Of a stretch of DNA of 64,000 bases, positions 1-64,000 are shown piece by piece. The stretch's first letter is position 1; each line of letters begins with the position of its first letter. The position numbers and the translations under genes were made by a program. The notes under the pieces are model-generated. The model was not told the origin of the DNA, did not search any database, and saw only the letters and a list, made by a program, of their open reading frames with translations. The stretch comes from Lama glama (Eukaryota), in assembly GCA_028534125.1 (NCBI GenBank), contig CM052851.1, forward strand, positions 6,510,001 through 6,574,000, read 5' to 3'.

Positions 1-1553
1 TTCCAGGACCTCAGCGGATGCCCAGCCTGGGCTTCTCTGCCATCCAAAGTGGATGGTGGGACTGTGACATCACAAGGGAGGGCCAGCCAGGGACACTAGA
101 ACAAGAAAGGAGCCCACTGGTGACTGCTTTCTGTACGTGGTTTCAGTCATCGTGACAGCCCATTATGCAAACAAGGAAACTGAGGCTCAGAGAAACCAAG
201 GGCCCTGTCCAAGGTCGCATGGCTAGAATAGGCAGAGCAGGGATTTGAACTCAAGCCTGTCTGGTACTTGGACCACTTGGGAAAATCCTGGAGCTGTGGT
301 TACCAGTGCCATATCCCACCGAGCCCTGGGAGTCTCTCTGACTCTTCAACACTCAACCGTTTATTATTTACACTCCCTTCCCACTTCCAAAAGTTTGAGT
401 TAGCTTCCTGGAAAGATGTGTACGTTCCTAGGAATAGCAGTCAGAAGCACAAAGTTTTGGAGGCAGCAAGGGCCCAGCAGGACTGGAGGAGTGAGAATGT
501 GCGCCAGCTCTGACCGAGGACAGGGTAGTGATGGCATCACACAGCCCCGGTGAAGTCACCCAGTTCCTGGGAAGCCTAGCTATTTGCAGATTCCAGCTTT
601 AATGAGAGTTCACAAAGTCAAGATACTGTGCTGAAGTGAAAGTCAGTCTTTTCCTTCCTATGCCCTGGGGAGTCCCCAGGATGTCACCGCCCCAGTCCTC
701 GCCCAGCATACAGTTCATCTGGAGCCGTCCCCTTAGCAAGACTTTGCTTTCCTGCTTATGTGTCCCTGTGAAGCAATAAGAGAGGGTGCTGGGCTTGGTG
801 TCAGAGACATACGGGGCTTTGAGTCCATCCCACCTGGGGATGTGACCTGGCCCAGGGATGTACCGCTGAGTGTCAAATTCCTCATATCTGAATTTAAGCC
901 AAGGTGGTGGTGTCAGCCTACCATCCATTTCCCCTTCTCCTGCCAACAGCACCCCAATGCCCTCTGAAAGTTTCCCCTCCCTCAGTTCTAGTCCCTATGG
1001 GACCCCAGCCTTGCCTGTCTCATCCTCTCTCCTGGCCACTATACCTGATGTCAGGAATAGCCACATGACTCAAGCCAGACCAAGGAGAGCCAGGCCTGGG
1101 ACCTTTGTTGGAACTATTGGAAAAGTGACAGCAAGTGGAGGGATGCACCCTTCTCCTAGGGCAGCTACGCTGGTATTTCTGATGGCCATCTTACCACAAT
1201 GAGCAGGACCTGCCTGAGAATTAGCCAGCCCAGAGGAGAGCAGATGGGGTGAGACACTGACTCCTGATAACACTGTTTGGGCATCATGATCTAGCCATGC
1301 CTGAAGCTGTTATACTCTATATTTTTCAGTAACTTAAGCTTAGTTAGTTCATTTATAAAAGTAAGAATCCAAATAACCCTAATTGCTCATCTCTTATTGA
1401 GACTCCTTTGTAGGCATGAGAAACTTTGAGTCATTTTCATCAAATACTAAGTGCTGCTTCTTACATATGGACACAATCACGAACTCTCTCTTCATTAAAT
1501 ATATTTCATTAGAAAAAAAATCTCATTTCTGTTCTTGCACTCTGCCATTTTTT

Positions 1554-1575
1554 CATCATCATCATCATCATCATC
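1554..1575. repeat. (CAT)n microsatellite
   Basis: About 7 units. Confidence 0.85.
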
Positions 1576-3740
1576 TTAAAACACAATATAAGCCTGCTGT
1601 TATATGAACAAAAAATTCATCAGTTATTTATCAAATGCATTTGTTTAAAAGTTTAACAGATGTTTATGTGACTTTCTGTGTGCCGGGCACTATTCTAATC
1701 CCTTTACTATGTTACATCATTAAATACTTACGTTATCACCCCCATTTCACAGGGAGGCATAAAGAGGTTAGTTAAATGACTAGCTCAAGATCAAGTTCCA
1801 GGCCCTGGGATTGAGCCTCCCCATTCTTCAATGTCCTCCCCAAAGAGCTCCTTCTCTGGAAAGCCTTCTCTGATCTCCCTAACAGGAGATGCCCCCTGCC
1901 CACCACAGATGCCCTCACAGAAGCAGGCTGTCACCCTCCTCCCTTGCCCTGCCAGTCAATGCGTCCTACACACCATTAGGCTGTGAACCCTCCTAGCTGG
2001 GGCTTAGTTTCCAGAAGACCCATCCACAACTGCGAATGGGAAGTTGATAGCCAGCCTCAGCCCTACCAGCAGCCACCTGGCCTCTTTCTCTGCTACCCAT
2101 CGTCTGAAACTCCTTCGAGGTACCCTGTGGAGGCCAGGCCTCAAATGAGGGTTGCACATGGTGGGGGACCTAGAAAGAGGGCTTCTTATGCCTGGGTAGC
2201 TGGAGACTCCCGGCATCTCTTCAACCCCAGAAAGTGTGGGAAGAAATTGGGACAGGGTATCAATGCATCCTGGCTTCTCTCAAACCAGCTGTGTGACCAT
2301 CCCCTCCCGGTGCCTCAGTTTCCCCACTGGTAAAATGAGGAGGTTGGTTAGGGAGAGTCCCCCAGGAACCCAGAGAAGGTCCTGTGGGAAAGAGTAAAGC
2401 GGGGTTTTTTTTAAACTCATCCAGGAAGCTTTTGGGCTTCCCAGATGGCAAGCTGCCTGCTTGACTTTCACTCATGTATTTATTAATTGAGCACCTGTTA
2501 CAGGGAGACAGTGTTTGAGGCACTGGGGATGCTTCAGAGAGTGAGACAGGCAACGAGCCTGCAGCCCAGGAGCTCTCACTGTAGCTCGGGAGGCCTCCAA
2601 GCCTTCATGCACTGAGGCATGCCCCAGGCTTTTCCATGCTGGGTGTGGAGAAAGACTGAGGGCTGGAGGAGACAGGTGTGTCCTCCCTCCAGCTCCGCTC
2701 CCTTCCCCCAGGTGACCTTGCCTCTCTGGGCATTAGTTCCTCACATTCTAAGTGAAAAGTTGTACTGGATGGTCCTGAACCCTGTCCTGCCAGCCTTGCA
2801 CAGCCATTCATGGTTAAATATTACCCACTCTGTGTCCCTTCCTCCCTGCCACTCCTCAGGGAGATCAAGCCATAAATGCTGCCTTCTTTGATCTTCCTCA
2901 TGGGCTGTGGCCTTCTGAGAGGGGCAATAGGCACACTTGCTGACTGTCCTGCCTTCACAGGGTCTCTAGACCCTGATGCCAGAAGGGAAGACTGGAGTCA
3001 AGGTCTGGGGCTGGGGGCTGAGGTGGGGATACTTGGGCCCTAGACTTTCCTATCCAGATGTCTTTTCACAGTTACATCATGTGCGGTGACTCCCCCGGAT
3101 CCTTCCCTGAGGAGCTCTTGGTTTAATGAGCCCCTCAGGTGCCTGCCTCAGGCAAGAAGTCCCAGCCCTCCTGGTTTCTGGGAAACAAAAATATTTCAGA
3201 GAAATCAGGACAGCCTCACTGCATGGGATGCCTTGCTTCAGCCTCTGCTCCCAGGCACCTCACAAGCAAAGAGAGCCAGGCCCAGCTGTCATACCCAATC
3301 CCACCCACCCAGACTTAAATTATGAGGCTGCATCAATCCTGTGTACCCACAAATCTCAGGGATGGGAATGGATTCTAGCCAGATAGTACTTCACAATATG
3401 CAAAGAGCTCTCTTCACATCGCATTCTTTTCCATCTTCAAAACAACTCTGTAAATAGGTATGATTTCTTTGTCATCCACAGTGCACAGTGTCCTGTGTGA
3501 ACCACAGGACACTGAGGTTCCAGGTGACAGACCTGATGAGTGGAGTGCCAGATGTCAGAGTCAAGTCTGACTCTAAAGTCCAGACTGTTTTCGTGCCCAT
3601 TTCTGGGCATAGCAGGAGAGTATTACTCTCAATACCCTGCTCATGACAGACAGCATTAATCAATCACAGCACAGCAGACATTGCTAATCAATTTCAGTGT
3701 TCTTTTCTAATAAGCTCTGAGGCAGCTGTGTTGGGTGTTG

Positions 3741-3838
3741 TTTTTTTTTCCCCGTCCCCCTTAACAGAGGCACTGGGGATTGAACCCAGGACCTTGTACA
3801 TGCCAAGCATATGCTCTACTATTGAGATTTACCCTCCC
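3741..3838 (-). mobile_element. tRNA-derived SINE (Vic-1-like), diverged
   Basis: Reverse complement of the GGGAGGGT...GTCCTGGGTTCAATCCCCAG head shared with the other copies. Confidence 0.7.
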
Positions 3839-5169
3839 ACTCCTACTCCCCACAGAGGCAACTGTGAATTCATCTACACAGTACTTCAGGACATTATTAC
3901 CTATCAGAAGATCAAATCCACACTATTTGCTATTCCTGTGATCCCACACCATCCGCCCTGAGCCCTCAGGACTCAATGCCCTAGTCATCCAGTCACAGGA
4001 CTCTCCACTGCTCATCAGTTGCTACGTTGTTCTCGGACTGGAATTAATGGCTCTGCCATCCCCCGAACTCTTGTCCCTTCCAAGCATGGTCTCGCTTAGA
4101 GATACACTAGCCATGCAGGTTGGCCTGGGGCTTCAGGGTTTGACAAGTCCTTAACAGAACTTTTTGTAGTGAAACATATCAGGTATACTCCTAAGTGTAG
4201 ATAATCATATTATCACAGACAACTGTATTCCCACAGTTGAAGCAACAAAACACCACAGACACAACTGAAGTCCCTGTGTATTCCCTCAGTCCATCTCCAC
4301 CCCCACCCCCGCCAGGCCATCACTCTCGGAATTTTGTGTTTCTCATTCTCATGCCTATTTTCATACTTTTAGCATGTAATTACATACCCATATTATTCAA
4401 CCTTAGAGAAATTATGTTGCCCAGATCTTGTTGCAGCTTGTTATTTTCATGCAATTGGATGTTTTGAACTTTTAGGCATGATGATAAGTGCAGCTTTGAA
4501 TCTTCCATCATATTATAGTTGTGAATATTTGTTGAGCCCTCATTCTGCACCAGGCATGGTTTCAACTGCCTTAATGTGCCTTAACTCATTTAAATTTGAC
4601 AATAAATGATTTTTATTCCCACTTCATGGATTTGGAAACAGAGGCACAGAAAGATGAAATTGTGTACCCAAGTCACATAGCTTGGAAGCTGTGCTCTTAA
4701 CTGCTAAACATCCCTGTCTTTACTGCTGCGTGGTCTGTTGTATGAAAACACAGTAACTTATCCATCTGTTCTCCTACTTAAGGGCCATTGCTTTTTTTGC
4801 AGACATGCCTCAACATTGGTCTCACAGGGTTTGGGGGTGGTTGTATTAGCTCGCTTAGTTACTACATCAAGCCTGTGAGTGGGCATTTGTATCATCCCCC
4901 TACTCCCTTTACAGATGAGGAAACTCAGGCTCAGAGAGGGTAAATTACCTTCTCAAAGCTTCACAGCTCCAATGTGCCAGAGGTGGGCTATGAACCTGGG
5001 CTCCTTCAATTGTAGAGCCCAGAGTTTCTCCCATAACCCATGTGAGCCCTTGGTCCCCCACTGCCTTCTCCTCTTGGCTCAGTCTCTGGCAGCCTGCCTC
5101 CCTCTCCCAAACACCCTCCCTACACCTGGTCTTCAGCCTCCCTCCTCTGGCAACTCTCCACCGTCCTCC

Positions 5170-5325
5170 TTCCAGAGAAGGGGCCCAACCGGAAGGCCAG
5201 TTCATGTTAGGAAATTCCAGCCACGTGAGCCAACCCAAGCCCAGGATTCTGAGCAGCCGGTGGCTTTAGGAGAAACTGAAACTTGGCTTGCTGGGGGCGG
5301 AGTGGTCACTGGAGATTTAAAGAGC
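5170..5325 (+). promoter_or_regulatory. BATF2: BATF2 proximal promoter with ISRE, NF-kB-like, STAT-like and E-box motifs
   Basis: ISRE GAAACTGAAACT 5272-5283; GGAAATTCC 5210-5218; TTCCAGAGAA 5170-5179; CACGTG 5222-5227. All lie 140-250 bp upstream of the ATG of a known interferon-inducible gene. Confidence 0.7.
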
Positions 5326-5419
5326 TGCCACTTCCTTGGGCCCCTAGAGGGCCTTGGGAGGTCACAGCAGCTGAGGGACACCCTGAACTGAGTGCCAGCC
5401 TCTGTTCTCCTGCCCAACC

Positions 5420-5458
5420 ATGCAGCTCTGCGGGGGCAATGGGCTGCTGAGCGGGACG
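5420..5458 (+). CDS. BATF2: BATF2 coding exon 1
   Basis: ATG in accATGc context; MQLCGGNGLLSGT; donor ACG|gtgagt. Confidence 0.93.
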
Positions 5459-8400
5459 GTGAGTATAGGGGACCAGGGTCAGGGGATAAGAAGAGGAATA
5501 TGCCCCAGCGTCCCCGGTGCCAGCTCTGTTCACATGAGCTGTGTTAGCCAAGAGCTCACACACCCCTTCTGGGCCTCGGTTTCCTTAGAGAATTGGAATA
5601 AGGGATTTCCTGGTCTCGTATTGCAGATCCAGGCTCCAGTTTAGAACTTGGCCTCTGAATACCTCTCTCTCCTAACCCACCTGTTCTCCTCTCACTGTCC
5701 TTATGAGAGCCTTCTCTCCCCTCTCCAAATTCTCTGGCTATGGTTCCCTTGGAGGCCTTGCCCCTCTCCCAGGACCCAGGTACCAGAGGCCCGCCCTGTT
5801 CTCTGGATGCAGGTCTTTCCCCCAGGCTCCTGCCTCTCCAGCACCTGGAGTGGGCCTGCTGTGGCCGAGAACCTAGGAGTACAGAGTCCTCAGCTGGGGA
5901 GGCCAGGGTCTTGCCTGCGGTCCCTACCCTCAGAACACACCTCCCAGAGTGGACTGTGGGGTCTCCAATGTTCCCTCTTCCTGGACTTCCAGAACTCTGA
6001 GCATCTGGGTTAAGTATTTCATCTAAGTTTTACGAACCCCAGTCACAGCTATCGACCTCTGAGTCCACTCTTCTGTCAGAAGGGACCCAATTCATTCATT
6101 CTGGGCCGCTGTCCCAGTGGAATGGGAGAACTGGAGGGCCGGTACTTTTGCTTGCTGCTGTGTCCCCAGAGCTGAGTGCATGGCACATAGTAGGTGCTCA
6201 ACAGATATTTGTTGCGTAAGTGAGCATCAGCTTTGCCCTGAGCTGGGCATGGGTATGTGGGGCTGAATGAGAACCCTGCCCCACCTTCATAGACAGAGCT
6301 CACAGCTAGGGAAATCAACACCTGGACCGTAGAAAGGATGGCGATCAAACAACAGCAGCCGACTTTTATTAATTCCTCTGGGCTGGCCTGGGGCTGCCTA
6401 CTTTCTGGCCTGTGAGGAAGACACTGGTGCCTCCACTGCACAGATGAGGCGACTGGTCCCAGGGAGTGAGTGACTTGCCCAGAGCAACACGGCTGATAAG
6501 GAGAGTGTGGATGTGAAGTCAGTTCCATCTGGGTTTGAATCTCAGGCTCTCAGCTTCCCCGCCTGTGCAGCCTCAATGTGAGACGTAAGCAGGGCATGTG
6601 GGTGAGGCTGGCATTCCAACCATGTGTGCCATGTCTGTGATGGAGGTGTGGATGCCAAAGGAGACAGAGAGGGCTTCTGAGATAAAGGGGGCCCTCGGGG
6701 TCTTGACTCAAGAAGGGTATCGTTGGGTAGCTAGCCAGCCCTGCTGGGACCCCTGAGCCCTCTGCCTCTCGCCCCCATAGGACCCTGAGGAGCTTCAGAG
6801 GCAGCTGAAGAAGAAACAGAAGAACCGGGCGGCTGCGCAGAGAAGCCGGCAGAAGCACACGAACAAGGCGGACGCCCTGCACCAGGTGGGAGATGCCTCC
6901 CTTCCCATCCCTGACGCCACTTACCTGGCCTCACCACCTCTTCTCCATCCCACCTATGAGCAGTTCCCCCTACGCTGCTGTATGTTCCAGGTGGCCTGAA
7001 TCTGGGAGGAGGGAAGGGCTCTGCAGCTGAGATTTGGAAATTCCTGAGTGTTGAGTGGAAACCATGTGCCATATACATGCTGGGCTCCAGGGACATAACA
7101 GAGTATCCTCAGTCCAGGCCTGCCCTCAAGGCATCCCCAGTCTAGGGCGAGGAAACAAGAAATGGAGGCAAACAGGGAGAACCTGGCCCAGTGACCAGGT
7201 GACGCACTCATTAAACACAGATCCCCAACCCCTTCCCACCCGGGACCCACCTCAGGAGGCTGGAATGGGGCCCGGGGAGCTGCCTGTTAGGGTTCTGATG
7301 TGGGTGGCCAAGATCACACTGTGGGAAACTGGCTCAGAGTTGAGATGGGCTGGATTTAGGGTCCCAGTTGCGGCACTCACTAACCACAAGGCACTTTCTT
7401 TGCTGAGCATCACTGTCCTTATCTGAAAATGGGGACAATAATCCCCACCCACTGGCAGGACACCGCCCACTGGCAGGACTAAGGAGGCAAAGAAGCCTGG
7501 TGGAATGGCACCTGCACTTGCCTCTTGGATGGTAATCTGACTTTGGATGGTAGTCTGACCTTGGATGGTAATCTGACTTTGGATGGTAGTCTGACCTTGG
7601 ATGGTAATCTGACTTTGAGCTTCCCTTCTTTCTCTGTGCAGAGAGAAAGGACACCACCAGTTCCATCCCAGAAGGACAATTAAGACCTGGGTTCAGGACT
7701 TAGCCTTTGGGAGGGCTGCATACACATACATGTTAGTCCTCATAGTGATGAATAAAATTCAGAGCCCTCCACACCCAAAGGCCCTACACTATCTGCGGCC
7801 CCATCAACACTGGTCCCTCTCCTCTCCTAACATCCTGCACTCTGTTCTCCCTGTTCCTTCACTGGCCAAGCAGATCCAGCCTCAGGGACTCCGCCTGGCT
7901 CTTGCCTCTACTTTCAGACAGCAGTCTAGCTAGATCCTCACTTCTTTTTGGTTGTTTGGTTCAAATGTCACTTCCTCTGTAGGACCTTTCTAAACCATAA
8001 GATCCTTGTTCCTCTGCTTTATTTTTCTGGTTAGCACTGAACTTCTATCACATATTTAGATGTTCATAATTGCTTGTCTCCCTCGCCAGACTGTAAGCAC
8101 CATGAGGGCTGAGAACTATTCTGTCCCCTGCTGTTTCCCCATAACCTGGAACAGTGCCTGGCAAATAGAAGGGACTCAATAATTCCCTGTGGAGCGAAAG
8201 ATGGAGTCAGAATAAAGTGCTCTGGGAGCACAGAGGTGGGGCCAACACGCAAGTAGTAGTGTCGAGGTGATATAGAGATGAAGTCTGAGCTGGTTTTGAA
8301 GGATGAATAGGAGTTTTCCAAATGAATGAAGGTTTAGAAAAGGCATTGCAGGCAAATGGAATAGTGCTGGCATAAGCGTGAGAGAGCAGCACCCTGCGGA

Positions 8401-10707
8401 ATGCACAAGAGTAAGGACTGATGCCCAGGATGACACTTGCCTGGCAAGGATAGAGATCATGCATTTGTTTATTCATTTCTTCCAGAAATGCCTATTGAGT
8501 ATGTCCTGTGTGGCAAGCACAGTTCTAAGCACTGGAGATACAGCTGTATGAACACAACAGATAAAAGTGTGGCTCACCCACCCCAGGGCTTATAGTTTCA
8601 TGGGGGAGCCAGACAGACAAATAAATGATCCATGAGGTATTTAGGATATCAGATGGGAAGAATTAAAGCAGTGAAGAGGAAAGGGAGTGGGGCACGTGAG
8701 ATGATGGAAAACTAAGGAAGCCTTCCTGGAGGAGGTGATATTTGAGCAGCCAGAAGGTGGCGAATAAATGAGTGAGTGACTCAATTTCTGGAGGTGAATT
8801 GAAGTCTTTAGAGAACTCAGGTGTAGGGTGACCTAATGACATGTTTAAAAAATGTCATTCCACATTCCACACCAGAAATCAGCTTGGGAAAGGGGCTGCT
8901 GGTGGCTTTGAGGCCTGTTAGAACTTTGAGTCCATGGCCTAAGCAATATTTTTATGTAAAGCATCCTTGCAGCTTCTTCTTTTAAAAAGTGTCCATAAAA
9001 GGGGGTGGGGAGGAGGGAACCAAAACAAGTCACTCAGCCTAGTGAGCTGTGGAAATAAAGTTCTTTTTGCGTTTTCCACCATTGTTGTCATAAATGGTTG
9101 TTTAGAACTGCACATTGATTATTGATTGTCCCAGTGGATTGTCAGAACCCAGCGTTCAGCAGTGCAGAACCCAAATGCTGGCTCAGGGATGCTGAAGAGA
9201 TTGCACTTGTGGTGATGCCCTGTAAAACATTACCCTGGACCCCGCCCCTGGTGCCTCAGTGAGCGAGTTCTGGGCTCTGGGGAGGTCTGGTAGTGGCACT
9301 AAGCAGACAGAAGGACATCTAAGTTGTCACAAGAAGACCATGTCAGGATTAGCCCAGGGATGGGGGTGCTGGAAGTGTCTAAGTGGAGGAGACCTGAAAT
9401 GTGGGGAGGAAGCAGAGTCCATTTGAGGAACAGGAAATGGGAAGAGCAGGAGAAATTGGAGAGATAAAACTGGAGATGTGAGCTGGGGCCACTAAGCACA
9501 GGGAGCCTTTAAAGGGCTTTTTTTTTTAGAGGTGGGTAGGTAATTGGGATTGTTCATGTATTTATTTTAATAGAGGTACTGGAGATTGAACCTAGGACCT
9601 TGTGCATGCTAAGCACGCACTCTACCACTTAGCTATACCCTCCCTGCTAAAGGGCTTTGATGTTCCATTAATGATGCAGTCACTGAATGTCTCCTCTGGG
9701 CCAAGAGAACAGGGTGGTTTGTAGGGAGCACCAGTTAGGAAGCTGGTGGGGCTCCCAGGTGAGTGGAGATCCCAGGCTGGCCGGCTGAGGGAACTCGCAG
9801 TGGGGTTGGAGAGCAGGCAGATCTGAACCCTAGTAAGAGGCAGAGTTGGAGAGACTTGCTGGTGGTTATGGAGGGCTGGCCAGAGAGTAGCCAAAGGGCA
9901 ATCAGGTGGCAGTGATGTCTTTCCTCCTAAACTGAGGACCCTGGGGGTTTGGGAAATAGGGCTCATGCTGGGCCCCTGATTCTGGCTAACATAACCCTCC
10001 CCCCCATCTGCTTCTCCCCCCAGCAGCATGAGTCACTGGAGAAACACAACCACGCCCTGCGGAAGGAGATCCAGGCCCTTCAGGCAGAGCTGGCGTGGTG
10101 GAGTCAGACCTTGCACATGCATGAGCGCCTATGCCCAATGGACTGTGCCACCTGCTTGGTTCCAGTGTCCCCTGGCTGCTGGGGCCCGGCTGAGCGGCCC
10201 CCAAGCCCTGTGCCCCATGAACAACATGGCTGCCAGGAACAGCCAGGCCTGTTCCAGACCCTCGTCTCCTCTCCCTCGGCTCAGCAACTCTCTCCAGATC
10301 CACAGCCTCATGGTTCCCTTGGCCTCCTCCTATCCCCTCTGCCCTCGCTGTCCCTTGGTCCCACTGCGGTCACTGCATCTTCGGCCCACCTGTCCACTAG
10401 TCCTATCCAATCTGCCTTGCCCACTGACTCTGGCCTAATGAGGCCTTCCTCGAAGCTCAACACCCTCATGCCCAGCCCCCCAGCCCAGCCTACCCCTCTA
10501 CAGTCCCTCAGGCTGGAGCACGCCACCAGGGGGAAGCCGGAGTTCTCACCCCACAGCCCCGCAGCTGCTCTGGGACTGGGCCATCTGCAGGGCAGGGAAC
10601 ATAAGGCTGCTTCCTCAGCAGCAGATGGGCAAGGACTGGGTGTGAATCCCAGCCCCCACCCTCTCCTGGCCTTCCCCTTGCTCTCCTCTGCTCAAGTCCA
10701 CTTCTAA
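5420..10707 (+). CDS. BATF2: Basic leucine zipper ATF-like transcription factor 2 (SARI); join(5420..5458,6781..6885,10024..10707), 275 aa
   Basis: Spliced translation MQLCGGNGLLSGT/DPEELQRQLKKKQKNRAAAQRSRQKHTNKADALHQ/QHESLEKHNHALRKEIQALQAELAWW...HPLLAFPLLSSAQVHF* has a bZIP basic region and zipper. It closely matches human BATF2 as recalled. Both introns are GT-AG, phase 0. Confidence 0.96.
6781..6885 (+). CDS. BATF2: BATF2 coding exon 2 (bZIP basic region)
   Basis: Acceptor ctctcgcccccatag|; KNRAAAQRSRQKH motif; donor CAG|gtggga. Confidence 0.95.
7525..7617. repeat. 18-bp minisatellite, 5 copies in ABABA order, in BATF2 intron 2
   Basis: A = TTGGATGGTAATCTGACT, B = TTGGATGGTAGTCTGACC. Confidence 0.95.
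9518..9645 (-). mobile_element. tRNA-derived SINE (Vic-1-like) with TSD
   Basis: Head with A and B boxes; TSD TAAAGGGCTTT at 9510-9520 and 9649-9659. Confidence 0.85.
10024..10707 (+). CDS. BATF2: BATF2 coding exon 3 (zipper and C-terminal region)
   Basis: Acceptor cttctccccccag|CAG; lies within ORF 9949..10707; ends SAQVHF-TAA. Confidence 0.95.
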   Translation, partial: QHESLEKHNHALRKEIQALQAELAWWSQTLHMHERLCPMDCATCLVPVSPGCWGPAERPPSPVPHEQHGCQEQPGLFQTLVSSPSAQQLSPDPQPHGSLGLLLSPLPSLSLGPTAVTASSAHLSTSPIQSALPTDSGLMRPSSKLNTLMPSPPAQPTPLQSLRLEHATRGKPEFSPHSPAAALGLGHLQGREHKAASSAADGQGLGVNPSPHPLLAFPLLSSAQVHF

Positions 10708-11917
10708 CTGGCCCCCAGAGCTAGGCTGGCCCCTTCCTTGGACTCAGAAACAGCCTTGGCACATGGGCATCTCCTCCATTGCACTGGAGTCCGCCTTTCT
10801 TGGCTGACCAGCTGAACCAGGATTTCACCAGGGAAAGGAAGCCATCACTGCATGCCCACCACTTTGCCAGGTCCTGTCACCACTACTATCTTATTTCAAC
10901 CTTGTGATTGTCCTGCAAAATCCAGATTGTCAGTCTACTTTTTAAGGGGTGGCTCAGAGAAGTTGGGTGACTGTCCAAGGTCACACAGCTTTTCTTGGGA
11001 ACTGAAACACCACCAACTGCTCCTCCTTCCCCTGGTGGGATCCTGGCCCAGGCACTCTAGGAGCTGAAGTCCTAGAAACTGAGGACTGGTGTGAGGAGGT
11101 TTGAGTGCTAGGAGTGGGGAGGGCCTCTCCCCTCTGCTTTGTGATTTCCAGGGCCACAGAGCCCTGCAGTCTCTGAAACCTTGTCCTCACTGGGGCTGGT
11201 CCAGAGTCCAAACCTGGATGGGGAGAGGCTAAGCAGGAGCCCAGAAGTGAATTCTTTCTACCTCTAGCAGTGTTCTTGGTGCCAAAGCACTGAACCTGTG
11301 GGTTGGAGTTGGGGACAAGCCTGGAACAGTTCCCTTGAGATTTCCACTGAAATCCTATAACCATACCCTGACTTTGGGGAGATTCTGCAGGGTCAGCTCT
11401 CCAGGCTATTCCCAAATAGCTCCCTGCCTCCTCCCTCCCCCTAGGACCATGGCAGGTGGATCTCTGAGAGCATTCATGTCATGCACAAAAGGCAGGTGGA
11501 AAGAATGAGGAAGGACCAGATGTAAAGTTATAAACTTTGCAAGTGCTGAACTGGCACCTGGCAGCAGTGAGAACTGTGTCTTCTCCAGTACCACTCCCAT
11601 CCCTGTGCAGCCCCCAGACCCCCATTACCCTCGGGTCCCTCTGAGCAGTGTCCTTGTGCTCTTTGGCCTGATAGCAGCTAGAAGGCCAGGGGCTTGGGAC
11701 CAGGTAGGAGCTGAGCTGCAGCATCTGCTCGGGGGTGGGGGTGGGGTGGGGGGACGGTGGCAGGTTTTCATTCAGACTCAGGACAAAGACTGTAAAGTGC
11801 CTGAGATGAGAAGCTCCAGCTCTTTGCCCAGATTACACACATGTAAGCAGACACTATGCTGAGTATTTGACACACTCCAGGATGCTGAGCACAAGTCCTG
11901 GCACCTATGTTATGGTA

Positions 11918-11923
11918 AATAAA
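11918..11923 (+). terminator. BATF2: Probable BATF2 polyadenylation signal
   Basis: AATAAA overlapping ATTAAA and followed by T/GT-rich sequence; implies a 3'UTR of about 1.2 kb. Confidence 0.6.
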
Positions 11924-12809
11924 TTAAAGGGTTTTCCAATTCTTTTTGCTTTGGCTAGTTGTTTAAAGCTCAGATGTACGTTGTACTGTTGAAACCAAAG
12001 GGCTTTTAAAAAAGAGGGAACAGTCTAGAATCTTTTAGAGGTTGGCAACCCCTCGTGGACCTCCCATTCCAACCCCATCCTGGAGGTCAGCTGGAATGTA
12101 GGACAAGTCAATATGATGTGTGATGCACCAGGACTTGCCAGGGAGATGAAGTACTATGGTCTGGCCTGTGTCTATATGCCCTAAAATTTGTCAGGCACTC
12201 TGTTGTGTTTAACTTAGGTTAACTCAATGATGCTTCCAGTAACTCTGCGAAGTAGGCTTAGTTATTACTCCACTGTTTAGAAGGGGAAACTGAGGCCCAG
12301 GGAAGTTAAGGTTATATAGCCAGGAAATGGTATAGGCTTGATGCAACTTCAGGAACACTTAACCACAGGCAATCCTACCTTCCACCTTCCACAAACTCTC
12401 CCTGTAGGCCCTGAATGGAGGGGCTGAAACATACTGATAGATGGGACCCCAAAAGGTAAAACCCTACTTTAAACTCAAAACAAATAAGAGAGGGGAATGA
12501 CTTAATTAATGTTGGTGTACTCATATGATGGACTACTGAAGAGATGCTGAGAACAAAGAATGCTTTGAAGAATATTTAATGAGGTGAGAAAATGCTTACA
12601 ACCTATCAAGCAGAAAAAATAGAATGTGCAACTGTCACTATAGTTTGATGTTATATTTGTTTTAAAATATAAACAGAATCAAAGGAGTGGGAGATGTTGT
12701 AGATTCTTGAGGGATATGAGCTAATATCTGTGAATCCCCAATTGTTATAAACAGAGCTATCATTGTAGCTTAAGCCTTCCACATGGTTGAATATATCTTA
12801 AAAATCTGT

Positions 12810-13440
12810 ATCTGGTATATCTATTGCTGCATAACAGATTACTCCAAAACTTAGCAGCTTAATCAGCAAACATATATCATCTCACAATTCCTGTGGAGCA
12901 GGAATCTAGGCACAGCTTGGCTGGGTGCCCCTGGCTTAGGGTCTCTCACAGGCTCCATTCAAAGTGTTGACCAGGGCTGCACTCATCTGAAGGCTCAAAG
13001 GGGGATCCACTTCCAAGCTCACTCATGTGGCTGTCTGCAGGCCTCAGAAGGTCCACTTCCAAGCTTACCCACAAGGTTACTGGCAGAATTAAATTCCTTG
13101 AAGGCTTTTGGGCTGAGGACCTCAGGATCTTATAGGCTGTTGGCTGGAGATATTAATTTCTTGACACATGGGCCTCTCCTTAGGGCTGCTCGACAGGGCA
13201 GGCTAGAGAACAAAAAAGGCCAAACAGGCAAGCTAGAGAACAAAAAAAGGTGATTAATACAGAAGCCACAATCTTTTTGTAACCTAATTTCAGAAATGAC
13301 GTCCTGTCACTTTTACTGGATTCTATTCAGTAAAGGGAAGTCACTAGACCCAGACCACCCACAATGGGAAAGGATTACACAAAGGCATAAAACCCAGGAG
13401 GTGGGATCACTGGGGGATATCCATCGTAGAGGCTGCCAAT
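12810..13440. mobile_element. MaLR (MLT1-type) LTR remnant, approximate bounds
   Basis: Typical MLT1 phrases: tattgctgcataaca...aaaacttagcagctt, atctcacaattcctgtgg, gaagtcacta. Confidence 0.55.
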
Positions 13441-13849
13441 CACACTGGGTGAGAACCAGCACTTTTTTGGATCCCTTCTGTTTTCTCTTACCATTAGCAC
13501 TAGAAGCTGGCTTTCCTTGGGGAGATCATTTTTCAGAAGGAAACAATTCTGTCCCCTTTGTAGCAGTGGCAATGCCCTTAACAGTGAACAGAGAGGTTCT
13601 GGTAGGTTTGAGGCTGCAGTAAGGCTCCCACCTAGAGACCCACGGCCTCAAGTTACCCACAGCAGCAAGCACAGTGCAGACACTCACTCCTCAGAATGAT
13701 CTTCGAAGTGATGCATGAACAGTCAGTGCTGAAATAGCATGTATGTGCAGGCCAAGAGTCTTCTATGCTTTGAAAAGTAATCACTCACTGGAGGACTAAA
13801 GTTTAAACTCAATTTAAATCCTTTTAGCTATTTTTTTTCTGGTATTCAT

Positions 13850-14165
13850 CTCTATAGTGGGTTGAATGGTAGCTCCCTAAAAGATATGTGCACCCAGAAC
13901 CTATGAATGTGCCCTTATTTGGAAAAAGGGGTTTGCATGTGTAATTAAGCTAAGAATCTCAAGATGAGTTCATCTTGGATTATCCAGGTGGGCCCTAAAT
14001 CCAATAACCAATAAGAGGAGTTCACCAATAACAGTAAGAGAAGATACACAGAAGAAGGCCATGTGAAGACAGAGGCAGAGATTGGAGTTAAGCAGCCCCA
14101 AGCTGAAGAACATCTGGAGCCACCAGAAACTGGAAGAGGAAAAGAAGTCTTCTCCCCTATGGAAC
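13850..14165 (+). mobile_element. MaLR (MLT1-type) LTR remnant, approximate bounds
   Basis: gggttgaatggt...cagaacctatgaatgt...ttatttggaaa...gccctaaatccaat...ggccatgtgaagacagaggcagagattggag. Confidence 0.65.
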
Positions 14166-15169
14166 TGCAAAAGGAGCAGGGAGAGCAGTGAGGAGGCTGC
14201 TGCAGCCATCCACATGAGTGACGGTGTGGCCATGACCAGGATAGTAGCAGGGAGATGGTCAGAAGAGGCCAGAATCAGGATGTGCTTTATAGATAGAGCT
14301 GACGGGATGTGCTCATGGATTGGATGTGGGAAAGGGAAGAAGGAAGTATGATGCTGCAGCATGGGGCCTGAGCAATTGGTGGTTGGTAGTGCCAGACCAA
14401 GAAAGATCGGAGAGGAGCAGTTTGGAGTGCGTGTGTGGGGGAGGGAGATCAGGAGGCCGGTTTTGCCCATATTACATTTGAGATGCCTATTTGCCATCTA
14501 GCTGGATAGAAAAGAGTTTGGCAAGTAGGGAAGTGGTCAAGACTGGCTGTAAACATCTGGAAGCCAGCAGTGTAGAGATGCGTGGGTGGATACTGGGGAC
14601 AGGATGAAATATCTATGAAGCCCTTGCAGCTGTGTCTGTATGAGGGCCTCCTATTCTTGTGCTCCACCACTCTCTCTGCCTGGCACTCCTTCCCTCATCA
14701 CTCCGACATGCCCAGAATCTGCCCCCATCCTTCCTCTTTATATGCTTCTTCCTCTAGGAAGCCTCTTATGACCTCCCAAGATAAAAATGACTCCCTCAGG
14801 CTTCTCGTCACACCCGTGTGCCGTTCACCAGCATCTATCATTTTTTTCTTGTGTGATTTGCCTTCCTATCTTTTAATCTCTCTTAATGGTAGCAAGCAGT
14901 CTGATACATCATGAGTACTTTTAACAGCCCATGCATTGGGAAGCAGTGAAGTATGATGGTTAGAGAGCTTGAGCTCCAGTGCCGGACAGGACTGAGTTCA
15001 CATCCCAGCTCCACTACTTGCTGACTCAACTTCTTCAAGCCTCAGTTTTCTTCTCTGAAAAATGGGAATTGAAAAATTTACCCACCCACAATCCACCCTA
15101 TGTATCTGTATGTATGTGTACACATATCCATATGCACATGTATATATAATATATATTATATATAATAGA

Positions 15170-15665
15170 AAAGCATATGTTTGCCAAAAGACAGGAGCAA
15201 GAGTTTTTGTATCAGCAATATTCATAATGGTAGAAAACTGGAAACAACCTAAATGCCCCATCAAGAGTATAATGAATAAATTGTGGAGTATTTTATACTA
15301 GGTATTGCTATACACTAACAAGAATGAGAAACTACAACTATCTGGAATAATGTGAATAAACCTCACAAACACAATGTCGGGCCATAGAAGCCAGACACAA
15401 AAGAGAAGACAATTTGCATGATCCATTTATATAAAGTCAAAAAGTAGAAAAAAACCCCTAATCTATGCCGTTAAAAGTCAAGGTAGTGGTTACAGCTGGA
15501 GGATAGCATCTGGTAGGGGACACAAGGGACCTTCTGGGCTGCTGATAATGCCATTTCTTGATCTTTGTGGTGGTTATATGAATGTATTCACTGCATGAAA
15601 ATTCATTGAGCTGTACGTTTATGATTTGTGCTCTTTCCTGTTATGTCTTATATACGTCAATAGAA
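15170..15665 (+). mobile_element. Old L1 3' end fragment
   Basis: L1M-type 3'UTR phrases (aaactggaaacaacctaaatg, gaagccagacacaaaaga, gaaaattcattgagctgtac). Confidence 0.65.
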
Positions 15666-16561
15666 AGAAGGTAGATGTAAGAAGCACATCACAGTCCTTG
15701 GCATATAGTAAGTGTTCAATAAACAGAAGCTACAAGGAATGAATGAAAGAATCACGCCTTTGACCCCAAGTGAAGCCATTCACAATCAGAACCATGGACA
15801 GATCAGAGTGTGCGTTCAAGGAAGGCTGGAGGAAAAGGAAGAGATCTCTGATCTGATACAGGGGATTTGAGGCAGGAGAGACTCTGAGAGCCTTCCTCTG
15901 AGATTAGTGGTTAAAGCCTTCTGAAGGGCATTTCTATCATGCAGAAAGGAGAACATCCCCAGGAGACAATGGGTATCTGTGTGTGTGTTCAAGCAGAATT
16001 TCATTCCATTTTAAAAGGTCTGCATTCCTTTGTTTTTCTAAGTCAGTGAATGCTGAAATCTCCCTAGAGAGGACAATCCTGGATCTAGGACATCCCCAGC
16101 TTGCTCTAGCTTTTGCTGGCTTTGCTCACTGTCTTGGGTTTGTGTTTATCTAGTTAGTGAGGAGACGAAAGAGATTCCAGGCAGGGTGAAAATAACCTAT
16201 GACAGAAGATCTCTCAGTCATGCCCAAGCTCCAGGAAGAAAGACATATTCCATATCAATTTAATGAGCTGCTTCATTTGGTAGTGAGTTCTCTGTCACTG
16301 GGAGTAACCACACAGAGGCTGCACAAAAACCTGTCACGATACTGCAAGGAGGACTCCTCAAACATGAAGAACTTACCCAGGTGACTGCTGAGGGCATTTT
16401 AAACCTAAACTTCTATTATCTAATTCAATATAAAATTTCCTTAAACACACGAAGTGCTTCTCTCTGCATTGTCCCCCTTACAAGTATTTTTCCTTTTTCC
16501 TAAGTCTTAAAACATTTTATGCTCAGCAGAAAATTTGAAAAGCAGGGGTAAAATTATCTAG

Positions 16562-16686
16562 AGGGGAGGGTATAGCTCTGTGGTAGAGTGTGTGCTTAGC
16601 ATGCACAAGGTCCTGGGTTCAATGTCCAGTACCTCTATTAAAAGAATAAGTAAATAAACCTAATTACCTCCCCCATAAAACAAAAC
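16562..16686 (+). mobile_element. tRNA-derived SINE (Vic-1-like) with TSD
   Basis: GGGGAGGGTATAGCTC...GGTTCAAT...AAACCTAATTACCTCCCC plus A-rich tail; TSD AAATTATCTA. Confidence 0.85.
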
Positions 16687-17048
16687 AAATTATCTATACC
16701 ATTGAATACTACTCAGCAATAAAAAGGAATGAACTACAGATGCATGTAACAACTTGGATGGATCTCAAGGGCATTATGCTGAATGGAAAAAGACAATCTC
16801 AAAATGCCACCCACTGTAAGATTCCACTATGTAACACCCTCAAAATGACAGAATTATAGAGATGAAGAATAGATCAGCGGTTGCAAAGGGTTAGGGATGG
16901 TAGCAGGAAGGGGTGGATGTGACTATAAAGGGTTGCATCTTTGAGATACAGAGCAATTCTGTATCTTCTGTGTGGTGGTTATACTAATCTACACATGTGA
17001 TAAAAAGACACAGAATTATACACACACTTTATAGCAATGATGATTTTC

Positions 17049-17178
17049 TTTTTTTTTTATGAGGGGGAGGTAATTAGTTTATTTATTTATTTATATTTGG
17101 AGAAGGTTCTGGGGATTGAACCCAGGACCTTGTGCATGGTAAGCATGCACTCTACCACTTGAGCTATACCCTCCCCCC
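17049..17178 (-). mobile_element. tRNA-derived SINE (Vic-1-like)
   Basis: Same consensus on the minus strand, with poly-T. Confidence 0.8.
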
Positions 17179-17328
17179 GCCTNNNNNNNNNNNNNNNNNN
17201 NNNNNNNNNNNNNNNNNNNNNNNNNNNNNNNNNNNNNNNNNNNNNNNNNNNNNNNNNNNNNNNNNNNNNNNNNNNNNNNNNNNNNNNNNNNNNNNNNNNN
17301 NNNNNNNNNNNNNNNNNNNNNNNNNNNT

Positions 17329-18395
17329 ATTGTATGACCCAGGAATCCCACTCCTGGGCTTATATCCAGAAGGAACCCTACTTCAGGANNNNNNNNNNNN
17401 NNNNNNNNNNNNNNNNNNNNNNNNNNNNNNNNNNNNNNNNNNNNNNNNNNNNNNNNNNNNNNNNNNNNNNNNNNNNNNNNNNNNNNNNNNNNNNNNNNNN
17501 NNNNNNNNNNNNNNNNNNNNNNNNNNNNNNNNNNNNNNNNNNNNNNNNNNNNNNNNNNNNNNNNNNNNNNNNNNNNNNNNNNNNNNNNNNNNNNNNNNNN
17601 NNNNNNNNNNNNNNNNNNNNNNNNNNNNNNNNNNNNNNNNNNNNNNNNNNNNNNNNNNNNNNNNNNNNNNNNNNNNNNNNNNNNNNNNNNNNNNNNNNNN
17701 NNNNNNNNNNNNNNNNNNNNNNNNNNNNNNNNNNNNNNNNNNNNNNNNNNNNNNNNNNNNNNNNNNNNNNNNNNNNNNNNNNNNNNNNNNNNNNNNNNNN
17801 NNNNNNNNNNNNNNNNNNNNNNNNNNNNNNNNNNNNNNNNNNNNNNNNNNNNNNNNNNNNNNNNNNNNNNNNNNNNNNNNNNNNNNNNNNNNNNNNNNNN
17901 NNNNNNNNNNNNNNNNNNNNNNNNNNNNNNNNNNNNNNNNNNNNNNNNNNNNNNNNNNNNNNNNNNNNNNNNNNNNNNNNNNNNNNNNNNNNNNNNNNNN
18001 NNNNNNNNNNNNNNNNNNNNNNATACCATATGAGATCGCTCATATGTGGAATCTAAAAAACAAAAACAAAAAACAAAAACAAAAAAACAAAGCATAAATA
18101 CAAAACAGAAATAGACTCATAGACATAGAATACAAACTTGTGGTTGCCAAGCGGGCAGAGGGTGGGAAAGGATAGACGGGATTTCAAAATTGTAGAACAG
18201 ATAAACAAGATTATACTGTATAGCACAGGGAAATATACACAAAACGTTATGGTAACTAACAGAGAAAAAAATGTGACAATGAGTGTGTATATGTCCATGT
18301 ATGACTGAAAAATTGTGCTGAACACTGGAATTTGACACAACATTGTAAAATGATTATAAATCAATAAAAAATGTTAAAAAAATCAAAAAAATAAA
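17329..18395 (+). mobile_element. Young L1 3' end, largely N
   Basis: ORF2 C-terminal YDPGIPLLGLYP motif; 3'UTR with AATAAA and A-rich tail at about 18363-18397. Confidence 0.75.
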
Positions 18396-18809
18396 AATTA
18401 AGAGCATAGCAAATCCCACTATTAACATTTTAATATATTTCATACAAATTATTTTCTTCACACATTAGGATCATTTTATATATGTTTTATATACTAAAAT
18501 TTTCTCTTAATAAAATATCATAGGCATTTTCTATGCCATTAACTACTCTACAAAATAATCACTTTAACAGCTGTGTGACATGCCAATTTCATGGATATAT
18601 CATCCTTTACTTAACCATCGTCCCTTGTGGAACACTTGAGATGTTTCAAATTTTTCACCACAATAAATTGCTTCAATATGAATATTTTTATGCATAAATG
18701 GATACCTACATTTTGAATTCTTTTCTTAGGCCAGATTTCCAGAAGATAAATTATTAAATCAAAGGAAATAATTAAAATAGTCTGTTTATTTTTATGGGGG
18801 AAGCCAGTT

Positions 18810-19125
18810 GCCACGTTGTGAAGTCATGTGAATAGCCCTATTGGAGACGTCCAGGCAATGAGGAACTGAGGCCTCCTGCCAACAGCTAGCATCAACTTGC
18901 TAGACATGAGAGTCAGCACTTTGGAAGCAGATTCTCCAGCCCCATTAAAGCCTTCAGATGATTGCATCCCCAATCTATATATATCCTGATTGCAATCTCC
19001 CCAAGCCAAACTATCCAGCTAAGAACCTCTTAGATTTCTGATTCACAGAAACTGTGAGATAAGTGTTTATCATTTTAAGCCATTAAGTTGAGGGGGAATG
19101 TTACACAGCAATAAATAATTAATAC
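18810..19125 (+). mobile_element. MaLR LTR remnant
   Basis: gaggaactgaggcctcctgccaacagc...cacagaaactgtgagataa...ttttaagcca...acagcaata...aataca. Confidence 0.6.
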
Positions 19126-19959
19126 AAGGACTTGGCTAGGTGGTGGGGTGTATTTACATGGCAGGGAGAGAACTGCAGACAAAGGGAACATGTAGCATAT
19201 AGACTAGCCAAGAAACAAGAAAGAGGATGTTTGTGGGATGGAGTAGACTAGGCCTTGGGGGACCTCAACCAGCTGCAGAGCTGCCTCCTTCTCCCTCATG
19301 TGCCCCATGGCACCAGGGAGCCTGATCTAGACCTACAGCAACACCCAAGGGGGTCTGAGATGGCAAGTGGGGAACAGCTATTGAGGTCCAAGGCAGTGAC
19401 TGCATCAGAGCTCTGACAGTTTGAACAGTGTTCCTTCTGGTTTTACCTGTGCTCCAGCAAGCTGACAGGTTCCAAGCCCAATCTGAGGAAGGAGGAACTA
19501 GCAGGGACATAGTTAAGAACCTCATCTCTGTCAGGAACTGGCAGGTACCAGGGAAGGCCACTGACACAGAGGGAAGAGGTCCGGCCTTGGAGACACACCA
19601 GATCCCACTTGTGGCTCTGTCACTTACTGTGTGGCCTCGGGCAAATTATTTAACATAACGGAGCCTGTTTGCTCATCTATACAGACACAACTCATGACAA
19701 GGCTTACCTGGCTAGCCTGGGTGCAGGCCGAATGCAGTGGTGTGTGGGAAGGGTCTGGGAGAGTCACACTGGTGCCTGCTCATTCCATTTATTTCCTCCC
19801 TGGACAAAAATGAGAGGTGAATGGATGAATGTGGTTACAAGAAGGTGGGCTTGTTTAGCTCACAAGCATCTGGGACTCACCCTGGATACATAACTTCGGC
19901 AGCTTAGAGGCAAAGCCAGGTGTCCAGGAGGAGAGACATTGGTGAGTTGTTGCCCTGAA

Positions 19960-20830
19960 TTAAGGCAACACCAGATTGGAAGGATGTAGAGCAACTGGAA
20001 CTCACACATTTTTGGTGGGGATGCAAGTAGTATAATCACTTTGGAAAAAGGTCTATACAACAAAGTTTACATCTGTCTGATGACACAGTGATTCTACTTT
20101 TAGGTATTTACCCAAGAGAAATGAAAACATATGCCCCAAAAAAGATTGTAAAGAGTGTTCATAGCAGATTTATTCATAATACCCCAAAACCAGATAAAGT
20201 CCAGTGTACATCAATTAGAAAATGGATAAATAAGCTATAGTATATTCATACAATGGGGTATTACCCAATAATCAAAAAGAACAAACTGTGTACAATACAG
20301 ATAAATCTCACAAACATGCTATGCGGAAGAAGCTTTACACAAAACAGTTTACACTATGTGCTTTCATTTACATGAAGTTCTAAAACAAGCAAACAATCTG
20401 TGATGGAGAAAAATTAGGACAGTGGTAACCCCCAGGGTGTGGGGAGAAGTGACTGGGAAGGGGCATTAGGGAAACTTCCATATGTTGGGATGTTCCACAT
20501 CTTAATAGCGTTTTGGGTTACACAGGTATATGCATTTGTCAAAACTCAGCAAATGTACTGTTAAGATTTGGGTATTTCGTTTTACATAAATTTGGTCTCC
20601 AAAGAAAAAATTTGTAACTCAATATTGATTTCTGTTATTGATATGTATGCTGAAGCACTTAGGGAGGAGTATACTGATGTCTGCAACTTCTTTGAAATAC
20701 CTCAAAAAATAATACATTGCTGGATGGACAGAAGAATGGATAAATGGGTGATATGTGATGAAGCAAGTAAAAGTCTGGGAGATGAGTGTACAACTTTCCT
20801 GTATATTTGAAGATTTTCATAATGATTTTT
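19960..20830 (+). mobile_element. Old L1 3' fragment
   Basis: gagcaactggaactc...tttggaaaa...taggtatttacccaagagaaatgaaaacatatg. Confidence 0.65.
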
Positions 20831-22051
20831 TTAATCAAGAAAAAAATCACTTGGGATTCTTGGTACAAATGCAGAGTGTTATTTGTGTCTCATCTCCTGC
20901 CCTTCCTGAATGTAACTCCTTGGGCTGGGCCTGGGACCCCATGTCTAGAACAAGTTCTTGGTATACTAGAACTTCCAGTGGCTCAGCCTCCCAGCTAGGT
21001 CTAAACACAAACCCTTTCCAAGGAGCGCTCTTCTGAAGGGGTCTCTGCAGGGTCCCTCTCACCTCCTTTCCAGGATTCTCTGCTTCTGTCCTTTGGCCAC
21101 CACCACTTGCAGGAATCAGCTCTCACTACTAAATGCACAAAGGCCTCCGAGGTCGAAGCTGAGCCCAGAAGGCTTCTGAAGTCCCTTTGACCAGCCCTAT
21201 CCCACCCCATCACCTCTATGAGCTCTACAAGGCTCACACCTGGGTGGTCACTGGGTTCACAGTGACTTGACCCAACTGAAGCATCTAACATGCAAAGAGA
21301 AAGAGACAACTGGCCAACCCAATGACTGGCCCTTAGGAGGCTCCCCTGCTCCCACTCCCAGGGCTGCCTCTCTGAGCAGGGTCAGTTCTCCCTGCAGCCC
21401 TGCCGGGACAATCTCTGGCCTCCACTCTCCTAGAGCTGAGGACTGAAGACGTTAGCCTGGAGGGGAATTGGCCTGGGAAGACCAAAGGGAAGTGGTAGGG
21501 ACTCAGGGTAGGAGGGAGCCCCAGGTACTGCAGAAAGTGAGCTGTTGATTAAGTGACTCCTTCTTATGCCTGGGAGAGGGAGATGGGGAGCTGCAGAGGT
21601 CTAGGGAGCGGCAGCTCTTAAGGGAGACGAGACTCCATTCTGACTCTCCCAGGGAGAGCTGTGGCATTGTTGGGGGTGGGGGGAGACAGTCCCCTGCTCC
21701 TGGAACTCTTCCTTCCTACGTTCCTGGCTTCTTCACAGGTCATGCTGAGGATTTGCCTGTCTTTTGGGGCTCCCTGGTGGAACCACTCAGTGGGAGGTAA
21801 GCCAGTTAAGGAACCCATGTGACCGGGGCCCCTCTGAAAAGCTTAGGGAATCCCTGGGAGAAAAAGACCAGGAAAGGGTACAGTAACCCCAGCACCAGTG
21901 GGTGGGACATGAGTCAAGACCAAGGAAATCTCCTGAAGGGCCAGGTGGCGGGTCAGATGGTTGTGATAAACCACAGCAATGACAGCCCCTTGACAAAGCC
22001 CAGCCCAGGGCTTGGCTGTGAGAAGCATCTGTACTGTAACCACAGCCACAT

Positions 22052-22239
22052 CAAAGGTTCTCTGAGTGTGGTCCCCACTAGCAGTATCAGCATCACCTGG
22101 GAAGTTACTTTGCTTTTTCGACATGCAAATTCTCAGGCCTCTTTCCTCCCCAGACCTATGAATCAGAAACTTGGATGCTGGCCAAGCAATTCACAAGCAC
22201 TCTAGGTTAGTGATGCAGGCTCAAGTTTGAGAACCACTG
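22052..22239. mobile_element. MER5A-like hAT-Charlie non-autonomous DNA transposon
   Basis: Termini ggttctc...gagaaccactg; internal agcatcacctggga...atgcaaattctcagg. Confidence 0.7.
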
Positions 22240-23409
22240 GTAGCATCTGACAGGTTCTGGACCTGGGCTGCCCAGAAAATTTCCTTCATTCACAAATTTA
22301 TTCACATTCATCAAATATTGATTAGCACTGTCTATGTGCTAGACGTCTTGTCAAGCCTCACATGGAGCCCAAAGTGGAGTAAATGATAGTTCCCACCCAC
22401 CAGACAGTTCGACCTGTAAGTGCAAGGCAGGGCAAAGAGCCAATTTTTCTGGCTATGGGATCAGAAAGGGCTTCCCAGAGGAAGTGGCCTTTGAGCTGGG
22501 CCTTGAAGGGTGAGTTAGAATCAACAAGCAGAAAAGGAAGCCACTGGTAACAACCTTCTGAAACCAAAATCAAACTTTCAAAAGCATCTTATTGCTTTGG
22601 GGATAAATTTTAGTGCCTGAGCACAAGCTTCTCCATGATCTAGCCCTTTCTTCTTCATCAATCCCACCACCTGCCACTCCACACCTCCATTCATGTATTT
22701 GAGTAAAACTGAGCTTCTCATAGACATGTACTCACACAGCATGCTAGTTTTTACTGCCAGGCCTTTGCTCATGCTGTCCCTTCTGCCTAGAATGCCCTCT
22801 CTGAGTCTCTGAGATCAATACTTACCCATCCTCAGGACTCATTTTAGGTGTTTTCTCCTCCAAGAAGCCCTTCTGACTCCTGGCTGGTTAAGTGTCATCC
22901 TCTAAGTCCCCCAAGGCCTGGACCACAGGTACATCAGTACCCTTACTACTCTGTATTTAAAAATCTGCTTTATGTTAATTCTCTTGTTAGAATGTGAAAT
23001 TCTTGTGAGCAGACATCTTCAGCTCTGTGACCCTAGGGCCTAGCATAGTGCCCAGCATGCAGTGGGCTTTCAAGAAGTATTTATTTAGTGAAGGAAAGAA
23101 AGAAGGGAGGTAGAATATTAAACAGGAGGTCCAGGAAAAAAGAACAGTGAAGGCAAAGGCATAAAATGTTCTCTATACAAAACCTGGAACAGAGGGGACA
23201 GTGCTTAGCAGCCAGGAGCCTCTTGCCACCTGCTTGCTGGATTGCCAACTCTGGCATAAGTGCTTTGAATCCAGTAGTCATCTGCTTAGCGTTGCTGTTA
23301 AAACGTTCCAGTATATCAGGCCTAGTGCAAATCCTTATGAGTCTCTTGAGCACTGGAAGTTGGTTTCTGAGTTGGGGTACAGGTTTAGTAATTCTCAAGA
23401 ATCCTAAGG

Positions 23410-24185
23410 GCACATGAAAAGATGCCCAACATCATTAGTCATTAGGGAAATGTAGATTTGATCTACAACTAGATACCATTAACATCTATTAGGATGGCAA
23501 AAAAAATTTTAACTGAAAATTCCAAGTGCTGATGAGGCTGTAGAGCAACTGAAGCTCTCATATTCTGCTGGTGGGAATGCAAAACAGTACAGCCACTCTG
23601 GAAAACAGTTTGATAGCTTCTCATAAAGTTAAACATATACTTAACCACTTAACCCAGCAATCCCACTGCTAGGTATTTTACCTAAGAAATACGAAGACTT
23701 AAGTTCACAAACCAACCAGTACATGAATGCTTACAGAAACTATTCAAAATTGCCCAAAATTGAAAACAACCCAAATGTCTATCAATAGACAAACAAATAA
23801 ACGATGGTATATCCATGCAATAGAATACCACTCAGCAATTAAATGGAAGTAACTATTGATATATGCAACAATCTGGATAAATCTAGATGCATTACACTAA
23901 GAGAAAGAACCCAATTCCAAAAGGTTACACACTGTATGACTCCATTTATATGACGTTCTGGCAAAGGCAAAACTTTAAGGATAGAGAACAGGTTGCCAGT
24001 GGTTGGGGGTGGAAGAAGGACTTGACTACAGAAGGGGCAACTTGAGGGAAGTTTTTGGAGTGATGAAACTGTTCTCTATTCTGATCTATCATTGAATCTA
24101 TGCATATGTTAAAAATCATAAACTTATACACCAAGAACAGTGAATTATATTATATGTAAATTTTTAAAGTTTTTAATCTCAGTTT
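23410..24185 (+). mobile_element. Old L1 ORF2 end and 3'UTR
   Basis: gaaaagatgcccaacatcattagtcattagggaaatg...ccagcaatcccactgctaggtatt. Confidence 0.7.
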
Positions 24186-26079
24186 AAAGAAAAAAGAAAT
24201 CCAGGGGACAAGGCAGTCCTTAGGCCCAGAAGGCATGCCCCCTCCCACTTTCTCATCAACGGTGAACAGATTCTGTTTCACTTCAACTCTTTAAGCAGAA
24301 TCAGTCAGGCCATACAACCCTCCTGGGTGGCTCACAAAAGCAAGCTACAATCCTCCCATCTAGTTTGACATCTTCATAATGACAGTTGACTTTGATTTGT
24401 TCACCAAGGGCCTAGAACAGTGCTTACATATAACAATTAGTAAAGAAATATTTGTTGAGTAAATATTTATCTCTTTGGCTCCAAATTTCTAAGTCCACTC
24501 TCTTAACTTAAATACTCACCTTAGCTCATCCTTCTCCAATAATGTCACTTGCTCTAATTCCTCTCCTAGAATTTTGGCACTCAGCCAGAGCCAGCAAAAG
24601 TAGCCCTGGCTTCATCAAAAGATGGTGCCCAGTGTGTGCCTGGCACCCTCCTCAAGCAGGAAGGAAATGCCAGTGGACCACATGGGCTGAGAAGCCACCT
24701 TGGGCTCCCCAACTGCTGCTCCCATGCCTCAGTGGCAACGTGTGTATTTGTGTGTGCCGGGGGCACTTTGGTTTAGTCTCACACACTCAAAGTGTTTGTG
24801 TGTTCCTTTTGTTTCACTTGTCACCCCATGGTTGTAGATGACAGGTAGTGGGATGGTCAGTCATTTGGGGTTGTAATAAAGCCCCAGGGGTTGGAATCCC
24901 CTGGGTTTCTGCCTATTTCCCTCTAAGCTGGTTGAAACTGAGGGCTATGTCTGAACAGTGGTTATTTCCTCTGTCCTTAAAACCTGGCCAGGGGCCCTCC
25001 TCCTCAGGATATCTTCACACACATCACAGACGTGGCCTCTGTGTAAGATTCATGACCTTTGTTACCACAACCTTAGGTACAAATAATATCCAGGTAGGTA
25101 GATAACAAGTAAACAGTACAGGCACAGAACAGTTTTCTCCAGCCTCTCCAGAAATCTGATTCCTATACCCTGCATTGACCCCATCTCCACCCAAAAAGAA
25201 GGGTCTTTCTCTTGGTTCCCAGGCATGGAGAGTGCAAGGCATGTGCATCCAACAGTGGCCAGAAAGCTCCCCTGAGCTGGTACTCAAGACCTATCAACTT
25301 GGTCAACTTTTACTCTGTGTCAATCAAGGTCAGAGTCATAAACAGGTGGCACAAGAGCTATGCTTGCCCACAGATGTGTTAGTTTCAGTCCACACAGTGC
25401 ATTCAAGTTTTTCAATCAGTTGCCAACATTTTTAAATTCGGAGATTTCTCAAGATCAGATCTGGCACTACCAGGCCACATCTCCCAGGGTCCTCCTTCAG
25501 TGAGAGACTGGCTAGCAGATACTCTTTAGATAGGGCAGGTACCTCTAGAGATCGTTTCCTCTCTCTCCCTCTCTCTCTCACTTCTTTCCTCCCTTTTCCT
25601 GCCTTGCTTCCCAGGCCTTTGTGTGTACTAGCTGGTAGTAGGTGCTTAGTAGCCCTGAGTATGAAAAGATATACCTAGACCCAGCCATCAGGGAGTTTAC
25701 TATCAGGCATATGAAGTAGAGCTTTATAAAGTGGGGAGGGTTTAGGGGTAGGGGAGGTATTCCATGCAGAGGGAACAGCATAAACAGCAAACAGAATGCC
25801 AGAGGACTACAGGGGTAAGAGTCGTGGCCAAGGAGTATCTTCCAAGGGGACAGGTCCATTATCAGGAACCCAGTCCATCCAGCCCACCCAACAGATGTGG
25901 GGCTGAATGGCTTAATAATTCACAACAGAGAATTTGATCAGCAGGAGGTGGATGGGAAGGAGCTGGGCTTTGGAATCACAAAGATCCGTGTCCAAGTCCT
26001 TGAGCCTCCACAAGTCGCTCTGGTTTCCGAGACTCTTTAGAACTGGAATATGAATAACGGCTTTACAGCACCACGGTGA

Positions 26080-27010
26080 GGGCTAAAGGAGAGCGTGTAC
26101 GGAAAGTGCCCGCACGACGCTCGGCACACAGTAGGGGCTCCGCAGTCCACAGTACCCGACCCGCCCACGCCGAGCGCGTAGTAGGCGTGAAGTGACGAAC
26201 GGGCAGACCAGCCCGGGAACCACAGAAAGGGGCCGGGCGTCCGTGCTCCGACGGGTGGGGTGGGTGGGGCCGCCTGGTGGGGCCGCCCGGGGTCTCGGCC
26301 TCACGTGACCCCTTGGCCGTGTCTCAGCGACGCGCACGCGCAGACTGCGGCCAGCCTTCGGAGCGCGCGCCCCACGGGCGACCCGGGGGCACAGCTGCGC
26401 GTGCGCTGAAGGACTGGCCGGCGCGCAGCTCAAGTTGAGACGCGGGCGTGAGGCCGAACGAGTCCGTCAGCCAGGCTTTGTGAGAGGTTGGCGCCCGCCC
26501 TTTTCAGAGAGCGGTTCTTAGTGCTTGGCCGAGGTCACGTTGATGAGGCGCGAGGAACCCTTAATCCGTGTGTGAGAAAGAGCCCGGGCGAGCCTGGGAG
26601 GGGGCTTGGGTCTGAGGTAACGGCCCGGAGCGGCCTGGTGCTCTAGTGAGGTTGGCGCCTTTCTCTGAGGGAGATTTCTGGGCCTGGCCCCACCACGCCG
26701 TAGCCGCCCCCTGGGGCAGTCTTCGCAGCCCGGGGTCCCTTTGGCCGCCCAGCACGCGTGAGGCACAGGCTGTGCCCTCCGCAGGGCCTTGTGGTCGGGC
26801 GGCCGCCTGGTGCTCAGGTCGCCGGCGGCGAGGGGGAGAGGGAGAGCCGAGCGGGCAGGGAGGGAGTTGGCGGCGGCGGGCCTCGGCGGGTGCCGAGCTG
26901 CGTGCAGATCCCCTTCCTCAGGCGAATGAGCAGCGAAGAGGCGAGGATCCTCGTCCAGGTTCGCTAGGGACTGCTCTTGCCGCCGCACCACACCCAGCAC
27001 GGAATGCTGC
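26080..27010 (+). promoter_or_regulatory. MAJIN: CpG island; MAJIN promoter and probable non-coding first exon
   Basis: The only strongly CpG-rich stretch in the window, about 8 kb upstream of the MAJIN ATG. Candidate donor GAG|gtaacg at 26617. Contains NRF1, E-box and MYB motifs. Confidence 0.8.
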
Positions 27011-29408
27011 CTCTGGCAGAGATCCAGTCACCTGAGGTCCCCAGCTCCCCTCACCGCACCCTCTTTAAAAAAAGGAAAAATCTTTTCCCGATAACAGTGT
27101 TCATTCTGGTCTATAACCACCCTCTAGCCTAAGCTTAGCTGCCGTGAAAACAAGACCTCTTCGTTAAAACATATCTTGTCGCATCATGTCTTAATGATTT
27201 GAATGAGTTTCTGGCTGTCAGATGCCTGATTGAACCTAGGAAGTAGATATTTGAGTCATGGCATTCAGTGAGGTCTCAGGTCCTTGAATCTTGGCATCTG
27301 GGAAAGCAGACAGAAAGATTCAAGCAGGTATGCTTTGCTGTAATGTACATCCTTGACTTTCCTGAACTTTGGTTCCTTCATCTGCATATCTGCACGTAGT
27401 AAACCTAGAACAGTATCCAACAGGCTACCTAGAATCTCTTCGGATAGTTCATGGGCTCCTTAAAATTGAGCATGTCCAGATATGGACTCAATATCTTCCC
27501 CTCAAAAACAACTTTCCAAGGCTCCTTTTTTAGGGGGAATGTGGCACTTTTATTTCTTCAGTCATTTGTTCAAGCAATTCACCATCATCCTTGTCTGTCC
27601 TCCCTCACCCCATCAAGTCACCATATCATGACTAGACATCTTCCTAGGCATTTTCTACACCAGTCCACTTATCGTCATCTCCGTTTTCATCACTGTAAAC
27701 CAGGCTATTAGCCCCTGCCTAGGACCACAGGAGTCTCCTAGCTGATCCTTTATCATCTGTTCTTGTTCTGGATTATTTCCCACATTGCAACCAGAGGGAT
27801 TGTTTTAGTTTGTTGGTTTGTTTGTTTGCTTAAACTCACAGCCATGGTCATGTCATCTCTTTATTATGCCCTTCAGTGCCTTCCTGTTGCTCTTTGGATA
27901 GACTCCACAATCCATACCCTGGCCTGTAAGGAAGGCCCTCATCCCTTCTCTATACTTTCTTGCTGAATGGTCTCATCCATTCCAGTAGCTTCAAGTACCA
28001 TCTAAACACTGATGACCCAAATTTATATTTCTATCTTTATTTCCATTCCTTGCATACTAGGAGACTGCCCCGTTGACATATTCACTGGGATGTCTAACAG
28101 GCCTCTCACACTTAACCAAAACGGGACAGAAAGAGAAAGGCCAATAAATCTCTTTCACCAGACTCTTTCCCCATCTCATTAAAGGGTCTGTACCATTATC
28201 TACCTAACAGCAAAGGCCAAAATCAAGAGCCATCCTCGATTCCCACATTTAGTCCATCAGTCTTAAATATACCCCAGTTCTAACTATTCACTAACTACTA
28301 AGACCCCCAGAGTCCAAATCAGAAGCATTTCTCCTGGACTATTTCAGATCTTCCTAACTGGTCTCCCTGCTTCTACTCTTGTACTATTACAGTTCATCTT
28401 CCTCTTGGCAGCCAGAGTGCTATTTCTAAAGCATAAATCATATAATTTCCTTTTTATAAAACCCTTAGTGTAAAATCTGAACCCTTTACAGTGGCCTATA
28501 GGCCTCACATGGCCTGGCTCCTGCCTGTCCCTCTGACTTCATCTCCCTGCACTCTGTCTCCATTCTCTGTGCTCTATCACACTGACTTTTCTATCTGTTA
28601 AACTACCCATCACAGGGTATCTGTGCTTGCTGTTTTTTCCTGCTTGGGATGCTTTTCCCTTTGACGTTGCTATTTCACTTTCCATTAAGACCTTAACTCA
28701 GTTGTGATGTCTTCTAAAAGGCCTTCACTGGTCACACTAGCTAAAGCAGACTCCCAGTCACTGTCTACTACAAAACCCTGTTTATTTTCTTCATAGTACT
28801 TATAGTACTTAACATTACACTTACTTGTTTATATGTCTATTGTTGCTCTCCACACCTCCTGAAATGTAAGCTCTTAAAGACAAGAAATCAAGTCTTGTTA
28901 CCCATTCTGTCAGTGCTCAGAACAATGCCTGATACATGGTAGGCTCTCAAATGTGTGTTGACGTACTACTTATCTCTGTATTCTTATTTCAATAGCCGTG
29001 TCCTTCTTGATGACTGTGTTCCAGAAGTACTGTAATTCTCTTTTTTGAAAGTACGTTGCTCTCTCATGAGGACACTTGTATCTGCTGTTTTCCTGTACCC
29101 ACATCAGACCCCACGCCCACTCTCTATTTGTGTCTCCCCAACTCATTCTTCAGATATGAGTCACTTAGAGTGGTCTTCCCTGACTTCCATTGTAGGTTAG
29201 GATTCTCTGTCATGTTTCCATATCACCCTATCCTTTTTTGTAGCAGTCATCACACTTAAAATTATTTGTAAGCTCTTTGCAGGTAGGGACTAAATTCTTA
29301 TTCTTCCCCCACTTTATTTCCAGCACTTAAGTTTCTGGAACATAGAGGCATGCAGTTATTTGTGAACTAAGTGAATGAATATTGAGTGAACACAAGATTG
29401 AGAAGATC

Positions 29409-29533
29409 GGGGGGAGGGTATAGCTCAGTGATAGAGGGCATGTTTAGCATGCACAAGGTCCTGGGTTCGGTCTCCATCACCTCCATTAAAATAAGCAAAT
29501 AATCCTAATTACCTCACCACCAAAAAAAAAAAA
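29409..29533 (+). mobile_element. tRNA-derived SINE (Vic-1-like)
   Basis: Same consensus with poly-A tail; AGATTGAG direct repeat in the flanks. Confidence 0.8.
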
Positions 29534-32500
29534 TAGATTGAGCGGATCAAATCAGGTCCAAACTAGGAGAGCAGTTAGCATGGAGTGTAAGTTAGCTGAT
29601 CTGCCCTGCCTACTTCAATAGATGTCTTTGGATCTTGTGAGATGGGGCTAGGAAAGCATTGTATAAACTAAAAGCACTTTATAAGATTTTTTTTTATCGG
29701 ATCAGATGCATATGGTCTTTCAAAGTACAAAGCTTTATGTTTCTTAGTAATAATGCCTGATTCTGTTATTTTAGAGCTATACTTATGTGGTAAAATATGA
29801 AAAGTTGAGGCTAATACTGAGTCTAGGTTAATTCATAAGATAACTGTATACTTGACACTCTTCTTTCAGCTGGACTATCTTGCTTTAGCAATACATCTGA
29901 GTTTTAATTTTGCCCTTGATGTCTAATCTTGGTCAGATTAGATGATCTCCTCAGGTTAGGTTCATCTTTTTGTAAACCTAGTAAATACAATTCTTATCTC
30001 CTCAATAACTCACCAAAATTAGATTAAAGTCAGTAAAATATAAAATTTCCTATATGAAATTTGCTCTTTATATAAAAGTAATTTAGTTTTCTTAGTAACT
30101 TAATTTCTTCAGAATCTGCCATTATTTCATGCCAAGAACAAAGCTGTATATTTTAGAAGCTTTCTTTTCACATTTTTCTGTATCTGTCGTCTGTCACTAA
30201 GACCCTTGAGATTTGTACATCAAGGACTCAGAGTTTATAGCTCAAAATTGTAAAAGATGTTCCTTTTTCTCTAGCTAAGGATATTCTCTTCACTATTTGC
30301 CCTTCTGAAACTACTGATGCTTTTTTTTTTAAATCTTCTTCCTTACATGTACTGCTTCAGAGTAATTCATCCAATGGTGTAGCCAATAAAATGTCCATCA
30401 TTGCCAGCAATTTTATATCCAAATGCTTTTAGGGTTCTTGGGATTAGTAGGGTTTTTAGAGTGCTTCAGTGAATTCAGTGTGATGTGAATGCTAATAGTT
30501 TGATCTTCATGTAACAAGATGCAACTAATGGGCAGGGTGGTGAGATGAAATATACCATTCTATTGCATTTCCAGAATAAGGAGCACAGTCCTGGACCTAT
30601 TGACCGAAGGTAATTTTTCCATTAGATTTTAGGATGGTTAAGATGGAAATGGAAGAGCCACTTAGGTGCAAAGAGTAACTTAAAAGATCGACTTAGACTC
30701 CTATCTGGCCTATTGAGTTGTTCACTAAGGCCTTTTGATATAATTTCAAGGCATCTTCTTACCTCTCTGTTAGAAGATTTAGTTACTCCTCCCCTCACAA
30801 ACAAAGCAAAACAAAATCTGACTGTTCCAGTGGCAAATATATTCCTGAACAAAAGCCAGTGGTGTTTTAAAGATTGTGCCTTACCAGAAAGATAAGTAGA
30901 AACCTAATGAGAAAGAGAATGACATCAGTAAGCGTGGCAGTATCTTTGGTAGTCTTAGATCAGCTTCCTCCTGTCCTATATCTTAATACTTGCTTTTAAA
31001 AAGGCTATTTTTGGGTAACCTATGTGAGAGCACTACAATAAGCACTTATATATGCATTACTTCATTAATCATCCTAATCACCCTGCAAGATCAGGAAACT
31101 GAGAAATAATTCCTTTTGAAAGTAGAGCTTGAAGACAAACAAATGTAAATGTAGCCCTTCATACCCCTAGATGTAATCCTAAGAAGCTTTAATCAAAAAA
31201 ATTTCCATTTTTGTTTGATTCCTTTGTACCCAGATTGAGCTTGCCTTAAGTCATCCAGAGTTATGAGAGTGACCAGGGTTATAGTTTAGTAAAATGACTG
31301 ACTGGGTGATGTGTTGTGATAGAAAATGTGTGGGCCAAAGGAATCAACAATCTTGGGGGGCTAATCCTGGTTCCATACTGAGTTATGTGACCTTGTGGAA
31401 GTTATTTCCTTCTTTGATGAATTCACTTCCCTTTTACCCCATCTAAAATGAAGGGCACTTCTAGCTATAGGCAACCATAAATCTCAAGTTATAAATATAG
31501 ACTTTCAGAGAGTCTGGATATGCTTCAGCAAAGGCAGGCTAGCCAAAGACTGAAACTAGCCGAAGACTTTTGAAGGTAGAAGGAGAAATTGGACATCTGT
31601 CCTCAATCTCAGTTCTAAAACTTAGGGGCTAAATTCATAGCATCAGTGGGATTTTCCCTATTTTGTTGCCCACACTCTTTAGTGGTCACAGAGCCTATTG
31701 TGTTAGGTCTGCTCAGTAAACATAATTTGAATAAATGCTTATGAAAGCTCTTTTATTCTTTAGTGCTGTGGAGGGTTTTACATCAAATATTACCAGATAT
31801 ATTTAGTGACGTACTTCCTATGATCATCTTCAACTTCAGTAGTCAGTATCATTATCCTCATACCGGATTCAGCCCTGCTTCAGGTTCTATGCACTGACTC
31901 AGATGTTTCTTTACGTGAAACTAATTACTAAAACCTTGAAAAATCTTTCTTACAGCAGTGCCAGTGTGTCATTTAAATCTATTATTGGGGATTTTCAAGG
32001 AAAGATTCTTAATTAGGATTTGTCAGATCTTGCACTGACATTAAAGCTAATCAGTTTTGCTGATTATCTTGAATTTGCTAGTAAAGCATTAAGAGAGAAA
32101 CTCTTCAAATCTATCAAAACAGCTAATGTTTATAGAATAGTCCAGAGTTTATGAAGTGCCATTTAGAGTATTATCTCATTTAATCCCCACAGTAATCCCA
32201 GGGGTAGATGGAATCCCCATTTGTAGATGTAGAAATCTGAGAAATGAAGAGGCTAAGTGACTTGGTCAGGGTCTAATGACTGCTAAGAGGCAGGGCTAGG
32301 GCTCAAGCCTTGGTCCTCCATTTCCAAATCCTATGTCTTTCCCACTATCCCATGTTGCCTATAACTTCTCTTGTTTTAAAGGCATCATGTTTTGTGATCA
32401 CCTAAAATTGGTTGAGAGTCTGACCCTTCATCTGCAAGATCCCATCAATTTAATAATAGTTCTTGAGACATAGTGTCACCATGACTGCAGTACTCATGTT

Positions 32501-34727
32501 GGAAAACAACCTTATGAAATCTTTGAACCACTACTACTATGTAGTTGTTTGGGATTATACAGTCTAATCTTTATTTTCAAATAAGGCAATTAGTGTGTGG
32601 TGTTTGTTTCTGAAGCGGGCAGCCAGCAATTAACAGGAACAGGCCCCAGCTAGAAGAGAGTTGTTTTTACTTCTTTCAGACAGCCAGCTGTGGCACAGCA
32701 CATGAAGTTTCCTCTCTGGATTGTCATTTCCAGCAAATGTTCTTCATTTCCTTTGCTCTGATGCCCTCAGTCCTTAGTCTGTGGAAAGAAGTGACTGCAT
32801 TTTAGAAGAACCTTCTGAATTATTAAGGGCTAATTATTTGTGGCAGCGACCTAAGTCTCACCAGGTGGGCTCCCTGCCTATTTAGCACAGCCACCAAAAA
32901 CACCATCAAATCTAGCCTGGGTTCCTGCCATGCCTTGGACATGGGGAATTTGCAATTTTTTTCTCAGGATATGAACAGTATTTCCCCTCTGGTAACTCTG
33001 CAGTTGGCACCAACTATTTCTTTTCACTTTTGACTGTAATTCCAGTCTAAATAGTCTCGGGCTCTGGCTCCAGCCTCCTGTCACTCTAATCCCAGGCAGC
33101 CAGGATCAGACACTGGGATATCTCTTTACTGGCAGCCCCAGACTTGAACTTAAGAAATTGTGGGAAATTCCATTCTTTGGGCACATAGATCTTCTGACTT
33201 TACCATTCTAGAGTTTTCCCTGCTGAGTAGACATGGTATCAGGGTAATGCAGAAGAAAGAATAATGAAAATAGTCCTTTATGTATGTATAATATTTTAGT
33301 ACTTATAAAATAATTTTATGTTCATTATCTCATTTTTTTCTTCCTAATAATCCCAGAAAGCAGAGTGGAAAAGTGATTAAGAGCATCAAGTCTGAATTTA
33401 TACTGCCTCAGTTTGAATCCTAGTTCCAACATTCATAGCCATTGGAAGCTTTCTTCATCTCTCAGTGCCTCAATTTCTTCATCTATCAAATTTAGACTAC
33501 TTATTTCATAGGCTTGTTGTGAAGATTAAGTGAAATTATATATAAAGTACTTAGAAGAGGGTATGACAAAAAGTTGTTGTTGTTATTTTATAAATAAGAA
33601 AACCAAAACCCAGAGAAATTATATATGGACAATTGAGCTGAAATTAAAACCTAATTTATTCTTACTTTGTGCTTGTTCTATCTATCCCATACCAGCTGCC
33701 TCTAAATCAATACCTCTCACTGTATATAGGTTGATTTGATCCTAGGAACTCTGGACTCTTACTCTCATTATTTAGTATTTAAACTTCCATATGAAGAGAC
33801 AGAAAGTGCAGGATTTATTATCTCTACTTTACAAATAAAAAGAGGCACAGAAAAGTCTGGTGACTTAGAAAATCACAGTGTGCTTGAGTCTTACTTCTGA
33901 GTGCATACCAAATGCCCTCTTGGAGTAAAATAGACATGCCATACTTCTCTTTCCATTTCTCCCTTCTCCTGAGTTTCCCACAGAGAGGGCCTTAAATGAG
34001 CAGAGATTCTGGAATAAGAAAATTAAAACTAATTACTGCTAGGAGGATGGTAGGCACTCTTGTGGCATAGGGCACTCTCATAAGTGGTGAAGAGGAAGAA
34101 TAGTTGAGAGGTAGGGAAGATAAGGTATTCCTTGGCAACACTGGAAAACGTTAGTATACATCCTGATTTACTGCATTGGTTGTGGCAGGGACGTGTGCTA
34201 AACTTCATCTAAAATTAATAGCAGAGGTCTTTCTGATTGTGCTTCTTATTGGTGCATCCTTTGAATTGTTTCATTATTTGACTTCAGTCCTCTTTACATT
34301 GGCATAGGTTCCAGGGAAAATGGGGACAAGGGAGAAAAATAGATTCAAGAGATATTTTGGAGGTAGATTGAGCCCTAACAAAAATCCTGTGAGTCATCAG
34401 ATGTTAGTATCATTAATTTCATGGAAGAGAAGTAAATTGCACAAGGTTATAAGATAAACAAAACTTCAACTCAGATCTTTTGACTTCAAGTATAGAGATT
34501 GTCCCCAAACACCATATATCCTGTCCATGCAGGTAAGAAAATGGTCCAGGTAATTAACGTCAGAACTGAGCCTGGGACATGGGCAATGGTACTGAGAACT
34601 AGACATTTTACTCATGAAGAAGTACTACAGATTGGGCAGGCTCTCTTTCCTGTACATAAGGAACCATCTTTAGCTGTTAAATAATTCTCTAATGTCTCTA
34701 CTTTATTTAGGCTATCGTTTGGAAGCA

Positions 34728-34828
34728 ATGAGTTTAAAACCTTTCACCTACCCGTTTCCAGAGACAAGGTTTCTTCATGCGGGATCCAATGTATATAAAT
34801 TCAAAATCAGATATGGCAACAACATCAG
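34728..34828 (+). CDS. MAJIN: MAJIN coding exon 1
   Basis: Exon starts at 34711 after ctttatttag; [33 protein letters not shown]; donor AG|gtaatt. Confidence 0.95.
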
Positions 34829-37800
34829 GTAATTTTAAAGTTAGGAGAGTAGCCTTTGCAAACACAGGTTAGTACATTCCTACAGGTCATTCCTTCTCTG
34901 CCTTCACCTAATCTGGGAGACTGACTGAAGCAGCACCTTGTAGGACTCTTTCCCAAGTATTTTATATTCTGTATATGTATTATTCGTGTAAGTTTTTAAA
35001 TTAGCGATGGCATACCTTTGGGGCAGTGGTTCTCAAATTTTTTTAATCTCAGGACCCCTGTGCACTCTTAGAATTGAGAATTCCAAAGAGTTTTTGATTA
35101 AGTGGGTTATACTTGTCAGTATTTATCAGATAGATAAAATAATAAACTTATTAATTTTAAAATAATGTATCATTAAATGTTAATGAATAACATTTTATTA
35201 AAAATAACTTTTTTTTAAGAATTAATGAGAAGATTGGTATTGTTTAACCCCCTGGGACTTACCCCAGGAATGCAAGGATAGTTCAACATATAAAAATCAA
35301 TTAATATAATACATTACATCAATAGAAAGAAGGGGGAAAAAAACACATGATCATCTCAATTGATGCAAAAAAGGCACTTGATCAAATCCAACACTCTTTT
35401 ATGATAAAAACACTCAATAAACTAGGAGTAGAAGGGAACTTCCCTCAACATAAAGGCCACATATAAAAAACCCACAGCTAACATCATACTCAGTTGTGAA
35501 AAACTTAAAGCTTTTTCATTAAGATCAGGAGCANNNNNNNNNNNNNNNNNNNNNNNNNNNNNNNNNNNNNNNNNNNNNNNNNNNNNNNNNNNNNNNNNNN
35601 NNNNNNNNNNNNNNNNNNNNNNNNNNNNNNNNNNNNNNNNNNNNNNNNNNNNNNNNNNNNNNNNNNNNNNNNNNNNNNNNNNNNNNNNNNNNNNNNNNNN
35701 NNNNNNNNNNNNNNNNNNNNNNNTTAGAGATGATCAGTGAATTCAGCAAAGTTTCAGGATACTAACTCAGTTTTAGTGTATACAACATTGATTTGTATAC
35801 AGTAGCAACAAACAATCTGAAAATTAGGAAAACAATTTCATTTGTAATAGCATCAAAAAGAAAAAATACTTAGCAATAAATTTAACCAGTGAGATGCAAG
35901 ATTTGCACACTGAAAACTACAAAGTACTGCTGAAAGAAATAAAAGGAGACCTAAGTAGACATCTTGTGTTCATAGATTGGAAGACTTAGTATTATTAAGA
36001 TGAAAACAGTACTCAAAGCAATCAGCAGATTCAAAGCAATCCATGTCAAAAATCCTAAATGGCTTTTTTTTTTGCAAAAATGTACAAACCAATCCTAAAA
36101 TTTATATGGAGTTTCAAGGAACCCCAAATTGCCAAAATAACCTTGAAAAAGAACAAAGTTGGAATACTCATACTTCCCAATTTAAAAACTTACAACAAAG
36201 CCTCAAGTAAGCAAAAAATATGGTACTGGCCATTTCCTCAAATAAAGCAAGACTTTTGATCTTGCCATTTGTGACAACATGGAGGGCATTATGCTAAGTG
36301 AAGCAGGACAGAAAAAAGACAAATACTGCATGATCTCACTTATAGGTGGAATCTAAAGAAAAAACTCCCAAAACAAAAAACTGAAATTATAGATACAAGG
36401 AACAGATTGGTGGTTGCCAGAGGTGGGGTGTAGGGGTGAGCAAAATGGGTGAAAAAGTGGTCAAAAGGTACAAGCTTCTAGTTATAAAATCAGTAAGTCC
36501 TGGGGGTGTAATGTACAGCATGGTGACTGTAGTTAATAATACCATATTGCATATTTGAAAGTTGCTAAGAGAATAGATCTTAAAACTTATTATCACAAAA
36601 AAAAATTTTTTGTAACTGCACAGTGACGGATGTTAAATAGAGTTATTGTGATCAATCATTTTGCAGTGTATTCAAATATTGAATTGTTATGTTATACACC
36701 TGAAATTAATGTTATATGTCAGTTATGCCTCAGTTAATAAAAAGGTTAAGACAAATGCACACACACACGCACAAATTATGGTACTGGTATAAGGACAGAC
36801 TATAGACCAATAGTATAGAATTGAGAGCCCAGAAGTAAATATCTATAGTCAATTGATTTCTGACTAGAATGCTAAGACCATTCAATGAGGAGAGAACAGT
36901 CTCTAACAAATGGTTTTGAGAAAACTGAATATCCACATTCAGAAGAATAAAGTTAGACCCTTACCTTACACAATATACAATAGTTAACCAAAAAGGAATC
37001 AAAGACCTAAATTTAAGAGAGTAAGTCATAAAAAAAACTTAGAAAAAACATAGGGGCAAATCTTGATTTTGGATTTATCAGTGGTGTCTTAAAATACCAA
37101 ACACACAGGCAACAAAAGATATTAGATAAATTGGACTTATTTAATTTTTTTGATTGGGCATTTAAGAACACTACCAACAGAATGAAAAGGCAAATCACAG
37201 ATGGGAGAAAATATTTGCAAATCATATATCTGATAAGAGCTTAATATCTAGAATATATAAAGAACTACAACTTACCAACAAAAAGATAAGCAATCCAATT
37301 AAAAATGGACAAAGGACTTAAACAGACATTTCTCTAAAGATATACAAATGGCCAGTAAGCACAAGTCTCATTAGTCACTAGGAAAATACGAATCAAAACC
37401 ACAATGATATGCCACTTTACACCTACTAGGATGGCTATAATTTAGAAAACAAAAAATACCANNNNNNNNNNNNNNNNNNNNNNNNNNNNNNNNNNNNNNN
37501 NNNNNNNNNNNNNNNNNNNNNNNNNNNNNNNNNNNNNNNNNNNNNNNNNNNNNNNNNNNNNNNNNNNNNNNNNNNNNNNNNNNNNNNNNNNNNNNNNNNN
37601 NNNNNNNNNNNNNNNNNNNNNNNNNNNATACAAATATTGTATGATTCCGCTTATATGAAGTATTAAAATAGGAAAAGTGATAGAGACAGGAAGTAAACTA
37701 GAGGTCACTAAGGGCTAGGTGGAGGGGAGAATGAGGAGTTATTGCTTAGTAAGTACAGTGTTTCTATTTGTGGAGATGAGCTTTGTAATTTTTTGGCGGG

Positions 37801-40800
37801 GGGGGGGAGAATAATTGGTGGAGATACTAGAGATTGAACCCAGGACCTTGTGCATGCTAGGCATGCACTCTACCACTGAGCTATACCGTTCCCCACAATA
37901 AGCTTTCGAAATAGGTAGTGGTGGTTGTACACCATGGTTGTGAATGTAATTAATACCACTGAATTGTATACTTAAAAATGGTTAAAATGGAAAATTTTAG
38001 GTTATATATATTTTTCCACAATTTAAAATGTATTAATTAACTTTAAAATAGTAATATATTTATTAGGTGTTAACACATTTTTATTAAAAATGATTATATT
38101 TTCCAGGGGAGGGTGTAGTTCAGTGGTAGAGTGCATGCCTAGCATGCACAGTGTCCTGGGTTCAATCCCTAGTACCTCCATTAAAAAGTAAATAAACCTA
38201 ATTACCTCTCTCCCCCAGAAAAACAAACAAACAAAAATAACTATATTTTCCAAAACAAAAAATTAATGAGAAGATTAGCATTGTTTTAAATTTCTGAAAA
38301 TCTCATTAATGTCTGCCTTAATAGAAAACTGCTAGATTATCATATTTGCTTCTACCTTTAATCTGTTATGAATTTTTTTCTTTTGGTTGAATTGTATGAA
38401 AAAAATCTGGCCTTACACAGATTTGTAGTTGGGAAAGTTAGGAATATATTAATAGCCTTCTCAGATCATTGTGGATATTATTCTTTGACCCTACATCAAA
38501 ACTTGACAAGTGGTAGTTTTGTTTTTTTAAACGTGGCAGGTTTTTAAAGGTTAGTTACAATGTGGAATCTGAAGTTTAATCACTGAACTTTCTGAACTCT
38601 GCTGCATTAAAATCCATTGGTCTACCTTGTTCTTTGAATGAATCTTTTACCTAGAGTTGTTCTGTAATGTGATGTTTCATTGGCCATTTGGTAAATATTG
38701 GTTCGCTGACTCATGCAGATCATTCAGATGTCAACACATTTCATCATACAATAACAAAAAATCATATTTGCTAATATCACTACCATTCTTATCAGAAAAA
38801 TATTTTTAAGTATTTGGAAGCTGTCAACCTCACAGTCATGGATAGAATTTTTCTAAAATTCAAAATTTTGCTTGAAATCCCAAAATTTATCCTTGACAAC
38901 AAATACTGTCAGTTGTTTTCCTTGCATTGATAAGCTGATTGTTCATTTTTGAGAAAATGTCTGTCACATTCCCAAGTCTGAATAACAACTATAGTTTGTT
39001 TGTCTTCTGATCATTCAAGTAAAATGTCATTCCATGAAAAAAGCAGGTAGTTCAATTTGCAACTTGAATAGTCGCACAAATGCTTTTCCTCAAGACAACC
39101 ATCATGTTTTGGTATGCAGCTGAAGTGCTCTGTGCATACATCCTGTTTTATTACATAATATATGTAAAAGACCTGTTTTCAAGGTTGAGATTTATAGGAT
39201 TTTTAATTTTTTTACTACTTCCTCTACAATATTAAATGAAACCATTTTTTTCCTGTGTAACAGAAAAGATAACTATAACTGCTAGTACAGTTTAGTGCAT
39301 CTGGCTAGATTTATGCTAAGGCATCAGCAATTTTGCTCACCACTGATTTTATACTACTGATTACAAATGTTAATATAGTGAAAAAGGCAAATAACATCTT
39401 AGTATTATTATGAAACTAATTTTGCATTTGGAGACTCCTTGAAAGTGTCTTGAGGACTCCTAGGGGTTCACAGACTACACTTGTACAACATTTCTAACAA
39501 ATAATTAACTTTCACAGTGGGAATTTCAGGTCTTGGCACACTCGTTAATGGAGAAGATATTTTCCAACAGCTTTGTATCCGTTCTCAGACCACACCACCT
39601 AGGTGATCTCTTCTTCCCTTGAGCACTGGGTCAGCACACACAATTGTTACTTAGTTATGTTCCCTTAGCTCAGGGGAAGTGTCATTTTTGCTCTACTAGA
39701 GTCTGTTGTCTACAGAGCTTTCCTTCTTGGCTTACTTATCTCTCATCTGTTTACTTCTAGAGGGGAAGATGTAGAAAATAAGGATGTCATCGTCCAGGAG
39801 CTGGAGGTAGGGAAAGAAGCAGACAACTTCTGGGAATATTATTCTTTAAGCTGAGGATGCATCCTTATTCAGATTTTAATTATTTCCTGCAAACTGAGTC
39901 ACAACCTCTACTTGATTACTTGGCTTCTCCCTGCCACATTTCCTCTGCAAAGAAACGTTACTGTTTTTCCAGGGAAATTAAAGCCTGTATTCTTTCTCAG
40001 TTCTCCTAGTTGAAGTGTCAGCACCTTTGAGGCTAAGAGTTATTTTGTTTCCACTAGAATTCCCAGCCACAGGCAGCTCTCTTTTGTGGCAGCTGGCACA
40101 GACAAAGCTTCCGGAAGACTGATGCCTTCCAGGGCTCTGGGAAACCTCACCATCCCAACCACTGCCTGGTACTTGACGTTCAGGAAACTCAACTGTAAAT
40201 ACACAGACAAGGCTGCTGTGTCTTCATTTTAATTGGAAACATTTGCAGTTGCTTTATTCCCACTTCATTTTCATTCCTTTTCTACCCAGCTCCTGTAACT
40301 TTAGGTTCTCTCACAGGAAGAAGACTGAGCAAGTGGACAAATTTGTAAATGGGTGAAAGCATTGGACACGAAATTAGAGTTCTGGGAGCCGACCCTGGAT
40401 TCCAGTACTCCTTAGCCACTAGTTAGCTATGTGAACCTGGGCAAATCACATAGCTCTCTGGGTCTTAATTGCCTCAGTTGTAACTAGTGGATTCTTTTCT
40501 AACTTCACAGCTGAGTGATCTATGACTGTTGTGATTTATGAAGGCATATGCTGCCACATTTCAAAGCATTTTAATATAATTAAATACACAAACACAAAAC
40601 TGTGAAACCAAAAATCTGAGTCAAAGTTGTAAAGGTACTTGTGGCTCTTCAGCTATGTGTTGAAAAATACATTAGGATCTTCCAGGACCTCAAAGGCATC
40701 ATTATAAATAACATTTATGTTCATATAGGACCATGACAATTTTCTGCTCATTTTAATTATGAGTAGAGTAAAATTTATTTCACTTTGCTTCACTTAATTT

Positions 40801-43800
40801 GGACAGAAAAGCTCAAAGCAACATAGTAAGAGAGAGCATAGACTTTAGAGGCAGTGAAACCTGGATTTGAACTCTGGTTCTGCCTTCACAGTGTGACTTC
40901 AGGAAAGTTACCTACCTTCTCTGAGTCTGTTTCCTTACCTGTCAATGAGATTGAAAAATAATCCAGTTTTCAAGATTGTGGTGAGGATTAGAAATAGATG
41001 TGTGCAATTCCTGCCATATAGTAGCTCAATTAATGATAGCTAGAGAGCACTTACATAAATTTATAACTATATTAAAAGGTTTCAAAGAGCTTTTTATGTT
41101 CTTTCTCTTACTCTCATTAGTTTTAGGCAAATATTATCATCCCCTTTCATTCATTTAGAAAGCATTTATTGATAGGCAATGTATCCCAAAGGTTAGGAGC
41201 ATATGCTCCAGAACCCCACTGCCTAGGTTCATACCTTAGCTACACCATTGCTACTTGTGTAACCTTCAATAAGTTATTTTACCCCTTTGTCTCAGTTTCC
41301 TCATTGGTAAAATGGGGATGATAGAACTGTCTATCTTACAAGGTTTTTATGAGTATTAAATTAATATGTATAAAAATAGTAATACTTGCCATAGTGATTA
41401 CTCAATAAATGCTAGCTATTAAAATTATAAGCTAGATACTATGCTAATAGAGATAACATAAAGATAAACATGGCATAGTTTCTGTTTTCTGTGAGCCCAA
41501 ATATGAGGAAAATGAGTCTTAGAGATGAAATGACAAAGCTGAGACTGAAATTCACATATTTTTCCCACAAAAATTCAGTAGTCTTTTTATGATACCAAAT
41601 TGTTTAATTATTGTATACTAACAAGCATAGGTTAATTAGAGATAAATTAATATTTTAAGCGAGTGGAAGAAAAGGTTTGACTTAAGTAAAAGCAAAATAA
41701 GTATATATCAGTAAATACCAGTGTTATTCATTAATTCAGCATATATTTACTGAGGACCTGTTATGCTCCACCTACTATGGTAGACACCATAGAAGGGATG
41801 CTAAGGTAAATCAAGTATATTCTACTTTAAGGAGATTTCTCAGTAAGGAAAATAAAAATATATACATGGAATTTAGTAAAGACCCAAGGCTAACTACTGT
41901 AATATTTGAGACCAATAGTTAATGCCACTTGGGAAATCAGGGAAAACTTTCTGGAGGAGATGGCTTTTGAATTGTACCATAAAAGGACAGGTAGAATTTC
42001 ATCATATGCTGATGAGTTCAAAGGGTATTTTAGGCAGAGGGAAGACACAACGCAAGAGCACAGACATGGAGAAATAGAAGGCATATTCAGGGAACGGCTC
42101 AGTTTTAAAAGAATATAGGATATAACAAGGGTAAATTGATAGATTGGCTGAGATTAGACAGTATTAAAATCATTTCTTTTTTTTTTCAGGATTCTATTCG
42201 TGTGGTCTTGGGAAACTTGGACAATCTGCAACCATTTGCTACAGAACACTTCATTGTATTTCCCTGTATCCTTTCTTTCCTGGGTGGAAATGAACTATGA
42301 CTCACATTGTAGATTCAAAAGGAAGCAACAAACCCATAGGCAGTTTGGAGGGTAGGTCAAGGAAAGGAGAGGGAGACTTTTCTCTAAAATAGCACTCAGG
42401 GATTTGTGCTGGCTTCTTTCGTCACTCCTTAACACATTACCCAGATAAAAGCAAATGGGAGAGTGTGTCCCACCTGAAATTCAAACATGGGGAAATTGTC
42501 TTGGTTCCCTACCCATTTGTTTTCACTCTGTATGTGGAGATGAAATGGTTTCATGAAAATCTGTCATCTAGTAAGTAGAATGACAGAAGTGTGGGTGGTG
42601 GGGAAGAAAAAAGGGAAGGTTGAACATCCATGGATCAGCAGTGCAAATTTAATATGGCAAAACAGGCAGTCAGACTGGGCCTCAACACTGCACAGTGCAG
42701 AAGTCAGGAGCATGTGCTTCAACCCAGACTGTGTGGTTCAAATCTTGGTGGCTTTGCCACTTAATAGCTGTATGACCTTAGATAAATTACTCAATCTTTC
42801 TATGCCTCCTTTGTTAAATGGTGAATAGTAATAATAGTACTTATCTTATTGAGTTGTTAAAAATATTAAATGTATAAATACTGGAAGATGGAAAGTGCAA
42901 AGTCTGACCTAGAGTGATCACTCAGTGAAAGATACTATATAAATTATTCCTTCCACTTTAGAATATTTAATGGCTCACCTTAGTGGTGTCTTAGAGATAT
43001 CTCCCAATTTTTAATCTCTGAGGGTCATTACCATTTTTAGAAATAGAGGGATGAGGAAACACATGCCAATTTGATTTGAAAAAAGGTATAAAAGCCTTAC
43101 CTCAGAATATCTCCCCAATTCATTTGTCACTGAAACCAGATATTCCATTTTTTCCTTTTGTAATAGGGATCATCCACTTTATGTGACATATAATAAGAGT
43201 ATAGTGTGAATCAAAATATTTTTAGATAACAATAGTTTTTAAATAAGGGAGGAAGAAAGTTTGAAGACAGTATTTCTAGGAAAAGTGGTCTCAGGTGGAT
43301 GAGAGAAGGGCACACACCAAAGTTTTGTCTAGGACCAGTTCTGAGAAATCTATGGTGTCCAGAAATCCAGGTGAAACAGTCTTGATCCATTATGACACTG
43401 AAATTTCCTGTTGTAGGAAAACCAATAAACAACAGTCCTCTTGGGTTGGTAAGTTTCCCTTTTTTGTATGAAATGAAAATTGCCTTTATTGCCTCTTGTT
43501 GTCTAAAAAGTCCTGCTCTTGTCTCTTCTTTTTTGCCTCTTGGTTGCTGCCCAAGTCCAATCAGAATTGTATACGTGAGACATTCTTTTTCCCCTGGCTA
43601 GATTTCTGAGACTATGTCTCTAACAGAATATCTATCCTTACTTGCAAAGCTGGTGTTAAAAGTTGCCTTTGGCAGTTTAAAGATGGGGAGTTCTCTTCAC
43701 TGTGCCTTCATTTGAGCAACCCTGGAAAAGGAGGAGTCACAGGAGTCTGGTTCCTCTCTGAAGGTCCTAGCAGAGAAGAAAGCAGCAGGAGCCATGATGA

Positions 43801-46800
43801 GGAAACGAAAACGCATAGAAGTGCCCGGCTCCCCCAGCAGGCCACGGCTGGACAGGTCAGTGGTCTCAGGAGAGGGGCTAACCCCTGCATCCTAGTTAGG
43901 CTTTGCCAGCTACTGCTGCTGGTTGATCTTGTATTTGGGTGAGTCACTCTCTCTCTCAGGGCTTCATTCACACCTGCCTAGTGCATATTCTAGTAGATGG
44001 ACTAAGGAAAGGAAGCAAGTTGATATTTGCGATGTAATTTTTTGTTTTTTATTGAAGTCTAGTTGATTTACAATGTTGTATTAGCTTCTGGTGTACAGCA
44101 TAGTGATTCAGTTATACATATATATATATACTCTTTTTCATTAATAGGTTATTACAAGCTATTGAATATAGTTCCCTGTGCTATACAGTTGGACCTTGTT
44201 ATCTATTTTATATCTAACAGTTTGTATCTGCTATTCCCAAACTCCTAATTTATCCCCCTCCCTTCCCCTTAGGTAACTATAAGTTTGTTTTCTGTGTCTG
44301 TGAGTCTATTTATGTTTTGTAAATAAGTTCATTTGTGTCATTTTTTTAGATTCCACATGTAAGTGGTATCATGATATTTCTCTTTCTATGTCTGACTTAC
44401 TTCACTTAGTATAGTAATCTCTAGGTCCATCCATGTTGCTGCAAATGGCATTATTTCGTTCTTTTTTGACTGAGTAGTATTCTACTATATATTATATATT
44501 TTTATTAAAAATATATTTAATATATGTAAAATATATAATGGAATACTACTCAGTCATAAAGAAGTATATGTGTACATATATATATATATATACACACACC
44601 ACAACTTCTTTATCCAATCATCTGTCAATAGACATTTAGGTTTCTTCCATGTCTTGGTAACTACTGCTGCACTGAACATTGGGGTACATGTATCTTTTCA
44701 ACTTAGAGTTTTCTCTGNNNNNNNNNNNNNNNNNNNNNNNNNNNNNNNNNNNNNNNNNNNNNNNNNNNNNNNNNNNNNNNNNNNNNNNNNNNNNNNNNNN
44801 NNNNNNNNNNNNNNNNNNNNNNNNNNNNNNNNNNNNNNNNNNNNNNNNNNNNNNNNNNNNNNNNNNNNNNNNNNNNCATTTGTGGACTTTTTAATGATGN
44901 NNNNNNNNNNNNNNNNNNNNNNNNNNNNNNNNNNNNNNNNNNNNNNNNNNNNNNNNNNNNNNNNNNNNNNNNNNNNNNNNNNNNNNNNNNNNNNNNNNNN
45001 NNNNNNNNNNNNNNNNNNNNNNNNNNNNNNNNNNNNNNNNNNNNNNNNNNNGATTGGCTTGTTTATTTTTTTGTATTGAGTTGTATGAGCTGTTCATATA
45101 TTCTGGAAGTTAAGCCCTTGTCAGTCACATCACTAGCAAATATATTCTCCCAGTCCCAGGTTGTCTTTTCACTTGTTTGTGGTTTCCTTTGCTGTGCAAA
45201 AGCTTATAAGTTTGATTAAGTCCCATTTGTTCATTTTTGCTTTTACTTCTTTTGCCTTGGTAGACTGCACAGAACATTGCTAAGATTTATGTCAAAGAAT
45301 GTTTTGCCTATGTTCTCTTATAGAGGATTTATGGCATCCTGTCTTATGTTTAAGTATTTAAGCCATTTTGAGCTTATTTTTGTAAATGGTGTGAGGGAGT
45401 GTTCTAACTTCATTGATTTACATGCAGCTGTTCAGCTTTCCCAATAACACTTGCCAAAGAAACTGTCTTTTCTCTATTGTATATTCAAAATGTCTCCTTT
45501 GTCAAAGATTAATTGACTGTAGGTGTATGGGTTTATTTCTGGGCTCTGTATTTTGTTCCATTGATTCATATGTCTGCTTTTGTGCCAATAGCATGCTGTT
45601 TTGATTACTGTAGCTTTGTAGTATTGTCTGAAGTCTGGGAGGGTTATGCCTCCAGCTTCGTATTTTTTCCTTCAGTATGCAATGTAATTTGAACACAGTC
45701 CCTTCCTCAGCAAAGTAGAATTCTTCTGTTCATCAAGATGAAGGCTGGGGGGAAATGCAACCAGATCTAAACACTTGACTACAAGTCAGTGAGTGCTTAC
45801 TATGGTTGCACTATCAAGAAACACAGTCACGAGGCACAAGATACGAAGTCCCAGGATATTATACAAGAACATAGAGAAACCTTCAAAAGAGTGAGAACAA
45901 ATAAAATATAATCCTATTTTACCCAGTGAGCAATAAGCTTTTGGTAATCTACCTTAAAATGTAGTCCAGGCCAGGACAGGTTGCGGCAAAAACAGAATGG
46001 TGGAAAGTTGTTCTGCAGGTGGTGAAACTTGAGAATGAGTCCAGTGAATTCAGTCTGCACCTAGGACCAAGAAGTGCTGGTGATAGGAATCCTGACTTGT
46101 AGCAAAGCAGGAATAGCCAAGAGGCTTGAAGCCTCCATTTTGGTTCCAATGTCTACAAGAGGGAATGCATCAGTTATTGGAGGGGAGTACTGAGCACAGC
46201 CCTTCACATATTGAAGTTACTACTGGGGAGGCTGCTAATTTTCTTCTTTTGATTTTCTGTCAGGGACAGAATGAGTCTGTAAAACAACTCAGTCATTTAT
46301 ATTAGCACCTAGATAGGGATACTGGGATAATCCAACGTGTGGTTTGTGCTCCAGCCCAAAGTACTTTCAGCTCAGGTTTAGAAACAGCAGCTGTTTTTTT
46401 CCTGGTACTATGTGGGCCCCAAGATACACAGGAGCAGTGAGGATAGACCTCAAAGGAGCTGACCTCTACACCCTCAAAATGCACTTGTCAGTGGAGAGTT
46501 AGGCAGTTCCCTTCCCAGCCAGGTGAAATGTGAGGGTATTTGGAGGTGTGAAGCTTTGCTCAGTTCCATTTGACTAAATTTGCCATGGCAACAAGGCCTC
46601 ACATCTTCCCTTTCTCTGTGTTTTGATGCACAACCAAGTATTTCAAAATCTAATACCTGCTGTCAATCACATTTTCCTTTTCTCAGCCCCTACATCCCAA
46701 ATTGTGATTCTGCTGTGAATTAAAGCAGCACCCAGGGAGAATTTGGCTATACAATTTAGTCTGCAGGCCAGGAGTGGCATAAAAATAGCCAACCTGCTGA

Positions 46801-49800
46801 AATATTCATTTGGGCCACATTTACTTGAATGTGGTGATGTTGTTGCTGCCAGTAACATTTCCTGGGCTTTTTTCTCCCACCTCAGGGCCAAGATGGGGAC
46901 TTCCAGCCAACGGCTCAGCAAAAAGAAGCCCCCTATGGAAACCAGGAGGGTAAGCACCAAAATGGAGACTTCAAAACTCTTGGCTATTCCTGCTCTGTTA
47001 CAAGTCAGGATTCCTGTTACCAGCACATCTTGGTCCTAATTACAGACCGAATTCACTGGACTCATTCTCAGGTTTCACCATCTGCAGCACAACTTTCCAC
47101 CATTCCACCCTTGCCACAATCTGTCCTAAAAGTAGCTGCATAATACACACATCGATGAATCCTTTTGTTAGCTTAAAAACTGCTTTCTTATACTCCGCAG
47201 TTGAAGTAAGAAAATAGGTCTCTTGCATTGAGGTGGGATCCAGTTTAGAATTTTTTTAGAAACCTTTTTTCTTTCATCTGCACTGGAGTCTGAGTCTCGG
47301 AACATATAGGTTTTACAAACAAGCTACATATATATCAACACAGGACACTGGTAAGAGAAGACATTTAGAGCAGTGATGGGCTGGCCCCAGTAGTATTTGA
47401 TTCATTTTATGAGGTCTGTTCTCCATTTAGATATTCATACATCTACTTCTCCTCCATTTGGGGACTTCTTTTCTATAATAGTCTCTAAAATAGCGCCCTT
47501 TTTCTTCAAATAGCTGTTGAATGTGCCTTTTCTTTTTTCTATCCCATCTCACCAAAGAGGGTCTAACCTTAAGTATCCAAACACTCACAGATCACCTCCC
47601 CCATCTTCCCAAGATCCATGACATGATCAGTTATGGAGCAAACATTTACATATTCATTCAGCAAACATTTGTTGAGTGTCTGCTATATGTCAAATACTAA
47701 GGCTACCTTAAAAATGCCAAAAGTGTAAAGCTGAACAGACAATTACTGATAGATGTGCTGTGTTGTAAGAATAAAAGAAGCACAGGGTACAAAGGGACCA
47801 CAAATGAGAACCTCACTCAGACCAAGTGGATGTGAGATTGAGTTCCCAGAGTAGCTCAAAGAACTAAAGCTAAGAGGAAAGAATACAATAGTTTTGGTGA
47901 CTGGAAGCCGATACACCTGGTGTATAGAGTACAGTGCTGAGAAATGTTACTGGAGAGGTCAGCACGGCCTGGATCATAAAAGGCCTTAAAGCCACCTTCA
48001 AGATCACAGGAATTCCCTACAACGTTTTAAAAAGTAGAAAAGTGAAGTGATTTTCATTTCTAAACAATTCTGTCTCTGGCTTGCAAGGCATTGTGTTAAG
48101 TGCTGAGATGCACCCAAACATATAAAACCTAGTTTTTTCCCAGGAGCTTATCATTTAGTTGGGGAAAGAATGAACCCTTAAGGACTCATACCTCTCCCTC
48201 TGTGGGCAGGGGCAGGGTATTGAGCCCTGTTGTGCCCATGGCTGACTGGCCCACGGAGTAATTTTAGACATATGGTTCCCTTCTTCTATACTTGTCATCC
48301 TTTAGAGAGGGAAGAAGGAAAAATGAGAAAGTACAAGAAAGTACATGAAGCTCTGGAGAACAAAGACACTTTATACAACCAAGATAATTACTATTAAAGG
48401 AACATTTCCCTCACTCTCTACCCTTTGTACCTTCCTATTCTTAGTTTGACACATCATCTCCCTCAAGAACAGTACCCACAGTTTCTTACTCAACATAATT
48501 ACCTTTTCATCCTGATACTGGATTTAGGAAAAAAACTCTGAGAAAAAAAAAAAGAACATGTTTATTGATTTTGACTCAAAGCCCAGAGACAGCCTCCATT
48601 GTAGACCCTGTTCCCAGAGAGCGGACTTCTCCTAAATTAAAGTGATCACAGTGATTCTTAGTGTAAGTCACTTGAGCTGGAAGAATTGATTTGCTCCTAT
48701 GGTCCAATGCTTAATATCTTCTCTCCCCTTTGGGAGAAGGTAGTGTGTAAGAACACAGTCAGTGTGGATTGTGCACATCTGAATGCATTGGGAGCCTGTG
48801 CAGAGAAGGCTTAGAAGATTACAACACATATCTGAATAAGGTCTCTGTTTCACAAGAGGTGTTTTGAAGAGAATGGGAAGGAAGGTCAGACTTACTACCT
48901 TTGTTATGTCAGCTCCTAGACCTAGAGATCCAGACTTTAAAAGGATAAAAAATAGGAGAGAGCAGGTGAGTGATCCAGAAGTGAACGGACTGTGTTTTGT
49001 TTTTGTTTTTGTTTTTGTTTTTGTTTTTGTTTTTGTTTTTGTTTTGTCTCCTCTGCTTGAACTGCACTTCTAAGCAGATCTGGCCCTGAACATACAGGGC
49101 ACAACCTTGCATCAGGTTTTCAGGGTATTATGTCTTATTGGATGTCCTAGATGGTATCTTCAGTCTTATTTCAGGCTATAATGGTTTTCCTCTCTTATAT
49201 CATTTGCCTGAGGAGACCTCTGTTAAGATTTCAGGAGAGCACAAAGCACAAAGGCTAAACTATCTTATGAGGGAAATCTCCCCTGTTCAGAGGTAGGCTA
49301 TTCCTCTGCCCTAGGGCCTTTGCCCTTCTGGTCACCACTGCCAAGCTTAGTAGATGCTTTCATTAGGGCCAGTGCAGCAGGATTTAGACCTCAAACCACA
49401 GTTTCACTACATCTGTAAGAATCATTCCCTCAAGCTAGAAATCAGAGCTGGGCCCTCTAAGTTCCATCTCTACCCTATCTAGAAGAAGTAAGAGATGATC
49501 TCCTCCCCAGAGTTTCCTTTATATTTTATAGGAATATGACTTAGGTGGCTGCCTTTGGGGTCTGGAATTTGAGAGGTTTATGGAAAAGCTTATCAGAAAT
49601 ATCAGCCTGTGCTCTGTCCTGGGAGCTTATTGTGCCTCTGCCCTCCCAGAGCCACCTGACAGTCCGCGGCCCCTTGCTATATATCTTTCCCCAGTAAAAT
49701 GGCTCAAGGAATTCGCCAGCATTGCTGGGTAGTCAGGCCCTCGGGTTCTGCCTGGGTGAGGGGAGTGAACAGTTGGCAAAGATTCTCAAAGAAAATGTAT

Positions 49801-52238
49801 AAACCATGTTTCTGACTATCTGGTGTCTACTAGAATATTATAGGCTTGGAACCAGGTTGTAGGATGCCCCCTTCAAAGTACAAAGGAAGTTCTATAGAGC
49901 AGTAGCACAGGGAATATAATAAGGTTGCATTGTAGCGTGTCGGCTGGATAGTCATGTTTCTGCTGCCCTGGCTGTAGCCTTGCTGATCATATGTACTTGT
50001 TAATGGCAGCATGCCCTTGTGCATCATGTCCTTGTCTGGAATGCCCTATTCTCTCTGACCCCTTGATGCCATCCACCACGGCCCCATCTAAATAATACTT
50101 CTCCTGTGAAGTCTTCCGTGACTAACTACTACCCACTCTACTCATGTTCCCCTCAGCAGCCACCACAAACTGCATGGACTGATGGGGCGGTCTTATCACA
50201 CTGTCTTATAATGCCTAGTTTATATGTCAGTTTTACCACAGACAGTATACTATTCTCCAAAGTAAAGCAAAGGTCCTCTTGGTTTCTGAAACCTCAATAT
50301 TCTGTCCTTGGCAATAGTTGGCACTAAGAAACGTGGAATGGTAAGTTAAACCCAGCTTGGTTTGTTCTCAGCTCTTAAATATTATGATTTTAGAGGGACA
50401 GTGTTTGGGAAGCTGCTATGGGAAAAGGACACTCCTAAGAAGGAAAACCACCTGCCTGGGTAGTCAGAAGCCAGGCCCCAGCACTGATGTGAAATCACCT
50501 TACCAGCAAATAGTGTTCAGACCACCAAGCTATAAAGGAGTAAAGTTTAAGACTTCTTGGTCTTTTTATCAGAACAGGGAAAGAAAAACCCAGCAAGAAT
50601 GGCAGGAGACCCCAGCGTTTGATATCACTGATGTCCAACACCAGGGTAGGTTCTGGGAAATTCGTATTTATTCTTCTCTAATTATCATGCTGTCCTCTTT
50701 AGTTCTCTGATGAGCAGAGCAGCACAGAGCTCTGAGTCTGGGCACACTCGGTGGATGATGTGCCTTGCTCCCTGGAGGTGCTTGTTGGTCATCCTCCAGT
50801 CCAGGGGCCGGCTCTTGAGTGTTAGAAGTCCCCACAGCTCCCAAAGGAGTGAAGGAGGCAATGCATGTCCTTCTTGTGTTTCTGATAGTGAAACTGATCT
50901 CCCACAGTTCCCAACATTTCCACATGGGGTGATAAGTTTTACAGAGTTGGGAGGGATGTGTTTTACTTTCTGTCTTGGAGAACAACCTCTGGGATGCTGT
51001 TCTCCTCTACCCTTTGGGGCATTAATGTTAATATTGAAGGTGCAGATAGATGCTTGGCAAGGGCTGGAAATGTATGACGAAGTGTTGCCCTTTCAACTTG
51101 CTGATCTTTCACTCAGCATAAGGATTCAGTATGTACTGCAGTTATCATAAACGAAGGCATGTAAGCAAGTAAATTCTTTAACAAATTTTCATTCCATAGA
51201 AGACACACCAGCTGTGGTGGGTAACTGGGATTTGAGCAGTGTAAAAATCTCGGGGGCTTAACCTAAAAAATACTCCAAGGTCAGAATAGCATCTTACTGA
51301 GCTGAGATGAAATTGGGAAGATCAGAATAAACAATTCACCTGGCTTCAAACAGTCCTGGTGTGAGGCTGTCCTTGGCTCACATTCAGTGTCCTGCCTTCG
51401 GCTCACATGAAGGTAGCCCATGGACTAACACCTTTTCCCTGCCTGAGTGTTTTCCTTGCAGATTCTAAGTGGGAGGATAGCCCAGCAGGGAAGATTATCC
51501 CACCATTGAAGCAAAACAATCCACCTCCACCTGAAGGACCCACAGAGCTGGGAACCAGTGGCTTCTTTGGGTTTCTAAGGTAGGACAGACTGCTCTCCTG
51601 CCATCAAACTGAGATCCAGGGCAGTGTAGCTCCAAAATCTTCATTGACTCTCTCAAGAAAATTAGAATAGAAAAAGGAGATTACCTGCATAATCTCTATT
51701 TTGTCCAGGATGGATGAAAGAAATGAGATTGAGCCTAAGGGCCCTAACCATGAATTTAACAAAGACTGTGTCTTGTCCATTTTTATACAGCCTACCCTAC
51801 CCAATGTGCCCAGCATTGGGCCTGATTCCATAAGGCTGCTTGGACAGAGACTATCCTTATTGTGCTTTGGCTATTCAGATGATTTGGTTACCAGAATTTT
51901 TCCATTCTTCCCTCTAAATCTAGCCTCTGTCTTCCGAGTCCTTTTTGCTGAGTACAGTTAGCAAATCCCTTTATCTGTCTAGAGCTCAGTCATCCCTTTG
52001 CGGTTCTCCTTCTTCTTTTCTACCTCCTGAGTATAATCTAACTTGGGTGCCTTTTCAAATGCTGTTTCAGTCTTGAATTTCCATTCAGTGGTCCCTCAGA
52101 GCAGAATGCCCTAGCTAATGGAGCCCTATGGGACCTGGGAGAAGGGAAGTGGACCTCAAGAGTCTCAACCTGCTCTGCTCTCCTTCCTGCAGCTCTCTCT
52201 TCCCATTTCGGTATTTCTTCAGAAAGAGCAGCCAGTGA
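34728..52238 (+). CDS. MAJIN: Membrane-anchored junction protein (TERB1-TERB2-MAJIN meiotic telomere complex); join(34728..34828,39761..39806,42190..42265,42445..42570,43417..43448,43764..43855,46886..46949,50573..50645,51462..51579,52193..52238), 257 aa
   Basis: Spliced 774-nt [33 protein letters not shown]...[30 protein letters not shown]...[21 protein letters not shown] matches recalled human and mouse MAJIN (C11orf85). Exon phases are all consistent, the C-terminus is a hydrophobic anchor, and synteny (BATF2-MAJIN-GPHA2-PPP2R5B) fits. Confidence 0.95.
35248..38025 (+). mobile_element. L1 ORF2 and 3'UTR, with a nested younger L1 3' piece at about 36230-36776
   Basis: RT-region phrases (ccaggaatgcaagga, catgatcatctcaattgatgca); ORF track [14 protein letters not shown]; TSD TATGGTACTGG at 36219-36229 and 36777-36787. 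Confidence 0.8.
37790..37894 (-). mobile_element. tRNA-derived SINE (Vic-1-like) inside an L1
   Basis: Same consensus on the minus strand. Confidence 0.75.
38106..38235 (+). mobile_element. tRNA-derived SINE (Vic-1-like) with TSD
   Basis: Same consensus; TSD approximately AAAAATRAYTATATTTTCCA on both sides. Confidence 0.85.
39761..39806 (+). CDS. MAJIN: MAJIN coding exon 2
   Basis: ttacttctag|; (R)[15 protein letters not shown]; GAG|gtaggg. Confidence 0.92.
42190..42265 (+). CDS. MAJIN: MAJIN coding exon 3
   Basis: Poly-T then cag|; [25 protein letters not shown]; U12-type donor |gtatccttt. Confidence 0.93.
42266..42444 (+). other. MAJIN: U12-type (minor spliceosome) GT-AG intron of MAJIN
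   Basis: 5' splice site GTATCCTTT; branch site TCCTTAAC at 42426-42433, close to the CAG acceptor; no polypyrimidine tract. Confidence 0.9.
42445..42570 (+). CDS. MAJIN: MAJIN coding exon 4
   Basis: (Y)[41 protein letters not shown]; donor A|gtaagt. Confidence 0.93.
43417..43448 (+). CDS. MAJIN: MAJIN coding exon 5
   Basis: ttgtag|; (R)[10 protein letters not shown]; TTG|gtaagt. Confidence 0.88.
43764..43855 (+). CDS. MAJIN: MAJIN coding exon 6
   Basis: ctctctgaag|; [30 protein letters not shown] (basic patch); AG|gtcagt. Confidence 0.88.
44038..45675 (-). mobile_element. L1 ORF2 end and 3'UTR, antisense in a MAJIN intron
   Basis: Poly-T start, then L1 reverse phrases (ggtccatccatgttgctgcaaatgg, ttttgattactgtagctttgtagta). 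Confidence 0.8.
45974..47126. repeat. Long inverted repeat (arms 45974-46144 and 46956-47126) flanking MAJIN exon 7
   Basis: Hand alignment of the left arm to the reverse complement of the right arm: 171 bp, no gaps, 22 mismatches. Confidence 0.95.
46886..46949 (+). CDS. MAJIN: MAJIN coding exon 7 (64 nt)
   Basis: cccacctcag|; (R)[21 protein letters not shown]; AGG|gtaagc. Confidence 0.88.
48993..49045. repeat. (GTTTTT)n hexamer microsatellite
   Basis: About 8 tandem units visible. Confidence 0.9.
50573..50645 (+). CDS. MAJIN: MAJIN coding exon 8
   Basis: tttttatcag|; [24 protein letters not shown]; G|gtaggt. Confidence 0.88.
51462..51579 (+). CDS. MAJIN: MAJIN coding exon 9
   Basis: ttccttgcag|; (D)[38 protein letters not shown]; AG|gtagga. 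Confidence 0.88.
52193..52238 (+). CDS. MAJIN: MAJIN last coding exon
   Basis: ccttcctgcag|; (S)[17 protein letters not shown]. Confidence 0.9.
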
Positions 52239-52518
52239 GCCTTCTAAATGCAGCGGTGGGAAGAGCATTGTCTCTTGCGGTGACTCCTCCCACTCCATCC
52301 TCTGCTTATGACACTCCAGTCATGAAAAATGAGGGCCCCAAACTCCCTGAGTCCTCCTGTGGGTTTGTCCTGTCATTTACCTCTTTACAATGGAATGTTT
52401 TTTCTAATTTAAAATGCTAAGAAAAGAACATAACTTTCTAAAATGCTCTAGTCTGAGAATTTTACTGCCCTGTAGGCCAGTTAGGTCTTTCATCTCCAGC
52501 ACTTAGGTTCCTAATGAC

Positions 52519-52524
52519 AATAAA
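52519..52524 (+). terminator. MAJIN: Probable MAJIN polyadenylation signal
   Basis: First AATAAA downstream of the stop codon, about 280 nt after it. Confidence 0.6.
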
Positions 52525-52915
52525 TTATTTATGAAGAGTTATTGACTGAATTTAGTGAGTTAGAGCAAACTCTTGTCTCAAGATACAGAGAAACAATGCC
52601 TGAAACCTCCCGTGTCTCCCTGATTATTGTTGACAGAACATTTTGGGTAGGCGGAGACTGTACCATTAAACTTCCCAGGCGGGGTTAGAGAATGAGGTCT
52701 TGCAAGACTAAATGTCCTGAGCCCTGCTGACCCTCAAGAAATCATGTCTCCTCAGTTCACCCAGTTTGGTCCCAAAGTGCAGTCTCTTAGTAGATAAATG
52801 CTTCTCACCTACCTATCCCTTTGGCTCTAGACAGTAATGCAGATTAGCTGATCAGATTAACTGGAAATCAGTGTAGGTTAGGGTCCCTGGAGAAGACCAG
52901 GACATCTGAACTGTC

Positions 52916-53110
52916 TTTTTTTTTTTTTGGTGGTGGGGAGAGGTAATTAGGTTTGTTTGTTTGTTTATTATTTTAAATGAAGGTACTAGGAAGGCAGCTA
53001 CGCTCACCACTATACCACCAACGTCTTCTTAAATGGAGGTACTAGGGATGGAACCCAGGACCTCGTGCATGCTAAGAATGCACTCTGCCACTGAGCTATA
53101 CCCTCACCCC
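52916..53110 (-). mobile_element. tRNA-derived SINE (Vic-1-like) interrupted by a tRNA-half insertion
   Basis: Consensus split by the 52991-53028 insert. Confidence 0.8.
52989..53024 (-). pseudogene. Tailless retrocopy of the 5' half of tRNA-Gly(TCC), inserted in a SINE
   Basis: Minus strand reads ACGTTGGTGGTATAGTGGTGAGCGTAGCTGCCTTCC, versus recalled mammalian tRNA-Gly-TCC 5' half GCGTTGGTGGTATAGTGGTGAGCATAGCTGCCTTCC. Flanked by an 18-bp direct repeat at 52973-52990 and 53029-53046. Confidence 0.85.
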
Positions 53111-54749
53111 AGACCTCACTCTTCATGTAACCCAACAGCTGATCTGAGACAGACATATTAGACTTGTGTTGTGAGGCCACAGAGGATCAAAATACGGGAA
53201 TTTAGGGAAACTCATTTTAGCTCAGAACAAAGGAATCACTTTTTAACCATAGAGATGTCTAGTATTAGAATGGGTCACCTTGTAAGGTAATGAACCTTTG
53301 TCACCACCTCTAGCTTTTAAACAAAGCTTATTATCTGTCAGATGCTGGAAGGTTCCCGTGGTGAGCGGAAACATTGGGGCTGGACTGCTGAGGTCCCTTG
53401 GAAATCTCTCATTTTGATGCCTTTACCTTGGGTGGGGAGGCGAAAAGAGGTGGGCTGCTGAAGGGCCTGGGACTGGAGGGGAGGAGGGCCAAAGGGGAAG
53501 CTGTTGCATGTGAGGACTGGAGGACTAGAGACAAGTCGTGTTTACCACCTTGCCCGGCCGTCCAAACACAGCCTGCTTTACAAAGCTGCTCAAAGGCACA
53601 GCTCCAGAATCTGGTGATCTGAGTACCATTCCAACTAGCTTACAGTCAGATCTCAGCAAAATCACTTTCCTTTCTGGTTCTTATTTTCTCATCTAGAAAA
53701 TGAAGGGGTAGGATTTGATGAGCTCTTAAGTGCCTTCCAGCTCTGGCAGGCTGTGTGGCTGGCTCTGCCTTTCTGAGCAGGTCAGTGAGGGAAGTGGCCC
53801 TGGGGTATGTGGGGCCAGAATCACCACAGGCTTCCTTCTGATCTCTACCCTGCCCCAGCCCCTGTGGCTCCTCTGACTAGGGGTCTTTTTCCAACTTGCC
53901 ACATTCTTGCCCCAAGTATAATTTAACACCACGCATGAACAGCAAGAGATTTGGGTTCTAGATCAGCCCTGATATGAACTAGCTTTGTGACTTTTACTAA
54001 CTTTCTTTCTCTGAGCCTTGGTTGCCTCACCTGTAATACCAGAGCCAGGACTGGACTAAACAATCAGATTGCTGGGGTTGACAGCTTCAGGCTCTTCCAC
54101 GTGTCAGGTTCCTGTTATTCCAGGGGCTGGGGGAGCCCCACTCTGTAGCTGACCCCTAGGATGAAAAGTCATCCACTTGACAGTGAAACTCTGAAATGGA
54201 CTTAGAACCTGCACCCCACCCCCAATCCCCCCTGGCTCTGCCATCACGCACCTCTCAGGAGACCCCCACTGCTATCATTTCCCTTGTTCGTAAGTCTCCT
54301 CACCACCCTTTCCTTTGCAGTGGATGAAAGAGACAAGCAGGGCTGAGTTTAGTAGTTTTAAGAGTGGGCTGGCAAGGCCCTAAACAGAAGTGTCCTTGTG
54401 TCCTTAACCAAGGTCACACAGCAAGGAAGAGAACACAGGTGGCCACAACTCAGCCCAATCTAGAGCCCTCTCTCCCCAACTACACACATGCTGCCCACTC
54501 CACCAGCTCCTGGGCTTTTCTCTTAACTCACTTGCCCAGCCCTGGGCCACAGGCAGCTTTTAGACAGAAGGGAAGCAGAAAGCAGCAGAAGCTGCTCTCT
54601 GAGGACCACACCTCAGAGAAGAGCAGGATTTCCCAGGTGGTTTTGCTGAGACCTCGGGCAGAGAGGCAGGCCTGAAAGCCGATCTCCAAGAGGGCGTGGC
54701 TGCAGAACACTGGCAAATAAAAACCCAGAGAGCCAGCATCTTCTGGAGA

Positions 54750-54820
54750 CCAGCAGGAGGCAAGAAGAGCCACTCAGCAAGCCACTCAGCAAGCCATTCA
54801 GTTCCTCGGCCTTGGAAGTG
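54750..54820 (+). other. GPHA2: GPHA2 non-coding first exon (approximate start)
   Basis: TATA-like AAATAAAAA at about 54715; donor GAAGTG|gtgagc at 54821; resembles the recalled human GPHA2 5'UTR; contains a 12-bp tandem duplication GCCACTCAGCAA. Confidence 0.65.
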
Positions 54821-55229
54821 GTGAGCTCACTGAGGCAGGAGGAGACCTGGGAGGGCCTGGGGCTGCAGATAAGGGATCTGCAGGCCAAGACAGGGCAGAT
54901 GGAGGGAGGCAGAGGTTTATGCTCCAGATGGTAGGGGAAATTCCAGGGGAGAATCACTGCAGTGGGCTGACACACAAGTCACATTGAGACAGCTGCTCAC
55001 ACTCAACACTCATCCGGAAAGACACTCAATCACAGGTGCACACACACACACACACTCACCAAAAGGCAGATACAAGGAAAAGACAGATATATGGAAAAGA
55101 CAGCCCCTCAGGCATGCATCACCCCAATGAGAAAGACCAGCCTAGCCCTGGAGGCATGCAGTAGTTAAAGAACTCCCCCTCCGACCTGCATATCCATCTA
55201 GAGACAGCTATCTACCCACTGTGTTTCAG

Positions 55230-55332
55230 ATGCCCATGGCGTCCCCCCAAACCCTGCTCCTCTGCCTGCTGGTCCTGGCAGTCATTGAAGGCCAGGGTCG
55301 GCAGGCGGCCATCCCAGGCTGCCACTTGCACC
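55230..55332 (+). CDS. GPHA2: GPHA2 coding exon 1
   Basis: gtgtttcag|ATG; donor C|gtaagt. Confidence 0.95.
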
Positions 55333-55857
55333 GTAAGTAACCTGGGAGCAGAGAACTGGGTGGGAGCAAAGAGCTGATGGACTGGGCTGAGGGGCAGAAA
55401 GCACCCTTGAGGGAGCAGTGAGGCTCAGGCAATCATCTACTGTCGCCTGTTTTCCTAGCCTTCAATGTGACGGTGCGAAGTGACCGCAAAGGCACCTGCC
55501 AGGGCTCCCATGTGGCACAAGCCTGTGTGGGCCACTGCGAGTCCAGCGCCTTCCCTTCCCGGTACTCTGTGCTGGTGGCCAGTGGTTATCGACATAACAT
55601 CACCTCCGTCTCTCAGTGCTGCACCATCAGCACCCTGAGGAAGGTGAGGGGGCCCAGTCTGGTGGTGGCTCATCGTGGGTAGGGGAGACAGAGGAGATGG
55701 GGTTCTAAGATGGCCCAAGGAAGGGGGCTGGAACAGACACCCACCTCTTCCACAGGTGAAGGTGCACCTGCATTGTGGGGGGGACCGGAGGGAAGAGCTG
55801 GAGATCTTCACAGCCAGGGCCTGCCAGTGTGACATGTGTCGCCTCTCACGCTACTAG
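55230..55857 (+). CDS. GPHA2: Glycoprotein hormone alpha 2 (thyrostimulin alpha); join(55230..55332,55459..55643,55756..55857), 129 aa
   Basis: Signal peptide MPMASPQTLLLCLLVLAVIEG, then cystine knot GCHLHPFNVTVRSDRKGTCQGSHVAQACVGHCESSAFPS...SQCCTIS...ACQCDMCRLSRY*; N-glycosylation sequons NVT and NIT; GT-AG introns. Confidence 0.97.
55459..55643 (+). CDS. GPHA2: GPHA2 coding exon 2
   Basis: tttcctag|; (P)FNVTVRSD...TLRK; AAG|gtgagg. Confidence 0.95.
55756..55857 (+). CDS. GPHA2: GPHA2 coding exon 3
   Basis: cttccacag|; VKVHLHCGG...CRLSRY-TAG. Confidence 0.95.
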   Translation: MKVHLHCGGDRREELEIFTARACQCDMCRLSRY

Positions 55858-56072
55858 CCCATCCTTCTCCCCGACCCTCCCCTTCGTCAGAGGGTTTGAG
55901 GTTGGAGTAGATCCTGTATATCCTGAACCTCATTAAGGACAACAGCTCCAACCCTCTTAAGATTCTGATTGTCACCTCCCGAGAGGCGGGAGTTTTCTGC
56001 TTCCTCCCTGCCTCTGCCTGGCTTCCTCACCAGTCCTTCATCATTTCACTTTCCTCTTTGTCCCTACCCCTA

Positions 56073-56078
56073 AATAAA
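56073..56078 (+). terminator. GPHA2: GPHA2 polyadenylation signal
   Basis: AATAAA about 215 nt after the stop codon. Confidence 0.75.
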
Positions 56079-56102
56079 GCAAGCAGATCTTGAGTTTCTC
56101 TC

Positions 56103-56108
56103 TTTATT
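56103..56108 (-). terminator. PPP2R5B: PPP2R5B polyadenylation signal
   Basis: TTTATT on + (AATAAA on -), about 630 nt after the PPP2R5B stop codon. Confidence 0.7.
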
Positions 56109-56740
56109 AAATCTACCCCCAGCCAGGGAAAGGGGAACAGACCATGGTTACTGTGACCACCCTCCCTTGCCCCAGGGCATGGGGAATCTTCTGCCTGTGC
56201 CCTCACCCCTCCCCCTGCCCAATAAATAAAAAGGGGACAAGGATGTATAGGGTGAGGGAGGGGAGGAAGGAGGGTGCCCCAGGCCCTGGGTAATGTCTGT
56301 GTTGCAGATGAGCTGGGGGAGAATAAATAGACCATGGATCCCATGGTGGGGTGAGGAAAGACCTTGTGCTGGCACAAGGTGGGGCAGCCAAGGGGCTGGG
56401 TCCCCTTGCCCAAGGCTGGGAGCAGGGGATGGGAACCTGCCTGCAGTCTACAGCCCAGCTTTGCGGGGCAGAGGCAGATCCCCAATGGCAGCTTCCTGGT
56501 CAAGCTTGCCCTGGTCATGCCCTGCCAGGAGGGCCTGAGAGTTCTGTTGCCAGGACCACCATCTCTCCTCCTCTCCTCTCCCTCCCAGTGGAAACTGCTC
56601 ACACTGGGCCAGGTAGGGAGCCCTCCAAGCCCACTCTGGCAAGGCCAGAAGTTTGTGTGTCTCTCTCTGGGCCTCTGGGTAGAAGGGAGGATGGAGGGAC
56701 TGACAGCTCTGGGTTTAGCTCTTCCCCTTCTGGGGATTCT

Positions 56741-56888
56741 CTAGCTCTGACCTCCACTGGTGGCCACCTGGGGTGTAAGCCGCTGGAGTGGAGCCTCTTT
56801 GGCCCCTTGGGTCCCCTGTAACCGGCGTAGCCGTAGCTCCTCCAGGCCTTGCCACAGCTCCTGACGTTCCTGAGCCTTTTGCTGCTCC
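56741..56888 (-). CDS. PPP2R5B: PPP2R5B last coding exon
   Basis: [51 protein letters not shown]. Confidence 0.95.
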
Positions 56889-59800
56889 CTGTGGAGAGAG
56901 GGCGAGGCAGTTCTGCTACCTGGGGCCCGACCTACAGTCCAGCCTCCCTCGCCGCCACCCAACTCTGCAAAGGGAACCTTTCACTTAGGGGAGAAAGCAG
57001 TAAGGAGAGACTGGTCCCAGCCTGTGGTCATGGGGCAGATAGATTAGCCTAGCCCTGAGAGGCCCCAGCTGAAGGGTGGGAGGAGGCGCCATACCTCAGA
57101 AGAAGTACTTAGGAGGATAATTGGAGGATACAGGTGAGAGCTGGGCACAGATGGCCCAGCACTTGGCAGGAACGTAGGCAGAGACTTTAAACGCCTGATC
57201 AGATGGGATGTGGGTTGCCCTCTTAAGTTCCCTCCAACCATTAGGAACTGGTTCCTGTTTGCTTTTCTCCCCTCTCCCTCTGTGCCCAGCCCCCCAACAC
57301 TCACTGCTGCTTTTCCAGCTTGTAGGAGGCTGTGAGCTCATCAAACAGCTTCCCATTCATCTCCATGAAGGTCTTGAGCACATTGTAGATCAGCGATACA
57401 ATGGTTCTTGGCAGGGTCAAGGGAAGGAGTGAGGAGATGAGAGCAACTTCGGTTGGGTCCCACCTCCCTCTCCAGCATTCTGCCTCTCCTTGTGTCCCAA
57501 ACAGAGAATGCAGCCCTGAATTCCACAGCACTGCCCTCTTCCTGCTCCTTTCGTCACTCCTCCACCATCTTTGGATGCCTTCCCTGATCCTCTCTAGCTG
57601 GGGGTAACCCTAGTTCTGGACTGGTTGGCCCTGCCGCAGCTTTTGTGGGTTAGGTCAAGGCCTGGGNNNNNNNNNNNNNNNNNNNNNNNNNNNNNNNNNN
57701 NNNNNNNNNNNNNNNNNNNNNNNNNNNNNNNNNNNNNNNNNNNNNNNNNNNNNNNNNNNNNNNNNNNNNNNNNNNNNNNNNNNNNNNNNNNNNNNNNNNN
57801 NNNNNNNNNNNNNNNNNNNNNNGAGCACCTGACAGTGGCTTCCCTCCATGTGCAAGGCCTGGTATCCATCCCCAACTCAAAACCCAGGGAGCCCTGCCCT
57901 CCACACACCCCATCTTCAGGGCTCATCTAACCCACCAGAGGAAGCAACGTGGTAAGGTGAAAAGAGCACTGGATTTGGAGTTCAACGCTCAGGAGTGAAT
58001 CCCAGCCCCACTACACACTGGCCACATGACCTTGGGCAAGGCATTTAACCCGTCAGTTTTCAAATCTGTAAAGTGGGGCTAATAATAGCTACCTCCATAG
58101 GGCTGTTGTAAGAATCAAATGAGGTATTTAGTAAACCGAAGTGCCAGAATCACTGTGAGGAGAAATTGTTAACCACCAGGTTATGGCTCTTAAGAATGAG
58201 AGAAAATCTGCACACACACATGCAGGAGAACATCAGTTACAGCCAGTCTGGATGGTGTGGGGAAGCCTTGCTGGGCTCTGAAGTGGGGCTAATGAAACCT
58301 AAGGTCACTAAGAAAGGGGAAAAATGATGACAACCATCCATCCCATTCATGGCCGTTTCCTAAATGTCCATTTCAGTTTACCAAATGTGTTCTTGCTACC
58401 ATCTCTTCAGTTCTCATCTGTGAAGAGATCACTACAGATGAAGAAGCCCATTCTACAGATGAGGAAGCTTAATCAGACTTGAGTTGCTAAGTGATTTGCT
58501 CAAGGCTCCTCAGCCAGTGGGAGGCAGATCTGAGGCTAGACCCTAGGTCTCCTGACCCTAAGTCCAGCATCTCTCCATTATCAGACCCAGGAAGGTCAGA
58601 GGAAAATCTAAGGACAGAGGGAGCTATGTTAAGTCAGTGTGCCAACCCTACCAGTCCATACCCTGACTCTCCCTGACCTGTCCCTGCCCCATACCTGGAA
58701 ATGGGGGCTGGACACACAGCGAGCCACCTGCTTGAAGAGGGGCTCCTGGATCTTCACAAACTGGGAGGGCTCAATGACATCCAGAATCTCTTCCATCTCC
58801 CCCAGAAACATCACCTGGGGTAGGGTGTAAGGACACAGAGGGCAGCAGTTCCCATCTCCCCTGACGCACACGTGACTGCCCTCTGGAATCTGAGCCCTCC
58901 CAACCTCACTCTGATGGACATCAAAGCCCTTCATACCTCCTTCTGGGTGCAGGTTTTTGGCCAGTATTTGAGCAGCCCCCGGATCACCTGTGGGAGTTGA
59001 GGCAGAAACAAGTCAGACCTGCAGGGGTGGGGGCCTGCCTGTCCCCTCAGAGGTACTCACATGCTCTGTTAAGGTGGCGTCCTTCTCCAGGAACTGCACC
59101 ACACAGTATGCCAGCTGCAGGGGTTGGGGAAGAGGTAGGCAGAGAGAATAGGATGGGTCAGCAGGGGACCAGGACAGGACACCAGACATTTGCTCATTTA
59201 CTGTGTCTATTCTCTCATTCACCTAGGGTGTACCAGGCACCGTGTATGGTGTGTGAGGACACAGTGATCTCACAGGGGAAACGTTCAGCAAACTAGTCCT
59301 TAAAAATTTTACAGAAGTTTCCATAATCGAAATCCGTGTCATGATCTATGGGAATATAGAAAGAGGGGAGCCTAATCCTGCCCAGGGCCGGTCAAGAAGG
59401 AGGGGCTGGGAAGTCTTCAGAGAGCTGATGTCTAAGATTGGCCTTAAAGGGCCTCTCTAAGGTAGATGGAACAGAATTAGTAAAGAAAAAGGCGAGAGAG
59501 GATCCCATGAGTTCATGCGTTAGTGTGGCTGGAGTCAGAGTGTCAGGCTGACCCTGCAGCCCAGATGACTTCCCTGACTCTGTCAGGAGCTCTCTGCTGC
59601 AGCAGGGGCAGGCCTAGGCCTTACCTGGGCATGAAAGACAGACAGGGATTTGACAGAGTGCAGGGGAATCAGGACCCGAACCAGGAACTGCTTGTGCTCA
59701 GTCTTCAGGGGCAGTGCAAAGCCATTGATGATGCTGAGGAGGAGACAGAAGAGATGAGGAGGGTTCAGATGACTGGGCCTCAGTCCCTCCTCCCAGAATC

Positions 59801-62800
59801 CTGATGCTCCAGCTGAGGCCCAGAGAGAGTCACCTTCCTAAGATCTCCAGCAGCTCAGCCACACCATTGAAGTGCTCGAATTCATAGATGAACCTTTGAG
59901 AGGAAAAGAAGGATACAGAAGAGCTGAAGGCAATTGGAGCAGGCTCAGGCCCCTCTCAGCCATCCTGCCTACCCAGCCGCACCCTGCAGACCAATCCAAC
60001 TCTCTCCCAACCCAGAGGCTGTGCTTCCAATACCCCAAACCAGGCCCCACTGAGATCCACATCCACCTCTGTTACATCCAGTGCCACTCTGGGTCCCAGC
60101 TGAAACCTCTCTTCAGTGAAGCATTCCAACTCATCTCTTCCTACCCCAGACCCTAGCCCTCATTACCTGGTCCCCATCCAGTCAGCAGGCACTTTGCCTG
60201 AGTCCTTCACTGTTCATGCCAATCAACCAAAAGAATAACAGACACTTACAGTATCTATTCTGTGCTATGTACTTCTCAAAATTATCCCAGGAGGTAGAGC
60301 TTATTAGATCCCTTATACAAATGAAGAAATCAAGGCTCAGCAGTTCAATGAAACTTGCCCCAAAATTAATAAGCAGAGAATCTAATAGACTCTGAGTTCC
60401 TGGAGGACAGGGATCACATCCCACCTATTATGTAGCTAATAACAATAGAGCTAATGTTACAGATTCCCGGCCTTGGTCCAGGAGCCATACTGAGTGCTTC
60501 AGAGGCATTGTCTCATTTCATCTTGATGAGTGTCCCTGGGCTAGTGTAGCTATCATTCCCACTTTAGAGATGAGGAAACTAGGAAAGAGCTTAAATAATT
60601 TGCCCAAGTCCACCCAAATACTTGAACCAGAACCAAACTCAAACACAGGCCATCTAGCTCAAGTGCCAGTCCCAACTATAAGGCCATGTGGGTCTCTGAT
60701 GTCATTTGGGCATTGGTGCTCAATACACATTTGCAAGGAATCTCTTTCTTTGGGTCCTTGTAGCCTGGCACAATGAGGGTCAAAAGATTTAGATCCTAGG
60801 CCCCCTGAACAGATCTGGTCCCTACTAGCCACTTCATCTTTGGTCTCTATTTCCTCATCTATAAAATGGAAATAAATACCCTTTCTCTGCTGATCTCACA
60901 GGATTTCTATAAGCAATATTATGTAATACATTGCCCAGGAAAACTTCGGTAAACCAGTGTTCCACAGGTCCCCCCAGCCCAGGAGCCTTTTCCTCCATCT
61001 TCCCACAGCTCTCTCCCTCCCTCCCCAGGTCTCAGATGGGCAGGCCACAGGCACCCACCGGAGGAAGATGTGGCTGCACTGTTTGCGGATGTAGGCCCGG
61101 AGCCCCAGGAACTTGCCATAGACCCGGTGCAAGATGGTCTTGAGGTACTCACGCTCTCGGGGGTCCTCGCTATCAAATAGCTCCAGGAGCTGTGGGACCC
61201 GGGATCAGGGGTTAGGAAAGAGGCCAAGTCAGGTTGCTTCCATCATATCCCCACACCCCTCAGAGAGCCTACCCCTGCCCCCTGGTACCACCCNNNNNNN
61301 NNNNNNNNNNNNNNNNNNNNNNNNNNNNNNNNNNNNNNNNNNNNNNNNNNNNNNNNNNNNNNNNNNNNNNNNNNNNNNNNNNNNNNNNNNNNNNNNNNNN
61401 NNNNNNNNNNNNNNNNNNNNNNNNNNNNNNNNNGAGTTAAGAACAGCCTTCCCTACTCACCCTGCCCTATGGCCCTCATCCAACAGTCCAGGATCTAAGA
61501 AGACCCGCTCCCAGCTCCTCGGATCTCTTCTGAAACTCAGATCCCTATCTTCCCCAGCCCTTATACCTGAAGATGTGGCCATGAAGGCTCAAGATTGGGC
61601 TCATCCTCTTCAGGGTCAAATTCAGGGTTCTCACTGGGTGGCAGGGTCCGGAAGATATTCACTGAGATCTGAGGGGGCAGAGTCAGGGTTCTTTAAGGAA
61701 GAGCCCTCGAAGGCAGAAGCCAGGGCATCCATCATGCAAAGTTTAATGGGCCTCAGCACCTGCCCCAGCAAGCAGTTCACTCCTTGGCAATCATTACCTG
61801 AACACCTAGTTCGTGGAAGACCTGGGCCAGGGGATAGGGACCCAGGGGTGGATGAGATACACCCTGCCCTCTATCAGGTACAGTCCAGAGGGAAGACAAG
61901 ATAGAAAGTGGTAAGATCTACGGACATTCTAAACAGCAAAAAGGAGATTTCTAGCTTGGGGACTGAGAGAGGCTTCACGGAAGAGGCAGCACCTGAGCCA
62001 GGCCATGGCGATAGGGATGTGTGTGTGGTGGGGGTATATGCCAGGCCTCAGGAGGGCATAAGCCAAAGTGCAGGGTGGGACAGGCCCAAGAGGCACTGAG
62101 TGACCTACACTGGCTGGATGCTGGGCAGCAGTGGGGCTGGGGTGGGCGAGGAAGATGCAGGCCTTGAGCCCAGCCCAAGAATAAAGGTTTATTCTCTGCC
62201 CAGGGGCCCCAAAGGCAGGTGGAGGATTCCCATGCCCACCAAGACCTCCCCTAGAGGCTAAATGCCAGTGCTCACCATGCGAATGATGTCTGGGTAGACA
62301 GGCTCAATGAGAACCCCCCGAGTGCTCCCCACACACTCCACCAGTTCATTGAGTGCCGCCCGCTTCACCTCCTTCCCCTTCAGGTCAGCCACACAGTCCA
62401 AGAAGTCAAACATCACCCCACACTGGGCCAGCTTCCGGCTCAGCAGCTCATGCAGCTCAGAGGCTGGAACATCTGGAGAGGAAGGAGGGGCTGAGCCTTG
62501 GGCCCCAGCTGCCAGAGCTCCGGGTAGGGGCGGGCCCTCCTAATCCCTAGGGCAGCCTCCTCTGCCCCAGACCCCATCTTTTGTGCCATCTTCCACTACT
62601 TGCAGAGAGGAAATAACTTCTGGCCCTCCTCCATTCTTGCACAGTACAATAACTTCATCTCTTCATCCTAACTCAGGCTCAGAGCTTGATAGCCTGATTT
62701 TAAAGCAAGGTAACAGACCCCAGATGCCTGGGCTTTCCATAGGTGCCCCAAACAGCCACTGCTTCCTTCTCATAGGTGGCACTCTATTCCAAGAGCCAGA

Positions 62801-63444
62801 AGTGGGGAGAAGAGCGAAGACCAAGGATCTCTAGGGTGCCCTCCGCCTCAGCCAGTTAGGTCCCAGAGGTGGGGGGGATTACACAGTGATTGTAGGGAGC
62901 CATGTTAAGCACCTGCTCCAGGACCCTGGCAGCAGCTGAGCTGCTAGTGGCCTCCTGGAACCCAGGCTGTAGGCCCCACCCTTGGCCCTGGTCTGCCCCC
63001 CAGGGTGGCGCCACCTCCAGATGCCCCACCTCCAAGGATGACAGGCCAGTCAGGCCATGCGTCAGCAGAGAGGGCTAGAGGGCTGGGGGGTGGGGGTCAG
63101 CTCAGATAGTGGAGTCCCTGGCCTGGAAGGGGCCATCCAAACTCCCTCTGATCACAGCTACCAGCTGCTTCTCACTACCCCACCCCCAAGCCTCACTTGC
63201 CCACTCCAGGACTCAGGTACCCTCCCAGTCAGCAGCTGGGCTCACCTTTGAGCAGGGGCAGTGGAGTGAGTTCTTGCTGGTTGCTCTGATAGCGGAACTG
63301 AGAGGAGCTATGGGACCGCCGGGGCCGGGCCCTGCGGAGGGAACGGCGGGAGAAACCGTCCACCTTGTCTGGTGGAGGCACAGGGGACAGCCCCGGTGAA
63401 GAGGGGCTGGTGGGGGTGCTTGCAGGGGGCAGCTTCGTCTCCAT
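56741..63444 (-). CDS. PPP2R5B: PP2A regulatory subunit B'beta (B56 beta); visible exons 63246-63444, 62276-62472, 61567-61668, [one in N-run 61294-61433], 61059-61189, 59834-59893, 59625-59733, 59061-59114, 58937-58987, 58695-58814, [one in N-run 57667-57822], 57305-57406, 56741-56888
   Basis: [35 protein letters not shown]...[27 protein letters not shown]...[14 protein letters not shown] is almost identical to recalled human PPP2R5B; phases are consistent across the visible exons. Confidence 0.97.
57305..57406 (-). CDS. PPP2R5B: PPP2R5B coding exon 12
   Basis: [33 protein letters not shown](Q). Confidence 0.94.
58695..58814 (-). CDS. PPP2R5B: PPP2R5B coding exon 10
   Basis: [40 protein letters not shown]. 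Confidence 0.94.
58937..58987 (-). CDS. PPP2R5B: PPP2R5B coding exon 9
   Basis: [17 protein letters not shown]. Confidence 0.94.
59061..59114 (-). CDS. PPP2R5B: PPP2R5B coding exon 8
   Basis: [18 protein letters not shown]. Confidence 0.94.
59625..59733 (-). CDS. PPP2R5B: PPP2R5B coding exon 7
   Basis: [36 protein letters not shown]. Confidence 0.94.
59834..59893 (-). CDS. PPP2R5B: PPP2R5B coding exon 6
   Basis: [19 protein letters not shown](S). Confidence 0.94.
61059..61189 (-). CDS. PPP2R5B: PPP2R5B coding exon 5
   Basis: [43 protein letters not shown](R). Confidence 0.95.
61567..61668 (-). CDS. PPP2R5B: PPP2R5B coding exon 3
   Basis: [34 protein letters not shown]. Confidence 0.95.
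62276..62472 (-). CDS. PPP2R5B: PPP2R5B coding exon 2
   Basis: (D)[17 protein letters not shown]...VYPDIIRM; AG/GT boundaries. Confidence 0.95.
63246..63444 (-). CDS. PPP2R5B: PPP2R5B first coding exon (exon extends upstream to acceptor at about 63712)
   Basis: gccATGG; METK...LPLLK; G|gtgagc. Confidence 0.95.
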
Positions 63445-64000
63445 GGCAGCCAGGCAGCAGGTCAAGCCTTCAGAGCCCCTGCGGTTCCCGATGGGCCTGG
63501 AGGATGCTGAGTGAGGCTGGGCTGACTAACTTGGGCCCATCCTGTGCAGTTGCGGGGGGGACAACCACAGTCCTGGGAACCCCCCCCAGGGCTTTCGGCA
63601 ACAGCCCAGTCCTGGGGGGCAAGCACGGTAGAGAGGATGATGGCTCAGATCTCAGGTCCTTCCTAGGCGTCCGAAGATTCCCTCCCTGGCTCTTTGGAAA
63701 AAGAAGTCAGAGCTGAGAGGTCAGCAAGAAAGAGACAGACAGACCCTGTCAGTTCTTTCAGGACAGCGTGTGGGTCTGCCGCTGAGTGCCCAAGTCTTCT
63801 TTCCCTCATCCCCTCGCCCAGACTCTAAATAGAGGTGCAACCCCCTCCCATACGAGACATGTTCCTCCCTTCTCCCAAACTGAAAGGCCCCAGGCTCCAA
63901 AACAGCCCCTCTCGAAATAGGGCCTCTCCCCCAAGCCAGGCCCTACCTAGAACGGGGACCTCGTTTTTCACCCCTATCTCCTAAAAGAATGGGGCCCCGG

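Follow-up and report, generated by a model that had tools for sequence, protein, structure and literature searches.

Coding exon 7 of the llama MAJIN gene is flanked in both introns by complementary arms, which form an inverted repeat spanning less than 1.2 kb (1.15 kb) within the 64,000-nucleotide stretch of DNA analysed here (the window). We suggest, tentatively and at a probability somewhat short of even, that the left arm is an old inverted duplication, that the two arms pair and likely cause partial skipping of the 64-nt exon, and that this effect is tolerated rather than selected. In meiotic prophase, MAJIN holds telomeres at the inner nuclear membrane, and infertility follows its loss in mice as well as in people (PMC6297230, PMC11563684). 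If the suggestion is true, inclusion of the membrane anchor in the message would depend on an RNA structure, giving a dosage control on meiotic telomere tethering, and the recurrence of anchorless MAJIN isoforms in mammalian annotations would be explained.

Coding exon 7 and the product of its skipping

The PF15077 (MAJIN) profile scored above its cut-off across exons of the locus, and the protein rebuilt from 10 exons (257 aa) matches the named alpaca protein P0184. All exons lie on the plus strand. Coding exons 1-5 (34728-34828, 39761-39806, 42190-42265, 42445-42570, and 43417-43448, within 34728..43448) are followed by coding exon 6 (43764..43855), whose 3' end, GACAG, forms the donor side of the skip junction, and by coding exon 7 (46886..46949), whose peptide is found in orthologues. 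Downstream are coding exon 8 (50573..50645), coding exon 9 (51462..51579), and the coding part of the last exon (52193..52238), in which the membrane-anchor segment ends. The name exon 7 used in the original prediction is correct for the seventh coding exon but not in human numbering, where this exon would be exon 9, because coding exons 1-4 amount to 349 nt and the human c.349+1 donor is assigned to exon 6 (PMC11563684).

Coding exon 7 begins with GGCC after an acceptor ending in ctcag and ends with GAGG before a gtaagc donor. Both splice sites are ordinary in strength (donor-U1 pairing of -8.9 kcal/mol; pyrimidines at 15 of 17 positions before the acceptor), and skipping of this exon therefore needs another cause. 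When we recomputed the product of skipping, we obtained the same result as had been claimed: the frame shifts, the C-terminal anchor is lost, and a 197-aa anchorless product ends at a TGA in exon 9 (51507-51509) that falls 70 nt short of the last junction. In the published layout, MAJIN consists of a core (residues 1-112), a flexible linker, and a C-terminal membrane helix, the C-terminal segment being a transmembrane helix (PMC6297230), and human isoform X1 (254 aa) was picked in a published MAJIN study since it contains all domains. The available text of the published structure work on this same gene describes no splicing control of the anchor. Splicing of Majin has been reported as minor-intron and SRSF1-dependent (PMC12956336, PMC11550311), in accounts whose available portions mention neither this exon nor the repeat, and in the accessible part of PMC9713473 MAJIN is listed only as a screened gene.

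An inverted repeat around coding exon 7

Realignment of the two segments originally proposed as an inverted repeat, 45974-46144 and 46956-47126, reproduced the 22 mismatches in 171 positions, of which 18 are transitions, and added one base outward. The left arm thus occupies 45973..46144 in intron 6 and the right arm 46956..47127 in intron 7, from +7 to +178, neither being assigned a strand. The arms are ungapped, 172 nt each and 811 nt apart, and gapped local alignment of their flanks did not extend the match beyond 172 nt. This pair is the longest of the 55 inverted pairs in the window, and the arm-versus-arm BLAST E-value within the window is 5e-55. The loop (46145..46955, plus strand) holds coding exon 7 together with its acceptor and the first six intron bases of its donor, confirming the predicted geometry.

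In the sense RNA, the 171-nt register contains 149 Watson-Crick pairs and six G-U pairs. The computed arm-arm duplex has an energy of -277.8 kcal/mol with pairing from 46956 onward, and RNA folding, which had been proposed as a check, placed the long helix in both the minimum-energy and the centroid folds. Pairing of the arms is predicted for the nascent transcript, in a duplex that would begin at +7, beside the bases read by U1. The mismatches have no bias towards keeping sense-strand pairing, the 18 transitions comprising six G-U and 12 A-C oppositions (p = 0.24).

The llama's own genome was searched with arm DNA, with the peptide of the arms, and with the left arm plus its flanks, and each search returned only the two arms. 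Single copy is meant here at the sensitivity of these searches, at which the absence of further matches is no proof of rarity. The arms were also absent from 100 other 10-kb loci, and in view of this lack of dispersed copies we rejected an inverted Alu/SINE pair. The original statement that the arms resemble no SINE, LINE, or LTR is upheld to this extent, with very old repeats still possible. A pseudogene fragment was rejected as well: the arms share an open frame of 58 aa, and its only matches were the arms. A search of Rfam gave no known structured RNA, its one match scoring 16.9 bits (E 0.64) where the gathering cut-off is 55. A scan of 1.0 Mb of other DNA yielded one comparable single-copy inverted pair (G000:C36:6741051-6743150), which is 163 nt long, 89% identical, and gapless, has five G-U versus nine A-C mismatches on the plus strand, and has no exon identified in its loop. 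Single-copy inverted pairs of such size recur in mammalian DNA, at approximately one per Mb in this small sample.

Origin and conservation of the arms

A read-through peptide of Myotis davidii (P0009) matches the right arm at 26-27 of 34 aa, and this peptide identifies the right arm as the ancestral beginning of MAJIN intron 7. Accordingly, the left arm probably derives from it, an old local duplication having likely carried the intron 7 start, in inverted orientation, into intron 6. The distance between the arms is 0.14. Across 32 codons of the bat peptide, the minimal number of nucleotide changes is seven to the right arm versus 12 to the left, and at informative arm differences the bat agrees seven times with the right arm and twice with the left, an asymmetry short of significance (p = 0.18). 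Conservation of the right arm in the bat exceeds that of a bat intron-8 control (26/34 versus 44/82 aa, p = 0.02) and does not exceed that of intron-start controls (28/42, p = 0.45). The chance of 22 substitutions without an indel is approximately 0.06-0.16 under an assumed indel ratio.

Conservation of the right arm is thus seen in one bat, by peptide, and the left arm is known from camelid DNA alone. A 21-nt arm pattern occurred at nine loci in metagenome contigs, none of which matched the arms past the pattern and at most three further bases; we rejected these loci as arm orthologues and regard them as chance matches. A protein search with the 66-aa open frame of the left arm, which is a weak search in that it requires a spurious gene call in this frame, gave no candidate.

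Skipped isoforms and the RNA signal at exon 8

Annotations of six whales, two cattle, and one galago contain the exon-6-to-8 form. The original prediction named a human isoform carrying the frameshifted tail; the 6-to-8 form does exist in the annotations of these other mammals, but no human form was among the matches. Searching with the tail of the whale skip form gave three proteins out of 12 candidates, none camelid and none human, and among primates the tail frame was found only in a marmoset model that arrives at it along another path (P0008) and a galago model (P0180). All six camelid proteins examined from the seven-member P0072 cluster include exon 7. Other MAJIN exons (3, 4, 5, 8, and 9) are also absent from some annotated isoforms. 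The skip frame does not end at one common position in camelid, cattle, and whales. It terminates early in camelids and also in cattle, at a separate place in each, and in whales and galago it continues to a stop at the exon 9 end; by the camelid layout this stop is 1 nt short of the last junction, and the skipped message would escape decay.

Four camelid RNA runs were available as contigs with rough depths, and they come from a related camelid because they differ by approximately 1.5% from the window. An exon-bounded contig at coding exon 8 was present in three of the four runs and a diagnostic 32-nt contig in one run only. Run X20 had no contigs at the locus, and no joints or loose ends were recorded, neither of which is proof of absence. 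The contigs of run X15 at exon 8 were 50470-50599 (depth 12.3), 50570-50601 (55), and 50572-50645 (133.7). Among 14 simulated isoform mixes, this pattern was given only by inclusion together with skipping and unspliced RNA, and the simulation placed a second route into exon 8 at approximately 35% (28-41%) of the spliced exon-8 signal. Other routes into exon 8, from exons 1, 2, 3, 4, or 5 or through circles of exon 8 or exons 8-9, did not give the pattern and were rejected. A rival source of the signal is a cryptic 53-nt exon in intron 7 (48913..48965, plus strand), which carries an in-frame stop and reproduces the pattern equally well. Its donor matches U1 better than any other in the MAJIN gene (-13.0), and gene models of horse, bat, and mole include the homologous region as an exon. 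As for the predicted exon-7 skipping in RNA, one camelid run fits a 6-to-8 junction, but the cryptic exon fits it to the same degree.

Possible role of the inverted repeat

In the explanation that we tentatively prefer, pairing would compete with the removal of intron 6 once the right arm has been transcribed. If intron 6 were spliced first, the left arm would be gone and exon 7 would be kept, and if the duplex formed first, exon 6 would be joined to exon 8. With its stop 70 nt ahead of the last junction, the skipped camelid message would then either be degraded or yield the anchorless 197-aa protein, and the net effect would be less anchored MAJIN. Exon-7 skipping may not need the duplex, because skipped forms are annotated in whales, cattle, and a galago, outside the camelids in which the left arm is known, and other exons are also skipped in annotations. 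As to tolerance rather than selection, the six G-U versus 12 A-C mismatches, the similar pair in 1.0 Mb, and the varying skip-frame stop point towards it, and right-arm conservation above the bat intron-8 control and 22 substitutions without an indel point away from it.

It is less probable, and on balance unlikely, that the pair is neutral rearrangement debris, intron 6 leaving before any pairing and the alternative forms reflecting loose splicing of linker exons or the cryptic exon. The equal fit of the cryptic exon to the RNA geometry, the variability of many MAJIN exons in annotations, the missing G-U bias, the comparable pair at G000:C36:6741051-6743150, and the inclusion of exon 7 in all six camelid proteins examined from the P0072 cluster are consistent with such debris. 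However, a 172-bp duplex of 87% identity starting at +7 within less than 1.2 kb has the geometry shown by reporter and knock-in experiments to promote skipping (PMC13019944, PMC10901737), and the splice sites of exon 7 are not weak. An old, selected splicing switch common to many placental mammals, setting anchored MAJIN against a soluble or degraded form, is possible yet distinctly improbable. The conserved right arm in the bat (above the intron-8 control), the arms without indels, the arm end exactly past the six core donor bases, the same 6-to-8 form in annotations of six whales, two cattle, and one galago, and a whale/galago stop that would escape decay argue for selection, whereas the searches gave no left-arm DNA outside camelids, A-C outnumber G-U mismatches, the skip frame is cut short at differing places in camelids and cattle, and the left arm bears most of the change at informative sites, as an unconstrained copy would. 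MAJIN was also not in the searched supplements of a conserved-pairing catalogue, whose full tables may lie elsewhere. The soluble form of such a switch would keep the TERB2-binding core and basic patches and would not have the membrane anchor.

No less improbable is the broader proposal that a non-transposon 172-bp duplex, starting directly behind the donor core of the exon, predates camelids, has persisted in whales, cattle, and perhaps primates, and tunes the anchoring of meiotic telomeres like a rheostat, approximately one third of transcripts being anchorless. Under such a rheostat, the anchorless form would retain the TERB2-binding core and be a soluble competitor in whales and galago, with a degraded message in camelids and cattle. 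It seems very unlikely that the main role of the duplex lies in serving as a substrate for ADAR or in driving the back-splicing of exon 7 to form a circle. The long duplex offers 12 A-C mismatches, and A-C sites are favoured by ADAR; in a published study, reverse-complementary intron matches reportedly promote back-splicing and skipping alike. However, editing would be a by-product of any such duplex, and a single-exon circle of 64 nt is below the usual circRNA size. It is scarcely credible that the 1.15-kb unit arose when a DNA transposon, or a mobile element of another kind bounded by long terminal inverted repeats, captured the exon. The arm ends are sharp and gapless, as would suit a mobile element, but no target-site duplication was found in the flanks, the genome searches gave no other copy, and the enclosed exon and right arm are orthologous to other mammals, by which this origin appears already largely refuted.

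Comparison with known systems

The original prediction regarded the repeat as the best candidate for an undescribed system in the window. This does not hold, because loop-out skipping by inverted intronic sequence, non-Alu included, is already published (PMC10901737, PMC13019944), and by analogy the MAJIN pair would be a natural, non-Alu member of this class. Our literature search found no publication on a MAJIN inverted repeat, and MAJIN/C11orf85 was not in the searched supplements of PMC13019944 (three files), PMC8052449 (five), and PMC11632617 (one), whose full catalogues may lie elsewhere. The genome-wide studies of duplex-induced skipping are, in their available parts, primate and Alu-centred and do not mention MAJIN (PMC13019944; bioRxiv 10.1101/2025.03.07.642063), in contrast to the camelid, non-Alu pair described here, which belongs with the generally unique complementary elements, a minority that makes up 4.69% of the human inverted alignments (PMC13019944). 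Alus are depleted within approximately 100 bp of exons (bioRxiv 10.1101/2025.03.07.642063), while the MAJIN right arm lies 6 nt from its exon. Pairs of conserved complementary regions (PCCRs) likewise involve long-range intronic pairing around an exon, but they are short (median 13 nt, -17.2 kcal/mol, against 172 nt in MAJIN) and are defined by conservation of both arms, compared with one arm in one bat for MAJIN (PMC8052449).

The AluSx1-AluY pair of TBXT resembles the MAJIN pair in placing complementary arms in two introns around one coding exon (PMC10901737). The TBXT arms are Alu elements 1,448 bp apart, with an arm more than 500 bp from the exon, whereas the MAJIN arms are single-copy and non-Alu, form a unit of approximately 1.2 kb overall with the right arm from +7, and enclose an exon whose skipping shifts the frame. 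Skipping in TBXT was proven by deletion and knock-in, and the MAJIN pair is known here by sequence and computation (PMC10901737). In mouse Tbxt, exon skipping was caused by an engineered allele (insRCS) that carries 297 bp of intron sequence in reverse complement, likewise a non-Alu inverted copy (PMC10901737), and the MAJIN pair appears to be its natural equivalent. Even if neutral, the pair would offer a natural counterpart of this engineered allele, with an arm unusually near the donor.

MAJIN gene and the predicted product of exon-7 skipping

The gene at this locus is MAJIN (PF15077), and its reconstruction from ten coding exons gave a protein of 257 amino acids, which agrees with the named alpaca protein P0184. 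The seventh coding exon (exon 7, 46886-46949, 64 nt) would correspond to exon 9 if counted as in human (PMC11563684). When exon 7 is skipped, the product is 197 amino acids long and ends at a TGA at 51507-51509, as originally predicted. Since this stop lies 70 nt before the last junction, decay of the skipped message is predicted on the basis of the 50-nt rule. The predicted loss of the anchor was also reproduced: skipping deletes the C-terminal segment of MAJIN, and the best 19-residue hydropathy drops from 0.87 to 0.41. This segment is termed a transmembrane helix in PMC6297230. Skipping of coding exons 6 and 7 (43764-46949; 205 amino acids, anchor kept) and of coding exons 7-9 (172 amino acids) is in frame, and exon 7 is the only exon inside the inverted pair.

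The MAJIN intron at 42266-42444 is of the U12 (minor) type, with a GTATCCTT donor and a TCCTTAAC branch motif. Majin is counted among minor-intron genes in PMC12956336. GPHA2-like exons (~55200-55860, + strand) lie downstream on the same strand as MAJIN, and PPP2R5B-like exons (56900-63500, - strand) run towards them; the names follow in part the labels of dog proteins. In gene models of dog, bear, goat and sheep, MAJIN is fused to GPHA2. The window also contains a tandem array of an 18-nt unit in about 5 copies (7524-7613).

Inverted pair and its predicted duplex

The inverted repeat around exon 7 was found exactly as claimed, with 22 mismatches between the arms in a 171-nt register, 18 of which are transitions. 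The pair grows by one base to 45973-46144 and 46956-47127, with 811 nt separating the arms, and gapped alignment gave no further extension. The window has 55 inverted pairs, of which this is the longest; the arm-to-arm match has an E value of 5e-55. When the own genome was searched with the right arm, both arms and nothing else were matched at the search's sensitivity, which does not in itself prove rarity; searches with the right arm's 58-aa open frame and with the left arm plus flanks likewise matched the two arms only, at the same sensitivity. Two close inverted pairs elsewhere (16563-16685/17050-17176 and 37819-37893/38106-38180) consist of a tRNA-like SINE, presumably a camelid SINE, which has many copies in the window and is an ordinary repeat.

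For the background rate, we used a non-random sample of 100 other 10-kb loci (1.0 Mb), of which 400 kb adjoins the window and the rest is spread over four contigs. Of the 13 inverted pairs detected (80 nt or longer, within 3 kb), 12 had homologues in other loci and one was locus-unique, giving a rate of about 1 single-copy pair per Mb (95% range 0.03-5.6). Such pairs are uncommon yet recurrent. The locus-unique pair (163 nt, 89%, gapless) lies on another stretch of the own genome at G000:C36:6741051-6741213/6742988-6743150 (sampled locus L108:7051-7213/8988-9150), at a distance of about 185 kb from the MAJIN arms and, by gene order, presumably near the RASGRP2/NRXN2 boundary. Its arms are 1774 nt apart and have two matches in the genome, with 5 G-U versus 9 A-C on the + strand, and its left arm contains acceptor and donor sites that resemble those of an exon, separated by 45 nt.

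On the sense strand, the MAJIN arms form 149 Watson-Crick and 6 G-U pairs, with 12 A-C mismatches and 4 others, and the predicted duplex energy is -277.8 kcal/mol. The long helix is present in both the minimum-energy and the centroid folds, consistent with the pairing originally proposed. The predicted pairing begins at 46956 and leaves the six bases of the exon-7 donor mostly unpaired. The transitions show no bias towards keeping the pairing (G-U versus A-C, p = 0.24); since selection should favour G-U over A-C and A-C is the commoner, the arms bear no signature of selected pairing. The absence of indels against 22 substitutions is mildly unusual, with a chance of about 0.06-0.16 at an assumed indel ratio.

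Spliced routes into exon 8

We examined contigs of four RNA runs from 3 studies over 50470-50770. Three runs contain a 74-nt contig (50572-50645) whose limits are those of exon 8, and run X20 contains nothing over 50470-50770. Each of the three contigs differs from the window by one letter, in keeping with an Ile/Thr position at which alpaca and Camelus proteins differ, and the runs probably derive from Old World camels. In run X15, the 74-nt contig has a depth of 133.7, and it is accompanied by a 32-nt contig (50570-50601, depth 55) and an intron contig that extends as far as 50599 (depth 12.3). In simulated 31-mer graphs, this pattern requires that exon 8 be entered by a second spliced route with an A/C/G-CAG end, and the simulated mixes put its share of exon-8 entry at about 35% (28-41%). 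Among the first 14 isoform mixes simulated, only inclusion, exon 6-to-8 and unspliced forms together gave the pattern. However, a 53-nt cryptic exon in intron 7 (48913-48965, + strand) reproduces it equally because it also ends in GCAG; run X15 therefore shows alternative entry into exon 8 and is not proof of the skip. We consider that the skip is probably the main source of the second route.

The cryptic exon has a consensus donor, which is the best U1 match in MAJIN, and an in-frame stop, and gene models of horse, horseshoe bat and mole include the homologous region as an exon. It is a candidate poison exon. A (GTTTTT)n expansion (48994-49046) lies within the region that the horse and mole models use as an exon, and it probably disrupts the longer exon form in camelids.

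Annotated gene models of six toothed whales (P0006, P0057-P0061), two cattle (P0181, P0188) and a galago (P0180) have the exon 6-to-8 form. They make up 9 of 186 mammal-like MAJIN proteins classified (237 collected), a set that leans to inclusion, being mostly the best 120 of 384 matches to an inclusion-form query. All 6 camelid proteins examined from the alpaca cluster, and its representative, contain exon 7. Models without exon 3, 4, 5, 8 or 9 are also annotated, and the exon-8 contig ends where the exon does on its 3' side and is followed by no intron contig, consistent with a further splicing branch; exon-7 skipping is thus one among several variable MAJIN events. Since the skip frame stops after 197 amino acids in camelids, after 190 in cattle and, in whales and galago, where exon 9 ends, 1 nt short of the last junction (camelid layout), neither the length nor the predicted fate of the anchorless product is conserved. 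The human isoform cited originally was not recovered among the proteins collected; the marmoset model P0008 carries the primate skip-type tail, reached by a route other than exon-7 skipping. Cat (P0208) and cheetah (P0011) models have an alternative last exon homologous to ~45700-45890, which lies in intron 6 shortly before the left arm and has a closed frame in the camelid.

Ancestry of the arms

The Myotis davidii gene model P0009 runs past the exon-7 donor, so that its peptide includes the translated beginning of the bat intron. Of 34 residues compared, this peptide shares 26-27 with the right arm and 20 with the left, and its minimal nucleotide distance over 32 codons is 7 from the right arm and 12 from the left. 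At informative differences, the bat agrees with the right arm seven times and with the left twice (p = 0.18). Because the peptide is closer to the right arm, this arm represents the original beginning of the intron; the left arm is most simply explained as an inverted copy of it. Against controls chosen by eye among the collected proteins, the right arm was more strongly conserved than an intron-8 read-through in bat (26/34 versus 44/82, p = 0.02) and not clearly better than two intron starts (26/34 versus 28/42, p = 0.45). Since the arm distance of 0.144 is about 10 times the ~1.5% by which the RNA runs differ from the window, the copy is much older than the split of these camelid lineages. 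With assumed branch lengths, a neutral left arm would place the duplication between the camelid stem and the artiodactyl root, and a constrained one would push it further back. The left arm was not found outside camelids with a 21-nt pattern in metagenome contigs or a weak protein search with its 66-aa frame.

Possible mechanism and comparison with known systems

Starting from the observed arms, their geometry and the ancestry of the right arm, we tentatively propose as the likeliest reading, at a little under even confidence, that an old local inverted duplication supplied the arms, that the predicted duplex would form co-transcriptionally and compete with removal of intron 6, and that part of the transcripts would be diverted to exon-7 skipping at a tolerable cost; the causation and the fate of the transcripts are what we infer. 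That the pair has no effect on splicing is unlikely but deserves real weight, with the cryptic exon on its side. An old selected switch common to mammals would suit the skipping annotated in whales, cattle and galago, and is rather improbable, the mismatches lacking a bias towards pairing. A main role of the duplex in editing or in circle formation would draw on the same long helix and is very improbable, and a transposon origin is hardly credible for arms that matched only each other in the own-genome searches.

The proposed duplex makes a good test case, with an arm at +7, an essential meiotic gene and a hint of sizeable skipping. No description of the MAJIN repeat was found in the literature or the searched supplements, and other supplements may list it. 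The pair itself is apparently new, while loop-out skipping by inverted intron sequence is already known, and the original prediction of an undescribed system does not hold for the mechanism. According to PMC13019944, 4.69% of inverted intronic alignments in human are unique complementary elements. Conserved complementary pairs as in PMC8052449 are defined by conservation of both arms; in the MAJIN pair, one bat peptide shows it for the right arm. At the sensitivity of the genome searches, the MAJIN pair is not an Alu/SINE pair. With its predicted pairing it would work like TBXT-type loop-out skipping, and its closest precedent is an engineered 297-bp reverse-complement insertion that leads to exon skipping in mouse Tbxt (PMC10901737).
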